DNA of 64,000 bases from sequence record NC_052661.1; one strand, written 5' to 3'. The position numbers and the translations under genes were made by a program. Within the stretch, counting starts at the first letter, position 1. Every line of letters begins with the position of its first letter. Below are positions 1-64,000 of the stretch, piece by piece. The notes under the pieces were generated by a model. The model was not told the origin of the DNA. It saw only the letters and a list, made by a program, of their open reading frames with translations, and ran no database searches. The DNA comes from Escherichia phage ukendt.

Positions 1-183
1 AGCATTTTCATTTTCTTTGTCAACCCATTCTTCATAATTAGGCCATACATGAATCTCTACTCTACTTACAATATCTTCCATTCGCACAGTCCCAATGAAA
101 TACTCTTTGAGACTGCGCATAATGAAAGCTTCTCTCTCACGCCAATAATTTTCTATGACTTGAGAGGCAAGCTCGTCGATCAT
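1..183 (-). CDS. hypothetical protein, partial (runs off window start)
   Basis: Open minus-strand frame from ATG at 183 (MIDELASQVIENYW...) with no stop before position 1. Confidence 0.35.
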   Translation of the reverse strand, partial: MIDELASQVIENYWREREAFIMRSLKEYFIGTVRMEDIVSRVEIHVWPNYEEWVDKENENA

Positions 184-974
184 TTTTTAGCACCTACTTT
201 AACAACCCACTCTCCGAACTCTTCAGATAAGAGTTTGTCATAAAGCTCTGAATCTGTCAAGTCTAAATCTTTAATGCCAATAAAACCAACATTATCATAA
301 GCATTTGCCAGTTCTTTCAGGAAGCCAAACTTCTCATTACCAACGCCAACCATGAACCAATAAATAGGTTTATTCTTATTCTCTTCGATAAGACGACGAA
401 CAGCACTAGGATCACCATTCTCACCATCAGTCTGGAAGAATACAACACCAGGGGTAACGTCAGCACCTGGTTCAGATACAGCTACAACTTTTTCACGCTC
501 TACAGACACTGTTTCAGTTTTACCAAGCAGACGATTAAAGAAGCCTTTCTTTGGAGCCTCCTCTTGTACCACTTGTTTAGTGGTAATATATTTAGTAACA
601 GTGCCGAAATACTCATCGTAGATATCCGCCATTACAGGGGCGTAATTTGTTCCACCTCCGATACGAACATTACGCATACATTTACCAACATAGTCATCGT
701 AAACATCTGCTGTTGCTGGAGTAAGCTCTTGGGAACTCGTATTGAAGGCCCACATATCAATTTGTTGATTATCGTCGAACAGCATACCAAAAGGAAGCAG
801 TTTACCTACAAAATCACTCACTACCCCACTAGAATATAGACCATGCATACTACCAGAAATATCTAGAGCACATGCTACACGAAGAACAATCTTACCTTCG
901 TTCAGGTTCTTATTCTTTTTCAGAGAGAAAGCAAGGTTTTCTTGACGTTTTTTCAGGCTGATTTTCTCGGACAT
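180..974 (-). CDS. vWA-domain protein (TerY-like)
   Basis: 264 aa; MIDAS-like DISGSM motif near N-terminus. Confidence 0.5.
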   Translation of the reverse strand: MSEKISLKKRQENLAFSLKKNKNLNEGKIVLRVACALDISGSMHGLYSSGVVSDFVGKLLPFGMLFDDNQQIDMWAFNTSSQELTPATADVYDDYVGKCMRNVRIGGGTNYAPVMADIYDEYFGTVTKYITTKQVVQEEAPKKGFFNRLLGKTETVSVEREKVVAVSEPGADVTPGVVFFQTDGENGDPSAVRRLIEENKNKPIYWFMVGVGNEKFGFLKELANAYDNVGFIGIKDLDLTDSELYDKLLSEEFGEWVVKVGAKK

Positions 975-975
975 A

Positions 976-1320
976 TTATTTCTCCTTCTTAAGTGTAATA
1001 TTGGTAACTTCTAAATCTACTTCCACCATATTTGTATCTGGTGGGATGCAATGAGTATAGCCTCGTTGTGCTAGTGATCCATTAATACAGATCGCACTGT
1101 TTGTGGAATTTTTAATGAACACCAAGTTACGGTAGGTATCCAACCCTGCGTCTTCATAGGCATCATAATACATGAATGTGGCCCCTACGTCAAGATCTTC
1201 GAAAGCAATAGGTAAATCCTGACTTTTTTCTTCTTGAATATTGAATCTAAACACGCATACCTCCTCTACCAATTTTGAAGCCCAAATCGTAAGCTTCCTT
1301 AGTGATCTTTTGTAACTCAC
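976..1320 (-). CDS. hypothetical protein
   Basis: 114 aa ORF co-oriented in gene-dense minus block. Confidence 0.45.
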   Translation of the reverse strand: MSYKRSLRKLTIWASKLVEEVCVFRFNIQEEKSQDLPIAFEDLDVGATFMYYDAYEDAGLDTYRNLVFIKNSTNSAICINGSLAQRGYTHCIPPDTNMVEVDLEVTNITLKKEK

Positions 1321-1810
1321 TTATAGGAAGTGTTACAAGAGGATCATCTTCTTCAATTTCCATCTTGTCATCTTCTGTTTCAATGAGAGTATTATGCACT
1401 TTGTGATAAGGGTTGTCAACACGTTTAAACTTATTCTTTTCTGTGCTGAAAAAACAATCTGGATCTTCTTCACCATCACCCCAACCTTGATTAGGATCTC
1501 CGTCAGATTGTTCTGTAGGGATTTCACCTGTAAAGTACTCTTCCAGCACCATAGCAATACCGTCTCTTGGATTTGAGGAATGCATTAAATCACAAACCTT
1601 ACCCCAATCCGTAGCCCATTCGAACCGTTCACGAACGCCATTTTCACCCTCTTTTCCAGAGAAAACACAACCATAACTATCATAGTTGCCATACATCTCT
1701 TCAATAACAACACCGTCCTTCAAAAGAAAGAGGTAGCAAGGTGATCCGTCGAAAGAAGTAGAAAGGGCAGCTTTGCCCGATTCTTTGCACAAAAAGCTAA
1801 AACAACCCAT
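1247..1810 (-). CDS. hypothetical acidic protein
   Basis: 187 aa ORF, Asp/Glu-rich C-terminal half; overlaps next gene by 74 nt. Confidence 0.45.
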   Translation of the reverse strand: MGCFSFLCKESGKAALSTSFDGSPCYLFLLKDGVVIEEMYGNYDSYGCVFSGKEGENGVRERFEWATDWGKVCDLMHSSNPRDGIAMVLEEYFTGEIPTEQSDGDPNQGWGDGEEDPDCFFSTEKNKFKRVDNPYHKVHNTLIETEDDKMEIEEDDPLVTLPISELQKITKEAYDLGFKIGRGGMRV

Positions 1811-2013
1811 TACAAACCCTCCTTCAGATTATCAAGAGCTACAGTGGTTTCACAAGAGTCTCCATAAGTTTTATGATGTTCCAGAAAAGCTTCGGGTCCA
1901 CCCCAGTCATTATCTTGTGTATTCCAGCCATCAATAAAAGCATCTTCAATGATTGTGATCAGTTCTTGTCGGGTTAACTGGATAATATTAGGATCGTTAT
2001 CGTAGTTAAACAT
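1810..2013 (-). CDS. hypothetical protein
   Basis: 67 aa ORF, start overlaps upstream stop. Confidence 0.5.
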   Translation of the reverse strand: MFNYDNDPNIIQLTRQELITIIEDAFIDGWNTQDNDWGGPEAFLEHHKTYGDSCETTVALDNLKEGL

Positions 2014-2179
2014 CTTCTTCCTCCTCTAAAATATGGAACCCGTAATTACAATAATCCTGAAAGGTTTCGTGCGCAAGATCTTCTATATCCTCTTGAGACA
2101 TATCATCTTCAATTTCGATATCCACAACCTCATTGCATCCACACCAAGCAGTTTCAATATTCACTCGTAATATTTTCAT
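2006..2179 (-). CDS. hypothetical small protein
   Basis: 57 aa ORF not in track; ATG at 2179 overlaps stop of upstream gene (TAATG), acidic C-terminus. Confidence 0.3.
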   Translation of the reverse strand: MKILRVNIETAWCGCNEVVDIEIEDDMSQEDIEDLAHETFQDYCNYGFHILEEEEDV

Positions 2180-2379
2180 TACTCCTCCTCCTCCTCATTG
2201 AAGTCAATATCTGCAAGGAGTTCGAATTTACGGAAGTTACGACAACCTTCATAAATATAACAATCACGACAAACTGCTAGAACACTTGGGGGATATATAC
2301 CTCCCATCGGTGCGAATCGTTTTTCGTCATCATAACGGACACCAATGTCTTCATCAATTATATAGATACGGATTCTCAT
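2179..2379 (-). CDS. hypothetical protein
   Basis: 66 aa ORF ending in EEEEE. Confidence 0.45.
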   Translation of the reverse strand: MRIRIYIIDEDIGVRYDDEKRFAPMGGIYPPSVLAVCRDCYIYEGCRNFRKFELLADIDFNEEEEE

Positions 2380-3488
2380 TTACCAAGCCCTCGTTTCACA
2401 GCAGCTACCATCCCGTCTTCCAGAGATTGAACTTCATTAATATAATCAACACGAGCAGCACGGGCTTCCGTATTGATGCGGTTAGTTTCTTCCAACATCT
2501 TAACCAAGTTTTCCTGATCGTGACGCAGAGTTTCAATATCCAACACTTGACGGTTAGCCAGTGCTGCTGCTTCGATCTGATTCTGTGTGGCAAGATCGCT
2601 ACCCAGTTTAATTGCCAGGTTAAATTCATCAAGAACGTTATTCTGCGTCTCTGCTGCTTTCATTTGACGTAAGCTCTCGATATACATTGAGAAGTTAGCA
2701 GAGTAAGCAGGAATAACATTATTTACTATGTTACGCGCAGATCGCATTAAGCTTGCAGAAACTTTTTGCATACCTTGTACACGCGGTCCCATTTGGACAC
2801 ACAGTAGGCGCAATGCTTTTAAATCTGCAATACGAATCTCCAGAAGATCCAAAGTATCCCGGATCACTTGTCGCTGTTCTACTGCATCTTCTGGAAGAGC
2901 AGCCAAAGCTTGTTCTTCTTTTTCATAGGTTGCTGTTAGAAGCTGCATATCTCGGTTCAAACTTGCAGCATATTGTCCAATAGCTTGATGTAGCTTTTCA
3001 AGATATACCAAGGAATCTTCTTCTTTGCGAATATCCATTTGAAGGTTCTTTACCAACTCTTCAATACGGTTATTAACATTATCAAACTCCCCGAACAGGT
3101 CTTCTTTCATACCCATAACTTTTTTAATGAGTTTAGTAATACCTTTGCTTTGTTTAATAGAGTTTGGATCAAGTTGTTTTGCCTGTTTAATCAAAGCTGT
3201 GAGTCGTTCACTCATCTGATCGCCTTGATTACTACGTTGATGTTTTAATACCTCGGCATTCAAGGAACGCAAGGTTGTTCCTGCCTCTGCCCCAATCTCT
3301 TCGATCTCTTGTCGGGTCATAGAAGGCAAAACTGGAACTTCTTGCGGTGCTGCTGGTGCGTAAACAGGACTGGCATCTAACACGCTTGGAGCGAATACAG
3401 ATTTACTTGCATCTGTTGTTGCAGCAAATACGCTCATTTCAGGCTTCTTCTGACCACCAGTAGCTGCTTTTAAAAATGGACTTGTCAT
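2376..3488 (-). CDS. TelA-like (toxic anion resistance family) coiled-coil protein
   Basis: 370 aa, long heptad-rich helical regions, Ala/Pro-rich N-terminus; family call from overall resemblance only. Confidence 0.4.
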   Translation of the reverse strand: MTSPFLKAATGGQKKPEMSVFAATTDASKSVFAPSVLDASPVYAPAAPQEVPVLPSMTRQEIEEIGAEAGTTLRSLNAEVLKHQRSNQGDQMSERLTALIKQAKQLDPNSIKQSKGITKLIKKVMGMKEDLFGEFDNVNNRIEELVKNLQMDIRKEEDSLVYLEKLHQAIGQYAASLNRDMQLLTATYEKEEQALAALPEDAVEQRQVIRDTLDLLEIRIADLKALRLLCVQMGPRVQGMQKVSASLMRSARNIVNNVIPAYSANFSMYIESLRQMKAAETQNNVLDEFNLAIKLGSDLATQNQIEAAALANRQVLDIETLRHDQENLVKMLEETNRINTEARAARVDYINEVQSLEDGMVAAVKRGLGK

Positions 3489-4075
3489 TCTTCATTCTCC
3501 TCTTCTGCATCTCTTATATATGGTGAAACACCGTACTCTTTAGCTACTTTAACCCAATCGTCCCATTTATACAACCATAATTTTCCTTCGGTCCCTTCTT
3601 TATCTGATTTCAACCACATATTAGGTTGCTTACCTGGGTACATGCGATTAGGTTTACGATTATAACCTCTAACACATCTTGTCGCAAACCTATCTACCAG
3701 AACAAGAACATATTTATACTCGTGGTTCAACGGCTCTTTGGAAGTGGCTTTAGGATTAGCCCCTAATTCTGCTGCCAGTTTTTGCCAATGAGCACCGTGC
3801 CTACTAAACTTACCCATACAACCATCAATAGCATGAGCAATTTCGTGCTTCATTGTATCCACGATCATATCTCTTGTGGAGTTCTTATGCAAGTGCCAAT
3901 TTACAACAACAATTTTATCTCGGTAGTTGCACCAACCGAAAGAGTTATTCACTTTGTTTCTAACACAAGCTTTATATCCTGCTTCACGTAACATGTTGTA
4001 GTAAACAGGAAAATCTTCTTTTATTTCCTGCATCACTTCCCACCACAAGAGTTGCAAGTCTCTCTCGGTATGCAT
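3485..4075 (-). CDS. SprT-like zinc metallopeptidase
   Basis: 196 aa; HEIAH zinc-binding motif. Confidence 0.55.
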   Translation of the reverse strand: MHTERDLQLLWWEVMQEIKEDFPVYYNMLREAGYKACVRNKVNNSFGWCNYRDKIVVVNWHLHKNSTRDMIVDTMKHEIAHAIDGCMGKFSRHGAHWQKLAAELGANPKATSKEPLNHEYKYVLVLVDRFATRCVRGYNRKPNRMYPGKQPNMWLKSDKEGTEGKLWLYKWDDWVKVAKEYGVSPYIRDAEEENEE

Positions 4076-4078
4076 AAC

Positions 4079-4672
4079 TTACACCTTAAAAGCGAAATGC
4101 GTGGTCGTGGCTTCAAAATCAGGGCCAGATAAACTTGCACTGAAATCTGAAATATTTGTAATTAAAAAGCTTTTATACATACCTAACACAGCCACGCTTT
4201 CAATATCTTCTACTAACATTTCAATCATGTTAGAAACATGGCTGAACGTATAGTTTTGTTTTTTGATGGTGTAGAAAGAAAGACTCCCACCTGCTGTATA
4301 AGATACCTCTTCAAAATCTTTAATCGTATATTGTGTGCCATCAGTAAAGAAAATGGTAGCTTTATTAGTAGCACGTTTCTTGTTTTTTGGTCCTTTTTTA
4401 CGTTTACTGCGAGTAGGCAAACCGTTTGGAAATACTGTAGCTACAAATTCTTCAGGAGAAACCTCCTTACCGAAATCATAACCGTAAGAAACAGCGTCTA
4501 TAAACTCGTCGTCTTCATTTTTAAAATAATGAAAATAGGGCCAATTTGAGAGATTATCGAGCATCTTATGCTCATCCACAGCAGAGAACGTATCCCTCAA
4601 AGCACGTGTGATTTGCAAAGCATTAGGCAAACTTTTAACACCTGTAATGGAAGTACGAATAGAAATTGTCAT
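4079..4672 (-). CDS. hypothetical protein
   Basis: 197 aa ORF with basic patch RSKRKKGPKNKKR. Confidence 0.5.
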   Translation of the reverse strand: MTISIRTSITGVKSLPNALQITRALRDTFSAVDEHKMLDNLSNWPYFHYFKNEDDEFIDAVSYGYDFGKEVSPEEFVATVFPNGLPTRSKRKKGPKNKKRATNKATIFFTDGTQYTIKDFEEVSYTAGGSLSFYTIKKQNYTFSHVSNMIEMLVEDIESVAVLGMYKSFLITNISDFSASLSGPDFEATTTHFAFKV

Positions 4673-4686
4673 TGTTTTTCTCCTTA

Positions 4687-5124
4687 TTAACGTCGCTTGC
4701 TACGAGATGAACTCTTTTTACTTAAAGGGCTATTGTAAGATTTACGAGTTGTATAGCTACTATTTGTTTTAAAAGTTTGTCTCGGATTTTCATAAGTTTT
4801 TATCTCTTGTTTAGGCTTACCATAAAAATTAGTTTTCGGTTTAGGTGTATTATAATGCTTATTAATAATCGTTCTGTTATCGTTATAATCCCCACTGTTA
4901 CGATTACTACCACCACTCATCATATGCCCTAACAACATACCTGTAGCAAACTCACCAACACCGCTACTACTAGAACCGCCACCATTGTTGATAATAGTTG
5001 TATCTCCGTCAGATCCTTGTTGAGCGTATTGTTGAGGAGGTTGTTGGTATTGTGCAGGATTTGTTTCATCCTCGCAAGCTGTTAAAAAGATACAACCAAT
5101 TAAAATCAGGGCTAGTTTTTTCAT
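4687..5124 (-). CDS. lipoprotein, Gly/Ser-rich
   Basis: Start placed at internal Met giving signal peptide MKKLALILIGCIFLTAC with lipobox; RBS GAGGAA upstream. Confidence 0.55.
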   Translation of the reverse strand: MKKLALILIGCIFLTACEDETNPAQYQQPPQQYAQQGSDGDTTIINNGGGSSSSGVGEFATGMLLGHMMSGGSNRNSGDYNDNRTIINKHYNTPKPKTNFYGKPKQEIKTYENPRQTFKTNSSYTTRKSYNSPLSKKSSSRSKRR

Positions 5125-5311
5125 ATTTGCTTTCCTCATTTTGACTATTAATACATCTGTGTTTGAAATCTCCAGAGAAGCAATAAAGTTGCTCTCCATC
5201 TCGGTATAAACTCACTTTACTGCCGTTGATTACGCTTGTCAATACAAAAATTACAACAAACAACCCTATTGCAAAACAAATATTTTCAAACACAATCAAC
5301 AAGTATTTCAT
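5066..5311 (-). CDS. hypothetical membrane protein
   Basis: 81 aa ORF with hydrophobic N-terminus; start overlaps upstream stop. Confidence 0.35.
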   Translation of the reverse strand: MKYLLIVFENICFAIGLFVVIFVLTSVINGSKVSLYRDGEQLYCFSGDFKHRCINSQNEESKYEKTSPDFNWLYLFNSLRG

Positions 5312-5658
5312 TTTAAAAATACCTCATCATCAGTTTCATTATCCCAGAAGAACAAATCCCAACCATTCGGATCATTCCATTTGGCTGCTGGAGAAGTCCA
5401 TATTTGTTCGATATCAATATTCAAAACTTCACCGTTTCGTTTTGAAACAGCTTTAGTTAATTCCCAACGAGATACAGGCTCTACTTCCCCTGAACCACTC
5501 CCACAACAAGCTACCACGTTAGGAGGCAAATTAATTGGATCTTTGGTCACGATCATAACGCTTACCCCAGGGTAAACTTTTGAAAGATAATCTAAAACGT
5601 AATCCACATCACCAGATAAATCCCAAACAAGTTCTTGAATTTCATCAAAATTATTCAT
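5308..5658 (-). CDS. hypothetical protein
   Basis: 116 aa ORF, RBS AGGAGA upstream. Confidence 0.5.
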   Translation of the reverse strand: MNNFDEIQELVWDLSGDVDYVLDYLSKVYPGVSVMIVTKDPINLPPNVVACCGSGSGEVEPVSRWELTKAVSKRNGEVLNIDIEQIWTSPAAKWNDPNGWDLFFWDNETDDEVFLK

Positions 5659-5669
5659 AAGTCTCTCCT

Positions 5670-5696
5670 ATAAAATAGCCTCCCGAAGGAGGCTCA
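5670..5696 (-). terminator. rho-independent terminator after terC
   Basis: AGCCTCC-cgaa-GGAGGCT hairpin followed by a U-rich tract on the minus strand. Confidence 0.5.
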
Positions 5697-5700
5697 TCTA

Positions 5701-6675
5701 TTAAACAGCAGCTTCTTCTTTTTCAGGGAAGATAAAGCTTGCAATAACACCAAGAGCTAATGTGCCTAGAACAATCATCAGACTTACGTTAGGGGAAATA
5801 TCATGCGGGAGGAATGACCACTTGGCATGAAGTGTTTCACCGAACGGGTGATACATAAGTTTAGCACCGACAAATACCAGAACCACAGCAACAGCTTTCT
5901 CTAAGTGAACCAGATATTTCACAGCTACACTTAACACAAAGAAAAGTGCACGTAAACCAAGAACAGCCATCAGCATTGCAGAATAAACTAGCAGAGGTTC
6001 TTGTGTCACACCAATAACAGCCGGAACTGAATCAAAAGAGAACACAATATCTGTAAGCTCAATAACAAACACACAAAGAAGAGCAGGAGTTGCATATTTA
6101 ATACCATTCTTAATGGTAATGAACTTTTCACCATCCAGTGCGTTGTGCACAGGCAGAACTTTACCTACTAAACGAACAGCCCAATGTTTAGAGTAATCAA
6201 TATCTTCTTCTTCGTCACCACCTTTGATAATAGCAACGGCAGACCAAGCTACAATCAGACCGAACAACACTTGGACCGACCAATGCAGGTTAAACAAAGC
6301 TGTCCCTGCTGCAACAAAAACACCTCGGAAGACAATGGCACCTGCAATACCCCAAAGTAAAATCTTATGTTGGAGATGTGTGCTCTTAATTCCAAAGCTT
6401 GCAAAAATTGCCATGAACACCATTAGGTTATCTACAGAAAGACTCTTTTCCAACACATATCCACTTAGGAAAAGTGCGGCAAACTCTTTACCATGCTCTA
6501 CCCAAATGAATGCGTAATATCCTAAAGCTAAAGCAATCCAAAAAACAGACCAAAGCAAAGCAGATTTAATTCCAATTTCTTTATTCTCTTTATGACCAAA
6601 GAAATCGATACCAATAGACAATGCCAAAATACCAACTAAAACAACTACATCAATAATTGGGAAACCGAGTTGCAT
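5701..6675 (-). CDS. terC: TerC-family integral membrane protein
   Basis: 324 aa multi-pass membrane protein with EKSLSVDN and ELTDIVFSFDSVPAV motifs typical of TerC. Confidence 0.7.
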   Translation of the reverse strand: MQLGFPIIDVVVLVGILALSIGIDFFGHKENKEIGIKSALLWSVFWIALALGYYAFIWVEHGKEFAALFLSGYVLEKSLSVDNLMVFMAIFASFGIKSTHLQHKILLWGIAGAIVFRGVFVAAGTALFNLHWSVQVLFGLIVAWSAVAIIKGGDEEEDIDYSKHWAVRLVGKVLPVHNALDGEKFITIKNGIKYATPALLCVFVIELTDIVFSFDSVPAVIGVTQEPLLVYSAMLMAVLGLRALFFVLSVAVKYLVHLEKAVAVVLVFVGAKLMYHPFGETLHAKWSFLPHDISPNVSLMIVLGTLALGVIASFIFPEKEEAAV

Positions 6676-6692
6676 TCTTTTCTCCTCTCTTT

Positions 6693-6751
6693 GCGGGGAA
6701 CTATTCCCCGCTTCATGTGATATATCTTACTCTTTTTAAGAACTATGTCAA
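6693..6751 (-). promoter_or_regulatory. cassette-type promoter + 5' hairpin driving terC
   Basis: On the minus strand: TTGACA, 16 nt, TAAGAT, then ACATGAAGCGGGGAATAGTTCCCCGC hairpin, RBS, ATG at 6675. Confidence 0.55.
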
Positions 6752-6754
6752 CAC

Positions 6755-6976
6755 TTATTTTGTTGAATGAGAGGAAAAGATTCCTCGTAATACCGCCAGA
6801 ATAAACGAAACACAAACCACGGTCCAGAAGGTTACTGGGACAGTGATATCTGCATGACCCATAACTTCAGCAACATAGTTGTAAGCCAGCAACAGTAACC
6901 AAGCTGGAATCAAACTAAGCATAAAAGCAATAACAAAAAAGCTTACCACTGCAACAATACCTGCAAAAACACCCAT
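6755..6976 (-). CDS. small membrane protein
   Basis: 73 aa, two hydrophobic segments. Confidence 0.5.
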   Translation of the reverse strand: MGVFAGIVAVVSFFVIAFMLSLIPAWLLLLAYNYVAEVMGHADITVPVTFWTVVCVSFILAVLRGIFSSHSTK

Positions 6977-6988
6977 ACTAATCTCCTC

Positions 6989-7462
6989 TTAAAGTTTATA
7001 AATAGTCACATCGTGACCTGTTTTTACTAAAGTTTCTTCAATCATCACTTGGATGATAGCCCAATTACCTCCAGCATATCCAGCGCCAATCATAGGTAAG
7101 CCGATCTTACATTTTTGGTCACGGAGAAGCAAATCATTAGCCATAGCTATTAGTGCATCGTAAAGTGCATCATAGTCCAACTGACGACCTTTAGCATTGT
7201 ATCCGTAACGGTATTGTCCGTATAGATTATATACCAAAGGGTCTGATTGTTCGTCTGGCAACCCTAAACTAAAAGAACCTAACTTACTTTGATCACCAGC
7301 CATTGTGTCTAAATCTGCCGCATATGCATAAGGGAATGCTCGTTTAATTTGCGGAGCAATTCCTGCTCCCATATTACACATACAATTGCAACAATGAGCA
7401 ATAACAGTTACTTCTCCTGCTTTAGCGGCATCAATAAGATTACCTGTTTTCATTTTAAGCAT
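6989..7462 (-). CDS. macro-domain protein (ADP-ribose binding/hydrolase)
   Basis: 157 aa; VIAHCCNCMCNMGAGIA and IGLPMIGAGYAGG match the two macro-domain Gly-rich loops. Confidence 0.6.
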   Translation of the reverse strand: MLKMKTGNLIDAAKAGEVTVIAHCCNCMCNMGAGIAPQIKRAFPYAYAADLDTMAGDQSKLGSFSLGLPDEQSDPLVYNLYGQYRYGYNAKGRQLDYDALYDALIAMANDLLLRDQKCKIGLPMIGAGYAGGNWAIIQVMIEETLVKTGHDVTIYKL

Positions 7463-7476
7463 TTTTTAGCTCCTTA

Positions 7477-8304
7477 TTACAGAATATGTTGTTTTGTGTA
7501 ACGATCCAAGAATTCAAAGTTTTCAGCATACTTTGAAATTCGGTTGTAACCTTCTCCCAAACATCCAAAGAAAAGTTGCTCTACATAGTAGTGTGGCAAT
7601 TGGCTAAGAATGATTTTGAAGTCTTCGTGATTTTGGCCCATAAGATACTTAATAGGACGAACAAGGCACTGTGCATCACGTTCTTCATTAATCATTTTAA
7701 CAAACGCTTCTGGTGTATTGATGTAGTTAAAATTCAGTTTAGCTTCAGTATCTGCTTGATTACCTTCATATTTTGCAAAATACAAGAAGTAAACATCATT
7801 TTTAACTTGATTTTCATCAAGAATCTCAATCAGTTTGTCTTCATGAGTTCCGGTGATATTTACATCATCAATGAACACAAGCTTCTTATCACCCCAGAAT
7901 TCTTTGTTGCAGTAGAATGTATCCCCATCAATAAGTTTCTTACGACTAGCTTTATCCAAGAAACCATAATCGTTGATATAGCTAACTTTACGATGAATAA
8001 TATCCAGTTCTGCTGAACGACCTTGATCATATTGTGCTTGCAACATATTAAAGTAATTAATAAAATGATCTGTCATCATTGTTGCAGCATTATGCACATG
8101 GTTATAAGGAGAAGGGATGATAACAAATTGTTCCCCAATATGTTTCATTGCCACTTGAGCAAAAAACTGAAGTGCCAATTCTTTACCCATACGACGCGCA
8201 GCCTGGTTACTACCAAATTTCAATTTTGAATAGTCTTTGATATCAAAAGTAGCAGTTTCCAGGTCATCAAATTTATTTGCAAAAATTTGAGTTTGATTAC
8301 GCAT
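7477..8304 (-). CDS. type I phosphoribosyltransferase-fold protein
   Basis: 275 aa; PRPP-binding loop KLVFIDDVNITGT. Confidence 0.5.
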   Translation of the reverse strand: MRNQTQIFANKFDDLETATFDIKDYSKLKFGSNQAARRMGKELALQFFAQVAMKHIGEQFVIIPSPYNHVHNAATMMTDHFINYFNMLQAQYDQGRSAELDIIHRKVSYINDYGFLDKASRKKLIDGDTFYCNKEFWGDKKLVFIDDVNITGTHEDKLIEILDENQVKNDVYFLYFAKYEGNQADTEAKLNFNYINTPEAFVKMINEERDAQCLVRPIKYLMGQNHEDFKIILSQLPHYYVEQLFFGCLGEGYNRISKYAENFEFLDRYTKQHIL

Positions 8305-8953
8305 TTACAATTTCTCCTCTTTTAAGTTTCTCTAGTAAGTCGTTAGGGTTCTTAATATGACAGAAGTTAAATCCTAAGTCAACACATTTTCCATCATATT
8401 CTTCACTATCGCCTACGTGCAATACTTCGTGCCCTAACAGAGGGACCGGAGAATACGTGAGCGTGCGAGCAAAGAATCGCGGATCTGGTTTACAAAGTAA
8501 AGCTTCATCCGAGAAATGGGTGAACTCAAAACAATTCCAACTATCAAACTTACAAGCACGACGCAGGATATCCCCTGATATGAAGTTGGTATTGCTCTTA
8601 ATACTCAAATCATAACGCCCCGAAAGATACAGCAAGTACATCGGCAGATCCACGGCTACGTGTGGTGGAAACTTAAGGAACCACTGTTCACACTCGAAAC
8701 GAAGCTTTGCAGACTTCCAAGGCGTTATCCCAAGTTCAGAACCAAGTCTTTCCCAAGCGTATGCTGCACACTCGGCTTTGCCTTGAAGTGCTGCATTATC
8801 CAGTTCCTTTTTGATCTTCTTATAAGCTGCTCTTGCTTCCACTTCCGTAATATCTCCATATTTTGCGATAGTCCAGGCTCGCATGTCTGCGTAATTGGAG
8901 TTTGCTGTGATCAGTGTGTTCCATACATCAAAAGAGATATGTTTAATAGTCAT
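8297..8953 (-). CDS. HAD-superfamily hydrolase
   Basis: 218 aa; N-terminal FDVWNTL (DxD-type) and C-terminal HVGDS motifs. Confidence 0.5.
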   Translation of the reverse strand: MTIKHISFDVWNTLITANSNYADMRAWTIAKYGDITEVEARAAYKKIKKELDNAALQGKAECAAYAWERLGSELGITPWKSAKLRFECEQWFLKFPPHVAVDLPMYLLYLSGRYDLSIKSNTNFISGDILRRACKFDSWNCFEFTHFSDEALLCKPDPRFFARTLTYSPVPLLGHEVLHVGDSEEYDGKCVDLGFNFCHIKNPNDLLEKLKRGEIVNA

Positions 8954-8954
8954 A

Positions 8955-9560
8955 TTAAGCCCACCATGCGTCTAAGTTAAGATTACTGTCTACCACAACT
9001 TGTTCTATGTGGTAGCCTTTTATCTGTATCCCACTGTTCAAGAGCATATCATATGCTTCATTGAAACGCAACTTGTCTTCTGCGGAATATAAGCGAGCAT
9101 TATAAAATCGGTAATCAATTTCTTCAGCATTAGAAGAAATACGGAAGAAGTTTGTTTCTACTTCGGGATCACTTGCTGAAGTCTTAATGTGAACTTCTCC
9201 ATAATTTTCTTTGCTTAGATCCATGAAAAGAACACAGGCAACATGTTTAAACATTCGTTCCAGTTTGTAACGAACAACATTGAAACCTGCATTCTCAAGT
9301 TTTTCTACACACTGCAACATTAAAGTAGTGTCGAGATCGCTTTGATACTTTGTTAACATACGATCACGTTGAGACTTTGTATCCCGATGTAAATCAATTG
9401 TTGTGCATTTGGCACCAATAATCTTAGCTGCTTTCATCAACTCTTCAGAACTAACGTTAGATAAAGTAAGATGAAAATGGGCTTTCCACACTTTTTTAGC
9501 AGGGACACCAAAAGATTTATCCCCACTATTCGGCATGTTGACTACTACACTATGTTGCAT
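8955..9560 (-). CDS. hypothetical protein
   Basis: 201 aa ORF. Confidence 0.5.
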   Translation of the reverse strand: MQHSVVVNMPNSGDKSFGVPAKKVWKAHFHLTLSNVSSEELMKAAKIIGAKCTTIDLHRDTKSQRDRMLTKYQSDLDTTLMLQCVEKLENAGFNVVRYKLERMFKHVACVLFMDLSKENYGEVHIKTSASDPEVETNFFRISSNAEEIDYRFYNARLYSAEDKLRFNEAYDMLLNSGIQIKGYHIEQVVVDSNLNLDAWWA

Positions 9561-9575
9561 TACTTATCTCCTCAC

Positions 9576-9800
9576 TTAAAATGGAAGTCTTTGAAGTTCA
9601 TCTCCTCCGATATCAAGTAATTTAGCAACATCTCGATCAGAAAGCAACTCTTTTCTTTGTAAAATATCCACAAGGGTTGCAAGAATGTCCTTAACGTCCC
9701 GATCACTGTTCTTCAAAAGTTCTCCTGCCGTCCCTACCCTATCTCCTACAGCAAAATATGTAACCATAAAACCTCCTACGCTAATCTGATTGCCAACCAC
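9576..9800 (-). CDS. hypothetical protein
   Basis: 74 aa ORF overlapping nrdG 3' end by 20 nt. Confidence 0.3.
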   Translation of the reverse strand: MVGNQISVGGFMVTYFAVGDRVGTAGELLKNSDRDVKDILATLVDILQRKELLSDRDVAKLLDIGGDELQRLPF

Positions 9801-10251
9801 TCGCCGTTTTTGTCCATAATCTTTGATTATCTGACCCTCTGAAAGGTTTTGTGGTTGGATTGTTTATTTCATACTTTCCGTCTACAATAATGTCAACAAG
9901 ATTTTTAATATACAAAGGCACTTCCTCAAAAGTATATCCTGTATACACCATTATATCTTTGCTTGACCCATAAACGTCTCTAACCTTTTCTATAAGGTTT
10001 TTAACATTGTAAATATTCTGCGGATCTAATGGTTCTCCTCCTAAAATTGTTAAACCTTTTACAAACGGTCTTGACAAATCTTTTAAAACTTGCTCTACAT
10101 TTTCGTTAGTGAACGGTTTCCCATAAGAATAAGACCAGGCTTTCTGGTTAAAACAGCCACGACAACCGTGGCTACAACCACTAACCCAGAGGGAGCACCT
10201 AACTCCCTCACCATTAATAAGATCTACAGGTTCATATCCTGCAAAATTCAA
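9781..10251 (-). CDS. nrdG: anaerobic ribonucleotide reductase activating protein (radical SAM)
   Basis: 156 aa; CSHGCRGC cysteine cluster; immediately downstream of nrdD with overlapping stop/start. Confidence 0.75.
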   Translation of the reverse strand: MNFAGYEPVDLINGEGVRCSLWVSGCSHGCRGCFNQKAWSYSYGKPFTNENVEQVLKDLSRPFVKGLTILGGEPLDPQNIYNVKNLIEKVRDVYGSSKDIMVYTGYTFEEVPLYIKNLVDIIVDGKYEINNPTTKPFRGSDNQRLWTKTASGWQSD

Positions 10252-12062
10252 AGATGTTTCTCCCTTTGCAAAACTTCCTGCATTTTACCTTTGTTATAAG
10301 GCCGTGAATTAGGGGCAGAAAGATACCCTGATACACGTCTAACTACAGAAATAGTTTCTTCTTCATGGTTGCCACAATTAGGACACTCAAACCCTTTAGC
10401 CGTTGCCTTAAATTCTCCATGAAAACCACACTTAAAGCATTGATCCACGGGCTGATTAATACCAAAATAGTGAATATGTTCATAAGCGTAGTCTACTAAA
10501 GTCTCCAAAGCTTCTAAGTTATTCTTTAAGTTTGGTGTTTCGACATAACTTATGTTACCACCATTGCTAATCTGTGCAAAACCTGCTTCATAATCCCATT
10601 TTTCAAAAGGATTTGTTACCAACCATACAGGTTGATGAAAAGAATTAGTAAGATAATCTCTTTCTACCAGACCTGGATATTTTTCATTTAAAGCTGTTGC
10701 AAATTTATAGCACAAGGATTCTGCTGGAGTTCCATAAAGACTAAATGCCAACTTAGATCGTTCTTTAAACACAGCACACACATCTTTCATATGTTGCAGA
10801 ATGTTTTTACCTAGTGCCTTTTTATCTTTTTCCTCTGGATAAAGGATTTCCAAAGCTTCGGCAAGACCTACATAACCAATACTAATAGAAGCATAACCAC
10901 CTTCAAACAAAGCACCAATTTCATCGTTGGCATTTAAACGCGCTAAAGCCCCTTCCATGAAAAGAATAGGGTTTTCAGATGCTTTGGTATGTCTGATACG
11001 GTTTACACGTAGCATGTGAGCATCGTAGGCTATCTCCATATGTTTATTAAGAAGATCGGTGAAAGATTCTCCTTTACTTCTCGCTTCCGCAGCAATCAGA
11101 GGCAAGTTGATAGAAACTACTCCAAGGTTGAATCGTCCATCATATTTTTCTCCTTGTTCGGTGGCATAGTACGACAAAAAGGAACGACAACCCATACTCG
11201 TAACAGTACCATCTGCTGATCCCGTAACTTCTTTGTTCAAAGGAACAGAAATAAAGTCTGGATAAATACGATCAGCACAACATGCCAAAGCTTGTTGCTT
11301 AAGGTCATAGTTAGGATCACTAGGTTTCATGTTAACGCCTTCTTGTAAAAAGAAAATAACTTTAGGGAATACAGGCGTTACATGATCTTTGCCTAGACCA
11401 TTACTATGCACTTTAAGATAGTTAGCTGTGATCATTCTGCCAAAAACAGAGGTATCCAGACCCATACTGATTGTAATAAAAGGAGATTGTCCATTTACAC
11501 TCATTAAAGTATTAACCTGATACAAGAGAGTTTGCATAGCATCATATACATCTTGTTCGGTCATTTCCAGGGCTTCTTTCCTTGCATAACAGCCGTAGCG
11601 ACGTTTGGTTATCTCCATGTTTTTAAGGAAACTAGCTTCAACATAAGGACTAAGACCTTTATCAATGTGCGCACACGTTTGACCTCCATACTGACTGGAG
11701 GCAACAGCTTGAATGATTTGAGTTAGCACTGTAGTAGCTACCCCAATAGATTTTGGTTTTTCTATCTGTGCGGCTCCGATCTTAAAACCATTCTCTAACA
11801 TATCTTGATAATTAACAAGACAACAGTTTGTAAGAGGAGAGAGCAGATAATCCAAGTCGTGAATATGCCCAAAACCTTCTGTATGCCATTCTGACAAGTT
11901 TTTTGGCAGTATCTGTGTCATTGCCATATGTTTGCTTAAAATCCCCGCCAAGAGATCCCTATGCGTGTTAACGAGGTGGGAAGGTTTATTTGCATTCTCT
12001 CTAGTGTATGTTTCTGAAGTGCGATCTAAAAAAGAAAAAACATCTTGGTACAAATCTTTCAT
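10248..12062 (-). CDS. nrdD: anaerobic ribonucleoside-triphosphate reductase (class III)
   Basis: 604 aa; C-terminal glycine-radical motif RRVSGYL preceded by CxxC..CxxC zinc ribbon. Confidence 0.85.
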   Translation of the reverse strand: MKDLYQDVFSFLDRTSETYTRENANKPSHLVNTHRDLLAGILSKHMAMTQILPKNLSEWHTEGFGHIHDLDYLLSPLTNCCLVNYQDMLENGFKIGAAQIEKPKSIGVATTVLTQIIQAVASSQYGGQTCAHIDKGLSPYVEASFLKNMEITKRRYGCYARKEALEMTEQDVYDAMQTLLYQVNTLMSVNGQSPFITISMGLDTSVFGRMITANYLKVHSNGLGKDHVTPVFPKVIFFLQEGVNMKPSDPNYDLKQQALACCADRIYPDFISVPLNKEVTGSADGTVTSMGCRSFLSYYATEQGEKYDGRFNLGVVSINLPLIAAEARSKGESFTDLLNKHMEIAYDAHMLRVNRIRHTKASENPILFMEGALARLNANDEIGALFEGGYASISIGYVGLAEALEILYPEEKDKKALGKNILQHMKDVCAVFKERSKLAFSLYGTPAESLCYKFATALNEKYPGLVERDYLTNSFHQPVWLVTNPFEKWDYEAGFAQISNGGNISYVETPNLKNNLEALETLVDYAYEHIHYFGINQPVDQCFKCGFHGEFKATAKGFECPNCGNHEEETISVVRRVSGYLSAPNSRPYNKGKMQEVLQREKHL

Positions 12063-12133
12063 TATTAATCCTTATTTTGTGAGTAGAACTATTATTCTAC
12101 CTCTTCCAACCGAAAAAAGCTTTGAGGAAAATC

Positions 12134-12160
12134 AAAAAAGGCGCAAACTGCGCCTTTAAG
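12134..12160 (-). terminator. rho-independent terminator
   Basis: AAAGGCGC-5 nt-GCGCCTTT hairpin followed by TTTTGATTTT on the minus strand, just past the stop at 12163. Confidence 0.6.
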
Positions 12161-12162
12161 TT

Positions 12163-13524
12163 TTATTGTTTGGAGAGGAATTGTCTTCCCATGATCTTAC
12201 CGTTCTTTACAGCGGTCCCATCATGTCCATTATAATCCCAAGTTCCATCGATATTACGCAAGAAGCTATCACGAACAGTGTAGGCTTTACCGTTCTCTAC
12301 TTTACTTTCTTCAACAATGATTGCCATAACAAGCTTATTTTCAATTTCGGTAGTAACTGATTCTTTAATACCCTTTGTAACTTCACGATCATATTGGATA
12401 TAAACTCGCTCCTCGGTCACTTGCACGTCTACCACATTTTTAAATGTGTATGTCTGCTGTGTAGTGTAAAGGACACGAACGACACTCTTCTTACCTACTG
12501 GCGGCTTCTGACGACGCTTGCGGTAACGTGGTTTAGGGTTGTTAGTTGGAAGCCAACCAACAATATCCCGATCCTGTTCATGATGACCCCAAGTGAAATG
12601 CGTAGCCGATCCACTATCCGTAGTTCCGTCACGGAAGAGAACTTCTACGTGACCACCACAAGGGCGGTGTCCACCATTATGATAGTTGTATTTTGCCGTG
12701 CGCGGGAGAATGAAGTATTCTTTAATCGCCCATTCTTCCAGATCGTGATTATTGTCAACACTCCAGTTGAATACTGTCCCCTTAGCAACCTCTGTTTTAC
12801 CGTTGTTGAAGCGAACCTGCACGAAATCTTCTGAAGGCATAACACCTGTATTAGGAATATAGGTAGGCTCTGTGTCTTCTGGTTCAAAAGTCTCTTTTTG
12901 TTGTTCCACATCTTCCACTTTTCTTACATGTTTAGTATAAAACATATCTTTAAACTCCTGTGCTTCAACCTCAACTGCAAATTCATGTTCTCTGACAGCC
13001 GGAGGCACAAGGCTTCCACACTCAAGATGTAGAGCATCCAGACCTGCCATTTTATCGTAAAAGATAACTTTTCGATACTTCTTACCGTCTTCTGGAATAG
13101 CAGGGTCTACTCGTTTAAGACGGGAAGCATCGCTTTTAGTCCAAAAACTCTTCCCTGTTGTATTATTGAAAGTAGTAATCATTTCTCCAATTTCTTCTTC
13201 AGAAAGGTTACTAGTGTCTGTGTAAACATCTTCAATTTTTAGCATTTTAGTTTTCTTAAAAATTAAATCTAGCATTGCATCTCCTGTAAAACGTAGTTCA
13301 TTATCTCCTACTGTCGGCTCTCCAGAAAATTCATCGGTCCCGACTGTGTGACAGATGTATGGAAAATTTGTGCAACCGTGTAAAAGAGCATATTGTCCTG
13401 TAAGTTTAGGATCTGTCTCTTTAGTCCAACCATATGCAATCTCAATAGCTTTGCAAAGCCTATCGAACAAGCCCCGATTGTTTGCCGCTGTTACCAAATC
13501 TTGCTTATGTGCATATACATTCAT
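12163..13524 (-). CDS. hypothetical protein (weak RNase III-like signature)
   Basis: 453 aa; ELRFTGDAM resembles the RNase III ERLEFLGDA signature, no other support. Confidence 0.5.
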   Translation of the reverse strand: MNVYAHKQDLVTAANNRGLFDRLCKAIEIAYGWTKETDPKLTGQYALLHGCTNFPYICHTVGTDEFSGEPTVGDNELRFTGDAMLDLIFKKTKMLKIEDVYTDTSNLSEEEIGEMITTFNNTTGKSFWTKSDASRLKRVDPAIPEDGKKYRKVIFYDKMAGLDALHLECGSLVPPAVREHEFAVEVEAQEFKDMFYTKHVRKVEDVEQQKETFEPEDTEPTYIPNTGVMPSEDFVQVRFNNGKTEVAKGTVFNWSVDNNHDLEEWAIKEYFILPRTAKYNYHNGGHRPCGGHVEVLFRDGTTDSGSATHFTWGHHEQDRDIVGWLPTNNPKPRYRKRRQKPPVGKKSVVRVLYTTQQTYTFKNVVDVQVTEERVYIQYDREVTKGIKESVTTEIENKLVMAIIVEESKVENGKAYTVRDSFLRNIDGTWDYNGHDGTAVKNGKIMGRQFLSKQ

Positions 13525-14075
13525 AATAACCCTCCTCGTTTTATTGCAATAGATGCCCTAGGCTCTGCGATACCAGTGGCGTATAAATATGGATGACCTT
13601 GTGGAGAAGTTCTCATCCCAAACGAACCTAATTCTAACCCATACATATCTTCCACGTCAAGACCAATATCTGTCTCTATGATTTGAGTTTGAACTTTGTA
13701 ATACGTCCAAAAGAAATAGCGCATAGTTTCGGCATATTCTTTGACGGACGCTCCTGGATAAAACTCAATAATTTCCAACTTTAAGAAAATGTTAAAATGA
13801 GCATCATCCAACTCTTCTTCTGTTCGGTAGCAAGGTGTTAGAGCCATATAAGGATGATCTGTTGAAAATTCAAACCCATCTTTCTCCATCTGGAGGAAAG
13901 ACTGCTCTGCACTGGCTACGTAGAACTTACCATTAGGATGCCCCAAGGGGCGATCCTCTTTACCTTCTGGTAATGTATATGCAAGGATATCCGCATCTAC
14001 AAGATAAGGGACTTCCAACATCTCCGCAAATCGCCCGTAGTAATCAATAGCTTGAGCAATAACAGCTACGTTCAT
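13521..14075 (-). CDS. hypothetical protein
   Basis: 184 aa ORF, stop/start coupled to neighbours. Confidence 0.5.
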   Translation of the reverse strand: MNVAVIAQAIDYYGRFAEMLEVPYLVDADILAYTLPEGKEDRPLGHPNGKFYVASAEQSFLQMEKDGFEFSTDHPYMALTPCYRTEEELDDAHFNIFLKLEIIEFYPGASVKEYAETMRYFFWTYYKVQTQIIETDIGLDVEDMYGLELGSFGMRTSPQGHPYLYATGIAEPRASIAIKRGGLL

Positions 14076-14323
14076 GATCTTCCTCCTGTGCGGAAAGCGC
14101 GTTTAGTAATGCCGGACATAATGATTAAATCTTGTAAAGTCATATCTGGGAACTGTTGTTCTAAAACTCCTTCAACAGCCCCTATAATATCTGATAATTC
14201 AACAAGTTGCATTATTTTGCAATCCTGTTCAACAGCATCAAAAAGTTCTTCTACTTCCTCTTTAATCTTTTCTATGCTGCCATAAGGTTGTTTCTTAATG
14301 TCTGTTATGTGATACCCTGCCAT
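14072..14323 (-). CDS. small all-alpha protein, possibly MazG/HisE-like NTP pyrophosphohydrolase
   Basis: 83 aa; EExxE-rich helical pattern. Confidence 0.35.
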   Translation of the reverse strand: MAGYHITDIKKQPYGSIEKIKEEVEELFDAVEQDCKIMQLVELSDIIGAVEGVLEQQFPDMTLQDLIIMSGITKRAFRTGGRS

Positions 14324-15916
14324 TTAACGATCCTCTCTGATTTGATTAATCTTACGAGCAAGGGCAGCTATAAGTTTATCTTCTTCGGATATAGGAGCCG
14401 TGCTCTTACCTAAACGATGCATGTCTAGAATCTCTTGAACAGTCCGGTTCCATTGTAGACATTTAATACAACGTGTATGTGCAACATACAGAAGATTTCG
14501 TTCTGATTCTTCAAGACCTACCCACTCACCCTTCTTATCATAATTAGAAGGAAAGTCATTTGCAACAATAACCTGATCCCACTCCAAACCTTTTGATTTA
14601 TGGGCCGTAGTTAAAGTAACTTTAGCCGTTGGAGAGTTACGGTGCATACGTAAAGTGTATGCAATATTATTAGCTTTACCAGAAACAACAATGTTTAAAA
14701 GTCGTTTTGCATCAGGATCTGATTCTGCACACTCTACAAATTCTTCCCAAGAAGTGTAAGGTAGAACTGTCTCATGCTTAACTTTGTCCAAATCACCTCT
14801 ACGTAAAGCATTAACACTATCAACCATAGAAATGAAATCTTTGGTATCTACGTTAATAATAATCTCTTCTCCGTTAGCGATTCGATCCATAGCTTCGAGC
14901 AACAGGGTCAAATTCTTACGGAAAATAATGGTGTAAGGTTTACTATAATCTACCACATCAGAATGAAAACTTCCAGTGACAGTATCATAACCTTTCCCTA
15001 CCAGCGGATGCTTCAGAGGTGAGCGATCAGAAAGGATCGCATTAGCAATGTCCGCAACTTTAGGACCAAAGCGAAAACAAGCTGTCAGAGGCAACTCAAC
15101 CCCATATGTAGCCGTTTGCTTCATCATGTTCTGGCTTCCACGGAACTGATAAATACTCTGAAATTCATCACCCACAACAACAATACGTTTAGCCGATTTA
15201 GCATTGCGAAGGATAGACAGGAATGCAGGGTTAACATCCTGGAATTCATCTCCAAAAATAATATCGTATCCTAAATCTTCTTTACTCAATTCAAAGAGTT
15301 TCACATAGGTGTCATGAGTCATAATGGTTTCTGATTTAGGATCAATACGCTCACGCCAAAGTTGCTTCGCATATTTAACAACTTCGTTAATAAGTTTTTG
15401 TTCGTTGATGTTCTTACGTTTAAGATCTGACATATGCACTTTAGGAAAATGTTTATGTCCAATATGTTCATCGTCAGAAAACTCATATTTAGCTAAAGTT
15501 TGTTTTACCATTAACCCGATCATTGCACGAGTCAGTAGCACTTTACCATTCTTATCAATCAAGTTCTGAATCTTGAATTTTTTGGCAATCTCACTACCAG
15601 TTCCAGCTACGTTAACATATTGGCCTTCTGGACGAGACAATTTGTGTCGAAGGTTTTGTGGAAGACGCTGGTAACAGATTGAATGTAGCGTTCGGCACAT
15701 AACATTAGGCGGCATTTTACGTCGAGCTTCCTCTGCCATACTTTTGTTAAACGCCAAGTATAGAATACTATCATTTGTGCCATTAGCCAACATATACAGT
15801 GTTGACGTTTTACCTGATCCAGATTTAGCTTGAATTGTAACGAAACGATTTTCTTGATACCCACTTTCAATAGCGTATTGTTCATCGGTAGGTGTAAAAC
15901 TCAATTGTGTAGACAC
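14324..15916 (-). CDS. SF1 DNA helicase (UvrD/Dda-like)
   Basis: 530 aa; Walker A AKSGSGKTS near N-terminus, DEFQ-type Walker B. Confidence 0.6.
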   Translation of the reverse strand: MSTQLSFTPTDEQYAIESGYQENRFVTIQAKSGSGKTSTLYMLANGTNDSILYLAFNKSMAEEARRKMPPNVMCRTLHSICYQRLPQNLRHKLSRPEGQYVNVAGTGSEIAKKFKIQNLIDKNGKVLLTRAMIGLMVKQTLAKYEFSDDEHIGHKHFPKVHMSDLKRKNINEQKLINEVVKYAKQLWRERIDPKSETIMTHDTYVKLFELSKEDLGYDIIFGDEFQDVNPAFLSILRNAKSAKRIVVVGDEFQSIYQFRGSQNMMKQTATYGVELPLTACFRFGPKVADIANAILSDRSPLKHPLVGKGYDTVTGSFHSDVVDYSKPYTIIFRKNLTLLLEAMDRIANGEEIIINVDTKDFISMVDSVNALRRGDLDKVKHETVLPYTSWEEFVECAESDPDAKRLLNIVVSGKANNIAYTLRMHRNSPTAKVTLTTAHKSKGLEWDQVIVANDFPSNYDKKGEWVGLEESERNLLYVAHTRCIKCLQWNRTVQEILDMHRLGKSTAPISEEDKLIAALARKINQIREDR

Positions 15917-15930
15917 GTATTTCTCCTCTC

Positions 15931-16446
15931 TTAATAAAAACTCTTGACAATCCTCATCATTTCCTTAGCTCTGCTGGCGTAAGGTTCTTTTAGATTAGGT
16001 GGCAAATGTGCATTAATGTATCCCATTTGTTTTTCCCATGTCCACTTATCTTTAAATCTTGGCATGGTGTCTCCTGCTAAACTGTTTTCTTTTCGTGTTT
16101 GAATAATCCAATTACATGGAAAATGCACACCACCTTTACGGAAGGGAATATAATGTCCCAATGTGAATGCCTTATTGTTCTTTAAACGTCCAGCTAAATT
16201 AAGATTAACAATAAGACTACGAAACACGTAGTATTGATAAAGATTGTCAACAGTATATACAGAGTAGTATGCTCTAAGTGCATTATCTCGACTAAGATTA
16301 CCAACATCCAAACTGCACCAGTTTAAATTACTTGGATCGTAGTTGTGATTATCAATCCATTCTTCTCTTTCCTCAAATTCTGCATTAACAGCAGACTGCC
16401 CTGTTGTAGATACAAAAAGAGAATTTGCATCAAAGAACATACTCAC
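15931..16446 (-). CDS. hypothetical protein
   Basis: 171 aa ORF. Confidence 0.5.
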   Translation of the reverse strand: MSMFFDANSLFVSTTGQSAVNAEFEEREEWIDNHNYDPSNLNWCSLDVGNLSRDNALRAYYSVYTVDNLYQYYVFRSLIVNLNLAGRLKNNKAFTLGHYIPFRKGGVHFPCNWIIQTRKENSLAGDTMPRFKDKWTWEKQMGYINAHLPPNLKEPYASRAKEMMRIVKSFY

Positions 16447-16454
16447 TCCCCCCT

Positions 16455-16808
16455 CTAGTTTACATCGTTTAGAGCATTACCAATCTTTAAGATAATAACA
16501 TCATTAAGAGCTTCTTCTCCATTAAGGCCAGAGAAAGCAGGAGTAACGAAAGTTACCATATAATAATGGTCTTCTTGTAGAATTGCGATAACGCCGTCTA
16601 GTTTAACATCTCCTGTGAAACGAAAAACTTTCAACTTTTGTTCTAAAGGAAGATCTCCTTCAACATTTAAAACCATATCTCCGACACCAAACTTTTCTGC
16701 CCCGATGTAGATGTAAGCTTGGTCCTCTTTTTTATGATAATACAATGTTGCTTGTTTGTCTTGTAGTGTTGTGATACCAAACACATCTACATCAATAATA
16801 TTTTTCAA
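16455..16808 (-). CDS. hypothetical protein
   Basis: 117 aa ORF. Confidence 0.5.
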   Translation of the reverse strand: MKNIIDVDVFGITTLQDKQATLYYHKKEDQAYIYIGAEKFGVGDMVLNVEGDLPLEQKLKVFRFTGDVKLDGVIAILQEDHYYMVTFVTPAFSGLNGEEALNDVIILKIGNALNDVN

Positions 16809-16820
16809 AAAATTCTCCTC

Positions 16821-17364
16821 TTATTTTGTGTTGACCTTATTTCGCATTAACCTGTGGGATACAGAGTTGCGAGATCTGTTTAGAACCTTACCAATCCCTG
16901 CATGACTATACCCTTCACTATTTAACTTTTCAAGAATCTGGTCTTCTTCCTCTGTCCAGTAGCGGCGTTTAGCTTGTCTATCATCCACACCATACATGAT
17001 AGGTTGCTTTACATCCATCACTTTTAGCAATCTGACAGCCTCTTCCGCTTTCTCTTTTTTTGAAACGGAGATAAGGGATTAAATTCTCAAGCAATCTTAT
17101 CACACTTTCTCTGCTGCTAACATTGATATTATACATCAAATTATCATATTTTTCAGCCCAAGCTACGCGCGATGTGAAAGAGACAGTATATCCATAACTT
17201 TCCAACTCTTTAGCCAAATCGGTCATTTCTTCTGCCGATCTCTCGTGTTGTGTAAGGTTTACTGTGTAGGAGTCTGAAGTCTCCCTGTTTCTGCTTATAA
17301 TAGACCCATCACAATCTATGCAACCTGCGTAGTAAGCATAAAACAGTTGTTCTTTTATGTCCAC
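16821..17364 (-). pseudogene. LAGLIDADG homing endonuclease, split by a frameshift at an A7 run
   Basis: Upstream ORF carries YYAGCIDCDGSI (LAGLIDADG-like); the downstream frame opens at the A7 run 17055-17061 and encodes an HTH-like tail. Confidence 0.45.
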
Positions 17365-17368
17365 AATA

Positions 17369-17731
17369 TTAACCTAAACACATACGTGCGATCAGACCCT
17401 GGATGAGTTTATCTGCTTCTTCACGATCATAGTCGGTATCTTCTATACCACCATCTTCGTCACGATAAACTTTACCTTCCAGGTACCCAGCATCGATCAA
17501 ACCAATAATCAAATCAAACTGCCAGCAAGAGTTACCGAAAGGGCGTTTTCCACTGAAACTGTCTTCTTCTTCCCAAAGTGTAGAGAGCAGTCGTCTGAAA
17601 TATTCACGCACAGTAACAGTTCCAAGATCATCGTCTTCAAAAACAACATCTAAAGCGTCTGGTTCAGCTTTCTCTACAACAGGCACATAACGTTGACCAT
17701 TAATAACAACATCTACAATCGTTTCTCTCAT
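17369..17731 (-). CDS. hypothetical protein
   Basis: 120 aa ORF. Confidence 0.5.
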   Translation of the reverse strand: MRETIVDVVINGQRYVPVVEKAEPDALDVVFEDDDLGTVTVREYFRRLLSTLWEEEDSFSGKRPFGNSCWQFDLIIGLIDAGYLEGKVYRDEDGGIEDTDYDREEADKLIQGLIARMCLG

Positions 17732-18090
17732 TTTTCCTCCTTCTTGTATTCTAAGAACATGTCAACTTCATAAGCTGTCCGTTCATTAAATTTACTAGGA
17801 TCTACTAAAATAAAAAGTTGTTTATTTATATCTTGAAACTCTTTTACTACAATGTAAAGGTGTTTCTTACAAGAGAAGCCTGTTGCTTGATAAGCATCGC
17901 CCCAATCATCCACACCTTTTAATGTTTCTACATACTTACATTTTATTTTATCTTTACCGTCTTGGTAAAGTGCTTCACCTCCGAACCATGTGAAGAATTT
18001 AGTGCGATCTGCCCCAACCTTAAAGCCGTCACGAGCAAAAACACCAGCAGAGGCTAATAACAGCAAGGCAAACAGCACTTTTCTCATCAC
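17728..18090 (-). CDS. secreted protein
   Basis: 120 aa; signal peptide MMRKVLFALLLLASAGVFA. Confidence 0.5.
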   Translation of the reverse strand: MMRKVLFALLLLASAGVFARDGFKVGADRTKFFTWFGGEALYQDGKDKIKCKYVETLKGVDDWGDAYQATGFSCKKHLYIVVKEFQDINKQLFILVDPSKFNERTAYEVDMFLEYKKEEK

Positions 18091-18395
18091 ATCTCCTCGT
18101 CGGACTTCAAGGCTTTAGAGAATACTACATTAAACATTTCACCGCAACCATTATTAACATAATACATGATGTAATTATCATCTTCGTCTACAGGCGCACG
18201 ATACTCCAATTCATAACTATACAGATTAGAATTACTTGTGCAACCTTGTGGATACCAAAAGTAAAGTTCACCACAAGATTCTACCCATTTAAGACCAGTC
18301 CGATCTTCAAACACCAATGTAGAAGGGTTTTCTGAATCTTTCACAGCTTCTTCATACTGTTGATGTACCATAACTGCTAATGATAATGTACTCAT
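18087..18395 (-). CDS. hypothetical protein
   Basis: ORF 18087..18398 in track; ATG at 18395 with GGAGG RBS preferred. Confidence 0.5.
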   Translation of the reverse strand: MSTLSLAVMVHQQYEEAVKDSENPSTLVFEDRTGLKWVESCGELYFWYPQGCTSNSNLYSYELEYRAPVDEDDNYIMYYVNNGCGEMFNVVFSKALKSDEEM

Positions 18396-18568
18396 CACGC
18401 CTCCAAATAGTGTTTACAAATGACAAAACGCCATGTTTGTTTATAATAGTCTCTTTTTTCAAGAGCCTCTTTGTAAGAGGGTATACGTTGCGACAGAAGC
18501 ATCCATTCACAATCTGCACCCATTCTTCCATAAAGCGCGTAACGGATGTTACTTTGTTTATCTCCCAT
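18395..18568 (-). CDS. hypothetical small protein
   Basis: 57 aa ORF not in track; RBS AAGGAGG; stop overlaps next start (ATGA). Confidence 0.3.
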   Translation of the reverse strand: MGDKQSNIRYALYGRMGADCEWMLLSQRIPSYKEALEKRDYYKQTWRFVICKHYLEA

Positions 18569-18611
18569 AAATGCCTCCTTAATCTTGTTTACAAGTATAC
18601 CCTCTAATTAG

Positions 18612-18809
18612 TTACACTTTTTCCCAAGTACCAAAAGCACAGGAAGGGTAGATTCCAACTTGAGGGTTTCCGTTATCATCTTTGAAAGTAAAACTGTTGT
18701 TGTCTTTATCAAGAACTGTAGAATAAATCTTACCAACAGTAACGCAGTTGGAAGCTTGACCCAGTTCAGTGAGAGTAAGACATTTCATTTTCTGTTTCTT
18801 TGTAGCCAT
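18612..18809 (-). CDS. hypothetical protein
   Basis: 65 aa ORF with sigma70-like promoter upstream. Confidence 0.5.
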   Translation of the reverse strand: MATKKQKMKCLTLTELGQASNCVTVGKIYSTVLDKDNNSFTFKDDNGNPQVGIYPSCAFGTWEKV

Positions 18810-18839
18810 TTATAAAATCTCCTTAGTAAGTGAATCTTT

Positions 18840-18869
18840 ATTCTACACAAAGAGCTTTGCACATGTCAA
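18840..18869 (-). promoter_or_regulatory. sigma70-like promoter
   Basis: On the minus strand: TTGACA, 18 nt, TAGAAT, upstream of the gene starting at 18809. Confidence 0.45.
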
Positions 18870-18891
18870 GTAACTCTTTGTCAGATTAGTC

Positions 18892-19161
18892 TTAATGATT
18901 AGTGATGTTGATGACAATCTTAGTTTCAACCTTAGCCCAACAGTAGTCTGCTTCATTAAAACGACTAGTCACAATGTATTCTCCTGCACGAGAACCTGTT
19001 AAGCACACTGCACCTGTATCTGTAGCTAAGTAGTAGTCCCGTTCTTGTTCACTTACTTCTGAATCGTAGTAGTAGAAAACAGACATAGGTTCAATTTCAT
19101 CTAAACGATATAATTTTGGAACAGGGGATTTCTCGATAAACTCGATAGAAGTCTTACTCAT
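18892..19161 (-). CDS. hypothetical protein
   Basis: 89 aa ORF. Confidence 0.5.
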   Translation of the reverse strand: MSKTSIEFIEKSPVPKLYRLDEIEPMSVFYYYDSEVSEQERDYYLATDTGAVCLTGSRAGEYIVTSRFNEADYCWAKVETKIVINITNH

Positions 19162-19394
19162 TTGTTTTCTCCTAGATCTAAACTAATTAAGAAGTCACGA
19201 AGGATGATCATTTGTTCTGTAGATAATGATAATACACCTTCTCCATAAATATCACCAGACCATTCAGCAGTTAGATCTAGTGTACCAGTACCAGGAAACC
19301 AATCAATAGTGATCTGATTACCATTAGAGTCAGGTAGTATTTCACTAACTAACATAACACACTCTCCTATTATTGTTCTTGATCTTACGATCAT
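19158..19394 (-). CDS. hypothetical protein
   Basis: 78 aa ORF. Confidence 0.5.
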   Translation of the reverse strand: MIVRSRTIIGECVMLVSEILPDSNGNQITIDWFPGTGTLDLTAEWSGDIYGEGVLSLSTEQMIILRDFLISLDLGENK

Positions 19395-19464
19395 CTACCG
19401 ATAAGAACAAGTACTTAAATCTCTGTTCTTCGAACATCTAACGATAGAGATTAATCTATTACAT

Positions 19465-19528
19465 AATCTATACTCGCTATCGCTCGACCCTTCGGGGTTA
19501 GGGTAGCATATTTTTTGAAAAAAGTCAA
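19465..19528. repeat. conserved 65-bp intergenic element, copy 1
   Basis: AATCTATACTCGCTATCGCTCG, hairpin ACCCTTCGGGGT, then TTAGGGTAGCATATTTTTTGAAAAAAGTCAA. Confidence 0.55.
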
Positions 19529-19881
19529 CACTTATTTTTGGTAAGTAGAGAAATCAATTGTTCACCTGCTTCTGGTGCATATAGTGCTTTAGTATCGAAG
19601 TCAAAGAAGTGAGTGACCCCTGTTACTTTGGATGCCTGAATAGATAATCGTGCAAGCTTAAGCAGATTATCCATTTCCGCAATCTTTGCACGAAACACTG
19701 CACGTGTAGCGTCAAAAGCTGTATGTGGCATGTATTTACGATTTAGACTACTACGTTTAAATTTACGATAATCTGCAATGATTCTGTTACGTTCTTTGTT
19801 CAAGTGTTTTACCAGTGCAGTGTATACATGTGGTTCTTTGTTAGCCATTGTTAATCTCCTCTTCATATGTTGGTAGTGCAT
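19525..19881 (-). CDS. hypothetical protein
   Basis: 118 aa ORF. Confidence 0.5.
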   Translation of the reverse strand: MHYQHMKRRLTMANKEPHVYTALVKHLNKERNRIIADYRKFKRSSLNRKYMPHTAFDATRAVFRAKIAEMDNLLKLARLSIQASKVTGVTHFFDFDTKALYAPEAGEQLISLLTKNKC

Positions 19882-20053
19882 GGTATGCGATCACAGGTGC
19901 CAAGTCAAAATAAAAATGACCATTGATAACAGCTATCGTGCCATTGCGTGTTTTGTTAACTTCACAGAATCCCTTCTTGCCGTTTGCCATGATTACAAGC
20001 CACTCTCCGATAGGAACATCCTCGGTACCAGATACTTTAATCCATCCACTCAC
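19841..20053 (-). CDS. hypothetical protein
   Basis: 70 aa ORF. Confidence 0.45.
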   Translation of the reverse strand: MSGWIKVSGTEDVPIGEWLVIMANGKKGFCEVNKTRNGTIAVINGHFYFDLAPVIAYHALPTYEEEINNG

Positions 20054-20307
20054 TTTACTCCCCCTTTGTAATCGGACACTATACCAGGTCTTACTTTTGC
20101 CTTAAGATGTTTCAACTCTACCATAGGAGTTGCCACTTGTATAGGGCTAACTTCAACCTTGTAGATAGTATATTCATAAGTCGCATATTTACCGATGGAA
20201 TGCAAATACTTAATTGCGTGTTCAGGGGAATCTGCTTCAACATACCCTAAATCTTTCGTAGTACGACCTTCGGTATCGCCTTCAGTGGTTACGTGATAAA
20301 GTGTCAT
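20050..20307 (-). CDS. hypothetical protein
   Basis: 85 aa ORF. Confidence 0.5.
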   Translation of the reverse strand: MTLYHVTTEGDTEGRTTKDLGYVEADSPEHAIKYLHSIGKYATYEYTIYKVEVSPIQVATPMVELKHLKAKVRPGIVSDYKGGVK

Positions 20308-20627
20308 AAAACCTCCTTCTGGTTGGCTGCTTCAATCATAACGTTAAGAGTCTCCATACCGCTTTCAACTGCTTGAGCAATCTCTTGGAACACTGTTTTC
20401 TTAAAGATGTATAAAGATCCTGCCTGTAAGCGTTGCACACAGCATAAGAGGGTTTGGTGATCCATAACAAAGTCTCCATAAGCACAATCAATTTTCCCTG
20501 TGATTGGGTTGTCTCGTGAGCGAGGATCGTATTCTAATGTGATATGCGTTACACCAGGTAAAGTAACAAACTGACAACGGATGTTGACACGTGGTGCAAT
20601 TGACACGCTAAACAAACTGTTTGACAT
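20304..20627 (-). CDS. hypothetical protein
   Basis: 107 aa ORF, RBS GAGGAGG. Confidence 0.5.
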   Translation of the reverse strand: MSNSLFSVSIAPRVNIRCQFVTLPGVTHITLEYDPRSRDNPITGKIDCAYGDFVMDHQTLLCCVQRLQAGSLYIFKKTVFQEIAQAVESGMETLNVMIEAANQKEVL

Positions 20628-20774
20628 TTAAACCTCCTCGTAGTAAGGCAAAGCTTTGATCAGCTGTTCTGAAGTGCCATTCTCTGTCCATGTAACCCCG
20701 TTGTCAAGAGAAACATACCCTTTCTTATCGATAAATTTACGGAGACAACCAGTGAACTTGTTTTTGTAGATCAT
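20628..20774 (-). CDS. hypothetical small protein
   Basis: 48 aa ORF not in track; start overlaps upstream stop (ATGA). Confidence 0.3.
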   Translation of the reverse strand: MIYKNKFTGCLRKFIDKKGYVSLDNGVTWTENGTSEQLIKALPYYEEV

Positions 20775-21214
20775 TTCTTCTTTCCTTTCTTTAATTTGTT
20801 GTGACCTTTACCCTTATAAAGCTTGTGATTACGAGCAGATGGGTTATTTTGGTTCTCCAGTCGGCTAACAGGTGTATTCCAAAGATTTCCTGCTACAAAA
20901 GATGCTGCCACAAGTTCTTCCAGGTATACAAAATCCAAAGCAGGTATCTTTGTTTCCCTCATCTTGCGTTCTACATTAGACAACACGCCTTCTTCCTTAC
21001 TGTCTTCTTTTTCAATTACAGACCAACCCTCTTCCTGCCAAGCTTCCCCTCTGAACCAAGTTTCCATGTTATAACCTTGTTCGTCGAGAATAACACCATC
21101 TCGCATCTCAAACCATTCGCCACCACAAAAATGGCGGTGCTCAACACGTCTACCTTCCTTCATTGCTTCTTTAGCTTCGGGCCAAGTCAGTTTGATGTTT
21201 TGGATGTTTTGCAT
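20771..21214 (-). CDS. hypothetical protein
   Basis: 147 aa ORF, first gene of minus block. Confidence 0.5.
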   Translation of the reverse strand: MQNIQNIKLTWPEAKEAMKEGRRVEHRHFCGGEWFEMRDGVILDEQGYNMETWFRGEAWQEEGWSVIEKEDSKEEGVLSNVERKMRETKIPALDFVYLEELVAASFVAGNLWNTPVSRLENQNNPSARNHKLYKGKGHNKLKKGKKK

Positions 21215-21328
21215 TTGTTTTCTCCTTTTGTTTGGTAGGAGTTGATCTTAACAAGATTAAAAAGTATGTCAATACTTGATCTGAAATTATTTTCAGGTAT
21301 CATGTATGAACATTAACAAGAGAGGTAG

Positions 21329-21622
21329 ATGATGAACATTACTTTAGCAACTAAGAATATTTCTGAAACAATTAACGGTTTTGGTGTGATTGTAGCCTTG
21401 CACGGTAACAATGAGAAATGGTTGGCTTCTTTTGAAGAGGATCGCCAACACAACATTATTTTAGATGCCCCTATAAAAGTTATGCATATCGTTGGTGAAA
21501 GCAAAGTGCTCACTTCCTCCCGTTCAAAAGAACAAATTACAAATGAATTAGTAAAACTGCTTGACAATGTTCTTAACATGTTTGATAATGCACCCATCGA
21601 TACAAAACGTGTCTTAATGTGA
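21329..21622 (+). CDS. hypothetical protein
   Basis: 97 aa, first gene of plus block, RBS AGAGAGG. Confidence 0.5.
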   Translation: MMNITLATKNISETINGFGVIVALHGNNEKWLASFEEDRQHNIILDAPIKVMHIVGESKVLTSSRSKEQITNELVKLLDNVLNMFDNAPIDTKRVLM

Positions 21623-21634
21623 GAGGAGAACAAA

Positions 21635-21922
21635 ATGTACTATTCACAAGACGAAGCAGCAAACATTAAACTGGCAGTGGGCGATCTTATTGTGTCACCT
21701 AACTACCATTGGGATAACACAGACTTGGTTGAAGTAGTAACCCATGTTGGAGTTGAAGGTATTGTGCTCTACACACTAGGTGGAGGTGTTGTTGGGGAAA
21801 TGGAACGTTATACAACGACCAAGAAACTGGTAAGCTCTTATCGCATGTTTTTACACCAAGGTTCTGAAGAGTATACAGCTTTCTTGTCGAAATTAGATGC
21901 AGATCGGGAGAATGCACGATGA
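21635..21922 (+). CDS. hypothetical protein
   Basis: 95 aa ORF, RBS GAGGAGA. Confidence 0.5.
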   Translation: MYYSQDEAANIKLAVGDLIVSPNYHWDNTDLVEVVTHVGVEGIVLYTLGGGVVGEMERYTTTKKLVSSYRMFLHQGSEEYTAFLSKLDADRENAR

Positions 21923-22275
21923 AAATTGTACACGATGAAATTCAAATAGAAGAAAGTGACCTGATGGATTTGGATGCAGCTTTGGGGAAGGTAATCTATG
22001 CAGGAATTAAAGCCTTCCGTGAGAAGGCAAACAATAGCACGTTTGTCATGATCCCCACTAAACTGATGCGTGTTTTGTATCCAAATAGAAGTGCGCCGTA
22101 TACAGATGAAGAAGAGGAGACAGGTAGAAGAGAGTGGTTAAATATTTTAGAAAAGATGGAGAATGCTTTTATTGATAGTGGTAATCCAGAAATCGTGTAT
22201 GCTGAAGATCAAAGGAAGGCACGGTTAGAGGGCCGTCTTTTATTCGCTAGTTATTTTGATAATCTTTGGAGCTAA
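21919..22275 (+). CDS. hypothetical protein
   Basis: 118 aa ORF. Confidence 0.5.
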   Translation: MKIVHDEIQIEESDLMDLDAALGKVIYAGIKAFREKANNSTFVMIPTKLMRVLYPNRSAPYTDEEEETGRREWLNILEKMENAFIDSGNPEIVYAEDQRKARLEGRLLFASYFDNLWS

Positions 22276-22277
22276 AT

Positions 22278-22454
22278 ATGTCTGAATTCTTCACAATGGC
22301 TTTCTTAGGGATCTATCTGATTATTAGTGCTGTTGGCTTAATCATGTCTCTAATAGAGGAAATGGGAATTAAGTGGAATTGTGCATTCGGTATAGCTCTT
22401 ATGCTCACTCCAGTTTGGATTTACATTTGCAAATCGGTTGAACTAATTGGTTAA
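22278..22454 (+). CDS. small membrane protein
   Basis: Start refined to ATG at 22278; two hydrophobic segments. Confidence 0.45.
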   Translation: MSEFFTMAFLGIYLIISAVGLIMSLIEEMGIKWNCAFGIALMLTPVWIYICKSVELIG

Positions 22455-22464
22455 TGGAGGTAAT

Positions 22465-22803
22465 ATGTTTAGTAAAGAAATGAGAGAGGTGATCGCTACT
22501 CTGGTAGTTGATCATGGTGTTGAAGTTGAGCGTCACGTTTGGAAAGATGAGCCTCCTTTCTTTGATTTGGCATCACGGGCTAAAAGTCACATGTATCTCC
22601 TTGAAGATGATAAGGATTTTATTCTGCGTATGCGTTATGATCGAGAGTTTAGAATTCCTCTTGACACAGATCCTGATGATGTAGTATTGTGGTTGGCAGA
22701 GCATTTCGCATTTAACGCTCTACATGGAAGAAGTTTTGGTAATGAACGTTGGGATACCATTTGTCGTAAACATAATATTGAACCAGAATACGGGAGTATG
22801 TAA
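22465..22803 (+). CDS. hypothetical protein
   Basis: Start refined to ATG 22465 after GGAGG. Confidence 0.5.
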   Translation: MFSKEMREVIATLVVDHGVEVERHVWKDEPPFFDLASRAKSHMYLLEDDKDFILRMRYDREFRIPLDTDPDDVVLWLAEHFAFNALHGRSFGNERWDTICRKHNIEPEYGSM

Positions 22804-23054
22804 TGTTAAGCGTTAAGCCTAAGATGATCAGTGAAGACCAGAAAGATTTCATTTACAAGTGTGGACGAATCTGGAGAGAGTATACCAAGGGTAACGAGGT
22901 CGTGGTGGTTACTGAACACCAGATTGAAATCTCTGATCTTTTCGGTGATTATTTGCAAGTGATCAAATTAGGCATTGACAGAGGTTTGGTGCAGGTGTTA
23001 ACATTATCCCAAGTTGAAGCAGAACACTTAGACAAAATCATTGTCGAGTTCTAA
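22803..23054 (+). CDS. hypothetical protein
   Basis: 83 aa ORF. Confidence 0.5.
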   Translation: MLSVKPKMISEDQKDFIYKCGRIWREYTKGNEVVVVTEHQIEISDLFGDYLQVIKLGIDRGLVQVLTLSQVEAEHLDKIIVEF

Positions 23055-23067
23055 GAGGAGAAAGAAT

Positions 23068-23232
23068 ATGATCTCTTTAGAATCAATAGCTTTTAAGAAA
23101 GGGTATACCGCAGGGTTCAAGTTTGGTATGTTTAATAAAGTAAATCCATATTGTCCAATGACACACAAAAAGGAATTCGAAGAATGGGAAGATGGATTTT
23201 CTAAAGGCTATCAGGCAAAGGGTTGGTTGTAA
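23068..23232 (+). CDS. hypothetical protein
   Basis: Start refined to ATG 23068 after AAGAGGAG. Confidence 0.45.
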   Translation: MISLESIAFKKGYTAGFKFGMFNKVNPYCPMTHKKEFEEWEDGFSKGYQAKGWL

Positions 23233-23241
23233 GGAGAGAAT

Positions 23242-23406
23242 ATGATTTTAAACTTCATCATCAACTTGTGTTTGACATTGGGACTACTTTGTGCAATAGT
23301 ATCCCCTTTGGTTGGTGAATATTGTTCTGAATTGGCGATGTTTATAGTTCTTGGTGCGGCTATTGCTAATATGTTTGTCGCTGCGATTTGTATGTTGTGG
23401 GAATAG
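23242..23406 (+). CDS. small hydrophobic membrane peptide
   Basis: 54 aa ORF not in track; RBS AAGGAGAG. Confidence 0.35.
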   Translation: MILNFIINLCLTLGLLCAIVSPLVGEYCSELAMFIVLGAAIANMFVAAICMLWE

Positions 23407-23417
23407 GAGGGAAGTTT

Positions 23418-23774
23418 ATGAAAAAATTAATCTTAGCCACATTGCTGGCTACCGTAAGCTTCACCACTTACGCTCAAAAATTTGTAGCAGTTAAAACGGA
23501 TATTGGTAAAGATGTTGTGATCACAGGCAACAAGTTTTACTATACACCTGGGAATGGTGTTCTAGAAGAGTGCAAAGATGTTGAGGCATATACAGGAAAA
23601 GAAGATAACACGGAACGTCCTTTTTATTCGATTATAGCTACTTGCAAAAATGAAATAGTAGCTATTAAACAATACAAAGATGCCCCTGGAGGAGAATACT
23701 TATTAATCAAGAATATTAAGAGTGAAAAAACTGCAAAGTTTACAGTAATTATTTTAAAAGGAGAAACGTTCTAA
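23418..23774 (+). CDS. secreted protein
   Basis: Start at ATG 23418 gives signal peptide MKKLILATLLATVSFTTYA. Confidence 0.5.
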   Translation: MKKLILATLLATVSFTTYAQKFVAVKTDIGKDVVITGNKFYYTPGNGVLEECKDVEAYTGKEDNTERPFYSIIATCKNEIVAIKQYKDAPGGEYLLIKNIKSEKTAKFTVIILKGETF

Positions 23775-24913
23775 TGAAATACACTATTTTTGGAGATGTG
23801 GCTGTTGTAAATAAGGAATATGGTGTTGAAGCTAATAAACTTCCTGCTGGAGTTTGGGTTGTCAACTGCGATCCGCACGGTAACTACTCTTTAGTGCGTG
23901 GCGAAAGTTTCTCTCTTCCGAACACTCTTTATGGGGAAACTAAAGACCGCGCCGCACATGTTATTAAAACATTTGCTCGTCGTAGTAAAGAAGGTAAAAA
24001 TACTGGGGTGTTACTGACAGGGACAAAGGGCAGTGGTAAGACGATGTTAGCTAAACTGATTAGCATGTCCCTAATGTCCACAGAAGGTTTAGGTATTCCA
24101 ACCATTTTGGTGACACAGCCTTACACAGATGCTGGATTCTTAGAATTTATGAGTAAAATTACAGATCGCGCTGTTGTTTTATTTGACGAGTTTGATAAAG
24201 TGTACGCTAAGAAAGAAGATCAGGAAGCACTGTTGACCTTGTTAGATGGAACAGGAAGTGGAAATAAACTTTACATCCTCACTAAAAATAGTGGCTATAT
24301 CTCGGAATATTTTGTAAACCGTCCTAGTCGTATCTATTACAGTTTCAATTACGATAAACTGTCTAGTGAAACTATGTTAGATTACTTGGATAAGAACTTG
24401 GTAAATAAAAAACACGTAGATAACTTCCAACGTTTATGGGATGTTAGCACAGAGTTGTCTTTCGATGTTATTCAAGGCATTGTAGAAGAATTGAATTTCT
24501 ATCCAAAAATGACTTTTAAAGAATGTCTTGAAATGATGGGTATTTCTTTAGGGAACGATGCTAAATGGAATGTGGCTTCTATCGTAGCTAATGGCAAAAC
24601 CTTGAAGGTGAATTGGATCAATAACTGGCACGACTTCACCCCTACTAAGTTTTTGTCGGGTGCTTGTTCCCTGAACATCTATCTACAAAGTTTGAAAGAT
24701 GGTGAAGTGGAAGCAATGGAAACCAACAGTTATGTTATCCTGGATGAAGATGGTGATCCACATATTGATCTATGTGCAACGGCTGATGGTCTAACTTGTG
24801 ATCTGATTGAAGGTGGTAAGATTCTGGTTATGAGCACTACACCAGGAAACACTCTGCGAGTGGTGCTGGAGCCTGTAACACAACGTTCCACCACACTGGG
24901 TAGCGTGTTCTAA
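23774..24913 (+). CDS. AAA-family ATPase
   Basis: 379 aa; Walker A GTKGSGKT and Walker B VVLFDEFD. Confidence 0.55.
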   Translation: MKYTIFGDVAVVNKEYGVEANKLPAGVWVVNCDPHGNYSLVRGESFSLPNTLYGETKDRAAHVIKTFARRSKEGKNTGVLLTGTKGSGKTMLAKLISMSLMSTEGLGIPTILVTQPYTDAGFLEFMSKITDRAVVLFDEFDKVYAKKEDQEALLTLLDGTGSGNKLYILTKNSGYISEYFVNRPSRIYYSFNYDKLSSETMLDYLDKNLVNKKHVDNFQRLWDVSTELSFDVIQGIVEELNFYPKMTFKECLEMMGISLGNDAKWNVASIVANGKTLKVNWINNWHDFTPTKFLSGACSLNIYLQSLKDGEVEAMETNSYVILDEDGDPHIDLCATADGLTCDLIEGGKILVMSTTPGNTLRVVLEPVTQRSTTLGSVF

Positions 24914-24918
24914 TAAAG

Positions 24919-24940
24919 ATGCCCCGCAAGGGGCATTTCT
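24919..24940 (+). terminator. rho-independent terminator
   Basis: ATGCCCC-GCAA-GGGGCAT hairpin then TTCTT, after the AAA ATPase gene. Confidence 0.5.
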
Positions 24941-24954
24941 TATAGGATGAAATC

Positions 24955-26163
24955 ATGAGTAAAGCTAAAAGTTGGGAAGAATATAAAGCAGAATGCGAGA
25001 TCATAGCTCTCTCTAAAGGATATAAAATTTTAGGCCATAAAGAATGGAAAGGGTGTGAGACTAAACTCCTGATAGAATGTCCTGTGCACGGTGTATGGGA
25101 TACTTGTAAAATATCTAACTTTAAAAGTGGGAAGTCTTGCCCTTCTTGTGGTGAATTAACAAAAAGGGAGAAGAGAACGAAGAGCAGAGAGGACCAAGAG
25201 AAAGAGTGTGAAGAAGAAGCGTTAAAAAGAGGTTGGCGCTTCTTGGGTATCTACGGAGAATGGCTGAAAGCTAAAAAGACACGAGTAATCTTACGTTGTG
25301 ATAGGGGTCACGAGTTTAACACATCTACCATAGACAACTTTAAGAATAATAAACAAGGTTGTCCAGTTTGTCGTTTAGAGGATATAGGTAAACACAATAA
25401 GCTTTCAGACGATCAGCACATACAAGATTTCATGAGTACGGGTGTGTTTCCCGAAGGCACTACCTTCACTAATACAGGGGAAAAAGCTGGGAGGAGCGAA
25501 ATACTTTGGAGTGTATTTTGCCCTATCTGTGCTATAGACGAGTTTTCCAAAGCTGGGGTAGGAACGGGATATTTTATCGGTAGAGGTAGTTCATTAAAAC
25601 AGGGTATGCGCCCTTGTCGTTGTTCTGCCAGTTACAAATATTCTGAAGAAGAGATGACATTTAGAGCAAAAAGTGACGTAGAACGTAGAGGGTACGTGTG
25701 GTTGGGGTGGATCGGGAAAGCTTCTATACTTGGGGATTTTGAATATGGTTGCAAGGATCATGGGAAACATGTGTGTAGTGCTAACAATTGGTTAAATAAG
25801 GGGTGTGGTTGCCCTGGTTGTGCAGGTATGAATCAACAACAAGCCTACATTAATTATATTTACGATGAGCAAGATATTATCTGTGCACTGAAGTTTGGTA
25901 TTGCTAATAATAGTAATCGCCGTATCAAAGAACAAAATAGTCGTAATGTGTTTACTATGAAACAGAGCCAAGTGTGGCACTTCCCTACTGTGAAGCAATG
26001 CAAAGATGCAGAAAAGCGTTGTAAGCGTGTCCTTCACACGGAAGCAGTGAGCAAATATTCTATGCCAGATGGCTACACAGAGACAGTGGAGTTATCTTGC
26101 ATGGCATCAATACAAAATATTTATAAACTTTATGGTGGAACATTACAGGAGGAAACATGTTAG
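24955..26163 (+). CDS. Cys-rich repeat protein with four zinc-ribbon-like modules
   Basis: 402 aa; four repeats of G(Y/W)xxLG...CxxGHxF...GCPxC pattern. Confidence 0.5.
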   Translation: MSKAKSWEEYKAECEIIALSKGYKILGHKEWKGCETKLLIECPVHGVWDTCKISNFKSGKSCPSCGELTKREKRTKSREDQEKECEEEALKRGWRFLGIYGEWLKAKKTRVILRCDRGHEFNTSTIDNFKNNKQGCPVCRLEDIGKHNKLSDDQHIQDFMSTGVFPEGTTFTNTGEKAGRSEILWSVFCPICAIDEFSKAGVGTGYFIGRGSSLKQGMRPCRCSASYKYSEEEMTFRAKSDVERRGYVWLGWIGKASILGDFEYGCKDHGKHVCSANNWLNKGCGCPGCAGMNQQQAYINYIYDEQDIICALKFGIANNSNRRIKEQNSRNVFTMKQSQVWHFPTVKQCKDAEKRCKRVLHTEAVSKYSMPDGYTETVELSCMASIQNIYKLYGGTLQEETC

Positions 26164-26522
26164 TTGACGTTCAAATTATGCGCAACGAAAGAATGGACTT
26201 CTTTGAAGCAGTAGAGAAACATCTGATCCGATGGGACTATGAATTTGTTCCTGCTGGATGTGGACCAGTAGAGCATTTAGCGGAAGACGACGATGTATAC
26301 ATGATCATTCGTCAAGTGTACCAGACAGACCAGTGTGAAGAAACTCCCGAACTGATTTTGTTTGAGTGTAAAGATCTTGCAAAATATTTTGACTATGGCG
26401 GAAAAGAGGGTCATAATCTCTCCAGATACAATAAACGTCTACTTATCTTAGACTACATGCGGAACAACAAACACAAACTCATCGACGCAGAAGCAGTTTA
26501 TGGCTACTGGTGGATGGACTAA
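26157..26522 (+). CDS. hypothetical protein
   Basis: 121 aa ORF. Confidence 0.5.
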   Translation: MLVDVQIMRNERMDFFEAVEKHLIRWDYEFVPAGCGPVEHLAEDDDVYMIIRQVYQTDQCEETPELILFECKDLAKYFDYGGKEGHNLSRYNKRLLILDYMRNNKHKLIDAEAVYGYWWMD

Positions 26523-26535
26523 CAAAGGAGAAACT

Positions 26536-26715
26536 ATGGCACGTTTAGCAGATCATGAAATCTTTAAACCTATTCTGAACCACTATGATGAACTTAAAGC
26601 AGTGTTGGATTGTTATAGAGAGGATGAAGAACGTTTGGAAGTCAATCTTAAGATAGTTCTGATGAAAGCTTTTCAAGACGGGCAAGCTAAAGTTTTAGAA
26701 GGCATGAAAAAATGA
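26536..26715 (+). CDS. hypothetical protein
   Basis: Start refined to ATG 26536 after AAAGGAG. Confidence 0.45.
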   Translation: MARLADHEIFKPILNHYDELKAVLDCYREDEERLEVNLKIVLMKAFQDGQAKVLEGMKK

Positions 26716-27254
26716 GAATAACTGATGAATATGTATTCTTCTTTTCACATAAAGATGTGTTTAGTAATTGGTATATTGCACCCTTTACAGAAACTGAACC
26801 AGGTTACAATGAGACTTTCTGTTGTGTTGAGCAATATATGATGTGGCGTAAGGCTTTGCTGTTCAAGGATCATGCGATTGCAGCAGCTATCCTTGATCAC
26901 TCAACTATACGTGACAACGAGAGGAAACAAGCATACTACAAACGTATGGGTCGAGCGGTATCTGGTTTTAATAATGATATGTGGGAAGAGAACCGTGAGC
27001 GTATTGTTATGCGAGGCTTATGCTTGAAATATGTACAGAATCCAGATTTGTATGCAGACTTACACCTTTACCAATACAAAACGTTTGTTGAAGCAAGCCC
27101 CTACGATAAGGTTTACGGAATTGGAATGGGGATGTATGAACCAGGGGTGCTAAACCCTGCTACCTGGAAAGGGCAGAATCTTTTAGGCAAATATCATAAT
27201 AAACTGATCGAAATACTCTTCCAAGACAAAATACCGCAAAGACGATATTTGTGA
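26712..27254 (+). CDS. NADAR (YbiA-like) domain protein
   Basis: 180 aa; FFFSHKDVFSNWY...CCVEQYMMWRKA matches the NADAR signature. Confidence 0.6.
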   Translation: MRITDEYVFFFSHKDVFSNWYIAPFTETEPGYNETFCCVEQYMMWRKALLFKDHAIAAAILDHSTIRDNERKQAYYKRMGRAVSGFNNDMWEENRERIVMRGLCLKYVQNPDLYADLHLYQYKTFVEASPYDKVYGIGMGMYEPGVLNPATWKGQNLLGKYHNKLIEILFQDKIPQRRYL

Positions 27255-27310
27255 TATTTTAACTTTTTTCATTTTTAGAACAAAGGTGTCACTTTGTAGC
27301 ACAGAAATAA

Positions 27311-27345
27311 GGCTCCTACAGCACCGTAGAGAGCCTGTTATTTTA
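27311..27345 (+). terminator. rho-independent terminator after the NADAR gene
   Basis: GGCTCCTAC...GTAGAGAGCC hairpin followed by TGTTATTTTA. Confidence 0.45.
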
Positions 27346-27496
27346 TCCTATACAAACCCTTGTCTTTTTCAGTTTGCATCACTAGGATTCGATCTGAGTG
27401 GGTTCCTGAAGGTCTGCCAATAAGATTAAAGGTTATCTCAAATTCCCACTACCTATTATCTCAAAAATCCCTCAAATTATTTAAACTTTTTAAGAA

Positions 27497-27536
27497 TTTA
27501 CAAAAGTGAAAGTTGAAAACCAAAATTTAAAGTTTA
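27497..27536. repeat. direct repeat, copy 1 (TTTAAAGTTTA-containing unit)
   Basis: TTTACAAAAGTGAAAGTTGAAAACCAAAATTTAAAGTTTAG, imperfectly repeated at 27636. Confidence 0.5.
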
Positions 27537-27635
27537 GGAAAATTATCTTAAAATGTTAGATACAAAACAAAACTCAAAAGTCAAGGAAAATTTTAAAAAT
27601 TTTGCGCGCCCACAGTATTTAAAGTTTTTTTGCTT

Positions 27636-27675
27636 TTACAAAAATGAAAGTACAAAAGCAAAATTTAAAGTTTAC
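27636..27675. repeat. direct repeat, copy 2
   Basis: TTTACAAAAATGAAAGTACAAAAGCAAAATTTAAAGTTTAC. Confidence 0.5.
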
Positions 27676-27722
27676 AAAAATTTTTATGCAGGTGAAAATG
27701 AGAAGAGTTCTCATATGGAAAT

Positions 27723-27745
27723 GCAAATGATAATGATTCGCATTT
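27723..27745. promoter_or_regulatory. Fur-box-like operator (site A)
   Basis: GCAAATGATAATGATTCGCATTT, about 14 of 19 to the Fur consensus, 60 bp upstream of site B. Confidence 0.4.
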
Positions 27746-27761
27746 AAGTTTATAAATGAGA

Positions 27762-27803
27762 TTGATTCTTATTTAATAAGGTAAATGATAATCATTCTCA
27801 TTT
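27762..27803 (+). promoter_or_regulatory. promoter with Fur-box-like operator across the -10 (site B)
   Basis: TTGATT, 18 nt, TGATAAT; palindrome AAATGATAATCATTCTCATTT matches the Fur consensus GATAATGATAATCATTATC at 16 of 19 positions. Confidence 0.5.
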
Positions 27804-28021
27804 AGAGAATGACGCGCAGGGGCGGTGTTTGTCTCGCGCTCCCGTGTCCCCTCGCCATGTAATAAGAATAACAGATCCAGCCAGGAAAGCAAGAGATTAT
27901 TTTATCTTTACATTTCTTTACAAATATATAGCGCCCAGCCTACCGGCGATCAACCTTCCAACCAGTGCCTCTGGTATGTTAGCCCCGCCTTTACGCCGTG
28001 GGGTGGCGCTTCCTCTTCTGT

Positions 28022-28056
28022 ATGTAAAACAGTATAAGCCCGATCCCTGGGCTTGT
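28022..28056 (-). promoter_or_regulatory. sigma70-like promoter reading leftward into non-coding DNA
   Basis: On the minus strand: TTGACA, 17 nt (AGCCCAGGGATCGGGCT, itself a hairpin), TATACT. Confidence 0.4.
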
Positions 28057-28061
28057 CAAGA

Positions 28062-28328
28062 TTATTTTTTGTTTTCTTGCCAGGATAGGACACCTAACCA
28101 AAAATACATATCGCCCCGCGCCCCTGGTGGTATCTTGCTTTCCCCGCCGCCACTGCAAGCCCATAGATAACCATTTGCGAACGTATCAAAATGATCTATC
28201 TCTTCCACCTTATGATCGCCCAGGTTGAGAACGGTTTCAACCTTTAAGCCCGTTGCGCTTGCTACCTGGTGCACCGTGCCGCCTTGCCAGCCCAATGAGT
28301 GCATAAGGTGTAATGTAGTATTTGTCAT
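28062..28328 (-). CDS. hypothetical protein (divergent gene at left edge of cassette array)
   Basis: 88 aa ORF in GC-richer DNA; GC hairpin about 30 nt upstream of its ATG. Confidence 0.4.
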   Translation of the reverse strand: MTNTTLHLMHSLGWQGGTVHQVASATGLKVETVLNLGDHKVEEIDHFDTFANGYLWACSGGGESKIPPGARGDMYFWLGVLSWQENKK

Positions 28329-28437
28329 GGTATCGCCCTTTCTTTGATGTGCGCCCTGGTTGGCGCGGTAGAAAGATGATAGCCCTTTCTTTTATATATA
28401 GCAAGCAAAAAGAAAATAAAAAAGATTGAAAAAGTGA

Positions 28438-28496
28438 TTGACGTTCGCCAGGTGGCGGCATAATATTTACCACGTAGGGCGGCAATGGTGCCGCTC
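28438..28496 (+). promoter_or_regulatory. cassette promoter + 5' hairpin module
   Basis: TTGACG, 17 nt, TAATAT, then ACGTAGGGCGGCAATGGTGCCGCTCA hairpin. Confidence 0.55.
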
Positions 28497-28515
28497 ATTA
28501 TTTGGAGTTAAAATC

Positions 28516-28713
28516 ATGGCAACATTGCACATTGTGGCGAAAGCTGGACAAATAAACGTGGTAGTAAACGGTTTTACTGAGTTCAGTCATCCCCAGGATG
28601 ATCATGAAACGGTTTTATCTTTCATTGATTCACTGTTAGAAATGGGAGTAATTACAGAAGACCAGCACGCTACAAAATGCAAACGCGTTAATCAGATTGC
28701 AGGAATAGAATAA
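28516..28713 (+). CDS. cassette small protein
   Basis: 65 aa; own promoter-hairpin module; GGAG RBS. Confidence 0.5.
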   Translation: MATLHIVAKAGQINVVVNGFTEFSHPQDDHETVLSFIDSLLEMGVITEDQHATKCKRVNQIAGIE

Positions 28714-28720
28714 AAAGTAT

Positions 28721-28783
28721 TGACAACAACCAACAACCTGATAAGATGTATCACATAGGGCGGCGGAATGGTCCAGCCGCTCA
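28721..28783 (+). promoter_or_regulatory. cassette promoter + 5' hairpin module
   Basis: TTGACA, 16 nt, TAAGAT, then ACATAGGGCGGCGGAATGGTCCAGCCGC hairpin. Confidence 0.55.
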
Positions 28784-28805
28784 CAACAGAAGAGAGATTA
28801 TAATC

Positions 28806-29078
28806 ATGGCATCATATAGCGCAACAATGATCGTAGCTGGCACCACTGGTAAACCTATGAGCGGTGGCGGATCTTTCGCAAATATCAACATTGACGGGCG
28901 TTTATCCCTGGACGCAGCGATCACCGTGGCGCGGGAAACATTTAAGAAAGAATGTAAATTCAATAAACAAGATTATCTCGGTTTTGCTATTGAAAAAACC
29001 GCGCGTTTTGTTGATTATAAAAGCCCAAAAATGGTTGATACTACACTAAAAGCGCAAGATGTAGCGTTTTTGCTTTAA
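28806..29078 (+). CDS. cassette small protein
   Basis: 90 aa; promoter-hairpin module; start refined to 28806. Confidence 0.5.
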   Translation: MASYSATMIVAGTTGKPMSGGGSFANINIDGRLSLDAAITVARETFKKECKFNKQDYLGFAIEKTARFVDYKSPKMVDTTLKAQDVAFLL

Positions 29079-29082
29079 GGTT

Positions 29083-29136
29083 TGACATTAACGAATAATT
29101 TGTTAATATGTTACATAAAGCGGGAATAGTTCCCGC
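29083..29136 (+). promoter_or_regulatory. cassette promoter + 5' hairpin module
   Basis: TTGACA, 16 nt, TAATAT, then GCGGGAATAGTTCCCGC hairpin. Confidence 0.55.
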
Positions 29137-29154
29137 TATTTGTAAGGTGGTAGA

Positions 29155-29412
29155 ATGTTTTACATCAAATTAAAAGGTCACGTGATCGCGTTCAAGGATA
29201 ACGCTTTTTACAGATTAGCAAAGTATGCGTTAATACATCCCCATTATGTTTATATAAGGGGGCGTGATGAAATAAATATTTTTGATCAAACAACATGCGA
29301 GAACATCGAGATCCGCAAGGTTGGCGTACGTGACTATCGTACATCTTTCTACCCTTGCAAGGATTCAGCAAGTCTTTTTAAAGTATGCCGATTGTTGAAA
29401 AAAGGTGGTTAA
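29155..29412 (+). CDS. cassette small protein
   Basis: 85 aa; promoter-hairpin module. Confidence 0.5.
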   Translation: MFYIKLKGHVIAFKDNAFYRLAKYALIHPHYVYIRGRDEINIFDQTTCENIEIRKVGVRDYRTSFYPCKDSASLFKVCRLLKKGG

Positions 29413-29413
29413 T

Positions 29414-29971
29414 ATGGGCCGCGAATATGTGATCCAGTCTTGGGTAAAACATGAAGCAGATGATCCGCGCATCATTCCTGATTATCTTGTCGATGAATCC
29501 ACGGGCTATAGCGGGGAGCAAATAGGTAACAGATTAGCACGTAGTAACGGCAACGTAAAAGCGCGTTATGTGCGCCCTGGTTGGCTGGCAAATGGTAACG
29601 CTGATTTATCCAGTGCGGAAGATGCGAGCGACGGCGCGAAAGATAATCCCTTGTACAAAGTTGATCCGGCTTTTCGTGTCCTGGATGAATACCCCAACAA
29701 GATAGCGGCGCTTGATGAAGCACTAGAAAGTAAGCGCATCACCTGGACCGCTTACAACATGGCAAAAAACGTACTTGATGGTAAACTGATTCAAGCGGAG
29801 AGAAAATTAGCCAAAATTGCAGCCATAGCCCAGGAGGAAGACGAGGAGACAACGGAAGAGGAAGAGTACGAAGAGATCCCGCCGTTGTTGTGTGTTGATG
29901 CTTTTCCTGATTATCAGCCGACAGAGGAAGAAAAAAGGATCGCCCTAGAAAACTTTGAAAATAGTCTTTGA
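29414..29971 (+). CDS. cassette protein with highly acidic C-terminus
   Basis: 186 aa; EEDEETTEEEEYEE tail; co-transcribed with preceding gene. Confidence 0.5.
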   Translation: MGREYVIQSWVKHEADDPRIIPDYLVDESTGYSGEQIGNRLARSNGNVKARYVRPGWLANGNADLSSAEDASDGAKDNPLYKVDPAFRVLDEYPNKIAALDEALESKRITWTAYNMAKNVLDGKLIQAERKLAKIAAIAQEEDEETTEEEEYEEIPPLLCVDAFPDYQPTEEEKRIALENFENSL

Positions 29972-30026
29972 CATATCGCCGCCACTAGCATAATATTTAC
30001 CACGTAGGGCGGCAATGGTGCCGCTC
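29968..30026 (+). promoter_or_regulatory. cassette promoter + 5' hairpin module
   Basis: TTGACA, 17 nt, TAATAT, then GCGGCAATGGTGCCGC hairpin. Confidence 0.55.
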
Positions 30027-30053
30027 ATAGTGAAATTATACAAGAGGCTTACA

Positions 30054-30149
30054 ATGATTAATAAAGAAAATAGCTTGACGGTTGGAACGATTAACGGTAT
30101 CATTCTAGCCGTTCCATTTTGGATTGTAGTAGCGGTTATTATTTTCTAA
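30054..30149 (+). CDS. cassette hydrophobic peptide
   Basis: 31 aa; own promoter-hairpin module. Confidence 0.35.
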   Translation: MINKENSLTVGTINGIILAVPFWIVVAVIIF

Positions 30150-30157
30150 AAATATTC

Positions 30158-30218
30158 TTGACAACGTTTTTTAATCTGATAAGATGTATCACATAGGGCG
30201 GCGGAATACTTCCCCGCC
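30158..30218 (+). promoter_or_regulatory. cassette promoter + 5' hairpin module
   Basis: TTGACA, 16 nt, TAAGAT, then GGGCGGCGGAATACTTCCCCGCC hairpin. Confidence 0.55.
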
Positions 30219-30239
30219 AAAACAAAAAAGGGTAACACA

Positions 30240-30602
30240 ATGAGCAAGCAAATCAATACTATCATGTTTAATCTGGTATCTTTCCGCGATGATATGAAAA
30301 ATTTACCACGTGAAACGGTTGATATTCATGTTTCAGCTTATCGCGCCCTTATTGACATGTTACCGCTAAAACGTGATCAACATGCCGCTAATATGATGCT
30401 TAATGCTATGCTTAAAAAGATGATTCAAACGGATCTTACTCTGGCATATGAGTATCAAGGGCGCTTATATGCAACTTACAACAAGGCGGTACCTGGTCTG
30501 GGAAGTACCGAAGAGTTGCACGGCTTAAACCTGGATCAAAACACTTGGGATAGTATGCGCCGCGTTATGGTATGGGCCGAAAGCGGTAAAATTTACGAAT
30601 AA
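30240..30602 (+). CDS. cassette small protein
   Basis: 120 aa; promoter-hairpin module. Confidence 0.5.
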   Translation: MSKQINTIMFNLVSFRDDMKNLPRETVDIHVSAYRALIDMLPLKRDQHAANMMLNAMLKKMIQTDLTLAYEYQGRLYATYNKAVPGLGSTEELHGLNLDQNTWDSMRRVMVWAESGKIYE

Positions 30603-30608
30603 AAACGG

Positions 30609-30668
30609 TTGACACTGTTTAAACTTCTGGTATAGTTTACCACATAGGGCGGGAAGTGGTTTCCCGCC
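30609..30668 (+). promoter_or_regulatory. cassette promoter + 5' hairpin module
   Basis: TTGACA, about 17 nt, TATAGT, then GGCGGGAAGTGGTTTCCCGCC hairpin. Confidence 0.55.
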
Positions 30669-30690
30669 AACAATTAAAAAGGTTATCATC

Positions 30691-31056
30691 ATGGCTATTA
30701 ATATTAATGTTTCCTCTTATGCTACCCTGGCTGACACGGCTAAAATTGAATTATCCAGCATTGAGGCGGTGCATATTAGCGCCCGTCGCTGGTTTCAACA
30801 GTCCTACGGTAACACATATTTTTCTTTAATGGTTGACGTTGAGATCGGCGGTAAACTGATCGAGGTGGTTAACGTTCCGTTTCAATATGGTTATGGTGAT
30901 CATTTTGATACCGTCGCCCTGGAAGAATTTAGCAAGGTCGTTAATATGGAAGGTAAAGAGTTTTCACGCGGCGCGTATCTTTCCCGTTTTTGCCGTGACA
31001 ATGGGATCACTGTATACAGTCATGCAAGCGATGTTAAACGTAAAAAAGATCTATAA
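30691..31056 (+). CDS. cassette small protein
   Basis: 121 aa; promoter-hairpin module. Confidence 0.5.
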   Translation: MAININVSSYATLADTAKIELSSIEAVHISARRWFQQSYGNTYFSLMVDVEIGGKLIEVVNVPFQYGYGDHFDTVALEEFSKVVNMEGKEFSRGAYLSRFCRDNGITVYSHASDVKRKKDL

Positions 31057-31063
31057 AAAGCAT

Positions 31064-31121
31064 TGACAGCACGAATAAAAAGAGTAAACTGTATTACATA
31101 GAGAGCGGGAACACTTCCCGC
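31064..31121 (+). promoter_or_regulatory. cassette promoter + 5' hairpin module
   Basis: TTGACA, 16 nt, TAAACT, then GCGGGAACACTTCCCGC hairpin. Confidence 0.55.
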
Positions 31122-31145
31122 CTCACTGAAAAAGAGAGAAAAATC

Positions 31146-31385
31146 ATGGCTAAATCTAAAATGTACAACGGTCACAAAAACAAAACTCATTGGAATGTAA
31201 GCCTTTGGATTAATAACGATGAATCATTGTATCGGTTTGCATTGGGATTGATCAATGAGTGCGGTAATAAAGATCAGGCGGCTGATTTAATGTGCTACCG
31301 TTTGAAACAGGATGGAATCACTACAACGCCAGACGGCTTTAAGTATAGTAAAACTGCAATCCGCGCCGCTATGGTTGGAATGTAA
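31146..31385 (+). CDS. cassette small protein
   Basis: 79 aa; promoter-hairpin module. Confidence 0.5.
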   Translation: MAKSKMYNGHKNKTHWNVSLWINNDESLYRFALGLINECGNKDQAADLMCYRLKQDGITTTPDGFKYSKTAIRAAMVGM

Positions 31386-31394
31386 TAAAAACAG

Positions 31395-31454
31395 TTGACA
31401 ACGTTTAAAATTAGTGTAAGATGTATCACATAGGGCGGGAAGTGGTTTCCCGCC
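31395..31454 (+). promoter_or_regulatory. cassette promoter + 5' hairpin module
   Basis: TTGACA, 16 nt, TAAGAT, then GGCGGGAAGTGGTTTCCCGCC hairpin. Confidence 0.55.
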
Positions 31455-31476
31455 AACAACAGAGAGATTAAAGATT

Positions 31477-31704
31477 ATGGCTATCAATATTGTTCGTGTA
31501 TCCGGCACCGTTGGCAGTTCCCAGGTTGTAGCAGTTATCACAGAGAAGAAAGGGGATGATCTTCACTCTTCCTTGAATAGCTGGGCGGTCGCTAACTTCG
31601 GGCAATGGTCGAGCGTTGAGTACATCGAATCCTACCAGGTGCCGACGATTAGCCTAACCGATCTCAACGTTGATCGCTTGTTGTGCCTGGATGAATTAAT
31701 CTGA
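31477..31704 (+). CDS. cassette small protein
   Basis: 75 aa; promoter-hairpin module. Confidence 0.5.
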   Translation: MAINIVRVSGTVGSSQVVAVITEKKGDDLHSSLNSWAVANFGQWSSVEYIESYQVPTISLTDLNVDRLLCLDELI

Positions 31705-31714
31705 AAAAAGATTG

Positions 31715-31772
31715 TTGACACCGGAAAGAAAAAGAGTAGAATATATTACATAGGGCGGCAATGGTGCCGCTC
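31715..31772 (+). promoter_or_regulatory. cassette promoter + 5' hairpin module
   Basis: TTGACA, 16 nt, TAGAAT, then GCGGCAATGGTGCCGC hairpin. Confidence 0.55.
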
Positions 31773-31795
31773 ACAACAGAAGAGAGATTATCACG

Positions 31796-32011
31796 ATGGC
31801 TAATATCCGCACTTTACTGAAAAATGCAAGTCAAGTTTTATTTTCAGATGACGAGTATTTCAATAAAGACATTACAGGCGTGAAAAATTTAAAAGACGTG
31901 AAGGATGTTATCGGTATTCGTGGATCTTTACGTAAAGGTGATTACTATGGTAACAAGGTGCAATATAAACTGTCAAAGGATTACAATTTTACTTTGACAA
32001 TTATTTCATAA
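31796..32011 (+). CDS. cassette small protein
   Basis: 71 aa; promoter-hairpin module. Confidence 0.5.
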   Translation: MANIRTLLKNASQVLFSDDEYFNKDITGVKNLKDVKDVIGIRGSLRKGDYYGNKVQYKLSKDYNFTLTIIS

Positions 32012-32017
32012 AACCGC

Positions 32018-32077
32018 TTGCAATACTGCAAAAATAAAGTAAACTATATTCATCAAGGCGGGGAATGGTCCGCCGCC
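32018..32077 (+). promoter_or_regulatory. cassette promoter + 5' hairpin module
   Basis: TTGCAA, 16 nt, TAAACT, then GGCGGGGAATGGTCCGCCGCC hairpin. Confidence 0.5.
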
Positions 32078-32101
32078 TAACAAAGAGAAGAGGAAAACAT
32101 C

Positions 32102-32275
32102 ATGATCACTTTCGCTACCCGTGAAGCCGCTCGCAACGTTGCACGTAAAGTTAACGCCGCCAACCTGGGCGCTACACTTAAAGCCCCGGTGAAAGATGAA
32201 TCAGGCAAATGGATCTTCCCTGGTCTGCGTCATGCTGACAAGTTAGGTACTTTAAGCCTTAAAAATAATCGTTGA
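32102..32275 (+). CDS. cassette small protein
   Basis: 57 aa ORF not in track; promoter-hairpin module. Confidence 0.4.
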   Translation: MITFATREAARNVARKVNAANLGATLKAPVKDESGKWIFPGLRHADKLGTLSLKNNR

Positions 32276-32309
32276 CTTTTCGTTATAGCGCCTTACAATG
32301 GGCGCTATA
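32272..32309 (+). promoter_or_regulatory. variant cassette promoter with palindrome across the -10
   Basis: TTGACT, 16 nt, TACAAT, embedded in TATAGCGCC...GGCGCTATA inverted repeat. Confidence 0.45.
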
Positions 32310-32342
32310 GAGAAGAGAAACCACTATTAACAAGGAAACATC

Positions 32343-32564
32343 ATGATTACTTTTGCTATTGTCGCCGTTGTTGCTGGTCAGGTTTACGTAAATGATACAT
32401 TCACCACAGAAGACAAGGCAGCAGGAGACATCACCGCCGCTTATAATGAGTGCAAGGCAGTAGAAAGGATGTTAGCGCCTTGTATGCTAATGAGTGAACG
32501 CCAGGACGGAATAACAGTATTTACTAACATTGAAACAGGGTACCAAATGGTAGTAACAAAATAA
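32343..32564 (+). CDS. cassette small protein
   Basis: 73 aa; variant promoter with palindrome. Confidence 0.5.
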   Translation: MITFAIVAVVAGQVYVNDTFTTEDKAAGDITAAYNECKAVERMLAPCMLMSERQDGITVFTNIETGYQMVVTK

Positions 32565-32567
32565 AGC

Positions 32568-32624
32568 TTGACACCGATTTAATTTTTAGTAAACTGTTAC
32601 ACGTAGGGCGGGAATAGTTCCCGC
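32568..32624 (+). promoter_or_regulatory. cassette promoter + 5' hairpin module
   Basis: TTGACA, 16 nt, TAAACT, then GCGGGAATAGTTCCCGC hairpin. Confidence 0.55.
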
Positions 32625-32643
32625 TCAAAAAGAGAGAAAGACC

Positions 32644-32997
32644 ATGAAAGCACAAAATGCAATTAAAGAGTACATCCTTGCCGCTATCGATTTTAATGAT
32701 TACGGTATTACAACCGAAAAAGAGAAGATCGCGGAATTGATGCGCCGTTTTAATTCCGAGTACTGGTACCCTGATAACCAATCACGTTTTAATTATAGTA
32801 TTGTTAAAGCACTTGCATCATGGTTACAAGGCTTGCCATCAGATATCAATATCGCTTTCGAATATTGGGAAATTGATCGCCTGTTAACATCCTGGGGATA
32901 CATTAAAGAGAATAGCAGCGATGATAAAATCCAACGAGAAAGGGAAAATTATTGGCTTTATATTGCAGGCGTGATCCTTGCTTGCTCTTATGAATGA
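32644..32997 (+). CDS. cassette small protein
   Basis: 117 aa; promoter-hairpin module. Confidence 0.5.
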   Translation: MKAQNAIKEYILAAIDFNDYGITTEKEKIAELMRRFNSEYWYPDNQSRFNYSIVKALASWLQGLPSDINIAFEYWEIDRLLTSWGYIKENSSDDKIQRERENYWLYIAGVILACSYE

Positions 32998-33003
32998 TAA
33001 ACC

Positions 33004-33058
33004 TTGACAATTTTACAAAACAGTTTAAATTAACAATATAGCGGCAATGGTGCCGCTC
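33004..33058 (+). promoter_or_regulatory. cassette promoter + 5' hairpin module
   Basis: TTGACA, A/T-rich -10 region, then GCGGCAATGGTGCCGC hairpin. Confidence 0.5.
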
Positions 33059-33076
33059 ATATGAAGAGGAAACAAA

Positions 33077-33223
33077 ATGAATACATCTAATCGCGCAGAA
33101 AAAATTCAATCTTCCAAGATCCGCAAGGCCTGGAACGAGGAAGTGATCCGCAAAGGCGACAAGCGCAATAAAACAAAGCGCGGGAAGAGTGACAAATATA
33201 ATTGGATGGATTTAGAGGATTAA
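33077..33223 (+). CDS. cassette small basic protein
   Basis: 48 aa Lys/Arg-rich; promoter-hairpin module; followed by terminator. Confidence 0.4.
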   Translation: MNTSNRAEKIQSSKIRKAWNEEVIRKGDKRNKTKRGKSDKYNWMDLED

Positions 33224-33230
33224 CATAACA

Positions 33231-33257
33231 AGGGCGCATCAAGCGCCCTTTCTTTTT
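33231..33257 (+). terminator. rho-independent terminator inside the cassette array
   Basis: AGGGCGC-ATCAA-GCGCCCT followed by TTCTTTTT. Confidence 0.6.
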
Positions 33258-33278
33258 ACATGTAGAGGATAAACAAAA

Positions 33279-33464
33279 ATGATTTTAAACGAGCTTAAAA
33301 CAGCCTACAACGCAACATTAAAAATAGCCGTGCGTTACCGTGATGCGTACGGTTTTATCGCGCAGGGCGTGATCCTGGGCTTTTCTGACGATGGTTTGAT
33401 CTATGTTGATGCACATCACAACAAGGTTAAACCGGAAAACGTTATCAATATAAAATATCTTTAA
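33279..33464 (+). CDS. cassette small protein
   Basis: 61 aa; RBS GAGGA. Confidence 0.45.
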   Translation: MILNELKTAYNATLKIAVRYRDAYGFIAQGVILGFSDDGLIYVDAHHNKVKPENVINIKYL

Positions 33465-33470
33465 AAGTGG

Positions 33471-33527
33471 TTGACACCATAACCGGACCTGTTAAACTGT
33501 ATTACATCAGGCGGGGAATAGTTCCCC
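33471..33527 (+). promoter_or_regulatory. cassette promoter + 5' hairpin module
   Basis: TTGACA, 16 nt, TAAACT, then GGGGAATAGTTCCCC hairpin. Confidence 0.55.
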
Positions 33528-33550
33528 CACCATACAAAAAGGTAAATATT

Positions 33551-33757
33551 ATGATCACCGCAAAACAAGAAAAAATCATTATCGACGTTGCAGCCGTTGC
33601 CGCTATTGCTATTATTGGATCTTATTATGATACCCGTTTCCCGTCGGCTATGCATGAGATCGCCGCCGTTGCATCAGTCGGCGTGCTGTTTTACGTTGGT
33701 AAACGCTATTTATCACCAATGATTAACAAGCTGACACCGTGGAAAAATAAAGGTTGA
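33551..33757 (+). CDS. cassette small membrane protein
   Basis: 68 aa; promoter-hairpin module; start refined to 33551. Confidence 0.5.
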   Translation: MITAKQEKIIIDVAAVAAIAIIGSYYDTRFPSAMHEIAAVASVGVLFYVGKRYLSPMINKLTPWKNKG

Positions 33758-33810
33758 TCCTGTTTTATATTGTGTTATAGTTATCGTGTAGGGCGGCAAT
33801 GGTGCCGCGC
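33754..33810 (+). promoter_or_regulatory. cassette promoter + 5' hairpin module
   Basis: TTGATC, 16 nt, TATAGT, then GCGGCAATGGTGCCGC hairpin. Confidence 0.5.
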
Positions 33811-33829
33811 CCCCTTTGAGGATGAAATC

Positions 33830-34114
33830 ATGAGTAAAGCTAACACCGTGCTAATGTTTTCCCTGATTAATGATCCCGCTTACTTGTCCAACATGACGCA
33901 GGAGGGTAACACATTAACGGCAACATTCACCAATAAGCTTGACCGAGTGATCATCATCTCACTGAAAACAGTTAGTAAAGGCTTTTACTCGTTAGCTTAT
34001 CATTGGATCACCGATACCGATGAGACAAGCCAGGACTATAGCGCCCCTTTCCCTGAATCAATGGCACGGGAGATCATCGCCGCCGTTGTAAATGATGGTT
34101 TGTTTACTGCATAA
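33830..34114 (+). CDS. cassette small protein
   Basis: 94 aa; shares 25-nt initiation region with gene at 24955. Confidence 0.5.
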   Translation: MSKANTVLMFSLINDPAYLSNMTQEGNTLTATFTNKLDRVIIISLKTVSKGFYSLAYHWITDTDETSQDYSAPFPESMAREIIAAVVNDGLFTA

Positions 34115-34131
34115 ATAATTTAGAAAAAGGC

Positions 34132-34188
34132 TTGCAATCATTTTGAGATAGTGTATATTTAATTCATAGGGCGGCGGGAATAGTTCCC
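34132..34188 (+). promoter_or_regulatory. cassette promoter + 5' hairpin module
   Basis: TTGCAA, 16 nt, TATATT, then GGGAATAGTTCCC hairpin. Confidence 0.5.
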
Positions 34189-34211
34189 AAAGCAAACGAG
34201 AGGATTACACG

Positions 34212-34330
34212 ATGAGCAAGTACACAGTAGAATACACGGTAGAAAATCCGGCAGTATCCGAAGGTAAAAAGATGACATTTGCCATCAGTATAATCGCTTT
34301 CGTTGTCACTATCTTATCAATCATCTTATA
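34212..34330 (+). CDS. cassette hydrophobic peptide
   Basis: 39 aa with C-terminal TM segment; promoter-hairpin module. Confidence 0.35.
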
Positions 34331-34341
34331 AGGTGCACACC

Positions 34342-34503
34342 ATGAAAACAACAGATATTATCAAAGAGATCGCCCTTGCCGCTGGCGTTGAGATCGAGGA
34401 AGTGATCGCGCTCAATCTTACAGAAAACGATCTGCGCAACTATGAAGCGGAAAGCGTGAAAGCAAGCGGTGCGATCCTGGCATATAATCCGGCTAACAAG
34501 TAA
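34342..34503 (+). CDS. cassette small protein
   Basis: 53 aa ORF. Confidence 0.35.
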   Translation: MKTTDIIKEIALAAGVEIEEVIALNLTENDLRNYEAESVKASGAILAYNPANK

Positions 34504-34512
34504 GGGGATAAC

Positions 34513-34623
34513 ATGAATCCGAAAGATATGCAAGCATGGAAAGGGTACGACGATCTGAGCGCCTTGCGTAATAAGTCCAGCCGTAACCTTAGACGATTGC
34601 AAGCAAAGAAAAAGAAAAAATAG
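34513..34623 (+). CDS. cassette small basic protein
   Basis: 36 aa ending KKKKK. Confidence 0.3.
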   Translation: MNPKDMQAWKGYDDLSALRNKSSRNLRRLQAKKKKK

Positions 34624-34624
34624 T

Positions 34625-34682
34625 TTGACAAGTCCGCTTAATCTGATAATATGTATCTTGTAGGGCGGCAATGGTGCCGCTC
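34625..34682 (+). promoter_or_regulatory. cassette promoter + 5' hairpin module
   Basis: TTGACA, 16 nt, TAATAT, then GCGGCAATGGTGCCGC hairpin. Confidence 0.55.
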
Positions 34683-34701
34683 ACAAGAAGAGAGAAAAAT
34701 C

Positions 34702-34986
34702 ATGAAAATCACAAAAAGCCTAACTAATTATGCAGCACGTCGCGGATTATGTTTAACCGTTGAAAACTTAGGGAAAGAAGACTTTTTGTGTTTTTGGGAG
34801 CTTGAAAACGATTGCGAGTGGATGTTTTCCTATTCTATCTGCGAAGATCAAAACGGTTGTTTGTTAACCTGGCGCGGTAATATTTATTTACCGGAAGAAA
34901 TTAAAGAGGAATTACCAGGTACGATCATGACAGAGAGACAGCTTAAGGAAATGATTAATTTTGTAGGGCAAAACATTAAAAAATAA
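34702..34986 (+). CDS. cassette small protein
   Basis: 94 aa; promoter-hairpin module. Confidence 0.5.
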   Translation: MKITKSLTNYAARRGLCLTVENLGKEDFLCFWELENDCEWMFSYSICEDQNGCLLTWRGNIYLPEEIKEELPGTIMTERQLKEMINFVGQNIKK

Positions 34987-34987
34987 T

Positions 34988-35050
34988 TTGACAGCACGCA
35001 AACAACGTAGTAAAGTTTACCACATAGGGCGGCGGAATGGTCCACCGCTC
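34988..35050 (+). promoter_or_regulatory. cassette promoter + 5' hairpin module
   Basis: TTGACA, 17 nt, TAAAGT, then GGGCGGCGGAATGGTCCACCGC hairpin. Confidence 0.55.
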
Positions 35051-35071
35051 ACAACAGAAGAGAAACAAATC

Positions 35072-35242
35072 ATGATCCCGACTATGTTTTATGTATCGCG
35101 CAAAGGTCACAATATTTTTTGGTCTGAAGATTTAAATGAAGCCATGACGTTTGCCCGTGATCGTGTTGCTATCGGTGGCGTTAACATCACCGTAACCGAT
35201 GAAAATGGCATTGAATACTATAACGGCGACGATGAAGAGTAA
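35072..35242 (+). CDS. cassette small protein
   Basis: 56 aa; promoter-hairpin module. Confidence 0.45.
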   Translation: MIPTMFYVSRKGHNIFWSEDLNEAMTFARDRVAIGGVNITVTDENGIEYYNGDDEE

Positions 35243-35249
35243 TTAATGA

Positions 35250-35267
35250 GGCGGGGAGTACCCCGCC
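35250..35267 (+). promoter_or_regulatory. cassette-type GC hairpin without recognisable -35/-10
   Basis: GGCGGGGAGTACCCCGCC, 20 nt upstream of the ATG at 35287. Confidence 0.4.
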
Positions 35268-35286
35268 GTCAATAAAGAGGTAAATC

Positions 35287-35556
35287 ATGAAAATATCATT
35301 GGACGTTGCAATCAAGGCCATCGAATCCGGTTACATCCTGGTAAAAGATGATAAGGCTAAAATAGTGCATCATGTTAACAAGGAAACAGGCGAGAGCATG
35401 ATCACATATAAAGCCGCCTACTTTCTCCAATCAGTAGCAGATCCGCGCGTACAACGCCAGGTTACAGCGGCTATTGCTAAAAAATTATGTGCTTTACAGG
35501 GTGCAAGTTTTAACGAGATTGCCCCGTGTTTTGAGTGGTCAAGCTTGAAAAAATAA
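35287..35556 (+). CDS. cassette small protein
   Basis: 89 aa; preceded by GC hairpin only. Confidence 0.5.
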   Translation: MKISLDVAIKAIESGYILVKDDKAKIVHHVNKETGESMITYKAAYFLQSVADPRVQRQVTAAIAKKLCALQGASFNEIAPCFEWSSLKK

Positions 35557-35557
35557 T

Positions 35558-35619
35558 TTGACAACAATTATAAATCGGGTAGAATGTATTTCGTAGGGCG
35601 GGGCAATAAGGCAACGCCC
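35558..35619 (+). promoter_or_regulatory. cassette promoter + 5' hairpin module
   Basis: TTGACA, 16 nt, TAGAAT, then GGGCG...CGCCC hairpin. Confidence 0.5.
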
Positions 35620-35634
35620 ATTAATGAGGGTAGA

Positions 35635-35742
35635 ATGATGTTAGAGAAAATTTTCACGGTTGTAATAGTGGGCCTGGCGTTATCGGTTGGAGTGGTTGCA
35701 ACTATGGCTAACATGATCCTATCTTCCCACGGTATCGGCTAA
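35635..35742 (+). CDS. cassette hydrophobic peptide
   Basis: 35 aa single TM; promoter-hairpin module. Confidence 0.35.
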   Translation: MMLEKIFTVVIVGLALSVGVVATMANMILSSHGIG

Positions 35743-35752
35743 GGTGAAACAA

Positions 35753-35968
35753 ATGATCACGAATAAGACAGGTAAAACGGAATTTTTACGCGGCTTGCAA
35801 GTTGGTAAACCTGAGATCTGGCATTGTACTAAATCCGCGCATAATGAAATGAAAGATTTTACCGCTACTTTACAACGTGTTAAAATATCTATCACACAGA
35901 AAAAAGCCTTGTTAGTAGTAGAAAACGAGATCCCGCAAACTATTATTATTGTCGAGCGTACAGCATGA
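35753..35968 (+). CDS. cassette small protein
   Basis: Start refined to ATG 35753. Confidence 0.45.
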   Translation: MITNKTGKTEFLRGLQVGKPEIWHCTKSAHNEMKDFTATLQRVKISITQKKALLVVENEIPQTIIIVERTA

Positions 35969-36351
35969 AAACAGAAATCATTATTGAAATCATCAACGGT
36001 TATAAAGAAGCCTTTATTTTTGCTGAATCAGCAAGGGATCATGAAGGTAATTTTATTGAAAACTTAGACGATTATGATTTTTCTCCTAGCGCGGACGAAC
36101 GGATCGCCCAGGATGTAACAGCCTTTATTAATGCTAATCTTGCCGCTATCTCTGAGGCAATGAGCGACGGCGCAACAGCCAACCAGATCGGGAATGATTT
36201 ACATTTTACCCGTAACGGTCACGGCGTAGGCTTTTGGGATCGCCCTGAAATATACACCACTAACACGGCGAACCGCCTAACCAATGCAGCTAAGTTTATG
36301 CCGAACGTGTCGGCTTACATTGGTGAAGATAATTTGATTTATATTGAATAA
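35965..36351 (+). CDS. cassette small protein
   Basis: 128 aa; translationally coupled. Confidence 0.5.
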   Translation: MKTEIIIEIINGYKEAFIFAESARDHEGNFIENLDDYDFSPSADERIAQDVTAFINANLAAISEAMSDGATANQIGNDLHFTRNGHGVGFWDRPEIYTTNTANRLTNAAKFMPNVSAYIGEDNLIYIE

Positions 36352-36357
36352 AAAGTA

Positions 36358-36415
36358 TTGACACAGATCGCCAGTGTGCTAATATTTACCACGTAGGGCG
36401 GCAATGGTGCCGCCG
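36358..36415 (+). promoter_or_regulatory. cassette promoter + 5' hairpin module
   Basis: TTGACA, 16 nt, TAATAT, then GGCGGCAATGGTGCCGCC hairpin. Confidence 0.55.
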
Positions 36416-36432
36416 ATAATGAGGAAAGTAAA

Positions 36433-36732
36433 ATGGAAACTATCGCTATTGTTACCGTAGAAAAACTGGTTGTTGGTGATGTATTCGCGTTAATGGTGCC
36501 TAACAGCAGCAAGCTGGGCGCTTATGAAGTAATGGATCATAAAAATGAATCATTTGGCGACGGTTGCACAATGGCGGTAAAATCTTTAAAGGATGGAATT
36601 ATCCGCCAGGCTAACTGGCACAAAGGGAATCAAGTCGGTTTAATATCAGCTAATTTCTTGCCAGAAGAGCAAACGTTAGACCAACTATCAGGCGGTAAGA
36701 CGTTAGCCGAACTACTGGAAACAGCGATCTAA
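36433..36732 (+). CDS. cassette small protein
   Basis: 99 aa; promoter-hairpin module. Confidence 0.5.
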   Translation: METIAIVTVEKLVVGDVFALMVPNSSKLGAYEVMDHKNESFGDGCTMAVKSLKDGIIRQANWHKGNQVGLISANFLPEEQTLDQLSGGKTLAELLETAI

Positions 36733-36739
36733 TCGACAA

Positions 36740-36755
36740 GGGGCGGCAACGCCCC
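36740..36755 (+). promoter_or_regulatory. cassette-type GC hairpin without recognisable promoter
   Basis: GGGGCGGCAACGCCCC between stop at 36732 and ATG at 36786. Confidence 0.35.
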
Positions 36756-36785
36756 CATTAAACGCAATAGGAAGAGGATAGACAC

Positions 36786-37076
36786 ATGAAAAAGATGATC
36801 GCAGTAGTTGCCCTGGTTGTTGGTATTAACGCGCCTGTAATGGCGAAAGAGTTGCCAGAATCCATCACGTTAACCGATATCAACGCAATAAACCGGATCG
36901 GCGTTAATTATCGCCTATGCCTTGCCGCTAAAACTTTCCAGGACGGCACAACAGAGTACTACGGATTCGAGGGTACCCGCTGCGGTGAGCTTGCACGCGA
37001 CCTTAAGGAAGATCCAGACCTTGAGGCCATACCGATGACCGTAAACGGTAAAGCTTACGTAAACCGCCAACAATGA
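36786..37076 (+). CDS. cassette secreted protein
   Basis: 96 aa; signal peptide MKKMIAVVALVVGINAPVMA. Confidence 0.5.
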   Translation: MKKMIAVVALVVGINAPVMAKELPESITLTDINAINRIGVNYRLCLAAKTFQDGTTEYYGFEGTRCGELARDLKEDPDLEAIPMTVNGKAYVNRQQ

Positions 37077-37207
37077 GAAAGGTAATCATCACAATGGGGA
37101 TCGTAGTAGCAACGCTGGCGCTTATCCCCTTCATGGTTGAACATGTGCTGATCAGTGTTGTCCTTGTAGTCAGTGACCTATTGGAAACGGTTGGCACCTG
37201 GTTTTAA
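37073..37207 (+). CDS. cassette hydrophobic peptide
   Basis: 44 aa ORF overlapping upstream stop (ATGA). Confidence 0.35.
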   Translation: MRKVIITMGIVVATLALIPFMVEHVLISVVLVVSDLLETVGTWF

Positions 37208-37381
37208 GATAATAAATAGGGCTTGCAATAGTCCTATTTTTTGTTATACTTATTGAACGGGCGGCACCTGGGAGCAGGGGAAGATAATCACCGGAAGACC
37301 CCGCTATATATTGATAACTAACGCCTATCAAACAACAAAACATCAAAGGAACAAACTATCAAATCTTTACAATTCTACCTA

Positions 37382-37410
37382 TTGACACCGGATCACGCTT
37401 ACATTATTAT
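37382..37410 (+). promoter_or_regulatory. sigma70-like promoter with degenerate hairpin
   Basis: TTGACA, 17 nt, TATTAT, then ACGTAGGGC without the complementary arm. Confidence 0.45.
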
Positions 37411-37456
37411 TTATCACGTAGGGCAAATCATTTTAAACGGTAAACGAGGAATCACC

Positions 37457-37840
37457 ATGAGCAATATCATCAACCTGGCAGCGACTGTAAACGGTAAAGA
37501 CTTTAACGGCGCTGTAGACCGTGATCCTATGTGGTGCTTGTCAGTGTTTAAAGGTGACTTGGTTGAAGTTAGAACAACCGAAGGGTATAGCGATGATTAT
37601 AAATGCGAGATCCATTTACATAACTGGTACACGGGTAAAACTTATGCGCTGAATCATGCGTTTATCGGCAAGGTTGAATATAGAGAAATGATCGACGATG
37701 AAACGGGGCAGGATTTTAGCGAAAACGTTTATATTCGTTCCGAGACATTAGCCGAACGTTTGATCGAGAAAATGAAAGCAAAAAATAAAATTAATTTATC
37801 TCATTGGATTGATATAACAAACGATCCAGCTTATCAGTAA
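37457..37840 (+). CDS. cassette protein
   Basis: 127 aa; promoter without hairpin; followed by terminator. Confidence 0.5.
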   Translation: MSNIINLAATVNGKDFNGAVDRDPMWCLSVFKGDLVEVRTTEGYSDDYKCEIHLHNWYTGKTYALNHAFIGKVEYREMIDDETGQDFSENVYIRSETLAERLIEKMKAKNKINLSHWIDITNDPAYQ

Positions 37841-37855
37841 ATAACATTTCATACC

Positions 37856-37882
37856 AGGGCGCACAAAGCGCCCTTTCTTTTT
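37856..37882 (+). terminator. rho-independent terminator at the right end of the cassette array
   Basis: AGGGCGC-ACAAA-GCGCCCT followed by TTCTTTTT; near-identical to the terminator at 33231. Confidence 0.6.
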
Positions 37883-38019
37883 GCCCGAACAATGTTGATA
37901 GCTTTCGCCTATGAAAAACCGACACAGAACAAAACTGAATAAATCACGGTATCAAGCTAATCGACCATTAAACGAATAACCATACATCCCAGGGCAACAG
38001 GCTGTTAGAGAGCTATTTA

Positions 38020-38360
38020 GAGCGGTTAAAATCGATCAACAACCAACAACAAACCATCAAAAACACCCTTTTACCTCCTTTCTAGTGCAATGATAACCAT
38101 TATCATCTACCCATGATTATCTATGCAATATAAGCGCATAATTATAATGTTGATAATAGTTCGCAACAACTAACCAACAAACAACATAAAACAATAAGCA
38201 AACTAATCATAATCAAAGGAATAATAGCAAGATGATTGATAACGACAAACAATCAAACCATGATGAATACTAAGCAAAACAACGATAACACGACAAAACA
38301 ACCAACTAACGAACAATAACAAACGAAACCATTAAAATAACAACTATTAGCAAAATAGTG
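38020..38360. repeat. A+C-rich low-complexity tract with AAC/CAA repeats
   Basis: Long runs such as CAACAACCAACAACAAACCATCAAAAACACCC with almost no G on the plus strand and no ORF. Confidence 0.55.
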
Positions 38361-38489
38361 CCTAAATGAAATCATTACAAAACGAATCATTCACAGGATC
38401 ATCATTAGCACGCTATGCCGGACACATAGCGAGCTAATAATAAGCCAACTACACCCCAACAATCATAACCATCGGTGACGGTTATTTCT

Positions 38490-38520
38490 TGTTACTGCGT
38501 AGCTTGCAATAATTGCAAGC
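38490..38520. repeat. perfect palindrome CTTGCAATAATTGCAAG
   Basis: 17-bp inverted repeat within the non-coding region. Confidence 0.45.
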
Positions 38521-38843
38521 GTAATGACGCTTACACTTATTGCGCTGGCTTATTATTAGCATTATATGTAATTACCAAGATCATAACATTAGCGCAATAA
38601 CAATAATCATTGTGGTAATTACAAGATGAAATCATTAGCAAGATGAATAATTGCACGTAGCAACATGAGCGAATAGCGACAGGTTGCATAGTGTGCACAT
38701 AGTGTATAAACATACAAGAAAATAAAGGCTAATCTTTTGGGGGCGAATACTATCGCGTAGCGATATGTTGAGCACCTTCTCTTAAACGTAAATAAAATCA
38801 GAAAATTCTTGATTTATTTTAGTTTTTATGTTAATAAACGTTT

Positions 38844-38864
38844 AAATAATAATCATTCTCATAT
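38844..38864. promoter_or_regulatory. Fur-box-like operator (site C)
   Basis: AAATAATAATCATTCTCATAT shares the core AATCATTCTCAT with sites B and D. Confidence 0.4.
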
Positions 38865-39002
38865 AAATAATAGTCTGCTTGTCATGAGCGGGATTAGTTG
38901 ACAATGTTCCGTCATATGATGAAGTTGCCAAACCATTGATAAATAAGTGTTTGTGTGATTTATAATCAAGTGGCCCACCTTGTCGCTATGTTGGCATGAG
39001 CC

Positions 39003-39044
39003 TTGCATAAGTCATTGAATACGAATGATAATTATTCTCATTCG
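39003..39044 (+). promoter_or_regulatory. promoter with Fur-box-like operator across the -10 (site D)
   Basis: TTGCAT, 17 nt, TGATAAT; palindrome CGAATGATAATTATTCTCATTCG. Confidence 0.5.
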
Positions 39045-39374
39045 CATGATATTTGGGAATTGTCGCTGCGTGGACCTGACGGCCCGAAAATTCGCGTTAA
39101 GCACTTCTTACGTATGCGCCATGATTTTTGCCATATGATATTGATTCTATTAGATATTCTTGCCATGAAACAAGGTGTGTCGAAATAATCTCTCCCCGTA
39201 GATATTTTGGGTTACTTTTTATACAAGAGTGGGGTGTCAAAAATAATCGGTATATATGGGATAATTGATAGGAATCCCCTATGGTAATTCGATTGTAATT
39301 CCTTAAGATTGATCGTATGATGTTGGTGATTGATGATTGCCATGAAAGATGGCTAACGATGAGAGGAGATTGTC

Positions 39375-39749
39375 ATGCAAGAGAGTAAAAATATTCCGTT
39401 GAGTAGTGCAACATTGCTTCGCTTCTATAAAGCATGGATTGCCAACTATCCTGCAATGAATCGCACAACGAGTGGCTTATGTGGTTGTCTGGTAGATTAT
39501 GTAGATGATTTTGTTGGTGAGACAACTAGAGAAGAAGATAGAAGATGGCGTGATCATTTGTTGGACCGTTTGAAATATGAAATGAGGAAACAATTTACAT
39601 GTGCAGGGCTGGACTACAATCTTCCGTTCAATGCAGATTGCATGGATTACCTTTCAGAGTGTATAAACTTGGCGTGTCATACCAACACGTTACGTCTTCA
39701 ATGGGTGAAAGATCGGATTGAAGATGCAAATAATGCTTGCATTGAATAA
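39375..39749 (+). CDS. family A paralog (WVKDR motif)
   Basis: 124 aa; GLCxxL...LPF...RLQWVKDRI shared with four other ORFs. Confidence 0.55.
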   Translation: MQESKNIPLSSATLLRFYKAWIANYPAMNRTTSGLCGCLVDYVDDFVGETTREEDRRWRDHLLDRLKYEMRKQFTCAGLDYNLPFNADCMDYLSECINLACHTNTLRLQWVKDRIEDANNACIE

Positions 39750-39798
39750 AGATGTTTGTATAATGGATGACATAACAGATAGCCAATGAGGAGATGAA

Positions 39799-40008
39799 AT
39801 GAAGAATTTGAAAACTGTCACAATGTTCTTGACTGATCCTACACGTGTGCAAGCACTGGCTAAAGCCAGCCGTGTAGCTGTAGAATTCCAAAACTTTAAG
39901 CCGTCCGTTGTGACAGGCAGTGAAACGTGTGTTATCGATTTCATTAACGAATACTTCCGAGGGAATCCGGTTGGTCGTTACTTTATTAAGGGTCTGAAGG
40001 ATGCATAA
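39799..40008 (+). CDS. hypothetical protein
   Basis: 69 aa; RBS GAGGAG. Confidence 0.5.
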   Translation: MKNLKTVTMFLTDPTRVQALAKASRVAVEFQNFKPSVVTGSETCVIDFINEYFRGNPVGRYFIKGLKDA

Positions 40009-40231
40009 CATGAAACGCATGAAAATTCGTATTGAGAATGGTGGTGGTTATAAAGGATTGGCACATGCAAAATTTCCACTTGTGTTGGAAGCTACAGTGG
40101 AATACAGTGGGCTTGCTCATGTGCGATTCTCGAAGATGATGGAAGTGCAGGAATGGTTTTGGGACGAGATAGATGCACGAGAAGGAGAAGATTATGTTTT
40201 CTTTCCTCACGAATATAACATTGTCTATTAA
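40001..40231 (+). CDS. family B paralog (EGxDYVFF motif)
   Basis: 76 aa; WFWDE...EGEDYVFF shared with 44336..44557. Confidence 0.5.
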   Translation: MHNMKRMKIRIENGGGYKGLAHAKFPLVLEATVEYSGLAHVRFSKMMEVQEWFWDEIDAREGEDYVFFPHEYNIVY

Positions 40232-40243
40232 AGGTTGTGTGCA

Positions 40244-40483
40244 ATGATCACACCACAACAGAATGAAGCAGCAATGGATCTTCTTGATAGTTTGTATTTC
40301 GATAATTGGTACTCTGAATGTGAATGGATGAATGTGCAAACTCTGAAAGAGAAGACAGAAGCGTTGATTACCGTAGATCAATTTCTTGCAGAGACGGAAA
40401 GAATGAATTATGATATGGCATCTCGCGCACGACGCGTTTCCATTTTCAATAAAATGTTAGCATTATGGGGAGGTAGAAAATGA
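40244..40483 (+). CDS. hypothetical protein
   Basis: Start refined to ATG 40244. Confidence 0.45.
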   Translation: MITPQQNEAAMDLLDSLYFDNWYSECEWMNVQTLKEKTEALITVDQFLAETERMNYDMASRARRVSIFNKMLALWGGRK

Positions 40484-40941
40484 GACAATTCACTATACTG
40501 GCAGCTTATGTGCAATGTGTTCACGACTATGTTAGTGCTCATACAGGTGTGCTGGAAGTTACCAGTAAAATTGAAGGTAATATGGGTACTGTCTGTGTGC
40601 AACATACTTTATCCAATGTGCCGTTTAAAGTGTTCACTGTTGTAGCTGCCGATTACAATCGTGTAGATGTGCGTTTCTTGGATCATAATTTTCGTAACGC
40701 ACTAGATAATATCGAAGATTATCTTCCCGTGAAACCTTTGTCATTTCCACCGAGTCGTGCAAATAATGTAGTGACAAACCTTAATGAAAGGAATGTGGCT
40801 ATGCACAAAAAAGTTCGTCAATTGAAAATGCTGATGGAAATGCAAGAAGAGATTGAAAAAGAACTGAAAGAAGATTTCGGTATGCTTCCAAAAGACGCTT
40901 TGAAATGGTATGATGAACTAGGAGGAGAAAGTTATGAATAA
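40480..40941 (+). CDS. hypothetical protein
   Basis: 153 aa ORF. Confidence 0.5.
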   Translation: MRQFTILAAYVQCVHDYVSAHTGVLEVTSKIEGNMGTVCVQHTLSNVPFKVFTVVAADYNRVDVRFLDHNFRNALDNIEDYLPVKPLSFPPSRANNVVTNLNERNVAMHKKVRQLKMLMEMQEEIEKELKEDFGMLPKDALKWYDELGGESYE

Positions 40942-41128
40942 AGGAACTACTGTATATTTAGTGACTAAGAACACCCCAGGTTGGAATCAGTGCACAACAA
41001 CTCCATATAAAGTCTGTGCAACACTGGAATTAGCACAACGTGCAGAAGCAGAAGTTGATGCTATGCAATACAGCTACGGTGAAATCATTCCTTTTACTCT
41101 TGAACAAGAAGGAGCACATCATGTTTAA
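40934..41128 (+). CDS. hypothetical protein
   Basis: 64 aa ORF. Confidence 0.45.
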   Translation: MNKGTTVYLVTKNTPGWNQCTTTPYKVCATLELAQRAEAEVDAMQYSYGEIIPFTLEQEGAHHV

Positions 41129-41906
41129 AGTAGGTTTTGTTTATAATTTCAAATCGGAAGATACCAAAAAGAATTTTGGTAAAGCCAGTATTCGTAACGC
41201 TTTCTTTGTAGGTTGCATTCAAGATAGTAAGTTTAAAGTTTTAGATGTTGATTTTCTAGGTTCTGTGTCAAAGGTGAAGGTATTAGACACAAATAAGATC
41301 ATCGAAGGTAGTTCTGGGCTTTTTCCTGAAGGCTATAAGCTTGTAAGTTGTATAGATTATAGTCGTTTTGAAGAACATCCTCCTGAAGATTATGAGGATT
41401 CTCCTACAGGAGGTTGTGTCTTTGTAGAAGGTGGTGTCTATAAGTTTGCAAGTGAACAAGATCGTAAGCTTTTCGCCAATTATATTGACGGCGGACAAAC
41501 GACAAACAATGTAAACCGAAAAATTTCCGATCTTATTGGCGATGATCCTTTCGTGATCACAAAGATGGTTGGACAAGATGTAACAGCAATCCGTAGGCTT
41601 GTATGTAATACAAATCATGTAGCAGGTGAAGGTTGGTTCAAGGAAGCTTGTGCGCTGCTAATCAAAAGTGATAACCCTTATTTTAAAAATATTAAAGATG
41701 TTGTTGAGCCTAAACAAGAGGAACCCGCAGCGAATTTTAAACACTATGCTATTGTTAAAGGTATGAATGTCCAACTGGTGTCACATTCTTACGAAGAGAT
41801 CGCCACAGAAGCAAAAAAGATGAAGGAAGAATACCCAATTTCTACTGTTGAGATCTATGAGCGTATTGGTGTTGTTAGTATTGAGCCTACTGCGGTAATA
41901 AAATAA
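41121..41906 (+). CDS. hypothetical protein (MFKV family)
   Basis: Start refined to ATG 41121; N-terminus MFKVGFVYNFKS paralogous to 41916..42353. Confidence 0.5.
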   Translation: MFKVGFVYNFKSEDTKKNFGKASIRNAFFVGCIQDSKFKVLDVDFLGSVSKVKVLDTNKIIEGSSGLFPEGYKLVSCIDYSRFEEHPPEDYEDSPTGGCVFVEGGVYKFASEQDRKLFANYIDGGQTTNNVNRKISDLIGDDPFVITKMVGQDVTAIRRLVCNTNHVAGEGWFKEACALLIKSDNPYFKNIKDVVEPKQEEPAANFKHYAIVKGMNVQLVSHSYEEIATEAKKMKEEYPISTVEIYERIGVVSIEPTAVIK

Positions 41907-41915
41907 GGAGCTATT

Positions 41916-42353
41916 ATGTTCAAAGTTAATGCTGTTTACTGTTTCAAAAGCAAAGCTGCATGTGAAGCTTTCTCTATGATCTCTGATGAAAATTTCAAAA
42001 TGGCAGCTTTGATTGAAGGGTCTTGTTTCCGCGTCGAAGATGTTAGTGAATCAGGGTCTGTTTGCTCATTGACTTTATTGGACAGCGGAGATATTATTGA
42101 AGCTGGACAGTATCCGTTCAGAAGTTGGGAGATATTGTTAGCTCGCGGAGAGCGTAACTTTTTTATGTGCGTGTCTGCGGGGGAAGTTGTGAAAGAAACT
42201 AAGGATGTTTCTGTTTACAATTCTGAATTTATAAGTTATAGTGAGTATCAACATCTGGAAGGCATTGTTGGTCACTTGTTATCTCTGATTGACATTGAAT
42301 GTGACTTGCCTGAATCATTGAAAGAAGAGTTGAAAGCATTAGATCTGCTGTAA
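41916..42353 (+). CDS. hypothetical protein (MFKV family)
   Basis: 145 aa; N-terminus MFKVNAVYCFKS. Confidence 0.5.
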   Translation: MFKVNAVYCFKSKAACEAFSMISDENFKMAALIEGSCFRVEDVSESGSVCSLTLLDSGDIIEAGQYPFRSWEILLARGERNFFMCVSAGEVVKETKDVSVYNSEFISYSEYQHLEGIVGHLLSLIDIECDLPESLKEELKALDLL

Positions 42354-42380
42354 TGTTCCGCACAACGAAAGGAGAATAAA

Positions 42381-42680
42381 ATGAATCTGACCGAACAGTT
42401 ACGCCGTATTGCAAAAGAAGCTTCCTTCAACTTCCCTGTTGAAGAAGTGATCGAGACATGTTTTGCTGAAGCACGAGCGGGAAACTCTTCAAGAAATTTC
42501 ACGCCATCTGATTTTGGTCTGGATAATTCCCCTACCCACCCAGGGGAGATCTACAATCAGGTGAAGTGGATGGATGAAGCAGTAGCAATTCTTCGTGAGC
42601 GTGGGCTTATTGTTTATAAAGAAATGGATCTGAACGGGGCATACGAGTGGATCACTATTGATTGGTCGGAGGTGAAATAA
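42381..42680 (+). CDS. hypothetical protein
   Basis: 99 aa; RBS AAAGGAG. Confidence 0.5.
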   Translation: MNLTEQLRRIAKEASFNFPVEEVIETCFAEARAGNSSRNFTPSDFGLDNSPTHPGEIYNQVKWMDEAVAILRERGLIVYKEMDLNGAYEWITIDWSEVK

Positions 42681-42889
42681 TGGTTACTATCACATTGACA
42701 GTTACACAAGAGCAAGCAGAAGAATTACGTGATGCAGTGGCATACATGGGACGCTCTTATTATATGCCTTATAAATCACAAGATGTTTTTGCTACAGCCA
42801 TTGAGAAAGCTTTAAACAAATATCGAGAAACTCATGCCGTTCCTAAAGTATCAGCAGAAGAGTTTGGCACTTGGCACGAAGTTAACTAA
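42680..42889 (+). CDS. hypothetical protein
   Basis: Start refined to ATG 42680. Confidence 0.45.
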   Translation: MVTITLTVTQEQAEELRDAVAYMGRSYYMPYKSQDVFATAIEKALNKYRETHAVPKVSAEEFGTWHEVN

Positions 42890-42899
42890 GGAGGTATCG

Positions 42900-43133
42900 A
42901 TGAAAGGTAACAAGATGAAAGTTAATCAGGTACCGAGTGCATACACTTTGTGGCTTGCGCGAGCGTTACACCAGACGATCAAAAATCCTAAGAAGCCAAT
43001 GAAGAGTGGGAAGAAGTTTATGTCTAAGGGCAAAACAACCTTTGGCTTCACTCGTATGTCTGTTAAGATGGAAAGGCTGGGGTACAAGCCAAACTACGCT
43101 CGTTACCCTTCCGAATACAACTGGTTTGACTAA
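42900..43133 (+). CDS. hypothetical basic protein
   Basis: Start refined to ATG 42900 after AAGGAGG. Confidence 0.45.
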   Translation: MKGNKMKVNQVPSAYTLWLARALHQTIKNPKKPMKSGKKFMSKGKTTFGFTRMSVKMERLGYKPNYARYPSEYNWFD

Positions 43134-43148
43134 AGAGGAGAACAAAAC

Positions 43149-43433
43149 ATGAAAACATCTATTCGCGTGAAACATGATCCGAACAGCAGTTACCCATACG
43201 TGTATGTTGAACGTCATGAAGGGGACTATTACACCATAAAACGTAAAGTCCCAACTGACACAGGGTTTAACTTCGATGTTATCGCACTGGATGATCAAGG
43301 TGTTGATAATCTGGTGAATGCATTACTCGCATTGAAGGAAGTACGACATGAAAATCAGACTAAAGGTAAAGTGGCTTTCGATTCTTGTGATCGTTTAGCC
43401 GAAGAGATTGCCGAATGGCGTGATACTCACTAA
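43149..43433 (+). CDS. hypothetical protein
   Basis: 94 aa; RBS AGAGGAG. Confidence 0.5.
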   Translation: MKTSIRVKHDPNSSYPYVYVERHEGDYYTIKRKVPTDTGFNFDVIALDDQGVDNLVNALLALKEVRHENQTKGKVAFDSCDRLAEEIAEWRDTH

Positions 43434-43448
43434 AACAGGAGAAAGATT

Positions 43449-43625
43449 ATGGCTACTTTTCAACAACTCAAAGATGTTTCACGTTTAGTAAGAAAAATCC
43501 GAGAAGCAGACGCTGCTGTGCGGAATGCATTAACGCCAGCAGAGCGTGAAGATCTTGAAGAGGAGGTGAAAACAGCCGAGAATGCTTTTGCTGCGTATCT
43601 TTCAACACTGTACACAGGAGGTTAA
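43449..43625 (+). CDS. hypothetical small protein
   Basis: 58 aa ORF not in track; RBS CAGGAGA. Confidence 0.35.
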   Translation: MATFQQLKDVSRLVRKIREADAAVRNALTPAEREDLEEEVKTAENAFAAYLSTLYTGG

Positions 43626-43940
43626 ATGTCAGAAGAACTTAAAGAATTTTATCAGGCATATCATAACTGGCTGTTAGCTGGTGCTCCAGATAATAATCCT
43701 TTCTGGCACGATAAAGGGTTATGTAGTTGCCTCTACCTTTGGACTGGTGGTTACGATGATCTAAATTATGAAATGCAAATGCAATTTCGAGAAGCAGGGT
43801 TGTCTGAAGAATACCCGTTTGATGACGGGGACAGGTTTAAATATGATTTTGCACAAAGAAACGGGCTGCTACATTTGAATGCTGCCCGTATAAAATGGGT
43901 AAAAGATCATGCTACACAGGAGGATGTGCAATGCCTATAG
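43626..43940 (+). CDS. family A paralog (WVKDR motif)
   Basis: 104 aa; WLLAGAPDNNPF...GLCSCL...RIKWVKDH. Confidence 0.55.
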   Translation: MSEELKEFYQAYHNWLLAGAPDNNPFWHDKGLCSCLYLWTGGYDDLNYEMQMQFREAGLSEEYPFDDGDRFKYDFAQRNGLLHLNAARIKWVKDHATQEDVQCL

Positions 43941-44131
43941 TGTTTGTTTTCTTGGCGATTGTTATTGTAGTTCTTTTCGCTGCATGGCTTTGGGATTTTG
44001 ACCCAGGAGCCGCGCAGCAAAGAGCTACAGACTTGAAAGAACAATGTATTGTGCTCAAACATGAACGAAATGCGGAGAAATTTCTTGACCTGGAGTGTGA
44101 TCGCCTTGTAAGATACAAGCAAGATAAATAA
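43931..44131 (+). CDS. small membrane protein
   Basis: Start refined to ATG 43931 (MPIVFVFLAIVIVVLF). Confidence 0.45.
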   Translation: MPIVFVFLAIVIVVLFAAWLWDFDPGAAQQRATDLKEQCIVLKHERNAEKFLDLECDRLVRYKQDK

Positions 44132-44145
44132 CCTTGAGGTGCAAA

Positions 44146-44334
44146 ATGGTAATTGAGATTAAACTTGAATATGCTGGGGCTGTTGCCTTGATCGCACAAA
44201 TGCTTGGAGCAAAGATTGAAGAAGTGTATATCAATGCCTGGAGCGTAGAGATTGATGTTCCTATGGATAACATTGCTAATCGCTTGCTGGTAGCAGAGTG
44301 TGAACGCACCAACATAATCTACAAAGGAGCATAA
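44146..44334 (+). CDS. hypothetical protein
   Basis: Start refined to ATG 44146. Confidence 0.45.
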   Translation: MVIEIKLEYAGAVALIAQMLGAKIEEVYINAWSVEIDVPMDNIANRLLVAECERTNIIYKGA

Positions 44335-44335
44335 T

Positions 44336-44557
44336 ATGAAAATTAGAGTTTGTGATGTATTGGGTTATGTTGGTTTTGAGAATGTTCAGATTCCTTTTGT
44401 TGTTGAAGCACATCTTGTTAGCGATGATATGACAACATTCTTTGTTACGATAGAAGAAATGTCTAAAGTTGAGGGATGGGAGTGGTTTGAAGAAGATGTT
44501 TGGGAAGGTTGTGATTACGTATTTTTCTCTGACGAAGTGAATGTTCTTTCGGAGTAG
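44336..44557 (+). CDS. family B paralog (EGxDYVFF motif)
   Basis: 73 aa; WEWFEEDVWEGCDYVFF. Confidence 0.5.
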   Translation: MKIRVCDVLGYVGFENVQIPFVVEAHLVSDDMTTFFVTIEEMSKVEGWEWFEEDVWEGCDYVFFSDEVNVLSE

Positions 44558-44559
44558 GT

Positions 44560-44766
44560 ATGTCTTGTTTTACAAAAGCAGTGTCCATATGTAAGAAACA
44601 GTATGAAAGTGATTACGGAATATTTAATCTTCCAGTGGATCATACGGAGTATTGTTCATGTGGTGGCAGGATGAAGAAAACAGTGATTTATGCGGATAAT
44701 GGAGATGAACTTGTTCCGGTTATGGTTTGCAAAGCTTGTCATTCTGTTAAAACATTAAAAGCGTAA
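44560..44766 (+). CDS. zinc-ribbon small protein
   Basis: 68 aa; CSCGG...CKAC. Confidence 0.45.
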   Translation: MSCFTKAVSICKKQYESDYGIFNLPVDHTEYCSCGGRMKKTVIYADNGDELVPVMVCKACHSVKTLKA

Positions 44767-44861
44767 GGAGTCGGGACACCCGACGATTGGAGCTAAAAAT
44801 TTTGCGTACAACCCTTTCCGCCCAACAGGGGCGCGTCGGGTAAATAAAGAGGAGAGTTTAT

Positions 44862-45260
44862 ATGAAAAAGATCATCGTAGGTTTCTTGTTACTCATTGCA
44901 TCACTTGGAACAGCAAGTGCGTCTCAAGTTTATGAGTGTGTGTCAGATGTGGTTGTTAAAAATCTGAAAGGTGAAGTGATTTCTGGTCCTAAGAAAATGG
45001 CTTCTGTTATCATTAATAAAGATAACTCCTTTATCCTTAAAAATTCGGGTGGTGCTTTGATGAGTGGCATTCTGCAATACACAGGAGAAAAAAGTAAAGA
45101 TGGTAGTGCTATGTACGGTTCACAACAGTTTATTGGCACTACTGAAGTTGTGATGATGCGCACAGAGTATCGAGACACTTTGGCTTGGTTTGCATTTCTA
45201 AAAAATGATAAAACAATAACGAATGTTCTTACTCTAGAAGCTGATTGCACGCAACGATAA
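44862..45260 (+). CDS. secreted protein
   Basis: 132 aa; signal peptide MKKIIVGFLLLIASLGTASA. Confidence 0.5.
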   Translation: MKKIIVGFLLLIASLGTASASQVYECVSDVVVKNLKGEVISGPKKMASVIINKDNSFILKNSGGALMSGILQYTGEKSKDGSAMYGSQQFIGTTEVVMMRTEYRDTLAWFAFLKNDKTITNVLTLEADCTQR

Positions 45261-45269
45261 GGGGTATTT

Positions 45270-45716
45270 ATGACTAAAATGAGACATTATGCTGTAAACT
45301 GTAACGATGTTTGGCGTTTGTGTCCTGATGATCCGACAGAAGGCACATTTGTAAGATATGAGGATTATAAAGAGTTATCAGATGCTGTGATCGCATTGTT
45401 AACTGATATCCGTTCACGTTATCCAGGACAAGATTTCACTTGCCCTCACATCAAACTTCTTGCTTGTCTGGTAGAAGGTGAGAAAGAAGTGGAAGATGGC
45501 TTCAAGCGTGTAGAGTATCAAGGTGAAACTTTAGAGGTTCCTGAATTTGTTAATTATATTGCAACAGATTCGAGTGGCGAGCGTTATGGCTACAGCCATA
45601 AGCCAGAGATTCCTGATTGGATTCCCGCTTGGAGATATTCCGTTAGTACCGGAGACTATATCTTCCTTGGTGTAGGTAGTAGTAAGGATTGGCGTTTCTC
45701 TTTGACAGAGGTTTAA
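45270..45716 (+). CDS. hypothetical protein
   Basis: 148 aa ORF. Confidence 0.5.
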   Translation: MTKMRHYAVNCNDVWRLCPDDPTEGTFVRYEDYKELSDAVIALLTDIRSRYPGQDFTCPHIKLLACLVEGEKEVEDGFKRVEYQGETLEVPEFVNYIATDSSGERYGYSHKPEIPDWIPAWRYSVSTGDYIFLGVGSSKDWRFSLTEV

Positions 45717-45720
45717 TAAT

Positions 45721-45984
45721 ATGAAAGAGACATTGCCAGCAGCATACCGTTTGAATGATGAACGTATTTGGGAGTGGACCGACGTTTCTTGTTTTTACCC
45801 TGAAATAGTTCAATATTGGCGAGCGAAAGGGTGTGTTGTAGTTATCAACCCTTGTGGACCAGTAGATGAAGATTGCTTGTATCTCGATGGAAAGTGGCAC
45901 AGTTATTGTCGCTGGCCTTTTGAGTGGATGTGTAAAGAAGATCTCCCAGAGGGTTGGGAGTATCCAAAAGCAAATAGGAGATAA
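45721..45984 (+). CDS. hypothetical protein
   Basis: 87 aa ORF. Confidence 0.5.
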   Translation: MKETLPAAYRLNDERIWEWTDVSCFYPEIVQYWRAKGCVVVINPCGPVDEDCLYLDGKWHSYCRWPFEWMCKEDLPEGWEYPKANRR

Positions 45985-45985
45985 T

Positions 45986-46348
45986 ATGTCTAAAGATTTT
46001 GTTGAAGTGTTTGTCAAAGACGAAGAAACTGGTTTAGGCACAGGTTTCATTTGTGAAGAAACCTTTAAGCGTGAACAAGAAAAAGCTATTCTTATGCGAA
46101 ACTATGATCACGCATTAGAACAATGGAAAAATGCAGAACAAAAATGCAAAAACCTTTATGCAGAAAATAGAAAACTACAAGATCAAATGGAGTTGTTAGC
46201 TATCAGTTTACGATCTCTCATTTTGGCTGTAGAAGATGGTTTTAAAAATCCAGATGGTTTTCCTGTGAGCGATATTGAACATGATTTGTATCTTGCTCGT
46301 GGTGCTTACTTTTATGTTAAACAGAAGTCTGTAGAAGGAGAGAAGTGA
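45986..46348 (+). CDS. hypothetical coiled-coil protein
   Basis: Start refined to ATG 45986 after AGGAGA. Confidence 0.45.
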   Translation: MSKDFVEVFVKDEETGLGTGFICEETFKREQEKAILMRNYDHALEQWKNAEQKCKNLYAENRKLQDQMELLAISLRSLILAVEDGFKNPDGFPVSDIEHDLYLARGAYFYVKQKSVEGEK

Positions 46349-46545
46349 TGGAAGAAAAACTGGAACGTATTATCGAGTTAGCCATGTCTATTGGCTACGA
46401 CGATTGTTTTATCCAAACTATTGGAGAAACACAGAACGATTACGACTCTTGGGTGAAAGAGTTGGAAGAACTCAAAACTTCCTTGATTGCTGACTTTGCT
46501 GAAGCAGAGGATAAAGCAGATCGTTACAACTATCTGTGTCGATAA
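46345..46545 (+). CDS. hypothetical protein
   Basis: 66 aa ORF. Confidence 0.45.
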   Translation: MMEEKLERIIELAMSIGYDDCFIQTIGETQNDYDSWVKELEELKTSLIADFAEAEDKADRYNYLCR

Positions 46546-46607
46546 ACCTTGACATTTATTTTATGTATGGTATACATACATTATCAACGTGAGCAAGGTG
46601 GTGTAAT

Positions 46608-46880
46608 ATGAATAAAGATCGGTTTCTTTCTTTAGTCGCGGAAGCGCCTTTTGATGTTCTTGGGGTGAGATTATGGAAAGACAGAAACTATGGGTTAGAT
46701 GTTCAAACATATTCTCTTTGGTTGGTTGGGGAGCACAGCTTAGATGAAAGCTTGTGCATGGGTAGGGATTCTCGTTCCCTTTGTTTAAAGTTCAGAAGCT
46801 TAGAACGCGCAAACAAAGAGCAAGAAAAACTAACGAGGTGGCTAAATGAAAACAAGCACAGGGTTGATGGAGTTTTATAA
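46608..46880 (+). CDS. hypothetical protein
   Basis: 90 aa ORF. Confidence 0.5.
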   Translation: MNKDRFLSLVAEAPFDVLGVRLWKDRNYGLDVQTYSLWLVGEHSLDESLCMGRDSRSLCLKFRSLERANKEQEKLTRWLNENKHRVDGVL

Positions 46881-47172
46881 AATTTATCTAGCATGGATTG
46901 ATGTTGGTGCTCCTGATGGTAAACCTTTTCGGCGGGATTGTGGTTTGTGTGCCAACTTGTTCGATTATGTGCACAGAGGTAATTACAACCCCATTATAAC
47001 AACCTTGTCAGATGAAATGCACGCACAGTTTTACCATAAAGGGTTGAATCAAGGACTCCCTTTCAATGAGAACTACGATGCATATGTCTTAGAGTCAGAT
47101 GCAGATGCCTGTCACCTGAACGTGGACAGAATTAATTGGGTAAGAGATCGTATTGCAGAGGAGGATGAATAA
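46846..47172 (+). CDS. family A paralog (WVKDR motif)
   Basis: 108 aa; WIDVGAPDGKPF...GLCANL...RINWVRDRI. Confidence 0.55.
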   Translation: MKTSTGLMEFYKIYLAWIDVGAPDGKPFRRDCGLCANLFDYVHRGNYNPIITTLSDEMHAQFYHKGLNQGLPFNENYDAYVLESDADACHLNVDRINWVRDRIAEEDE

Positions 47173-47399
47173 TGTCGGATTATAACTGGTATGAACTTGA
47201 AGCTGTTTGTCAGTTTTATGATTCAATAGTTCTACGTGATCCAATCTGTCAAGAATTGAGTCGCCGTGCAAGTGCATTGGCAATCCGTGTTAAAATAAAT
47301 GGTTGGAACCCAGACTTGGAAAAAGAGTTGGAATTTCTCTTAGAAACAACACGTGTCTTCCACAAAGTGTTCCCTGAATGGTTCGAGATGGAAGAATGA
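47172..47399 (+). CDS. hypothetical protein
   Basis: 75 aa ORF. Confidence 0.5.
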   Translation: MSDYNWYELEAVCQFYDSIVLRDPICQELSRRASALAIRVKINGWNPDLEKELEFLLETTRVFHKVFPEWFEMEE

Positions 47400-47401
47400 T
47401 C

Positions 47402-47617
47402 ATGTGGATTGTACGTCTTAAATATGATGGCCCTGATCCTTGGGTGCATAACGTTTGCGGTTGTGATTCCGAAGAAGCAGCACATAAAGCAGGAAGAGCA
47501 GTAAGTGCCTTCTATAATGACAAACCTTTTTGTTTAGAAATGGCAGGTGTGGTTTGTATGAGCATGTTCGAATACTACTCTTATGAAATCAAAGAACACC
47601 AAGGGGAATGGAAATAA
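47402..47617 (+). CDS. hypothetical protein
   Basis: Start refined to ATG 47402. Confidence 0.45.
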   Translation: MWIVRLKYDGPDPWVHNVCGCDSEEAAHKAGRAVSAFYNDKPFCLEMAGVVCMSMFEYYSYEIKEHQGEWK

Positions 47618-47679
47618 ATCGTTGACAGAAGGATCTGTCTTTGTCATAATCATCTCATCGAAACAAAGAGGAGAAAATC

Positions 47680-48093
47680 ATGAAAAAGTTTATTTGCACC
47701 CGTTCCACTAACAGTGATATCCTTGTAGGTAAGGTTATCAAAGGAGAACTCTTCCATGCAAATGGTAAGAAATATATTCTGCTGAAAGATTCTTTCAACG
47801 GGGAATATCCGCGCTGCACTTTCTTCAATTACAACACTCCATTTGCTTTAGAAGGAGATGCTTGGGAATGGGCTGAACTCAATCCTTGTTATGAGGAAGA
47901 AGAATCTATGTTCTTAGGTTTAAACGTTTACCGTGTAGATTACACCATGTGCGGAGCGGAACATTCTGTTCGCGTAGAAGCCGAATCCAAACTACAAGCA
48001 CCTTTCAAGGCAGGATTGACTTTGGGTCATTGTTTGGCAAACATTGAAGATGTTGTGATCCAAAGAGTTGTTTTAGAGAAAGAGGCTATTTGA
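47680..48093 (+). CDS. hypothetical protein
   Basis: 137 aa; RBS GAGGAG. Confidence 0.5.
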   Translation: MKKFICTRSTNSDILVGKVIKGELFHANGKKYILLKDSFNGEYPRCTFFNYNTPFALEGDAWEWAELNPCYEEEESMFLGLNVYRVDYTMCGAEHSVRVEAESKLQAPFKAGLTLGHCLANIEDVVIQRVVLEKEAI

Positions 48094-48147
48094 CAGAAGA
48101 CGGTACAATATTTAAAATATAAAGATTAACCACAAAAGGAGAGAAAC

Positions 48148-48447
48148 ATGCAAGTTGAAGACCTGATCAAGATTCTGAATAAAGCCAAAGAGAAGGGTGC
48201 TATCAAAGACTGGAAACGTGAAACAAGTGAAGATTTATCTCATTGTTGTCGAGAATTTTACATTGAAGGTATTGCTAACGATCATTATACTATTGAATGG
48301 TATATTAACTTAATGACTCTTAAACACGGTTCATTTGAGGTTTGGTTTGATGACATTGATGTAAATGGTTTTCATCCTGGCTATAAAATCGCTATGCAGT
48401 TATCTTATCGTAGAGAAGTTGTAGCACATTTGGGTTTACATAACTAA
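48148..48447 (+). CDS. hypothetical protein
   Basis: 99 aa; RBS AAGGAGAG. Confidence 0.5.
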   Translation: MQVEDLIKILNKAKEKGAIKDWKRETSEDLSHCCREFYIEGIANDHYTIEWYINLMTLKHGSFEVWFDDIDVNGFHPGYKIAMQLSYRREVVAHLGLHN

Positions 48448-48457
48448 GGAGAAAAGA

Positions 48458-48781
48458 ATGCAAGCAGTTGTTAACGAAGCTATTATGAACTTATCCTTCT
48501 TGTTAGCTGGTTTAGGAGGTGTTCTCATAGGTTTGGCTCTTATCTGGTGTATTCGTCGATTAATCGGGTACCGACAAAAAGGTGTTTCATGTTTTGTATC
48601 TTACAATTTTACAACTGCTTACAGCAATGAGGTTGGATCTGGTAATGCTCAAGCATTTTTACCAACATATCCTCCTACGGTGGAAGATATTCGAAACTTG
48701 GAAGTAGAACTTATGGGACTAAGTGATAACTATACATCTCTCGTTATTCAAAATATTTTTCGACTAAAACAGGAGGCGTGA
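48458..48781 (+). CDS. membrane protein
   Basis: 107 aa; N-terminal TM segment. Confidence 0.5.
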   Translation: MQAVVNEAIMNLSFLLAGLGGVLIGLALIWCIRRLIGYRQKGVSCFVSYNFTTAYSNEVGSGNAQAFLPTYPPTVEDIRNLEVELMGLSDNYTSLVIQNIFRLKQEA

Positions 48782-48994
48782 ATGAAGGCACATTACCCTC
48801 ATCCCTTTGATCCTAAAAACAAAGCCGTAATTCTTCGTCAGTGGCAACGGGTTTGTCGTACTAAATGTCCAATTAATAGCCAACACAATGTGGACAAGGA
48901 TTATCTTGGGACATTTGTTGAATACACTTACATAGACAAAAACAAGCGTAAACAACATGTCGAGGAATACTGCTTAAAAGTAGAATGGCTGTAA
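48782..48994 (+). CDS. hypothetical protein
   Basis: 70 aa ORF. Confidence 0.45.
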   Translation: MKAHYPHPFDPKNKAVILRQWQRVCRTKCPINSQHNVDKDYLGTFVEYTYIDKNKRKQHVEEYCLKVEWL

Positions 48995-49064
48995 ATAATA
49001 AATACCTTGACAAGTGTTTATTCGTTTTGTAAAGTGAGAATACAGCAATGGTTTAGGAGTGGTT

Positions 49065-49736
49065 ATGAAAAAGTTTGTTGTTTACAGTCGTCTTTCTAAA
49101 CAGAAAAAAGGTGAGGCACAATATGGTATGGAGAGCCAAGAGAACGATATCCGTTACTTCTTAGACTCTGTGCCTGACGCTGAAGTTATTGGTCAATTTT
49201 CTGAATACTATTCGGGTAAGGGCGATTGGAAGCAACGTAAGGAACTGGTTAAAGCGGTTGAAATGTGTAAAGCTACCGGAGCAACTTTATTGGTAGCTAA
49301 AGTTGACCGCTTGGGTCGTAACAACGCCTCCGTAGCAACTCTCCTAGAAATGATCGATGTTAAGATAGCCATCATGCCAGACGCAGATAAAATGGTTATA
49401 CAGCTTCTGTCTGTTTTGGCTGAACAAGAAGTTAGAGGTATTGCTGATCGTATTAAAAAGGGTCTTGCTGTAGCAAAAAGCAAAGGTGTTTTATTAGGCA
49501 GTGCTAATCCTAAAACTGCCGCTGCACGTAGAAAAGGAAAAATGGAATACAACTCTGTTAAAGCAGACGCTTTTGCAGAGACATTCCGTGAACGCTTGGA
49601 GATCCTTAGAGATTTAAATACACCTTACAAAACTATTGCTGAAAAATTTAATAGTAAGAAAATAGCAACAGCACGTGGTGGTAAATGGGATGCTAAGACT
49701 GTTTCTCGTTTGTGTGCCAGACTGAACATTAAATAG
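49065..49736 (+). CDS. serine recombinase (resolvase/invertase family)
   Basis: Catalytic-region motifs VVYSRLS and VAKVDRLGRN; C-terminal HTH-like segment; start refined to ATG 49065. Confidence 0.6.
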   Translation: MKKFVVYSRLSKQKKGEAQYGMESQENDIRYFLDSVPDAEVIGQFSEYYSGKGDWKQRKELVKAVEMCKATGATLLVAKVDRLGRNNASVATLLEMIDVKIAIMPDADKMVIQLLSVLAEQEVRGIADRIKKGLAVAKSKGVLLGSANPKTAAARRKGKMEYNSVKADAFAETFRERLEILRDLNTPYKTIAEKFNSKKIATARGGKWDAKTVSRLCARLNIK

Positions 49737-49744
49737 GAGAGGAT

Positions 49745-50167
49745 ATGAAACAAGAAAATGAATCTGTAGATCACTTAATCATGCTGTCAGCCCTTTTTGC
49801 AGGATGGGACGTATTTTTTGAAAATTTGTTCAATTCTGCTACAGATGGTTCCGATTTTATGCGCCAGTTTAAACGACGAACTGTTGAGGACTATGCTTTC
49901 TATTCAGGTCGGATTGAAAAAGGTTACGAAGATACAAATACAACACTCACCATTAAAGTTTTAGATGTGATGTTTAGTGTTATAGATGCTATCGACGAAA
50001 GTCTTCCGATCCTAGACAATTGTAATACGAAAGCCTATGTTTACAAAATAGCTCGTGCTTATGTGTCTGCAAACAGTTGCCTTCTTTCCACCCAGATTGC
50101 CGTGAACAATCTTGCCAACTTGTTCGATGAAGGAGAAACTTTTTATGACAATCGATTTGAAGTGTAA
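49745..50167 (+). CDS. hypothetical protein
   Basis: 140 aa ORF. Confidence 0.5.
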   Translation: MKQENESVDHLIMLSALFAGWDVFFENLFNSATDGSDFMRQFKRRTVEDYAFYSGRIEKGYEDTNTTLTIKVLDVMFSVIDAIDESLPILDNCNTKAYVYKIARAYVSANSCLLSTQIAVNNLANLFDEGETFYDNRFEV

Positions 50168-50510
50168 GAGGATTCTTTTAGATTTCTATAATAATTGGTT
50201 AGAACACCTCCGTCTCTTTCCAAGAGAAAGTGGTTACGCTGATGTTGGCTTATGCCGAGGTCTACGTATGTATATAAGTGATGAATTTCGGGCCGAGCAT
50301 TCTTTAGCATATTCTGTTTATGGTATGCAATTAGCCAGTTTTGAAAACGCTGGCTTAGATACAACTTTCCCATTTAACACAGCAAAATCTTTTGAGCAAG
50401 AGTGTAAGGAAAAACGTTGCATGTTTAATGAAAAACGTGTACAGTGGGTTAAGGATCGAGTTAAACAACTGGAACAAGAGTTGGATTTCTTCTATGATGA
50501 GGCAGAATAA
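50145..50510 (+). CDS. family A paralog (WVKDR motif)
   Basis: Start refined to ATG 50145; GLCRGL...FPF...RVQWVKDRV. Confidence 0.5.
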   Translation: MTIDLKCKRILLDFYNNWLEHLRLFPRESGYADVGLCRGLRMYISDEFRAEHSLAYSVYGMQLASFENAGLDTTFPFNTAKSFEQECKEKRCMFNEKRVQWVKDRVKQLEQELDFFYDEAE

Positions 50511-50782
50511 TGGATAGACAAACCTTAAAAACAATGGCAGATGCCACTAATTCCCCGTACTTTGAAAAAGTAAGTAAATTGGTAGCTCAAGCCGCAGAGG
50601 AAGGATATTATAACATAAACATCCACAACCCAAGTCTTATACTAGAAATGCCAAGTGATAAGAAGATACAAGAGAGTATCTGTGAAGGTATTGTTAGTTA
50701 CTGGCGCGAGCGTGGGTGTGGTGCAAACATGGCTTTAGACAGTGCAAACATTGTAAGATATATAAATATTTCTTGGGGGTGA
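50510..50782 (+). CDS. hypothetical protein
   Basis: 90 aa ORF. Confidence 0.5.
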   Translation: MDRQTLKTMADATNSPYFEKVSKLVAQAAEEGYYNINIHNPSLILEMPSDKKIQESICEGIVSYWRERGCGANMALDSANIVRYINISWG

Positions 50783-50786
50783 TTTT

Positions 50787-51398
50787 ATGATTCAATGCAC
50801 TCATATCCAAATTACTTGGAGAGATGAACTTTACCATTTGGGACAATTTACTGTAGGGGAAACATACCCTATCATTAAACATAATCCTAACATCGCAAAC
50901 TTTGACAGGATGGTTCTTGTTGAGGACGATCTAGGTCAAACTTATTCTTTAGATCTAAAATATCCGTTTTCTTACGGCTACGATTGGATCGTTACTTTTG
51001 AAGACGTGGAGGAAAATAAAACAATGAACGAAAAAAATTCTTGGTATTATCGTTGTGAACTGCCACCAGTAGGTGAAAAGGTTATCTTTGTCCCTGATTT
51101 GGAAAGATATTCTTGGGACAGTTCTTATTCTGTTCCTAAAGAAGGCACCGAAGTTGAAGTTATTGCACATCGCACAACTTCGCATGGTAACGATGTAGCA
51201 GTTGTTTTCTGGGATGATGAAGGCGCTGCTTGTGCAGGTGGCTTTGTTGCAGGTAATTTTGAACCCCTGCCAGATCCTTTGAAGGAGGCAATTTTAGGCG
51301 TAGCTTCTTTTGGACTCTCTTACACATCTGCACAAGAGATCGTAGAAGGTATTTTAAACGGTACCGTTCCAAACGAAATTTTTAAACAGATTAAATAA
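50787..51398 (+). CDS. hypothetical protein
   Basis: 203 aa; followed by terminator. Confidence 0.5.
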   Translation: MIQCTHIQITWRDELYHLGQFTVGETYPIIKHNPNIANFDRMVLVEDDLGQTYSLDLKYPFSYGYDWIVTFEDVEENKTMNEKNSWYYRCELPPVGEKVIFVPDLERYSWDSSYSVPKEGTEVEVIAHRTTSHGNDVAVVFWDDEGAACAGGFVAGNFEPLPDPLKEAILGVASFGLSYTSAQEIVEGILNGTVPNEIFKQIK

Positions 51399-51404
51399 TA
51401 GTTG

Positions 51405-51430
51405 CACCCCGTTCTGCGGGGTGTTATTGT
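51405..51430 (+). terminator. rho-independent terminator
   Basis: CACCCCG-TTCTG-CGGGGTG followed by a T-rich tract. Confidence 0.5.
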
Positions 51431-51449
51431 ATATGTAAAGGAGGCGCTA

Positions 51450-51788
51450 ATGTATTACACTGAAGACTACATATTGTATAACTTTTTTAAAGGTTGGTTG
51501 AAATGGGCGGAACAAGCTCCTGTCGGAGATTGTGTTTTTCCTTGGGATTCTCGTCAAGGCTTGTGTCGTTGTTTGGAAGATTGGCTTATAACCACAAACT
51601 ACAATTCAGAAACTAAGAAATCTACATCAAACAGATTAAAAATGTTATTTGAAGAAGATGGTTTAGATCCAATTTATCCTTTCGGTGCTGAAAGCTTCCA
51701 CAATAGTCTTTTTCTTGGCACTCAACATTATGACAAAGATCGCGTAGATTGGGTAAAAGAAAAGGTAGCACAGTATGAATGGGGCTAA
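51450..51788 (+). CDS. family A paralog (WVKDR-like motif)
   Basis: Start refined to ATG 51450 after AAAGGAGG; GLCRCL...YPF...RVDWVKEKV. Confidence 0.5.
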   Translation: MYYTEDYILYNFFKGWLKWAEQAPVGDCVFPWDSRQGLCRCLEDWLITTNYNSETKKSTSNRLKMLFEEDGLDPIYPFGAESFHNSLFLGTQHYDKDRVDWVKEKVAQYEWG

Positions 51789-51978
51789 GACTTATCATCG
51801 TTGGTTAGAAAGTTATATTAAGAAATGTGAACTTGGTGTTCCAGGTTATACTTACGACACGGACGAGATTCTTGATGAGATGGAAGTTTGGTTTAAAGAG
51901 CCTCGTGAACTATTGTCAAATATTCTAATGGCTTGGGATGGTACAGCACAAAGCATCGGAGGAGGTAGAAATGAGTAA
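51775..51978 (+). CDS. hypothetical protein
   Basis: 67 aa ORF. Confidence 0.45.
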   Translation: MNGAKTYHRWLESYIKKCELGVPGYTYDTDEILDEMEVWFKEPRELLSNILMAWDGTAQSIGGGRNE

Positions 51979-52105
51979 GAAATTGTTTAATATTCGTGAG
52001 AACCGTGATGGATCGTTCTCTGTAGTTAATGAGTTTAACGTTTCGGTTGGGACTTTTATTACTAAACGTCAAGCAGAACAAGTAAGAGATACTTTAAACA
52101 AGTAA
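51971..52105 (+). CDS. hypothetical small protein
   Basis: 44 aa ORF not in track; RBS GGAGGAGG. Confidence 0.3.
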   Translation: MSKKLFNIRENRDGSFSVVNEFNVSVGTFITKRQAEQVRDTLNK

Positions 52106-52122
52106 GTTTTTAAGGGGGACTT

Positions 52123-52542
52123 ATGTTAGGTAAGATCAAAGCTTTTTTCAAACGTATTATTGAAGGAAGTCCAACAGAAGGTGCATTAGGAAGATCTCTA
52201 ACAGGAGAACCACTTTCCATAATTTCTATCAGTCGGTATGGTGGATATTCAATTCGACAAACACCTTTAGGTATAGAAGGTAGTATGCTTTCTTGGACAA
52301 TATCTCAAGTTGGTGATAACAGACTTGCAGCTATAGCGTTACTTCGTGGGGAGTATGACTACTGTTTATCAGCATCTTGTAAAAAGCACCTCATAGAGCA
52401 CATTAGAGACAGAGTAGAAAGAGAAGGCGGATACTTCTTCGAAACTAAGAGAAACGAACAAGGAACTCTTGACTTCACTAAGGTTTACTGGGACAATCAT
52501 ACTCGTCAAACTGTTGAACAACTTCTGGAGGAAAGATGTTAA
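52123..52542 (+). CDS. hypothetical protein
   Basis: 139 aa ORF. Confidence 0.5.
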   Translation: MLGKIKAFFKRIIEGSPTEGALGRSLTGEPLSIISISRYGGYSIRQTPLGIEGSMLSWTISQVGDNRLAAIALLRGEYDYCLSASCKKHLIEHIRDRVEREGGYFFETKRNEQGTLDFTKVYWDNHTRQTVEQLLEERC

Positions 52543-52745
52543 AAGCTTTTGCTATATACTCTACTGTAGGATTCTTTTATTGGATTATAGTTATTGTTGG
52601 ATGTTGGTTAGGTTCTTCTGTTGTGATGGGAGAATGGTTAACATACAATGTATTTGAATGGGATGTATTTTGTAGATCATTACTTGTTATATGGACTGTT
52701 ATTGTTTGTTGGATAACTGTTAGTCTAACATTAGATCTATACTGA
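52536..52745 (+). CDS. small membrane protein
   Basis: 69 aa; two TM segments. Confidence 0.45.
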   Translation: MLKAFAIYSTVGFFYWIIVIVGCWLGSSVVMGEWLTYNVFEWDVFCRSLLVIWTVIVCWITVSLTLDLY

Positions 52746-52839
52746 TTAATAGATGGTAGATAGATGATTATAGTTTATCTACCTTCACTTACGTTTCATA
52801 CCTCACTATCGTGAGTAACATGAAACATTATTATATAGA

Positions 52840-52904
52840 AATCTACTACTCGCTATCGCTCGTAAACATATGTTTAGGGTACCATATTTTTTTGAAAAAG
52901 TCAA
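52840..52904. repeat. conserved 65-bp intergenic element, copy 2
   Basis: AATCTACTACTCGCTATCGCTCG, hairpin AAACATATGTTT, then TTAGGGTACCATATTTTTTTGAAAAAGTCAA. Confidence 0.55.
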
Positions 52905-53105
52905 TGCTGGTTCACCTATCAATTATGTGTTTAAGATAAGTCTTACCTATCAATCCAATTCTTACTTTATATTACACCCATAGTAAGACTATTCTTATGG
53001 TTATTAATCACCTTCTTCTGTAGAATGTAATTAGATCCTTGACAAACTCACAAAGCTTGTGTTACATTATGTCTCACAGGTGAATAATACCGAACAGGAG
53101 GAAGA

Positions 53106-53321
53106 ATGAGTTCCAATTTTCTATACAAAGCAAAAGATTCACGAGATGGAGAGAACCATTGGTGGTTGATCACAGAAGATGGTGTTATCATCCTACCGTG
53201 GGACGGAGAGACGAAAGTTCAAATACTAGAGAAAGTAAAAGGCGTTAGTTTTAATGTTAGTCATGACATAACAACTTTCAAAGCTTTTGCTATGAATCCT
53301 AGTCTTATTGCTGAATGGTAA
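53106..53321 (+). CDS. hypothetical protein (C-terminal LIAEW)
   Basis: 71 aa; RBS CAGGAGG. Confidence 0.5.
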   Translation: MSSNFLYKAKDSRDGENHWWLITEDGVIILPWDGETKVQILEKVKGVSFNVSHDITTFKAFAMNPSLIAEW

Positions 53322-53334
53322 TCCAGGAGAAAAT

Positions 53335-53553
53335 ATGACTAAAATGTATGCAGCCGTTGATAAGCTGGATGGGTCTGATTCTGTTTTTATTTTGAATAAA
53401 ATGGGTGTCTTAGTTTATGCCCGAACTTCTCAAAACATAGAGCACCAAGTGGAAGCAGCACAAATTTTAGAGCAAATAACCCCTCCATACCTATACTCAA
53501 ATGTTGAGCGTTTTAACGATGCACTTGGTTTGACGTTAATAGCGGAATGGTAA
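53335..53553 (+). CDS. hypothetical protein (C-terminal LIAEW)
   Basis: Start refined to ATG 53335. Confidence 0.5.
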   Translation: MTKMYAAVDKLDGSDSVFILNKMGVLVYARTSQNIEHQVEAAQILEQITPPYLYSNVERFNDALGLTLIAEW

Positions 53554-53555
53554 TA

Positions 53556-53753
53556 ATGGCGAAAATGTTGGAAATTGATAATGTCGTAACAATCACTACG
53601 TCCATACCTTGTCCTCCTATACCTTGCCCCTATTGTGGTGGTGCAGGATATGTTATGGCAGATGTAGGTCAAATTTACGAGTGTAACCCGTGCAAAACCA
53701 CAGGCTATATCGAAATAGAATCAGAGGAGAAACACTATGAGCCAAAACGCTAA
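53556..53753 (+). CDS. DnaJ-type CxxCxGxG zinc-finger small protein
   Basis: CPYCGGAGY and CNPCKTTGY repeats. Confidence 0.45.
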   Translation: MAKMLEIDNVVTITTSIPCPPIPCPYCGGAGYVMADVGQIYECNPCKTTGYIEIESEEKHYEPKR

Positions 53754-54186
53754 AGAAAAAGAAGTAATCACGGCAATCCGTCAGATGGAAGGTGCCGAAA
53801 ACAATGCTTTTGTTACTAAGATTCTTCTTAATATCTTTGAAGATATTATTTTAAACAATCCTGGTCATAAAGATTATCAGTATGATGTTATGATGGGTGC
53901 TTTGCTTGAGATTAACAAAAACACTTTTGCTGAATATGAGCAACACATGCTTTTACCAGAGGAAGATCAGGATTATTTGTTATCTGGTGCTTTAAGTGCA
54001 CAAGAAAATTTCTACCACGTTCTTAATATGGCTTATGCAGATGAACTGGCTGTATCCCTTGAAGAGCGGATTCAAATGGTCCGTGATGTAATGAATGAAC
54101 AGATCCAAGAAGTTGAAGATTTGGTAGCAGAACCTTTAGCAGAAGTTCGTGCAGCTATTGAAAAACAAAAAGGAACTCAATCATGA
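53737..54186 (+). CDS. hypothetical protein
   Basis: 149 aa ORF. Confidence 0.5.
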   Translation: MSQNAKEKEVITAIRQMEGAENNAFVTKILLNIFEDIILNNPGHKDYQYDVMMGALLEINKNTFAEYEQHMLLPEEDQDYLLSGALSAQENFYHVLNMAYADELAVSLEERIQMVRDVMNEQIQEVEDLVAEPLAEVRAAIEKQKGTQS

Positions 54187-54350
54187 TGCAAGTAGGTGAT
54201 GTGGTTTGTCTTAAAGGTGCAAACAAACAAATGACAGTAATAGAAAGTTATGGCGAATCTTGTAAAGTAACGTGGTTCGATGAAAACGGAGAGTTGCAAC
54301 ACGCTATATTCGATCAAAAAGCTTTGCGGAAGGTTGAAGAAAAAGAATGA
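54183..54350 (+). CDS. hypothetical small protein
   Basis: 55 aa ORF not in track. Confidence 0.3.
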   Translation: MMQVGDVVCLKGANKQMTVIESYGESCKVTWFDENGELQHAIFDQKALRKVEEKE

Positions 54351-54610
54351 GCTATCCGTCAATATTCTTCTGTTTTGTAGATCTTGAAAACGAATCTTTA
54401 ATCGTTGATAGTGATGGTTACTTCACTTATTGGGAATCCGAGCACGAAACTATAAGTGTAGTGAAAGAAATTATGCAAACTAATCCAAACCTACCAGCAC
54501 ATAAGTACGGTATTGCAAAAGTGTTTGTTACTAAAACAGAGTACACAAAAGAGCGAAGCACTTTGTATCATAATATTGAAGTGATTCACTATTTCAAAGA
54601 TGTTATTTAG
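54347..54610 (+). CDS. hypothetical protein
   Basis: 87 aa ORF. Confidence 0.5.
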   Translation: MSYPSIFFCFVDLENESLIVDSDGYFTYWESEHETISVVKEIMQTNPNLPAHKYGIAKVFVTKTEYTKERSTLYHNIEVIHYFKDVI

Positions 54611-54618
54611 GAGGTTAT

Positions 54619-55227
54619 ATGGAAGAGAAGATTTGGGATGGTAAAGATCCTTTAGAAGTGGGACATGTAGCACGTGTCAAAAAATCTACTACAGGCCCTG
54701 GTTTTTCTGGTTTGTATCATATACCAGAAGAGGGTCAGCACGTTACAATTTTGGCTCGTGACAAACAAAACGGATCAACACCTGTGTGGATTGTTCGTTG
54801 GTATGACAAAGATCTTAACATTTGCTTGTCACCTATTATGGCTCATTTGCTGGAAGCCCCTTGCTCTGAAGAAGCTCTCATTTTTGTTTCGGCTTTTCAG
54901 AAAGCCACAGGTTTAACATTAGATGCAAAAGATGTGCAAAAAGCATTTGACATTATTCAGGAAGACAACGATACTACATCTAACGACGAACTGGTTGAAG
55001 TTACAATCTTATCTTCAGCAGATATTCGAGAGATTGATAATTGTGATTTTCCAATCACATTTAAAATGTCACAGAAAGACGTGCAGTCATCTGGAAGTTG
55101 TTTTGGTATACCTCGTTGGTTTTTTGATTCTATCAAAAATTCTACTACAGAGGGATCAGATTATGATCAAGATGACATGCTTTGGTTCTTAAAAAACCGA
55201 GAGATTGTTCTCTCACCACTTAAGTAA
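54619..55227 (+). CDS. hypothetical protein
   Basis: 202 aa; RBS AGGAGG. Confidence 0.5.
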   Translation: MEEKIWDGKDPLEVGHVARVKKSTTGPGFSGLYHIPEEGQHVTILARDKQNGSTPVWIVRWYDKDLNICLSPIMAHLLEAPCSEEALIFVSAFQKATGLTLDAKDVQKAFDIIQEDNDTTSNDELVEVTILSSADIREIDNCDFPITFKMSQKDVQSSGSCFGIPRWFFDSIKNSTTEGSDYDQDDMLWFLKNREIVLSPLK

Positions 55228-55236
55228 GGAGAAATA

Positions 55237-55338
55237 ATGGTTTCATTTATCGTAGGTGTAGTTGTAGGCTATCTTATTAACAAATATCAAGACGTTATCA
55301 CGGCAAAAGTAAAAGACATTTTAGACTCATCTAAATAA
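55237..55338 (+). CDS. small hydrophobic peptide
   Basis: 33 aa ORF not in track; RBS AAGGAGA. Confidence 0.3.
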   Translation: MVSFIVGVVVGYLINKYQDVITAKVKDILDSSK

Positions 55339-55390
55339 TCTATCAAAGCTGCATCTTCAATAGGTGCAGCCTTTTAAAAGGAGATACGGC

Positions 55391-55564
55391 ATGACTAAAC
55401 GCACTGATTTTAAATGTATGCATTGTGGGAAATCTTTTGGGGATCATCAAGCTCGCACATTCAATTGTCCACGTAAAGGTCGCGGAAATTTTAAAGGTTT
55501 TAATCCCGCACATGTTTATTCTCCAGATTACGATAAACCAGAAGAAGAAAAATTTGTTATTTAA
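55391..55564 (+). CDS. zinc-finger small protein
   Basis: Start refined to ATG 55391; CMHCG...NCPRKG. Confidence 0.45.
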   Translation: MTKRTDFKCMHCGKSFGDHQARTFNCPRKGRGNFKGFNPAHVYSPDYDKPEEEKFVI

Positions 55565-55576
55565 TAAGGAGGTAAT

Positions 55577-55858
55577 ATGGAACTCGTTCAAGAACTGTAT
55601 AATGCTTTAGGAGCAAAAGGAAAAGATTGGCCCGAACATGCGCTTATTGCTATAAGAGACTCCGATGGTGAGATTAAGTTTTCAAGCGTAAGTAAAGAGC
55701 ACATTGTACAAACAAAACTGGGTATTTATATGCGTGGAACTTATTGCTTATTCAACACCAGAATGGTAGAAGCCCCTGTTATCGAGGATGGAACAAAAGG
55801 TTGCCCCACAATCGTAACAAAAGCTGAATATGAGAAGTTTTTCTACGCTAAGGCTTGA
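55577..55858 (+). CDS. hypothetical protein
   Basis: 93 aa; followed by terminator. Confidence 0.5.
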   Translation: MELVQELYNALGAKGKDWPEHALIAIRDSDGEIKFSSVSKEHIVQTKLGIYMRGTYCLFNTRMVEAPVIEDGTKGCPTIVTKAEYEKFFYAKA

Positions 55859-55902
55859 CACAGAAACAATACTATAGGATAGTGATTCTATCGTAGCAAT
55901 AG

Positions 55903-55925
55903 AACCCGCTTCGGCGGGTTTTTTC
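55903..55925 (+). terminator. rho-independent terminator
   Basis: AACCCGC-TTCG-GCGGGTT followed by TTTTC. Confidence 0.6.
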
Positions 55926-55949
55926 ATATCTGTAGCAATAGGAGGTCGT

Positions 55950-56180
55950 GTGTTAAATAAAATCGAAGAAGGTTGTATGGCATTTTTGGTAGATAACCCG
56001 TTTCCGTTTATGGTTAAGATCCATGTAGGAGAGTATTTAGGTAATGACGAATGGGATTGTAGTATCAATAGCGAAATGCACTACTACCAACCAACAATAC
56101 TTAAGACGGATCAAATGGCGCGTATTACAGTAGAGGATGAATTGATCATTGAGTTATACGAGAGAGCACTGCACAAATAA
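55950..56180 (+). CDS. hypothetical protein
   Basis: 76 aa; last gene of plus block. Confidence 0.45.
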   Translation: MLNKIEEGCMAFLVDNPFPFMVKIHVGEYLGNDEWDCSINSEMHYYQPTILKTDQMARITVEDELIIELYERALHK

Positions 56181-56221
56181 GCTAGAACCCACCTAAATCG
56201 AACAGAGACGCTCTAAAATAG

Positions 56222-56250
56222 AAAAGGCACCCACTTGGGTGCCTTTGTTT
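56222..56250. terminator. bidirectional rho-independent terminator at the convergent junction
   Basis: AGGCACCCA...TGGGTGCCT hairpin flanked by an A-run upstream and a T-run downstream. Confidence 0.6.
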
Positions 56251-56522
56251 TATTCTTCGTTAGATTGCGTTTCAGATGCGTTAAATTCGGTTTCAGTACA
56301 ACTTGCTAGGTAACTTATATTTTGCATCACTACAACTACAGGTGTTTGAAGTTTATCTTCTAGCCCCGCAGCTACTTGAGCCAAGGCATTATCAATATTT
56401 GATTTCCTAACACCTGTTCCATGTCCTGTTGCCAAGTAAAGATTACCTTCCCCTTTTTGTGTAGCATTAGCAAAGTAGTAAACGTAATGTGCAAGGTAGT
56501 AATCACGGATTTCTTCAGTCAT
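56250..56522 (-). CDS. hypothetical protein
   Basis: 90 aa ORF between two terminators. Confidence 0.45.
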   Translation of the reverse strand: MTEEIRDYYLAHYVYYFANATQKGEGNLYLATGHGTGVRKSNIDNALAQVAAGLEDKLQTPVVVVMQNISYLASCTETEFNASETQSNEE

Positions 56523-56539
56523 TTTATTCTCCTAATAAG

Positions 56540-56562
56540 AAAGGGGCCGAAGCCCCTTGAGT
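56540..56562 (-). terminator. rho-independent terminator after the Sir2 gene
   Basis: AAGGGGC-CGAA-GCCCCTT hairpin. Confidence 0.45.
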
Positions 56563-56565
56563 GGT

Positions 56566-57366
56566 TTATTTGTTTAAATGGTCTTCAACCATTTTGATAA
56601 AGCCTTCATCACTGAAGACTGTTCCTGCTTTCTCTCGGTAGACAAGCACTCCACGTTCTTCGTAGAGAGTTTGTTCTACAAAATTCAAACCTGGGTTAAC
56701 TACAACCATCTTAACCCCAATATTCAGGGCAGGGAAGAGTTCCCAGTTGAAGTTGATTACTTGGTTAGAGCAGCCTACAACGATAACCATATCTTGTGAT
56801 GTTAGTTGATCCAGTTTGTGATACATGTCTGTGTAGAGCGGTGCATTCTCACCAAAAAACACCACATTAGGCTTCACATATTTGTAATCGTCTACATCAA
56901 TAGCTGCGTAACCCACATCTTTGATAATTTTGTTATCAACAACAACTTCTGGCAAGAAACCATGAACGTGCAATATTTCTTCTCTATCGATTCCAGCGCG
57001 TTCTAATAGATCGTCAACGTTAGTAGTGATGTTAATAATCCTTTCTGCACCGTATTTTTCGAACCATTCTCCAATCTGAAGATGTGCTGGATTCGGGTCA
57101 ACTTTCTCTAATTCCACGCGACGTTTATTGTAGAAGTCGTGAGTTTTACGGTAGAGGTTATATCCTTCCACATCTAAGCCACCCATAGCATCAGGAATAC
57201 CCTGTTCTTGCTGATAACCGTCACGGAAGTTGAAAATGTCACAGACTTCTGTCAAATCGTATTCATCCCATAATGCCTTTCCAGAATCTGTTTCTGTGCG
57301 AAATGTTTGGATTCCGCTGTCAGCACTTAGTCCCGCACCACTAATAAAATATACACGTCTTGGCAT
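56566..57366 (-). CDS. Sir2-family (sirtuin-like) NAD-dependent protein
   Basis: 266 aa; FISGAGLSADSGIQTFR, HG, NVVFFGEN and VVGCSN motifs; no obvious zinc-ribbon Cys4. Confidence 0.6.
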   Translation of the reverse strand: MPRRVYFISGAGLSADSGIQTFRTETDSGKALWDEYDLTEVCDIFNFRDGYQQEQGIPDAMGGLDVEGYNLYRKTHDFYNKRRVELEKVDPNPAHLQIGEWFEKYGAERIINITTNVDDLLERAGIDREEILHVHGFLPEVVVDNKIIKDVGYAAIDVDDYKYVKPNVVFFGENAPLYTDMYHKLDQLTSQDMVIVVGCSNQVINFNWELFPALNIGVKMVVVNPGLNFVEQTLYEERGVLVYREKAGTVFSDEGFIKMVEDHLNK

Positions 57367-57839
57367 TATTCGTCCTCCTCAAATGGATCATAAGAATCAT
57401 ATTCGTAAGTATCATCTTCTGAAAATTCTACTTCAAAATAAATATCAAACTCTGCAAATAGACAGAGGATGTTAGACATGCTATAATAATTATCGTAGGC
57501 AGATTCAGCTTCATAATAAACATAAAGCAAATGGTTAGCCTTATCATCTTCCAAATATTTCCCGTCTGCATAAGCATAATCCGCATATGCTTTACCTGCA
57601 TCTTCTACAAAGGAACGATCAAGCAGAGTAGGAAAGGGTTTCTCTTTTTCTTTTAGTTTGCTCACCAACCAATGTGCAATCTCACTCCAGTCTGCATCCA
57701 TTCCACTGAAACAACTGGCACCTTCACCAAATTCTGCTTCTCCTAAGTCCCCTTTAATAGTAACTACAGTAGAGCTATTGTAACCGCAATCTTCACAGTC
57801 TGAATAACTATTGTGGACATTAATTTCTACTTGAAACAT
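57366..57839 (-). CDS. highly acidic protein
   Basis: 157 aa Asp/Glu/Tyr-rich; stop overlaps Sir2 start. Confidence 0.5.
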   Translation of the reverse strand: MFQVEINVHNSYSDCEDCGYNSSTVVTIKGDLGEAEFGEGASCFSGMDADWSEIAHWLVSKLKEKEKPFPTLLDRSFVEDAGKAYADYAYADGKYLEDDKANHLLYVYYEAESAYDNYYSMSNILCLFAEFDIYFEVEFSEDDTYEYDSYDPFEEDE

Positions 57840-57854
57840 ATTCCCTCCTATAAA

Positions 57855-57880
57855 GAAAAGCCCCCTGAAACAGGAGGCTT
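57855..57880 (-). terminator. rho-independent terminator
   Basis: AGCCTCCTG-ttt-CAGGGGGCT hairpin with one mismatch, then TTTTCTTTAT on the minus strand. Confidence 0.45.
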
Positions 57881-57896
57881 TGTTCAGATGTTGGCA

Positions 57897-58550
57897 CTAT
57901 ACCAGACTTTGTAGGTATTTGTCAAGGGCTTCTTGATCACCTTGGCAAACATAGCAACGGAAGTCTTGAGACGAAGGTTGTTTATTTTCATCCCAATCCC
58001 AATAAACATTACCTTTATAACGTGAGCCAGGAAACTCAAAAGAGGCTGTATGTGTAATGTATCCTGGGCCACCAGTGAAATCACAGAATGAGAATTGAGG
58101 GTATGCCGCCTTTACTGCCTCAATAAACCAAGCTTTACGATCTAATGCTTCATTGATGCTATATGCATGTCTCTCCATTTCTTCCCAAGTTTTCCAGACA
58201 CTTCTCTCATCAGGAGAAAAGACAAGCCATTCTGGAAGGTAGAGAGTGTCATAGTAATCATCATATTCGATCTCGGAGGCGCACGAAGCTGACTCCTCCA
58301 GTTTTGAGTAATCAAAAGCCGAATATACCCACCAACCATCTTCCAGTAAGGCTTTGATAGGGACGAAGCCTTTATCAACATATTGATCGAATTGTTTGAC
58401 ACGGTGGCTTGTGCAGTCTTCAAACTCACATTCTAAACGATAGGCACCTTTTCGACGAGCCTCAAGACCGTGTGTACTGAAAATAACAACACTTCCTTCA
58501 CCATCGTTACGATCTACTTGATAAGCAACTACTGGTTTTGAATTTGACAT
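57897..58550 (-). CDS. hypothetical protein
   Basis: 217 aa ORF. Confidence 0.5.
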   Translation of the reverse strand: MSNSKPVVAYQVDRNDGEGSVVIFSTHGLEARRKGAYRLECEFEDCTSHRVKQFDQYVDKGFVPIKALLEDGWWVYSAFDYSKLEESASCASEIEYDDYYDTLYLPEWLVFSPDERSVWKTWEEMERHAYSINEALDRKAWFIEAVKAAYPQFSFCDFTGGPGYITHTASFEFPGSRYKGNVYWDWDENKQPSSQDFRCYVCQGDQEALDKYLQSLV

Positions 58551-59275
58551 TATTTCTCCTTATCTAGAAGATTGTTAGACAAAAACACGGCACGAGCAAA
58601 ACCACGTGCGGTTAGGGATCTAAGTTGTTTTGTTTTTGCACTAGCTCCACCTAAGCTTTTCCAACCCCAGAAGCAGCCTATATGATCTACTGGTTTCTTC
58701 ACTGGTTGAACAAAACCATTGCCGTGCCAAATACAAGTTTTCTTTGTATACCCATCACGGGTAGGCATTTTAGGATGAAAGCTCCCTTCCTCTTCAAACA
58801 AATACCCACCATACTCATAAGGATCAAAGTAAAAATCGGGTTTACGCCATAAGGTTGAAAGTTTACCTACTGGGTTCTCAATCATCCAAGGAACATTATA
58901 TTTGTTACCCAAAGCTTCCACTACACGAATATTAGCTAAAGCTTCATCCAATTCCTCTGTGCTACGTTCGTGTTTGCTACCACTACCTGCTAACATAGTG
59001 CAAGGTGGAAATCCAAAAATAATATCGGGTTTAGGTATCCCATGATCTTCAGGGTTGAATGTAGAATCTATCCAAGCATTCACATAGGTTATGTTTGGGT
59101 GCTCCATCCTAACCTCGTATTTACCGTGATCCCCTTCATCAGCGTTTACACAAAAACACTTGTGACCTGCTTCGGCATAACGTAACACCATGATCCCAGA
59201 TCCGTCAAACATAGACAAAACTGTTTTACTCATTACCCCTCCATTCAAGACAAGCCATAACTTTACGCCAATCAC
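58550..59275 (-). CDS. C5-cytosine methyltransferase-like protein
   Basis: LSMFDGSGI (motif I-like), FGFPPCT (PC motif-like), IENPVG (ENV-like); short, no clear target-recognition domain. Confidence 0.4.
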   Translation of the reverse strand: MIGVKLWLVLNGGVMSKTVLSMFDGSGIMVLRYAEAGHKCFCVNADEGDHGKYEVRMEHPNITYVNAWIDSTFNPEDHGIPKPDIIFGFPPCTMLAGSGSKHERSTEELDEALANIRVVEALGNKYNVPWMIENPVGKLSTLWRKPDFYFDPYEYGGYLFEEEGSFHPKMPTRDGYTKKTCIWHGNGFVQPVKKPVDHIGCFWGWKSLGGASAKTKQLRSLTARGFARAVFLSNNLLDKEK

Positions 59276-59639
59276 TTTCTGTAAGAAAAATCTCGTTTGC
59301 TTTCTTCCACAAATCTAAATCGTGAAGGGTTGGAATACGATATGTTAGTTCACAGAATCTATGCTCTTCTTCTGTAATATAACCAAAATGCAGAGCCACA
59401 TCGTGAAACCAACACCAACCATGCATCTCTCGAACAACATGGTCATGCTGAGACATTGTTTTATGCCGTAAACCTAACCAACAAGGAACAGATACTTTAG
59501 TAGTCTTTAATCTGTGATCAACAATATTAGAGTATTCAATAATAGCTGTCAGTTTCAATCGTGCTTTTTCTAAATCCTCGTGGGTCACTTTGAAATAACT
59601 TTCTGAAAGATATCCACACATATTAATAACCTCCTTCAA
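59226..59639 (-). CDS. hypothetical protein
   Basis: 137 aa ORF. Confidence 0.45.
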   Translation of the reverse strand: MKEVINMCGYLSESYFKVTHEDLEKARLKLTAIIEYSNIVDHRLKTTKVSVPCWLGLRHKTMSQHDHVVREMHGWCWFHDVALHFGYITEEEHRFCELTYRIPTLHDLDLWKKANEIFLTESDWRKVMACLEWRGNE

Positions 59640-60564
59640 AAGGCTTAACTACATGTTGATTAGCTTTAAAACGTTCAACATAGTCGTTTTCACCCATGTT
59701 TTCATATAGCTTAGTAACAACATAAAAGTTTTCCCAAGCATATTCCCTAAACCAACCACTAGTGATGGATGTGCAGACTTTAGATAAAGCCATTATAAAA
59801 CTTTGCTTAGGGGTTGGACCTCCGATCTCTCCACCGAAAGGAATTTGTGAACGTTCCAAAGCCAAAACACACGCTTCTTCATAAACACCTAACAGGCGCA
59901 CATGTTTTGGTTGAGCAAAAAACTTTTCTTTGCTGGTCATAACTTCACTTCCATCCTTCATATAAGATTTATATGCTGGAGCATCCATTACTGCGATTGC
60001 TTCATGAATAGAGTCATGATCATAAACATACGGAACCTCATCACCTTTAAAGAAGTCTTTACTTCTCACGTTTAAGTTTGGATGAGAGTAAGTGTATGTT
60101 TCTTTCTCACGCAACTCATAAATACTCTTAAGATTTTCTGGGATCTTTGCGCCTAGTGATCGCATGAAATGAATATCTTTCATAGTTTTAAAGAAGTGAG
60201 GACTATCCTTTTTAAAACGATGACTCATTTTAAGAAGGTAGAGCACATCTAAAGGAGCAACAACGTGTCCAGCGTAAGTTCGACGAATATCATCAGAGTC
60301 TTCACAATAACTAATCAAAGCTTCTGTGCTATCTCCTTGAGAAGCAATATCGTATTCCAAGTGTGCACCAGCTATCATTTTGACATGGCCCTTGTTCCCT
60401 TTACGCTCTACAAGTTCAACAAACTCATCTTGAGAGAACATTTTTGATAATTCTTCCCACTCTTGTTCTGTACAGAGATAATCTAAATCTACACAAGGGC
60501 GATACAAGTCTTTTCCCATGTCCATAGCATGAATTTGTAATGCACGGCTACCAATTAACACCAT
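59623..60564 (-). CDS. hypothetical protein (possible nucleotidyltransferase fold)
   Basis: 313 aa; N-terminal GS...DLD pattern; sigma70-like promoter upstream. Confidence 0.45.
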   Translation of the reverse strand: MVLIGSRALQIHAMDMGKDLYRPCVDLDYLCTEQEWEELSKMFSQDEFVELVERKGNKGHVKMIAGAHLEYDIASQGDSTEALISYCEDSDDIRRTYAGHVVAPLDVLYLLKMSHRFKKDSPHFFKTMKDIHFMRSLGAKIPENLKSIYELREKETYTYSHPNLNVRSKDFFKGDEVPYVYDHDSIHEAIAVMDAPAYKSYMKDGSEVMTSKEKFFAQPKHVRLLGVYEEACVLALERSQIPFGGEIGGPTPKQSFIMALSKVCTSITSGWFREYAWENFYVVTKLYENMGENDYVERFKANQHVVKPFEGGY

Positions 60565-60589
60565 AATATTTCTCCTCTATTGGTTGATA

Positions 60590-60618
60590 GGTTAAGTTTA
60601 TCAAGCTTCCAGATTTCT
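60590..60618 (-). promoter_or_regulatory. sigma70-like promoter
   Basis: On the minus strand: TTGACA, 17 nt, TAAACT, upstream of the gene starting at 60564. Confidence 0.45.
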
Positions 60619-60622
60619 GTCA

Positions 60623-60650
60623 ATAAAAAACCCGCCGAAGCGGGTTATTA
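60623..60650 (-). terminator. rho-independent terminator
   Basis: AACCCGC-TTCG-GCGGGTT followed by TTTTTTATTG on the minus strand. Confidence 0.6.
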
Positions 60651-60654
60651 TTTA

Positions 60655-60927
60655 CTAACACATTGAGGAAGAAGAGATCCAAACACCTCTTGTGGTTAAA
60701 CCATTTTCATCCAACTCTACACCATAATCTTCACAAATGAAATCAATATAGTGATCTGCGGCTGGCGTTCCTGTAGGGTAATAAGTTTCTCCGTTACCGT
60801 AGTCACCTATCCAAGCTTGTTCCTGAAACTGTTCACAAAGTTCTTCAATCTCCTTACGAAACTTTCTTTGTGCTTGTTCCATCTCTTTAACTTTCTTTTT
60901 TATCAGCAGTTCGCCTTCAGACTCCAC
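60655..60927 (-). CDS. small protein, C-terminal W-x-SSS-C family
   Basis: 90 aa; ends GVWISSSSMC. Confidence 0.5.
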   Translation of the reverse strand: MESEGELLIKKKVKEMEQAQRKFRKEIEELCEQFQEQAWIGDYGNGETYYPTGTPAADHYIDFICEDYGVELDENGLTTRGVWISSSSMC

Positions 60928-60936
60928 AATCTCTCC

Positions 60937-61197
60937 TTAACAGCTACTACTGTGCCAAACGCCTTGAGAATTAACGACGAAACCATCATCACCTTCACCA
61001 TAACAAGAAGAGGATTGCCAATCTTCAAAACAGATTGCGTCATTTTCTAAACTAAGACCAAAACCAGCATCTTCAGCTTCTTTTGTAAGTTCGTCCACTA
61101 AAGCCATAATAGCTTGGGCTTTTTCAGTTAATTCTTCAACATTACGATCACTCATTAGTATTTCTCCTCTGGTTGGAAAACTGAACGACAAGCCCAC
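60937..61197 (-). CDS. small protein, C-terminal W-x-SSS-C family
   Basis: 86 aa; ends GVWHSSSC. Confidence 0.5.
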   Translation of the reverse strand: MGLSFSFPTRGEILMSDRNVEELTEKAQAIMALVDELTKEAEDAGFGLSLENDAICFEDWQSSSCYGEGDDGFVVNSQGVWHSSSC

Positions 61198-61469
61198 ATA
61201 CTAGCTTCTTTTAAATGTTTAATAGCACAACGGATTTGATCAATACGTTCGTATGCAAGATCTAATTCTTTTTCTGTGCCGTCAAAAGACCCATGATATG
61301 CTTCACAATACTCTTCCTCTAAAGCTTTGAAGATTAAACCTAAACGCTCTTCTGCATCTTTAATAGCGTTAACCTTGCCAATCTTATCGTCAGTATGCGC
61401 CTTATAACCTTTGATATCTTCGATTCCCACTTTACCTCCTATTAACAACTTAAAGAAGATGGGTGCCAA
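61155..61469 (-). CDS. hypothetical protein
   Basis: 104 aa ORF. Confidence 0.45.
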   Translation of the reverse strand: MAPIFFKLLIGGKVGIEDIKGYKAHTDDKIGKVNAIKDAEERLGLIFKALEEEYCEAYHGSFDGTEKELDLAYERIDQIRCAIKHLKEASMWACRSVFQPEEKY

Positions 61470-61639
61470 TTTGTTCCAGTATTCTCATTTTCATCTTCTG
61501 GATCATAATAGCCACCCATCCCATATTCAGGGGAGAAACGGAAACCTTTACCAGTCTCATCTGCTAACTGCTCTGCTTCCGCTAAAGCCTCATAAGCTGC
61601 TTTTACGGCTTCTTCTACTGTTTTAAACTTGGTCGTCAT
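61442..61639 (-). CDS. small protein, C-terminal W-x-SS-x-SC family
   Basis: 65 aa; ends NWHPSSLSC. Confidence 0.45.
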   Translation of the reverse strand: MTTKFKTVEEAVKAAYEALAEAEQLADETGKGFRFSPEYGMGGYYDPEDENENTGTNWHPSSLSC

Positions 61640-61913
61640 AAAATTTCTCCTCTCCTAAAGACATGTTGACATGAAATGCACGATATGTAAATTCGTTGTC
61701 CGTTGTGTTTGAATAAAACTCAAATTGAACAACACCGTCTTGAGAAGACAGATACATGCCAATTTGAACTGTTCCTTCTGGTACCAGGTAAGCATACTCT
61801 GGACGTAGTGTTACATTGTAAAAATAAAGTTCCCCAACACCCATTTCATCCCAAGCTTCCCAAGCGGTAACGAAGTTACTTTCAAAACTTGTTACTGATC
61901 TGAACTCTGCCAT
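61623..61913 (-). CDS. hypothetical protein
   Basis: 96 aa ORF. Confidence 0.5.
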   Translation of the reverse strand: MAEFRSVTSFESNFVTAWEAWDEMGVGELYFYNVTLRPEYAYLVPEGTVQIGMYLSSQDGVVQFEFYSNTTDNEFTYRAFHVNMSLGEEKFYDDQV

Positions 61914-62404
61914 AAAACCTCCTCAATCTTGTAGTTTGACTCCATCTCCAACACATTTCCACGAACGTCTCTCCGAAGAAAGGCATAAGCTTTATTAGGT
62001 ATTGTAGACTCATATTTAACCATATCTGGCACAGCAAAAGATACTACTACTCCTGCTGGGCTTCTGTCAAGAGCCTTATTAATATTTCTAAGGATATCGT
62101 TAGCCAAGATTTCTGCCAATTCTCCAAGAACGGTTTCGGTTATATCTTTATATCCCATTAAGTATTTGTTGATATCTTTCATCTCTGTATTGTTCAGAGT
62201 ATAATCCAAAGGATAGAAATTCAAAGCGGAGTCACTTTTATGTGTCCACATGAAATGCACCCGATCCGAGCAGAATCGTAACCCTCTTTGAAGAATATCT
62301 TCTACAACAGGCAGAATTTCTTTTGTCACATCATTAACCATGTTGTAATCTAAGATTTCTGCCAAGTTTGTTCTTTGTTCACCACGTTTACGTTTAGGAA
62401 TCAC
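61892..62404 (-). CDS. hypothetical protein
   Basis: 170 aa ORF. Confidence 0.5.
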   Translation of the reverse strand: MIPKRKRGEQRTNLAEILDYNMVNDVTKEILPVVEDILQRGLRFCSDRVHFMWTHKSDSALNFYPLDYTLNNTEMKDINKYLMGYKDITETVLGELAEILANDILRNINKALDRSPAGVVVSFAVPDMVKYESTIPNKAYAFLRRDVRGNVLEMESNYKIEEVLWQSSDQ

Positions 62405-62999
62405 TTGTTATTGCCCTCATTACCAAAGGTCGTAGAAAATCGTAAATCTCTTGTTTTGTTTTCCCACGAATGTTTAAACAAGGAACATTATTGGCTTTAG
62501 CTATCTTCCAAGCCGTAGCTGTTCCGCCTTTTGCATCCCCATGTTTATCAGTATTAGCACAAGCCAACAAGAAACACGATGGAGCAGGATTCTCCAAATC
62601 TCTGCCTAACACCTGATGCACATTACGTTGGTGCAATTTTCTAGCACCCTGCTTAAGCTTTTCATAAGCTGGGTGAACATCTTTGATCCATTGCACAGAG
62701 ATAGCATAGTTCATTGTATCTGGTTTTGCAAGAACAATAACATCACCTGGAATCTGATTACCTTTGAAATTTTCCCAAGGAACATAAATCTCCTTGTTAG
62801 TAGGATTTTCAGACTCTTGGACACCTGTTTCAAAAGCAGAATCACTACCCTCTGCCTTCCCAGACCTTAATTTAAACCCAAGGTTTGAAAGCCATTTCCC
62901 TATGCCTACCATCAAAGCCCACTCTTCTTCAGATATATCTCTACTTCCAACTCCCGTATAGAACAGTTCTGCCATAATCACCTCAACAAGTAATTTCAA
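62394..62999 (-). CDS. DprA/Smf-like Rossmann (SLOG superfamily) protein
   Basis: 201 aa; GVGSRDIS, LRSGKAEGSDSAFETG and GGTATAWKIAKANNVP resemble DprA nucleotide-binding loops. Confidence 0.4.
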   Translation of the reverse strand: MKLLVEVIMAELFYTGVGSRDISEEEWALMVGIGKWLSNLGFKLRSGKAEGSDSAFETGVQESENPTNKEIYVPWENFKGNQIPGDVIVLAKPDTMNYAISVQWIKDVHPAYEKLKQGARKLHQRNVHQVLGRDLENPAPSCFLLACANTDKHGDAKGGTATAWKIAKANNVPCLNIRGKTKQEIYDFLRPLVMRAITSDS

Positions 63000-63291
63000 A
63001 AGGTGTATAGGGTTCCGTATTTCTCATGATCCAAGGACTGCTAGGATTGCTCGGATCATAAGGACCAAAAGGTTTTATGGTAGGTTGTGTTTCTTTCTTC
63101 TGAATCTCTTCAAAAATACGACGAAGTTCAGAATATTCTTGATCCACCATAAGATTCGGTGCATCCGATTCTACAGTTTGCAGGTTATCTTCCTTAAAAA
63201 CAATCTCACGAACAAGATTAACATCTTCTGTTTCTAAGATAACTTCTTTACGGATATTACCTACACTTTGAATAATTGTAATCTTATACAT
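62983..63291 (-). CDS. hypothetical protein
   Basis: 102 aa ORF. Confidence 0.5.
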   Translation of the reverse strand: MYKITIIQSVGNIRKEVILETEDVNLVREIVFKEDNLQTVESDAPNLMVDQEYSELRRIFEEIQKKETQPTIKPFGPYDPSNPSSPWIMRNTEPYTPFEITC

Positions 63292-64000
63292 TAATCCTCC
63301 TCAAGAGTTGAATAAAATTGAAGACCACCGTCCATATCGAAATAAGCAAATGTTAAGTTATTATTGAACACAGATCCAGTATCCATATAAACACGATTCG
63401 CATTGATAATAGGTGTTTTTACATAAGAGTGTCCATGGAACACATAGTCCACACCCATCACAACAGGAAGTTTCATTCCCTCTTTAGCACAGTCCACCAT
63501 ATCTCTGTCCCACATAAGTGCTTCAGCAAAACGGTTTTCCTGTGTTTTTGTCATCTTCAAAGTGTATTCTGGAATATCTGTTACAGGGAGATATTCCAAA
63601 GAAGATGGATACCCACCATGAATAAACGCAAGTTTCATGCCTCTGTAGTTAACAATGAGAACAACAGGTAAATCTTCTGTCATCATTGCTAAGGCTGTAG
63701 CTCCTTCTTCACCACATTCTTCAAGGACTGTATATCCTCCATTTTGATACCAACACTCGAAGTAGCTACGATCTCCTTCCAGCATACCTTTAATCATCAT
63801 GTCTTCATGATTTCCACGAATAGCGTAGCGATTGTGTTTACGAGTAAATTCTAAAACACAACGAAAGTTTTGCTTTCCACGGTCAGTAAGATCTCCTAAA
63901 GATACAACTACATCTGTATCTCGGATACCTAACTTTGCCTTTCCTTTTTCATACAAATTATAACAACCGTGTAGATCTCCAATTATAAAAAGATCTTGAT
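63291..64000 (-). CDS. Ser/Thr protein phosphatase (calcineurin-like metallophosphoesterase), partial
   Basis: GDLTDRG and GNHE motifs; frame stays open past 63956 and encodes GDLHG near the window end, so the true start lies beyond 64000. Confidence 0.6.
   Translation of the reverse strand, partial: QDLFIIGDLHGCYNLYEKGKAKLGIRDTDVVVSLGDLTDRGKQNFRCVLEFTRKHNRYAIRGNHEDMMIKGMLEGDRSYFECWYQNGGYTVLEECGEEGATALAMMTEDLPVVLIVNYRGMKLAFIHGGYPSSLEYLPVTDIPEYTLKMTKTQENRFAEALMWDRDMVDCAKEGMKLPVVMGVDYVFHGHSYVKTPIINANRVYMDTGSVFNNNLTFAYFDMDGGLQFYSTLEED

Follow-up and report, generated by a model that had tools for sequence, protein, structure and literature searches.

Boxes for Fur, the iron-sensing repressor of the host, are textbook elements, and the known examples are operators of host genes or of cargo genes on prophages. 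The stx1 promoter, which is carried by a temperate phage, is Fur-regulated. In phage lambda, the cosB region contains a site for IHF. In the published record, a Fur box of lambdoid coliphages lies upstream of sitABCD (PMC6969025), and Fur site clusters are made of overlapping sites offset by 6 (or 3) bp (PMC2189734). The palindromes and DRC repeats of phage T5 are described in the comparative study of Davison, which argues for DnaA without invoking Fur (10.1101/866236). In the literature searched, we found no published link of Fur sites with T5 or with the myophages considered here, and phased Fur-box arrays in lytic phages are apparently undescribed.

We analyzed a stretch of 64,000 nucleotides (the window) of Escherichia phage ukendt (NC_052661.1). 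Its DNA is 96-99% identical to that of phAPEC8-like E. coli myophages (Phapecoctavirus, Stephanstirmvirinae), the best match being UP17 (99.3%). What sets this locus apart from the systems above is the presence of near-consensus Fur boxes as phased arrays in the non-coding DNA of strictly lytic phages. The arrays are conserved in enterobacterial T5-like phages as well as in two subfamilies of myophages; they lie within the terminal repeat of the virion and where a terminal block of early genes has its inner border.

Results

Four phased palindromes in a non-coding gap

The palindromes are located in a left non-coding gap of ~1.2 kb. The gap is limited on one side by a plus-strand NADAR/DUF1768 gene that ends at 27254, the last gene of the operon to the left, and on the other by a run of small plus-strand genes (the cassette array), the first of which starts at ~28438. 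A preliminary description of this DNA had reported two palindromes, and both are found where it put them: GCAAATGATAATGATTCGCATTT at 27723-27745 and AAATGATAATCATTCTCATTT at 27783-27803, with their starts 60 bp apart. Their match to the Fur consensus GATAATGATAATCATTATC was reproduced as well (14 of 19 positions at 27723-27741, and 16 of 19 at 27781-27799); sites with three or fewer mismatches to this consensus are expected by chance at 0.04 per window. Repeat finders revealed that the palindromes are imperfect and that they number four rather than two, at 27697, 27726, 27755 and 27784, with an exact pitch of 29 bp (2.76 helical turns); the repeat units themselves begin one position earlier, at 27696, 27725, 27754 and 27783. 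A derived 21-mer, with three or fewer mismatches allowed, gave 8 matches in the window against 0.02 expected from shuffles, and it picked up copies at 38844 and 39023 as well. Site S1 (AATGAGAAGAGTTCTCATA, 27697-27715) is unit 1 of the 29-bp repeat and the weakest of the phased four. S2 (AATGATAATGATTCGCATT, 27726-27744) is site A of the preliminary description, and an overlapping companion shifted by 6 bp occupies 27720-27738. S3 (AATGAGATTGATTCTTATT, 27755-27773) is unit 3 of the repeat, and S4 (AATGATAATCATTCTCATT, 27784-27802) is the former site B.

The surroundings of the boxes are distinctive on both sides. Upstream, AT-rich direct repeats (27433-27682) are built on a 24-nt unit of the TTATCTCAAA type, with two 72-nt copies at 27473-27544 and 27611-27682. 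Downstream, a non-coding block fixed to S4 (27803-28035) reads GAATGAC-GGGCAGG-CGGTGTTTGTCTC ... TCTTTACAnTTCTTTACAAA ... CTACCGGCGATCCACC. A GC hairpin at 28036-28054, terminator-like on both strands, separates this block from a conserved 88-aa gene on the minus strand (28328 to 28062; phrog_19316, E = 2e-59), which reads towards the array; the hairpin overlaps a minus-strand TTGACA-17-TATACT match. By tblastn, homologues of the 88-aa gene are present in 149 phage records at identities down to 35-42%, and they reach as far as Klebsiella and Vibrio phages.

We considered whether the block next to S4 is coding or folds into a structured RNA. Some relatives have 27829-28170 annotated as coding for 113 aa; this reading was rejected, as it has no PHROG match and the indels of the 27803-28035 block in an alignment of seven genera are not multiples of three. 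The block has no Rfam match at gathering or E-value thresholds and no tRNA. Its covariation is weak, with RNAalifold covariation terms positive on both strands, and the 5' GC element that follows S4 is no more stable than shuffles (z = -0.16, compared with z = -3.25 for the hairpin of the cassettes). A structured RNA beside the boxes was rejected on these grounds. Against 5,426 genomes of E. coli, blastn with the array itself found no match, so captured host DNA was rejected as its source.

The palindromes match a Fur matrix learned from E. coli

The Fur matrix was learned from genome sequence and not taken from a preset consensus. Unseeded, palindrome-constrained EM was applied to 12 promoter regions of E. 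coli K-12 MG1655 operons whose repression by Fur is well established (fepA-fes, fepD-entS, fepB-entC, fhuA, fecA, fecI, cirA, fiu, fhuE, tonB, exbB, and fhuF) and returned AATGATAATnATTATCATT (16.3 bits), which is the single-dimer model of the literature (PMC2189734). In leave-one-out scoring the genuine E. coli promoters reached 11-20.6 bits, the exception being the fecA region, which is without a site. Within 66 kb of E. coli DNA, all matches of at least 14 bits fall in Fur-regulated promoter regions; as these regions are the training set, the informative part is the other ~63 kb, which is without a false match.

Scoring by a Fur matrix was the check that the preliminary description had called for. 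The phage sites rank first in the window, and above the training sites of the matrix itself (7.7-21.5 bits, compared with 22-25 for the best phage sites). The top matches are at 39024 (24.6 bits), 27784 (S4, 24.2), 27726 (S2, 22.2), and 38845 (19.4), followed by 38089 (17.1), 27755 (S3, 16.0), 27720 (the companion of S2, 15.6), and 27697 (S1, 14.3). Six matches reach 16 bits or more in the window, compared with 0.14 in dinucleotide shuffles. For scores of at least 24 bits, such as that of S4, the exact tail probability is 1e-9 per position. Elsewhere the motif is scarce. Nothing exceeds 12.4 bits in the rest (87 kb) of the sister genome, that of Schickermooser, and over ~151 kb of phage genome just one match of at least 14 bits is located outside the two gaps that hold the sites (13165, 15.2 bits). 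A conserved 12.5-bit site at 30086, inside a small ORF, was treated as chance.

When a motif was learned de novo with the phage gaps as the sole input, it came out as AATGAGAATCATTCTCATT, and its correlation with the Fur matrix is r = 0.94. The two information profiles correlate at r = 0.90, with the weakest positions (6, 10, and 14) the same in both. The phage consensus favors GAGAAT/ATTCTC over GATAAT/ATTATC; the GAGAAT and ATTCTC variants are also seen in the host fecI, fhuE, fhuA, and exbB sites. The sites have the form of a Fur box, a 19-bp inverted repeat GATAATGATAATCATTATC that can be read as 7-1-7 TGATAATnATTATCA, and strong phage sites have the 6-bp-shifted companions that characterize clustered Fur operators (27720/27726 and 39018/39024). 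The Fur-box identity that had been proposed for the palindromes is thus strongly supported by comparison of sequences, through a matrix from E. coli that is independent of the phage and through the motif recovered de novo. In register, in sequence, and in information profile the palindromes are the E. coli Fur box, and we regard them as predicted Fur sites.

Further sites lie in the terminal repeat of the virion DNA

The window is richest in A and T in another large non-coding gap (37875-39374), and this gap holds further sites. The first of them, R1 (AATGATAACCATTATCATC, 38089-38107, 17.1 bits), is also present in Schickermooser. The record of this sister phage provides the position of the virion ends: its first 329 nt are identical to its last 329 nt, and both align to 38771-39099 of the window, which we take as the direct terminal repeat (329 bp). 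A terminal repeat of 328 bp was given for Schickermooser by Korf et al. (PMC6563267), and other records break at 38770, 39023, and 39098. Since the repeat ends of Schickermooser align at 38771-39099, the sites at 38845 and 39024 are inside the terminal repeat of the virion. S5 (AATAATAATCATTCTCATA, 38845-38863, 19.4 bits) is 74 nt inside the left edge. S6 (AATGATAATTATTCTCATT, 39024-39042, 24.6 bits) ends 57 nt from the right edge, and its overlapping companion (6-bp shift, from 39018) scores 12.9 bits. Both S5 and S6 are kept in Schickermooser.

The four-site array at 27.7 kb is itself unique sequence and is located ~11.35 kb from the right virion end, that is, 7.5% of 151,194 bp. Most of this right-terminal block is filled by the cassette array of small genes. 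The motif is the sole sequence that the left and right gaps share, so a segmental duplication between them was rejected.

The module is conserved in two myophage subfamilies

The boxes are kept in seven genera of two myophage subfamilies, often with the 29-bp pitch. Beyond Phapecoctavirus, the genera include Justusliebigvirus, Vequintavirus, Henunavirus (Erwinia), Mydovirus (Proteus, Klebsiella), and Certrevirus (Pectobacterium), and the module is also present in uncultured relatives of 50-52% GC. Its order is constant: AT-rich direct repeats come first, then one to five Fur boxes, and then GAATGAC-GGGCAGG-CGGTGTTTGTCTC. Analogous AT-rich repeats precede the boxes in Vequintavirinae, and the strong sites hold the same position in the module across the named genera. 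In the seven-genus alignment the spacers between boxes differ, and the box nearest to the continuation, S4, is the best conserved: it is nearly invariant, and it is the best-conserved block of the whole intergenic region. The remark in the preliminary description that Fur boxes are unusual for a lytic phage holds for the literature, in which no description was found; in genomes, such boxes are widespread among large lytic phages of Enterobacterales.

Related sites in the injection stop region of T5

A sensitive blastn search with 500 bp around the palindromes matched T5-like phages over 55-80 nt (79-87% identity); the matches fall at the end of their terminal repeat, which is untranslated. The array and the T5-like phages have an exact stretch of 30-31 nt in common, which at S2 is the 30-nt GAAATGCAAATGATAATGATTCGCATTTAA. 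In T5 the matrix finds matches of 19-24 bits at 9552-9715, with 6-bp companions, a pattern that the arrays of T5-like phages have too. These sites are inside the annotated "injection stop signal" (iss) and adjoin the 7.9% nick. Every match of at least 13 bits in the 111.6 kb of T5 falls in the repeat regions of the first-step-transfer DNA. The T5 array sits between convergent transcription units and has no downstream gene. A Vibrio T5-like phage is without the array, so its universal presence in T5-like phages was rejected.

The boxes and control of the cassette array

The preliminary description had placed site B over the -10 element of a promoter, in the classic geometry of Fur repression. 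The string is there (TTGATT at 27762-27767, 18 nt, TGATAAT at 27786-27792); the promoter itself did not withstand analysis. A spacer of 19 nt separates the supposed -35 element from the canonical hexamer GATAAT, the sigma-70 scan did not list the pair, and TTGATT is the center of the Fur-like site S3 and is not conserved in relatives. With this spacing, a -35 element inside S3, and no conservation, the TTGATT-18-TGATAAT promoter was rejected. The promoter scan found no convincing sigma-70 promoter overlapping the boxes in the window.

The further claim, that iron controls the transcription that enters the cassette array, fares no better. The 27803-28035 block, the GC hairpin, and the 88-aa gene on the opposite strand intervene, and no plus-strand gene is found downstream of the boxes before this convergent gene. 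Every gene of the array is served by a strong TTGACA promoter of its own, and Fur boxes are absent from all of these promoters; the cassette promoters (n = 15) are of the TTGACA-17-TAAGAT type, and a stable GGGCGG hairpin follows after 10 nt. We rejected transcription from the boxes into the array as their main role, given the convergent gene and the hairpin between them and the box-free cassette promoters. The boxes probably do not switch the neighboring gene array on and off.

A candidate Fur-recruiting element

The reading that we favor is that the palindromes are high-affinity sites for the iron-loaded Fur of the host and that together they may form a conserved local cis element of large lytic Enterobacterales phages. 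We put its probability at about 0.5, as judged from the sequences of phages and host. The sites are confined to two non-coding gaps, and they are conserved across genera while the spacers drift. The presence of boxes in the terminal repeat here, and between convergent units in T5, favors a local Fur-recruiting element over a simple gene switch. In an iron-replete cell, Fur dimers would coat ~110 bp (27697-27802) as well as the boxes of the terminal repeat, and the coated DNA would be a repressive or blocking complex of local action. The targets of the complex would be the non-coding block fused to S4, with any weak promoter embedded in it, and the DNA ends, and not the cassette promoters. The step so blocked could be initiation, read-through, or the handling of DNA at the ends. 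When iron is scarce, the complex would dissolve.

The conserved sequence around S4 can be read in another way. S4 might fill the 18-bp spacer of a weak local promoter, with S1-S3 as auxiliary sites, and the array would then be a classical Fur operator, which is the default role of Fur boxes. The -35 element would be TTGAAT in Vequintavirinae (GTAAAT here) and the -10 element nAGAAT (GAGAAT at 27806-27811 here); at low iron, a plus-strand transcript would start at ~27818 and run over the non-coding block, perhaps antisense to the 88-aa gene. The spacing from the box to GAAT and the columns G, A, A, and T are invariant in seven genera, TTG precedes the box in most Vequintavirinae, and the layout (a -10-like hexamer, 9 nt, and GGGCGG...) resembles that of the 15 cassette promoters (TAAGAT, 10 nt, and the GGGCGG hairpin). 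At the other end of the array, S1 overlaps the -10 element of a 9/12 promoter-like match at 27671-27699. However, the TTGAAT-18-nAGAAT frame around S4, which is kept in Vequintavirinae, is sub-threshold, and it is degenerate in the present phage: the hexamers match at 8/12 or fewer positions, and worse here, which is why they are absent from the list of the promoter scan. The GC element after the box folds like its shuffles, unlike the cassette hairpin, and what follows S4 holds no ORF, no Rfam family, and weak covariation. The T5 array has no gene downstream that such an operator could serve, and the boxes of the terminal repeat are left unexplained. We therefore consider a classical operator unlikely.

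The main alternative without Fur is a dimeric DNA-binding protein encoded by the phages themselves. It could be an early regulator, bind an origin or the DNA ends, or take part in packaging. The resemblance to the Fur box would then be a coincidence or mimicry, and lateral transfer between phages co-infecting enterobacteria would have spread the element. We know of no host Fur operator that is built with a regular 29-bp pitch, and this pitch could indicate a protein other than Fur; together with the adjacent AT-rich direct repeats, it recalls origin or packaging loci. The shift of the consensus to GAGAAT/ATTCTC could mark a distinct specificity. The identity over 30-31 nt with T5-like phages (30 nt at S2) is explained equally well by lateral spread and by selection through a host factor. 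The terminal repeat has two boxes at 57-74 nt from its cut sites. The array is missing from the Vibrio T5-like phage, and the Fur-box consensus in Vibrio is essentially that of E. coli. A small, fast-evolving DNA-binding protein shared by these phages may also escape tblastn. Against such a protein stands the match itself, as an unrelated 19-bp palindrome would reach 24 bits by chance with p ~1e-9 per position and its weak positions would have to coincide with those of Fur. Nor did a candidate protein emerge. Searches (tblastn) with the first-step-transfer proteins A1 and A2 of T5, whose genes serve second-step transfer, gave nothing better than E = 0.2 in the window and no homologue in the rest of the sister genome, and among the matches listed A2 homologues are present only in T5-sized genomes. 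When all T5 ORFs of at least 40 aa were compared by tblastn with a phAPEC8-like genome, 19 ORF stretches matched, mainly nucleotide-metabolism enzymes, phosphatases, PhoH, Sir2, and T5orf172-like nucleases, with no recognizable regulator in common. We find a phage-encoded binder improbable.

Multicopy Fur boxes derepress the Fur regulon, which is the principle of the Fur titration assay. The replicated phage boxes (at least seven strong sites per copy) could likewise soak up Fur and regulate nothing on the phage, and derepressed iron uptake of the host would feed the iron-dependent ribonucleotide reductase of the phage. Many of the sites are stronger than host operators, and the phage does encode class Ia RNR subunits. 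Yet a sponge needs neither a fixed position, nor a 29-bp phasing, nor fusion to a conserved neighboring element. In addition, T5 destroys the host DNA, and its early shut-off of host transcription (according to the annotation of A1) would make derepression useless. Titration of Fur as the sole function appears very unlikely.

The AT-rich and repetitive nature of the region might suggest a palindrome that arose by chance or a tandem repeat that is neutral, with no binding function. This reading is refuted by the cores, which are conserved across genera, also at 50-52% GC, where the spacers vary, and by the 8 matches of the 21-mer against 0.02 in shuffles.

Discussion

If host Fur does bind these boxes, then a large group of phages, some of them from groups that are often isolated for therapy, has the iron sensor of the host wired into its infection program or its handling of DNA. 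The outcome of infection could then vary with iron status, which differs strongly in the gut and in infected tissue. The cis-acting injection-stop region of T5, which is still unexplained, gains in Fur a concrete candidate protein that can be tested cheaply.

A bolder extension, which we regard as a long shot, is that host Fur at phased boxes serves as a DNA-entry checkpoint common to T5-like, rV5-like, and phAPEC8-like phages. Iron-loaded Fur already present in the host would grip the boxes during entry of the first ~8% of the genome, and the terminal block with its small early genes would thereby be halted or anchored. In the present phage this block would be the right-terminal 11.35 kb, from the array at 27.7 kb to the boxes of the terminal repeat. 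We know of no two-step DNA entry in phAPEC8-like phages. Were the checkpoint real, Fur would be the cellular factor behind the 60-year-old "injection stop signal" of T5, and two subfamilies of myophages would join T5 in having two-step entry.

The phased repeats and the AT-rich direct repeats invite comparison with the iterons of replication origins. Both kinds of repeat are present here, yet the phased units are palindromic, and the array is without DnaA boxes near its sites and without an initiator-like neighbor gene. The DnaA box TTWTNCACA occurs four times in the window, fewer than expected by chance, and not within 15 kb of either Fur cluster.

Close counterparts are the Fur operators of E. 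coli iron-uptake promoters (among them fhuA, fepA-fes, fecI, cirA, and fhuF). The 19-bp palindrome and its register AATGAnAATnATTnTCATT agree, as do the weakly specified positions and the overlapping companions shifted by 6 bp (PMC2189734). The phage sites differ from them in scoring higher, in their regular 29-bp pitch, and in overlapping no clear promoter; they also differ in place, being in a terminal repeat and in a fixed module ~11 kb from the genome end. Temperate phages likewise carry a host Fur box on phage DNA. Their boxes are single operators on "moron" genes that are expressed from prophages, whereas the present array is phased, non-coding, and carried by strictly lytic phages without an iron-related cargo gene. 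The cosB region of lambda is similar in that the site of a host DNA-binding protein is tens of bp from where a virion end is formed. The protein and the type of end are different, and no evidence ties the phage boxes to packaging.

The T5 iss region is a further close counterpart, though the likeness is incomplete. Its differences from the present locus are a pitch of 35 bp in T5-like phages compared with 29 bp here and a terminal repeat of 10 kb compared with 329 bp. T5 also has paired DnaA boxes (IRD'-spacer-IRC'); none are near the sites of the present phage, for which DnaA boxes of the T5 kind were rejected. The likenesses are in sequence and in plan. The palindromes and DRC repeats of Repeat Region 3 in T5 are similar in sequence to the array. 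In both phages the sites are in a large untranslated, repeat-rich gap at a comparable distance from one end of the genome (7.9% in T5 and 7.5% here), and additional ones lie near a physical end.

Elements flanking the predicted Fur array

The four predicted Fur boxes are bordered on both sides by non-coding DNA. Directly upstream lie AT-rich direct repeats (27433-27682), comprising a 24-nt repeat of the TTATCTCAAA type and a 72-nt repeat present in two copies that are 82% identical and spaced by 138 bp. Analogous triple repeats occupy the equivalent place in the Vequintavirinae, the related myophage subfamily with a matching box module. They may serve as elements of an origin, of packaging or of a promoter. 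A 402-aa ORF (24955-26163) belongs to the operon terminating immediately to the left of the array. Its product shows three CapR homology domains, matches MUG113/T5orf172 weakly and is distantly related in sequence to two T5 "endonucleases", T5.141 and T5.154.

On the other side, predicted Fur site 4 is joined to a strongly conserved non-coding block (27803-28035), whose conserved pieces are CGGTGTTTGTCTC, TCTTTACAnTTCTTTACAAA, CTACCGGCGATCCACCTTCCAACC and GTTAGCCCCGCC...CGCCGTGGGGTGGCG. Indel lengths in the block are not multiples of three, covariation is slight on both strands, and a search of the block against Rfam returned no match. Beyond it, a conserved gene for an 88-aa protein (phrog_19316; 28062-28328, minus strand) reads toward the array. 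The plus-strand ORF at 27829-28170, annotated in some relatives in place of this gene, is spurious.

Cassette array and genome ends

About 15 cassettes, spread across 28438-37300, share a common layout. Each has an A-rich stretch followed by a TTGACA-17-TAAGAT/TAATAT promoter, often with TG, then about 10 nt (gtatcacata), a GGGCGG...CCGCYC hairpin that folds stably (in the first cassette, z = -3.25) and a small ORF. Between two of the cassettes lies a hydrophobic mini-ORF of 31 aa (30054-30149); a conserved Fur-like match within it (12.5-13.5 bits) was taken as a chance occurrence.

The right non-coding gap (37875-38770) is A/C-rich on the plus strand, is crowded with short repeats (AATCATTAGCA, CAACAA) and contains the lowest-GC stretch of the window. 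The adjoining segment (38771-39099) is the counterpart of a direct terminal repeat of 329 bp that the sister phage Schickermooser carries on its virion DNA, and the GenBank records of several relatives start or end at the edges of this segment. The physical ends of the genome therefore lie inside the window.

Comparison with T5 and T5-like phages

When 111.6 kb of T5 (NC_005859) were scanned with the matrix derived from E. coli Fur-regulated promoters, all matches of at least 13 bits, among them those at 9552-9715 and 6098, sat in the first-step-transfer DNA, within its non-coding repeat regions. The main Fur-like cluster falls inside the feature annotated as the injection stop signal, and the 7.9% nick is about 30 nt away. 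The T5-like Vibrio phage D342 encodes homologues of A1 and A2, the T5 genes for second-step transfer, and no Fur-box array was found in its first-step-transfer-like region (98000-114017); the element is thus not universal among T5-like phages. Overexpression of FeoB or YdiE shielded E. coli BL21 from T5 and the T5-like phage CEV2, which Mutalik et al. (2020, PMC7553319) attributed to repression of fhuA by Fur. Action of Fur on the phage's own predicted boxes would be a further, candidate route beside fhuA repression.

Follow-up and report, generated by a model that had tools for sequence, protein, structure and literature searches.

A conserved non-coding locus with convergent candidate promoters and Fur-box-like operators in virulent enterobacterial phages

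The non-coding stretch and its distribution

The window analysed here, the whole 64,000-nucleotide stretch of Escherichia phage ukendt under record NC_052661.1, belongs to a phAPEC8/ESCO13-like Phapecoctavirus. The initial annotation had set apart its positions 27806-28075 as GC-rich and non-coding, with only spurious open reading frames. Both descriptions are borne out. GC content reaches 0.47-0.53 over 27800-28300, against about 0.39 in the surroundings and 0.24-0.26 in an AT-rich tract just upstream, and the stretch is non-coding DNA. The features discussed below are as follows.

27699..27800, no strand: O1-O4, four Fur-box-like palindromes with core TGAtAATcATTcTCA, located by sequence
27782..27810, plus strand: candidate promoter overlapped by a Fur box, placed by alignment with relatives
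about 27804..27859, minus strand: block B, a predicted hairpin matched by covariance model R1
27865..27892, minus strand: P2, predicted σ70 promoter, hexamers conserved in 34 distinct loci
27905..27923, no strand: invariant direct repeat TCTTTACAT-T-TCTTTACAA, about 12 nt upstream of the P2 −35
about 27925..28023, minus strand: block A, delimited in alignments of relatives, core nearly invariant at 27940-28008
28031..28059, minus strand: P1, predicted σ70 early promoter, TTGACA-17-TATACT, 11/12 by promoter scan
28060..28075, minus strand: A/T-rich tract in the position of an UP element, read from the sequence (the “T-run” of the initial annotation)
28062..28328, minus strand: 88-aa gene (phrog_19316) ending at P1; genomic context, outside the non-coding element

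Two plus-strand reading frames are present, at 27825..28037 (70 aa) and 27829..28170 (113 aa), and both are truncated, shifted or absent in phages 93-99% identical to this one, because 1-nt indels at 27961-27975 break them up; none of the other frames of the stretch survives in those phages either. Indel lengths within the stretch are not multiples of three in the alignments of relatives, and 12 of 29 sequences have ACG in place of the ATG at 27977. When six local reading frames were searched against Pfam and PHROG, the sole match was to the 88-aa gene, whose product is 42% identical to CB7_124, and neither plus-strand frame matched a family. The carefully annotated genomes of ESCO13, ASO2A, PVP-SE1 and CB7 leave the region empty. 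All of this stands against a protein product, to which the frames of 39-113 aa on both strands and the hypothetical proteins entered here in other GenBank records might otherwise point; that any small frame of the stretch encodes a real protein can hardly be credited, and those called in it should come out of annotations. Where block A is annotated at all, the entries wrongly show hypothetical proteins or, in one record, tRNAs.

Searches for known structured RNAs were likewise empty: no Rfam 15 covariance model matched 26500-29500 at E values up to 1, and ARAGORN detected neither tRNA nor tmRNA in the window and four relatives, so that the tRNA-Met and tRNA-Ile entries in the homologous region of OY978796 have no support. 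Derivation of the stretch from the E. coli chromosome was also discarded, as blastn found no match there to 27800-28400. In the literature we found neither a description of the locus or its elements nor transcript data for any related phage.

The conservation pattern supports strong purifying selection on the stretch. Block A was located in 225 phage records, always as a single copy per genome; they cover several genera, with phages of Escherichia, Klebsiella, Salmonella, Cronobacter, Pectobacterium, Enterobacter and Serratia. Loci of block B number roughly 400. The core of block A is 77-87% identical to that of genera in which the flanks have fallen to 20-55%. A candidate regulatory cassette can be recognized by its sequence in more than 200 virulent enterobacterial phages; PhiTE, for one, carries both blocks. 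In the ETEC-TG isolate P1 is deleted along with the invariant half of block A and the 88-aa gene, and rV5-like phages are devoid of block A altogether, suggesting that block A is dispensable and the cassette probably accessory.

Promoters and operators

P1 reads TTGACA at 28059..28054, a GC-rich hairpin spacer of 17 nt at 28053..28037 and TATACT at 28036..28031. Its counterparts in relatives score 9-12/12 across 35 distinct loci with 18 different spacers. The hexamers of both P1 and P2 are kept at a fixed distance from the conserved elements while their spacers drift. The published early-promoter consensus of Certrevirus, AAAA(N4)TGTTGAC(N17)TATAAT, includes an AAAA upstream element (PMC7344957); P1 fits it, and P1 and P2 are of the same class. 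Upstream of the P1 −35, the A/T-rich tract overlaps the stop codon of the 88-aa gene and is conserved at the same position in relatives. Judged by these sequence features, P1 is a conserved minus-strand σ70 early promoter, with its start predicted at about 28023. The initial annotation had recognized a minus-strand promoter here but misplaced it at 28022-28056, and it had counted only this one, missing P2.

The same reading had ended the stretch with a plus-strand terminator, a hairpin followed by a T-run. The hairpin exists (AAGCCCGATCCCTGGGCTT, 28037-28055), but it is the 17-nt spacer of P1, and the T-run (28066-28071) begins about 11 nt past the stem. A scan for intrinsic terminators made no plus-strand call at 28037-28075; it called the hairpin terminator-like on the minus strand alone, with the tail ATACTGTTTT, so the spacer of P1 may double as the transcript end for the 88-aa gene.

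P2 consists of a −35 TTGCTT (27892..27887), a 16-nt spacer and a −10 TATTCT (27870..27865), and in Klebsiella and Cronobacter phages it becomes TTGCAA-17-TATATT. Scores are 7-9/12 over the 34 loci, in which 25 different spacers occur. The conserved element starts a constant 6-7 nt past the −10, in the context TTACAT, and the start predicted at about 27858 is where block B begins. The direct repeat upstream of P2 is unique in the window and 89-95% identical in distant genera. The same TCTTTAC repeat lies just upstream of other early promoters at other loci, in either orientation, and is probably a protein-binding site, to judge from this placement. A plus-strand promoter built from the TTTACA repeats was rejected, no −10 being conserved.

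On the far side of block B lie the four palindromes, O1 (27699-27713), O2 (27728-27742), O3 (27757-27771) and O4 (27786-27800), spaced 29 bp from start to start. The window holds 23 matches to the Fur-box motif where 6.5 are expected, a number reached by none of 100 shuffles. O4 is identical at 20 of 21 positions to AATGATAATCATTTTCATTT, the box 73 bp upstream of E. coli sitA, and agrees with the textbook Fur consensus GATAATGATAATCATTATC at 16 of 19 positions when counted by hand. O4 and the adjacent −10 keep 83-90% identity in distant genera, where the flanks fall to 20-55%. The same palindromes recur in unrelated T5-like phages and in one jumbo phage, a distribution that suggests a factor of the host and not one specific to a phage. 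Judged by sequence, O1-O4 are Fur boxes, and Fur would be expected to bind them.

The candidate plus-strand promoter uses O4 as its spacer, between a −35 TAAATG (27782-27787) and a −10 GAGAAT (27805-27810) followed by a GC-rich discriminator. The operator and the GAAT of the −10 are invariant in the alignment, the −10 is conserved in every lineage, and the −35 is TTGAAT in Vequintavirinae. Placed by alignment, the promoter scores 6/12 in this phage and 8/12 in Vequintavirinae; an alternative placement, TTGATT-16-AATGAT, scores 8/12 in this phage, and the promoter scan made no call for a plus-strand promoter next to O4. In this phage the predicted promoter is weak. The palindromes do lie directly upstream of the stretch, where the initial annotation had placed a “Fur-like promoter” (27762-27803).

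Conserved elements downstream of the minus-strand promoters

Block B, matched by covariance model R1 at 27804-27859 on the minus strand (E 0.003), is predicted to fold into an outer stem, an inner stem of the CCGG/CCGG type and a conserved A-rich loop (GAGACAAACAC, minus strand). The sequences support this architecture: in a covariance-model alignment of 29 distinct ones, 89.7% of the cells are paired, and covariation scores 0.232, a value that none of 500 shuffles reached (0.160 in shuffles). Double changes occur at 3 pairs only, a number that 181 of the 500 shuffles equal. The outer stem is formed by different sequences in rV5, in PVP-SE1 and in the window. Fold z-scores are about 0 in the window and range from −3.3 to +0.2 depending on the phage. 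Because the 5' half of the outer stem sits between the −10 and +1 of the plus-strand promoter, the full hairpin could form in a minus-strand RNA only. G-U cells favor the same strand, with 30 possible in the minus sense only and 11 in the plus sense only, a count biased by the fitting of the alignment to a minus-sense model, while the inner stem of PhiTE and CB7, CTGG/CCGG, carries a wobble favoring the plus strand.

Block A is conserved in a different way. Its alignment, again of 29 distinct sequences, holds 57 invariant columns, interrupted by a hairpin whose length varies (27961-27975), and on the minus strand it opens with a purine-rich 5' leader at 28009-28023. Since almost all of the block is invariant, its fold lies beyond the reach of covariation. 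The base of the hairpin has one compensatory A-U to G-C pair, split 17:12 with no exceptions, and the length of the loop differs by 1-11 nt even among near-identical phages. The variable loop between invariant halves, together with the A-U/G-C exchange, suggests that block A acts as RNA or as a single strand and not as a duplex-DNA site. The fold z-score is −1.7 on either strand in the window and about 0 for the Klebsiella-type block A and its paralog. Two larger structures were discarded: a closing stem AGCGCC/GGCGCT around the block is confined to the clade of the window and unconserved, and a tRNA-like cloverleaf shows no conservation of T-loop or acceptor. Wobble in block A leans to the plus strand, with U-to-C changes opposite an invariant G at two columns and a plus-only hairpin with four G-U pairs, so that inference of the strand from G-U versus A-C pairs gives mixed signals. 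Folding and covariance, which had been suggested as a check on the locus, give a divided answer overall, with covariation above that of shuffles in block B, modest fold z-scores, and a block A that hardly varies.

Transcription through block A is suggested by an insertion into the block in locus L019, where an HNH homing endonuclease gene that has a ribosome-binding site of its own lies 25 nt past the first two thirds of block A. No other promoter lies between this portion of the block and the gene, which implies that P1 transcripts run through block A. No canonical terminator was found by the terminator scan after block A or block B on either strand, so neither has the 3' terminator hairpin and U-tail of Hfq-dependent sRNAs. 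When both blocks were compared by RNAduplex with 229 putative translation-start regions of the window, the predicted duplexes were unrealistically long and none was an outlier, and the comparison was set aside as uninformative.

A proposed sense/antisense cassette and its alternatives

The −10 of the plus-strand promoter faces the minus-strand starts near 27858 and 28023, a convergent arrangement in which the predicted transcripts would overlap. Since Fur-box operators flank the stretch at one end and a near-consensus convergent promoter flanks it at the opposite end, it can reasonably be read as a locus of regulated sense/antisense RNAs. The idea of such a pair goes back to the initial annotation and survives, in reversed orientation and stripped of its plus-strand terminator: the best-conserved promoters, P1 and P2, are on the minus strand, each just upstream of a conserved element, so the primary products are more likely minus-strand RNAs, and the Fur-controlled plus-strand promoter is more likely their antisense partner. 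We tentatively propose, with a probability of about 0.4, that the locus is an accessory early-region cassette of Stephanstirmvirinae and Vequintavirinae in which early minus-strand non-coding RNAs are opposed by a Fur-controlled antisense promoter.

In this model, host RNA polymerase would initiate at the two minus-strand σ70 early promoters. The P1 RNA would begin with the purine-rich leader and continue into the almost invariant block A, the P2 RNA would open with the block B hairpin, and both would head toward the four Fur boxes and the AT-rich tract. The weak plus-strand promoter, with the last Fur box as its spacer, would transcribe back over both blocks. Under iron-replete conditions the boxes would be filled by host Fur, which would silence the plus-strand promoter and might also block the minus-strand transcripts; when iron is scarce, the plus-strand promoter would be released, and convergent transcription and antisense pairing would lower the amount of minus-strand RNAs or allow plus-strand read-through into downstream early genes. 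Those parts of block A that are invariant and mostly without structure would act by their sequence, through base-pairing or a conserved host factor.

The locus might instead work as DNA only, its densely packed promoters, coupled terminator-promoter hairpins and protein sites (the Fur boxes, the TCTTTAC repeats, and block A as the site of some further protein) insulating or tuning neighboring early units, while its own short transcripts would be functionless. Fold z-scores near zero, the conservation of block A as sequence and not as covarying structure, and the behavior of the TCTTTAC repeat as an orientation-independent protein site near other promoters are all consistent with this, as are the viability of ETEC-TG without much of the cassette and the general occurrence, in the early units of this phage, of GC-rich hairpins in promoter spacers and just past starts. 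Spacing changes of 1-11 bp between the halves of block A, however, are awkward for a duplex site and natural for a hairpin loop; the compensatory exchange at the base of that hairpin and the rebuilding of the block B outer stem with different sequences across genera also speak against a DNA-only locus, and P1 and P2 have no gene to serve. We consider a DNA-only locus rather unlikely. The model that accompanied the initial annotation, cast here as a RyhB-like sRNA made under low iron from the plus strand, running from about 27817 through blocks B and A to 28010-28075 with the minus-strand promoter serving as antisense only, draws on the overlap of a Fur box with a −10 conserved in every lineage. 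It gains further from an 11-bp hairpin in block A (27982-28008), the one with four G-U pairs and the two U-to-C columns, which the minus strand could not form; next to it comes a pyrimidine tract, conserved apart from C/T changes; C/U-rich stretches such as CCACCUUCC could conceivably seed on ribosome-binding sites. Against it, no plus-strand hairpin has a U-run directly after it, the hairpin at 28037-28055 being the spacer of P1, and the promoter scores just 6-8/12 here. An RNA starting inside the outer stem of block B could not form the conserved hairpin, two strong dedicated minus-strand promoters would be left unexplained, and the insertion at L019 splits the plus-strand RNA by a 600-nt antisense gene while leaving the minus-strand unit of promoter and element complete. 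An sRNA of this kind seems to us quite unlikely.

Replication offers another role for the promoters. In the origins of T4 (oriF, oriG) and T7, a promoter is followed by an AT-rich unwinding element, and P1 and P2 RNAs could similarly form an R-loop in 27400-27700 and prime DNA synthesis, with the blocks shaping the primer. The strong promoters do enter a 300-bp tract of 24-26% GC with direct repeats of 72 and 34 nt, and relatives carry different iteron-like repeats (GGTCTCGATC) at the same place. Yet ETEC-TG is viable without P1 and half of block A, rV5-like phages are without block A, the 15 kb around the locus contain no DnaA box (TTWTNCACA), cumulative GC skew in the window tracks gene orientation with no turn at the locus, and Fur control of an origin would have no obvious reason; such an origin is highly unlikely. 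A last alternative assigns the stretch to a plus-strand antitermination leader, in which the tandem UCUUUACAA would be BoxA-like NusB/NusE sites, blocks B and A would be accessory RNA elements, and transcription from the Fur-controlled promoter would be carried over some 700 nt of DNA that is untranslated and transcribed head-on, and so into the plus-strand genes lying from 28517 onward. A lead here is the resemblance of UCUUUACAAUU to the BoxA sequences of rrn (UCUUUAACAAUU) and lambda nutR (CUCUUACACA). The repeat is invariant across genera, and the succession of hairpin, BoxA-like repeat and further element follows the order of rrn leaders. The plus-strand promoter is weak, however, and elsewhere the repeat lies upstream of promoters in either orientation, as would be expected more of a DNA site than of a signal in RNA. 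We consider an antitermination leader highly improbable.

If the predicted RNAs are real, they would form a new family of early non-coding RNAs, deeply conserved across the 225 deposited genomes, many of which belong to therapy candidates; if the link to Fur holds as well, strictly lytic phages would receive direct input from the iron status of the host. No report of Fur or iron input was found in the literature for these phages or for T5. Exact coordinates can now be given for two predicted minus-strand promoters, two RNA elements and four operators.

The candidate plus-strand promoter resembles Fur-repressed enterobacterial promoters of the sitABCD, iucA and ryhB type, in which a Fur box of the 19-bp class lies over the core promoter, as O4 would here, and it resembles ryhB further in that the product downstream of the box would be non-coding. 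It differs from them in that the boxes lie in a virulent phage as an array of four at 29-bp spacing, and in that the promoter is weak and faces two stronger convergent ones. Unlike ryhB, the locus has no RyhB-like sequence, Hfq-type terminator or Rfam match. Convergent and cis-antisense switches are known from coliphage 186 (pR/pL), lambda (OOP), P22 (sar) and plasmid R1 (CopA/CopT). As read from its sequence, the locus shares with these switches face-to-face predicted promoters 100-240 bp apart, transcripts that would be fully complementary and, in the overlap, a hairpin with a conserved loop. In contrast to them, neither predicted transcript encodes or overlaps a lysis-lysogeny or replication gene and the phage is strictly virulent; two tandem promoters stand on one side, and the other side is apparently under a host metal regulator instead of a phage repressor.

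In the left terminal repeat of T5, Repeat Region 3 (injection-stop) contains paired DnaA boxes in conserved inverted repeats (Davison, bioRxiv 10.1101/866236), and that paper does not mention Fur. The long-puzzling palindromes of this terminal repeat share the Fur-box-like motif. Repeat Region 3 shares palindromes with the locus at 81-87% identity over 55-60 nt, and a T5-like phage (L093, 1563-1622) has the same module of operator, GAGAAT and GC-rich hairpin. Both regions are long, conserved, untranslated and repeat-rich, and both belong to virulent coliphages; the locus, however, has no DnaA box and T5 has no block A, and the terminal-repeat setting of T5 differs from that of PhiTE, a relative of this phage whose genome is circularly permuted (PMC3475682). 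It is conceivable, though we think it unlikely, that three unrelated virulent lineages (phAPEC8/phi92-like, rV5/PVP-SE1-like and T5-like) bear genuine Fur operators on a shared promoter-hairpin module, to which the first two lineages add the block A non-coding RNA of about 100 nt; Fur would then couple the iron status of the host to the amount of a trans-acting RNA, one that hits or sponges a conserved host component, and the injection-stop palindromes of T5 would be Fur sites.

The closest comparison within the same phage group is pseudo-ToxI of PhiTE, a functional and dispensable non-coding RNA locus made of 36-nt tandem repeats that mimic an antitoxin (PMC3475682). The two loci are distinct: pseudo-ToxI lies between phiTE_202 and 203 and the locus of blocks A and B (L016 in PhiTE) between 078 and 079, and the blocks are single-copy and share no sequence with pseudo-ToxI. 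Pseudo-ToxI nonetheless provides a precedent, in this group of phages, for a non-coding RNA locus that is functional and yet dispensable.

Setting, conservation and coding status

The stretch at 27806-28075 lies within an unannotated gap of ~800 bp, ~6 kb into a long run of small plus-strand early genes of this Phapecoctavirus (Stephanstirmvirinae), whose 27300-28500 region shows 99.5% identity to Escherichia phage vB_EcoM_UP17 and 99.2% to ESCO13. The elements of the locus are as follows.

Ends at 27254, plus strand: gene bounding the gap
27699-27800: four Fur-box-like palindromes at 29-bp spacing
~27804-27859: block B hairpin
27805-27810, plus strand: −10 (GAGAAT) of a candidate promoter whose spacer is the last palindrome
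27892..27865, minus strand: promoter P2, sigma-70-type hexamers kept among loci
27905-27923: invariant repeat TCTTTACAT-T-TCTTTACAA
27925-28023: block A
28059..28031, minus strand: promoter P1, TTGACA-17-TATACT, with an A/T-rich tract upstream
28062-28328, minus strand: 88-aa gene bounding the gap, matching phrog_19316

In a distant blastn search, phages of Klebsiella, Cronobacter, Salmonella (PVP-SE1) and Pectobacterium (CB7, PhiTE) matched ~27744-28029 with 70-75% identity, and part of it is also kept in rV5-like phages. The loci collected came from phage entries of GenBank, from IMG/VR, from metagenomes and from a single MAG, and the window was compared with distant genera segment by segment.

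Identity of segments of the window to distant genera
Last Fur box plus adjacent −10: 0.83-0.90
TCTTTAC direct repeat: 0.89-0.95
Block A core: 0.77-0.87
Block B: 0.48-0.75
Flanks: 0.2-0.55

Across 225 phage records, phAPEC8, phi92, GAP31, 4MG and PVP-SE1 among them, each genome has exactly one block A; none was found in bacterial genomes, bar one phage-like MAG contig, or in the rV5-sized contigs and rV5-like loci examined. The neighboring 88-aa protein has an N-terminus (LGWQGGTVHQVASATGLKVETVLNL) that resembles a helix-turn-helix and is shared with CB7_124 (42% identity), and in Seunavirus and Mydovirus an unrelated DUF7170 protein gene takes the place of its gene. Within the AT-rich tract at 27400-27700 (24-26% GC) are 34-nt repeats and a direct repeat of 72 nt whose copies, at 27473-27544 and 27611-27682, are 82% identical; Vequintavirinae carry different iteron-like repeats (GGTCTCGATC, TTTCGAAATC) at this position.

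The initial annotation described the stretch as GC-rich and non-coding, and both descriptions hold. GC content is 0.47-0.53 over 27800-28300, against ~0.39 in the surroundings and 0.24-0.26 in the tract directly upstream. This richness has ordinary causes: the early units of this phage typically have GC-rich promoter spacers and stems directly behind the start site. Both ORFs that had been listed as spurious are present in the window, and a Pfam and PHROG search matched them to no family. Phages with 93-99% identity to the window retain only 57-68 aa of the 113-aa ORF and often lack the 70-aa ORF, owing to 1-nt indels at 27961-27975; careful annotations leave the region empty. The stretch is therefore non-coding, and the chance that it encodes a protein is close to nil.

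Early units on the plus strand, at 28438-28500 and other such sites, are built to one plan: TTGACG, a spacer forming a GC-rich hairpin, TAATAT, another GC hairpin shortly past the start site, and then the ribosome-binding site. The ASO2A record labels these elements promoter plus terminator, and their design suggests coupled terminator-promoter elements.

Promoters and shared palindromes

The convergent minus-strand promoter of the initial annotation was recovered as P1, which is near-consensus and matches at 11/12 positions. The hairpin proposed to end a plus-strand transcript, AAGCCCGATCCCTGGGCTT, does occur at 28037-28055, but it is not a plus-strand terminator: the T-run starts ~11 nt further on, and the terminator scan called the hairpin on the minus strand only. 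It coincides exactly with the P1 spacer. Among 35 distinct loci, P1 pairs TTGACA, TTGCAA or TTGACG with TATACT, TATATT or CATAAT over 18 different spacers; among 34, P2 pairs TTGCAA, TTGCTT or TTGATC with TATATT, TATTCT or TATTAT over 25. The conserved element always starts 6-8 nt past the −10, in a TTACAT context. Hexamers kept over varying spacers, at a fixed distance to the element, are, judged from these alignments, the signature of working promoters. Both agree with the Certrevirus early-promoter consensus (PMC7344957), and their predicted start sites are ~28023 (P1) and ~27858 (P2). The plus-strand candidate has TAAATG as its −35 in the window and TTGAAT in Vequintavirinae.

The last palindrome and its flanks (AATGATAATCATTCTCATTT) match at 20/21 positions a sequence lying 73 bp upstream of sitA, a gene for an iron/manganese transporter in E. 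coli, and a fur box has been noted upstream of sit operons (PMC6969025). T5-like phages carry the palindromes too, in their left terminal repeat beside its DnaA boxes, and those at 27718-27797 have further matches in the terminal repeat predicted for the jumbo Klebsiella phage Muenster. A T5-like phage carries a module of operator, GAGAAT and GC-rich hairpin. Since these unrelated phages have hosts that share Fur, the palindromes would point to a host factor. Fur goes unmentioned in the paper cataloguing them for T5.

T5-like counterparts of the 27718-27797 palindromes lie at 1100-1260 and 1563-1622 of poul124 (L093, MF431735). A Klebsiella Mydovirus (L017, 4848-4887) and this T5-like terminal repeat (1388-1427) also have in common, at 87.5% identity, a non-coding sequence of 40 nt (CCTAAAACGTCCTGAATCGC.TTCTAA...), so that unrelated virulent phages share further non-coding sequence. 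Within the window, 37950-39370 comprises ~1.4 kb without a credible ORF, of A/C-rich low-complexity composition (caacaaccaacaacaaacc...), with two further Fur-box-like palindromes (38847-38861 and 39026-39040) and, at 39022-39102, a weak second copy of the operator plus block-B-like sequence (nhmmer E 0.008). In Klebsiella phage vB_Kpn_K45PH128C2 (L005, OY978796), GenBank annotates tRNA-Met and tRNA-Ile over operator and block B (1504-1657); ARAGORN found no tRNA there, and the labels are probably an annotation error.

Natural variants of block A

In one viral contig (L019, IMGVR_UViG_2974574029_000001; 6278-7060), block A is interrupted at CCGGCGAT^CC by the gene of a 197-aa HNH homing endonuclease (phrog_953). 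The gene is on the minus strand and follows the first two thirds of block A by 25 nt. It has a ribosome-binding site of its own and, from this placement, would have to be transcribed from P1 through block A. A diverged block A copy with its own P1-like promoter adjoins it. The targets of homing endonucleases are typically invariant and functional, so an insertion at this site is consistent with functional constraint on block A.

The otherwise typical Phapecoctavirus isolate ETEC-TG (OR786310; L094, 500-560) has a ~390-bp natural deletion, by recombination between two GCGCCCTGGT repeats, that removes the invariant half of block A, P1 and the 88-aa gene. The rV5-like phages carry two tandem operator-plus-block-B modules without block A. 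Block A is therefore accessory, not essential.

Readings of the locus

The best-supported reading, with a probability of roughly 0.42, is that non-coding RNAs starting with block A and block B are made from two early promoters on the minus strand and read toward the Fur boxes, while a weak, Fur-overlapped plus promoter would fire back over both blocks in an iron-responsive convergent or antisense arrangement. That the locus is instead a purely DNA-level regulatory patch is unlikely. The TCTTTAC-N3/4-TCTTTAC double repeat does behave like the site of a putative DNA-binding protein; it occurs once in the window, and in relatives it also stands close upstream of other early promoters, in one orientation or the other (L017 4736-4751, L014 10162-10177, and four copies in L084, all related-phage loci). 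Block A, however, consists of two invariant halves flanking a hairpin whose loop varies by 1-11 nt, even between near-identical phages, and whose base shows a clean A-U/G-C swap (17 versus 12 sequences, zero exceptions), which argues for RNA or another single strand over a fixed duplex-DNA site. In 29 distinct copies of block B aligned by covariance model, 89.7% of cells are paired and covariation scores 0.232 versus 0.160 in shuffles, a value reached in 0/500; its outer stem is made of different sequences in different genera. Weighing on the RNA case, folding z-scores of the blocks are modest or nil, covariation is uninformative on the block A fold because most of that block is invariant, and a terminator scan found no canonical terminator after either predicted minus-strand RNA. 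The plus-strand small RNA of the initial annotation is less likely again. A plus-only hairpin can be drawn at 27982-28008, with four G-U pairs and U-to-C changes opposite G at two columns. The 5' half of the block B outer stem, however, falls between −10 and +1 of the plus promoter, so the whole hairpin is possible in the minus transcript only; G-U cells number 30 minus-sense only versus 11 plus-sense only, a count biased by fitting to a minus-sense model. On balance the minus strand is favored, with limited confidence.

A transcription-primed origin is improbable; the locus has no DnaA boxes. Similarly improbable is a BoxA-like antitermination leader, for which the cue is a possible likeness of the TCTTTAC double repeat to BoxA. 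Under the minus-strand reading, the block A RNA may work through base-pairing or as a binding partner of a conserved host factor, since its sequence is conserved more than its structure. The Fur connection is the most interesting and most testable feature of the locus. An Rfam search of the region matched no family, and our literature search found no description of this element; the closest precedent within this phage group, the pseudo-ToxI RNA of PhiTE, lies at a different locus, and we rate the present one as belonging with phage regulatory non-coding loci having convergent promoters.
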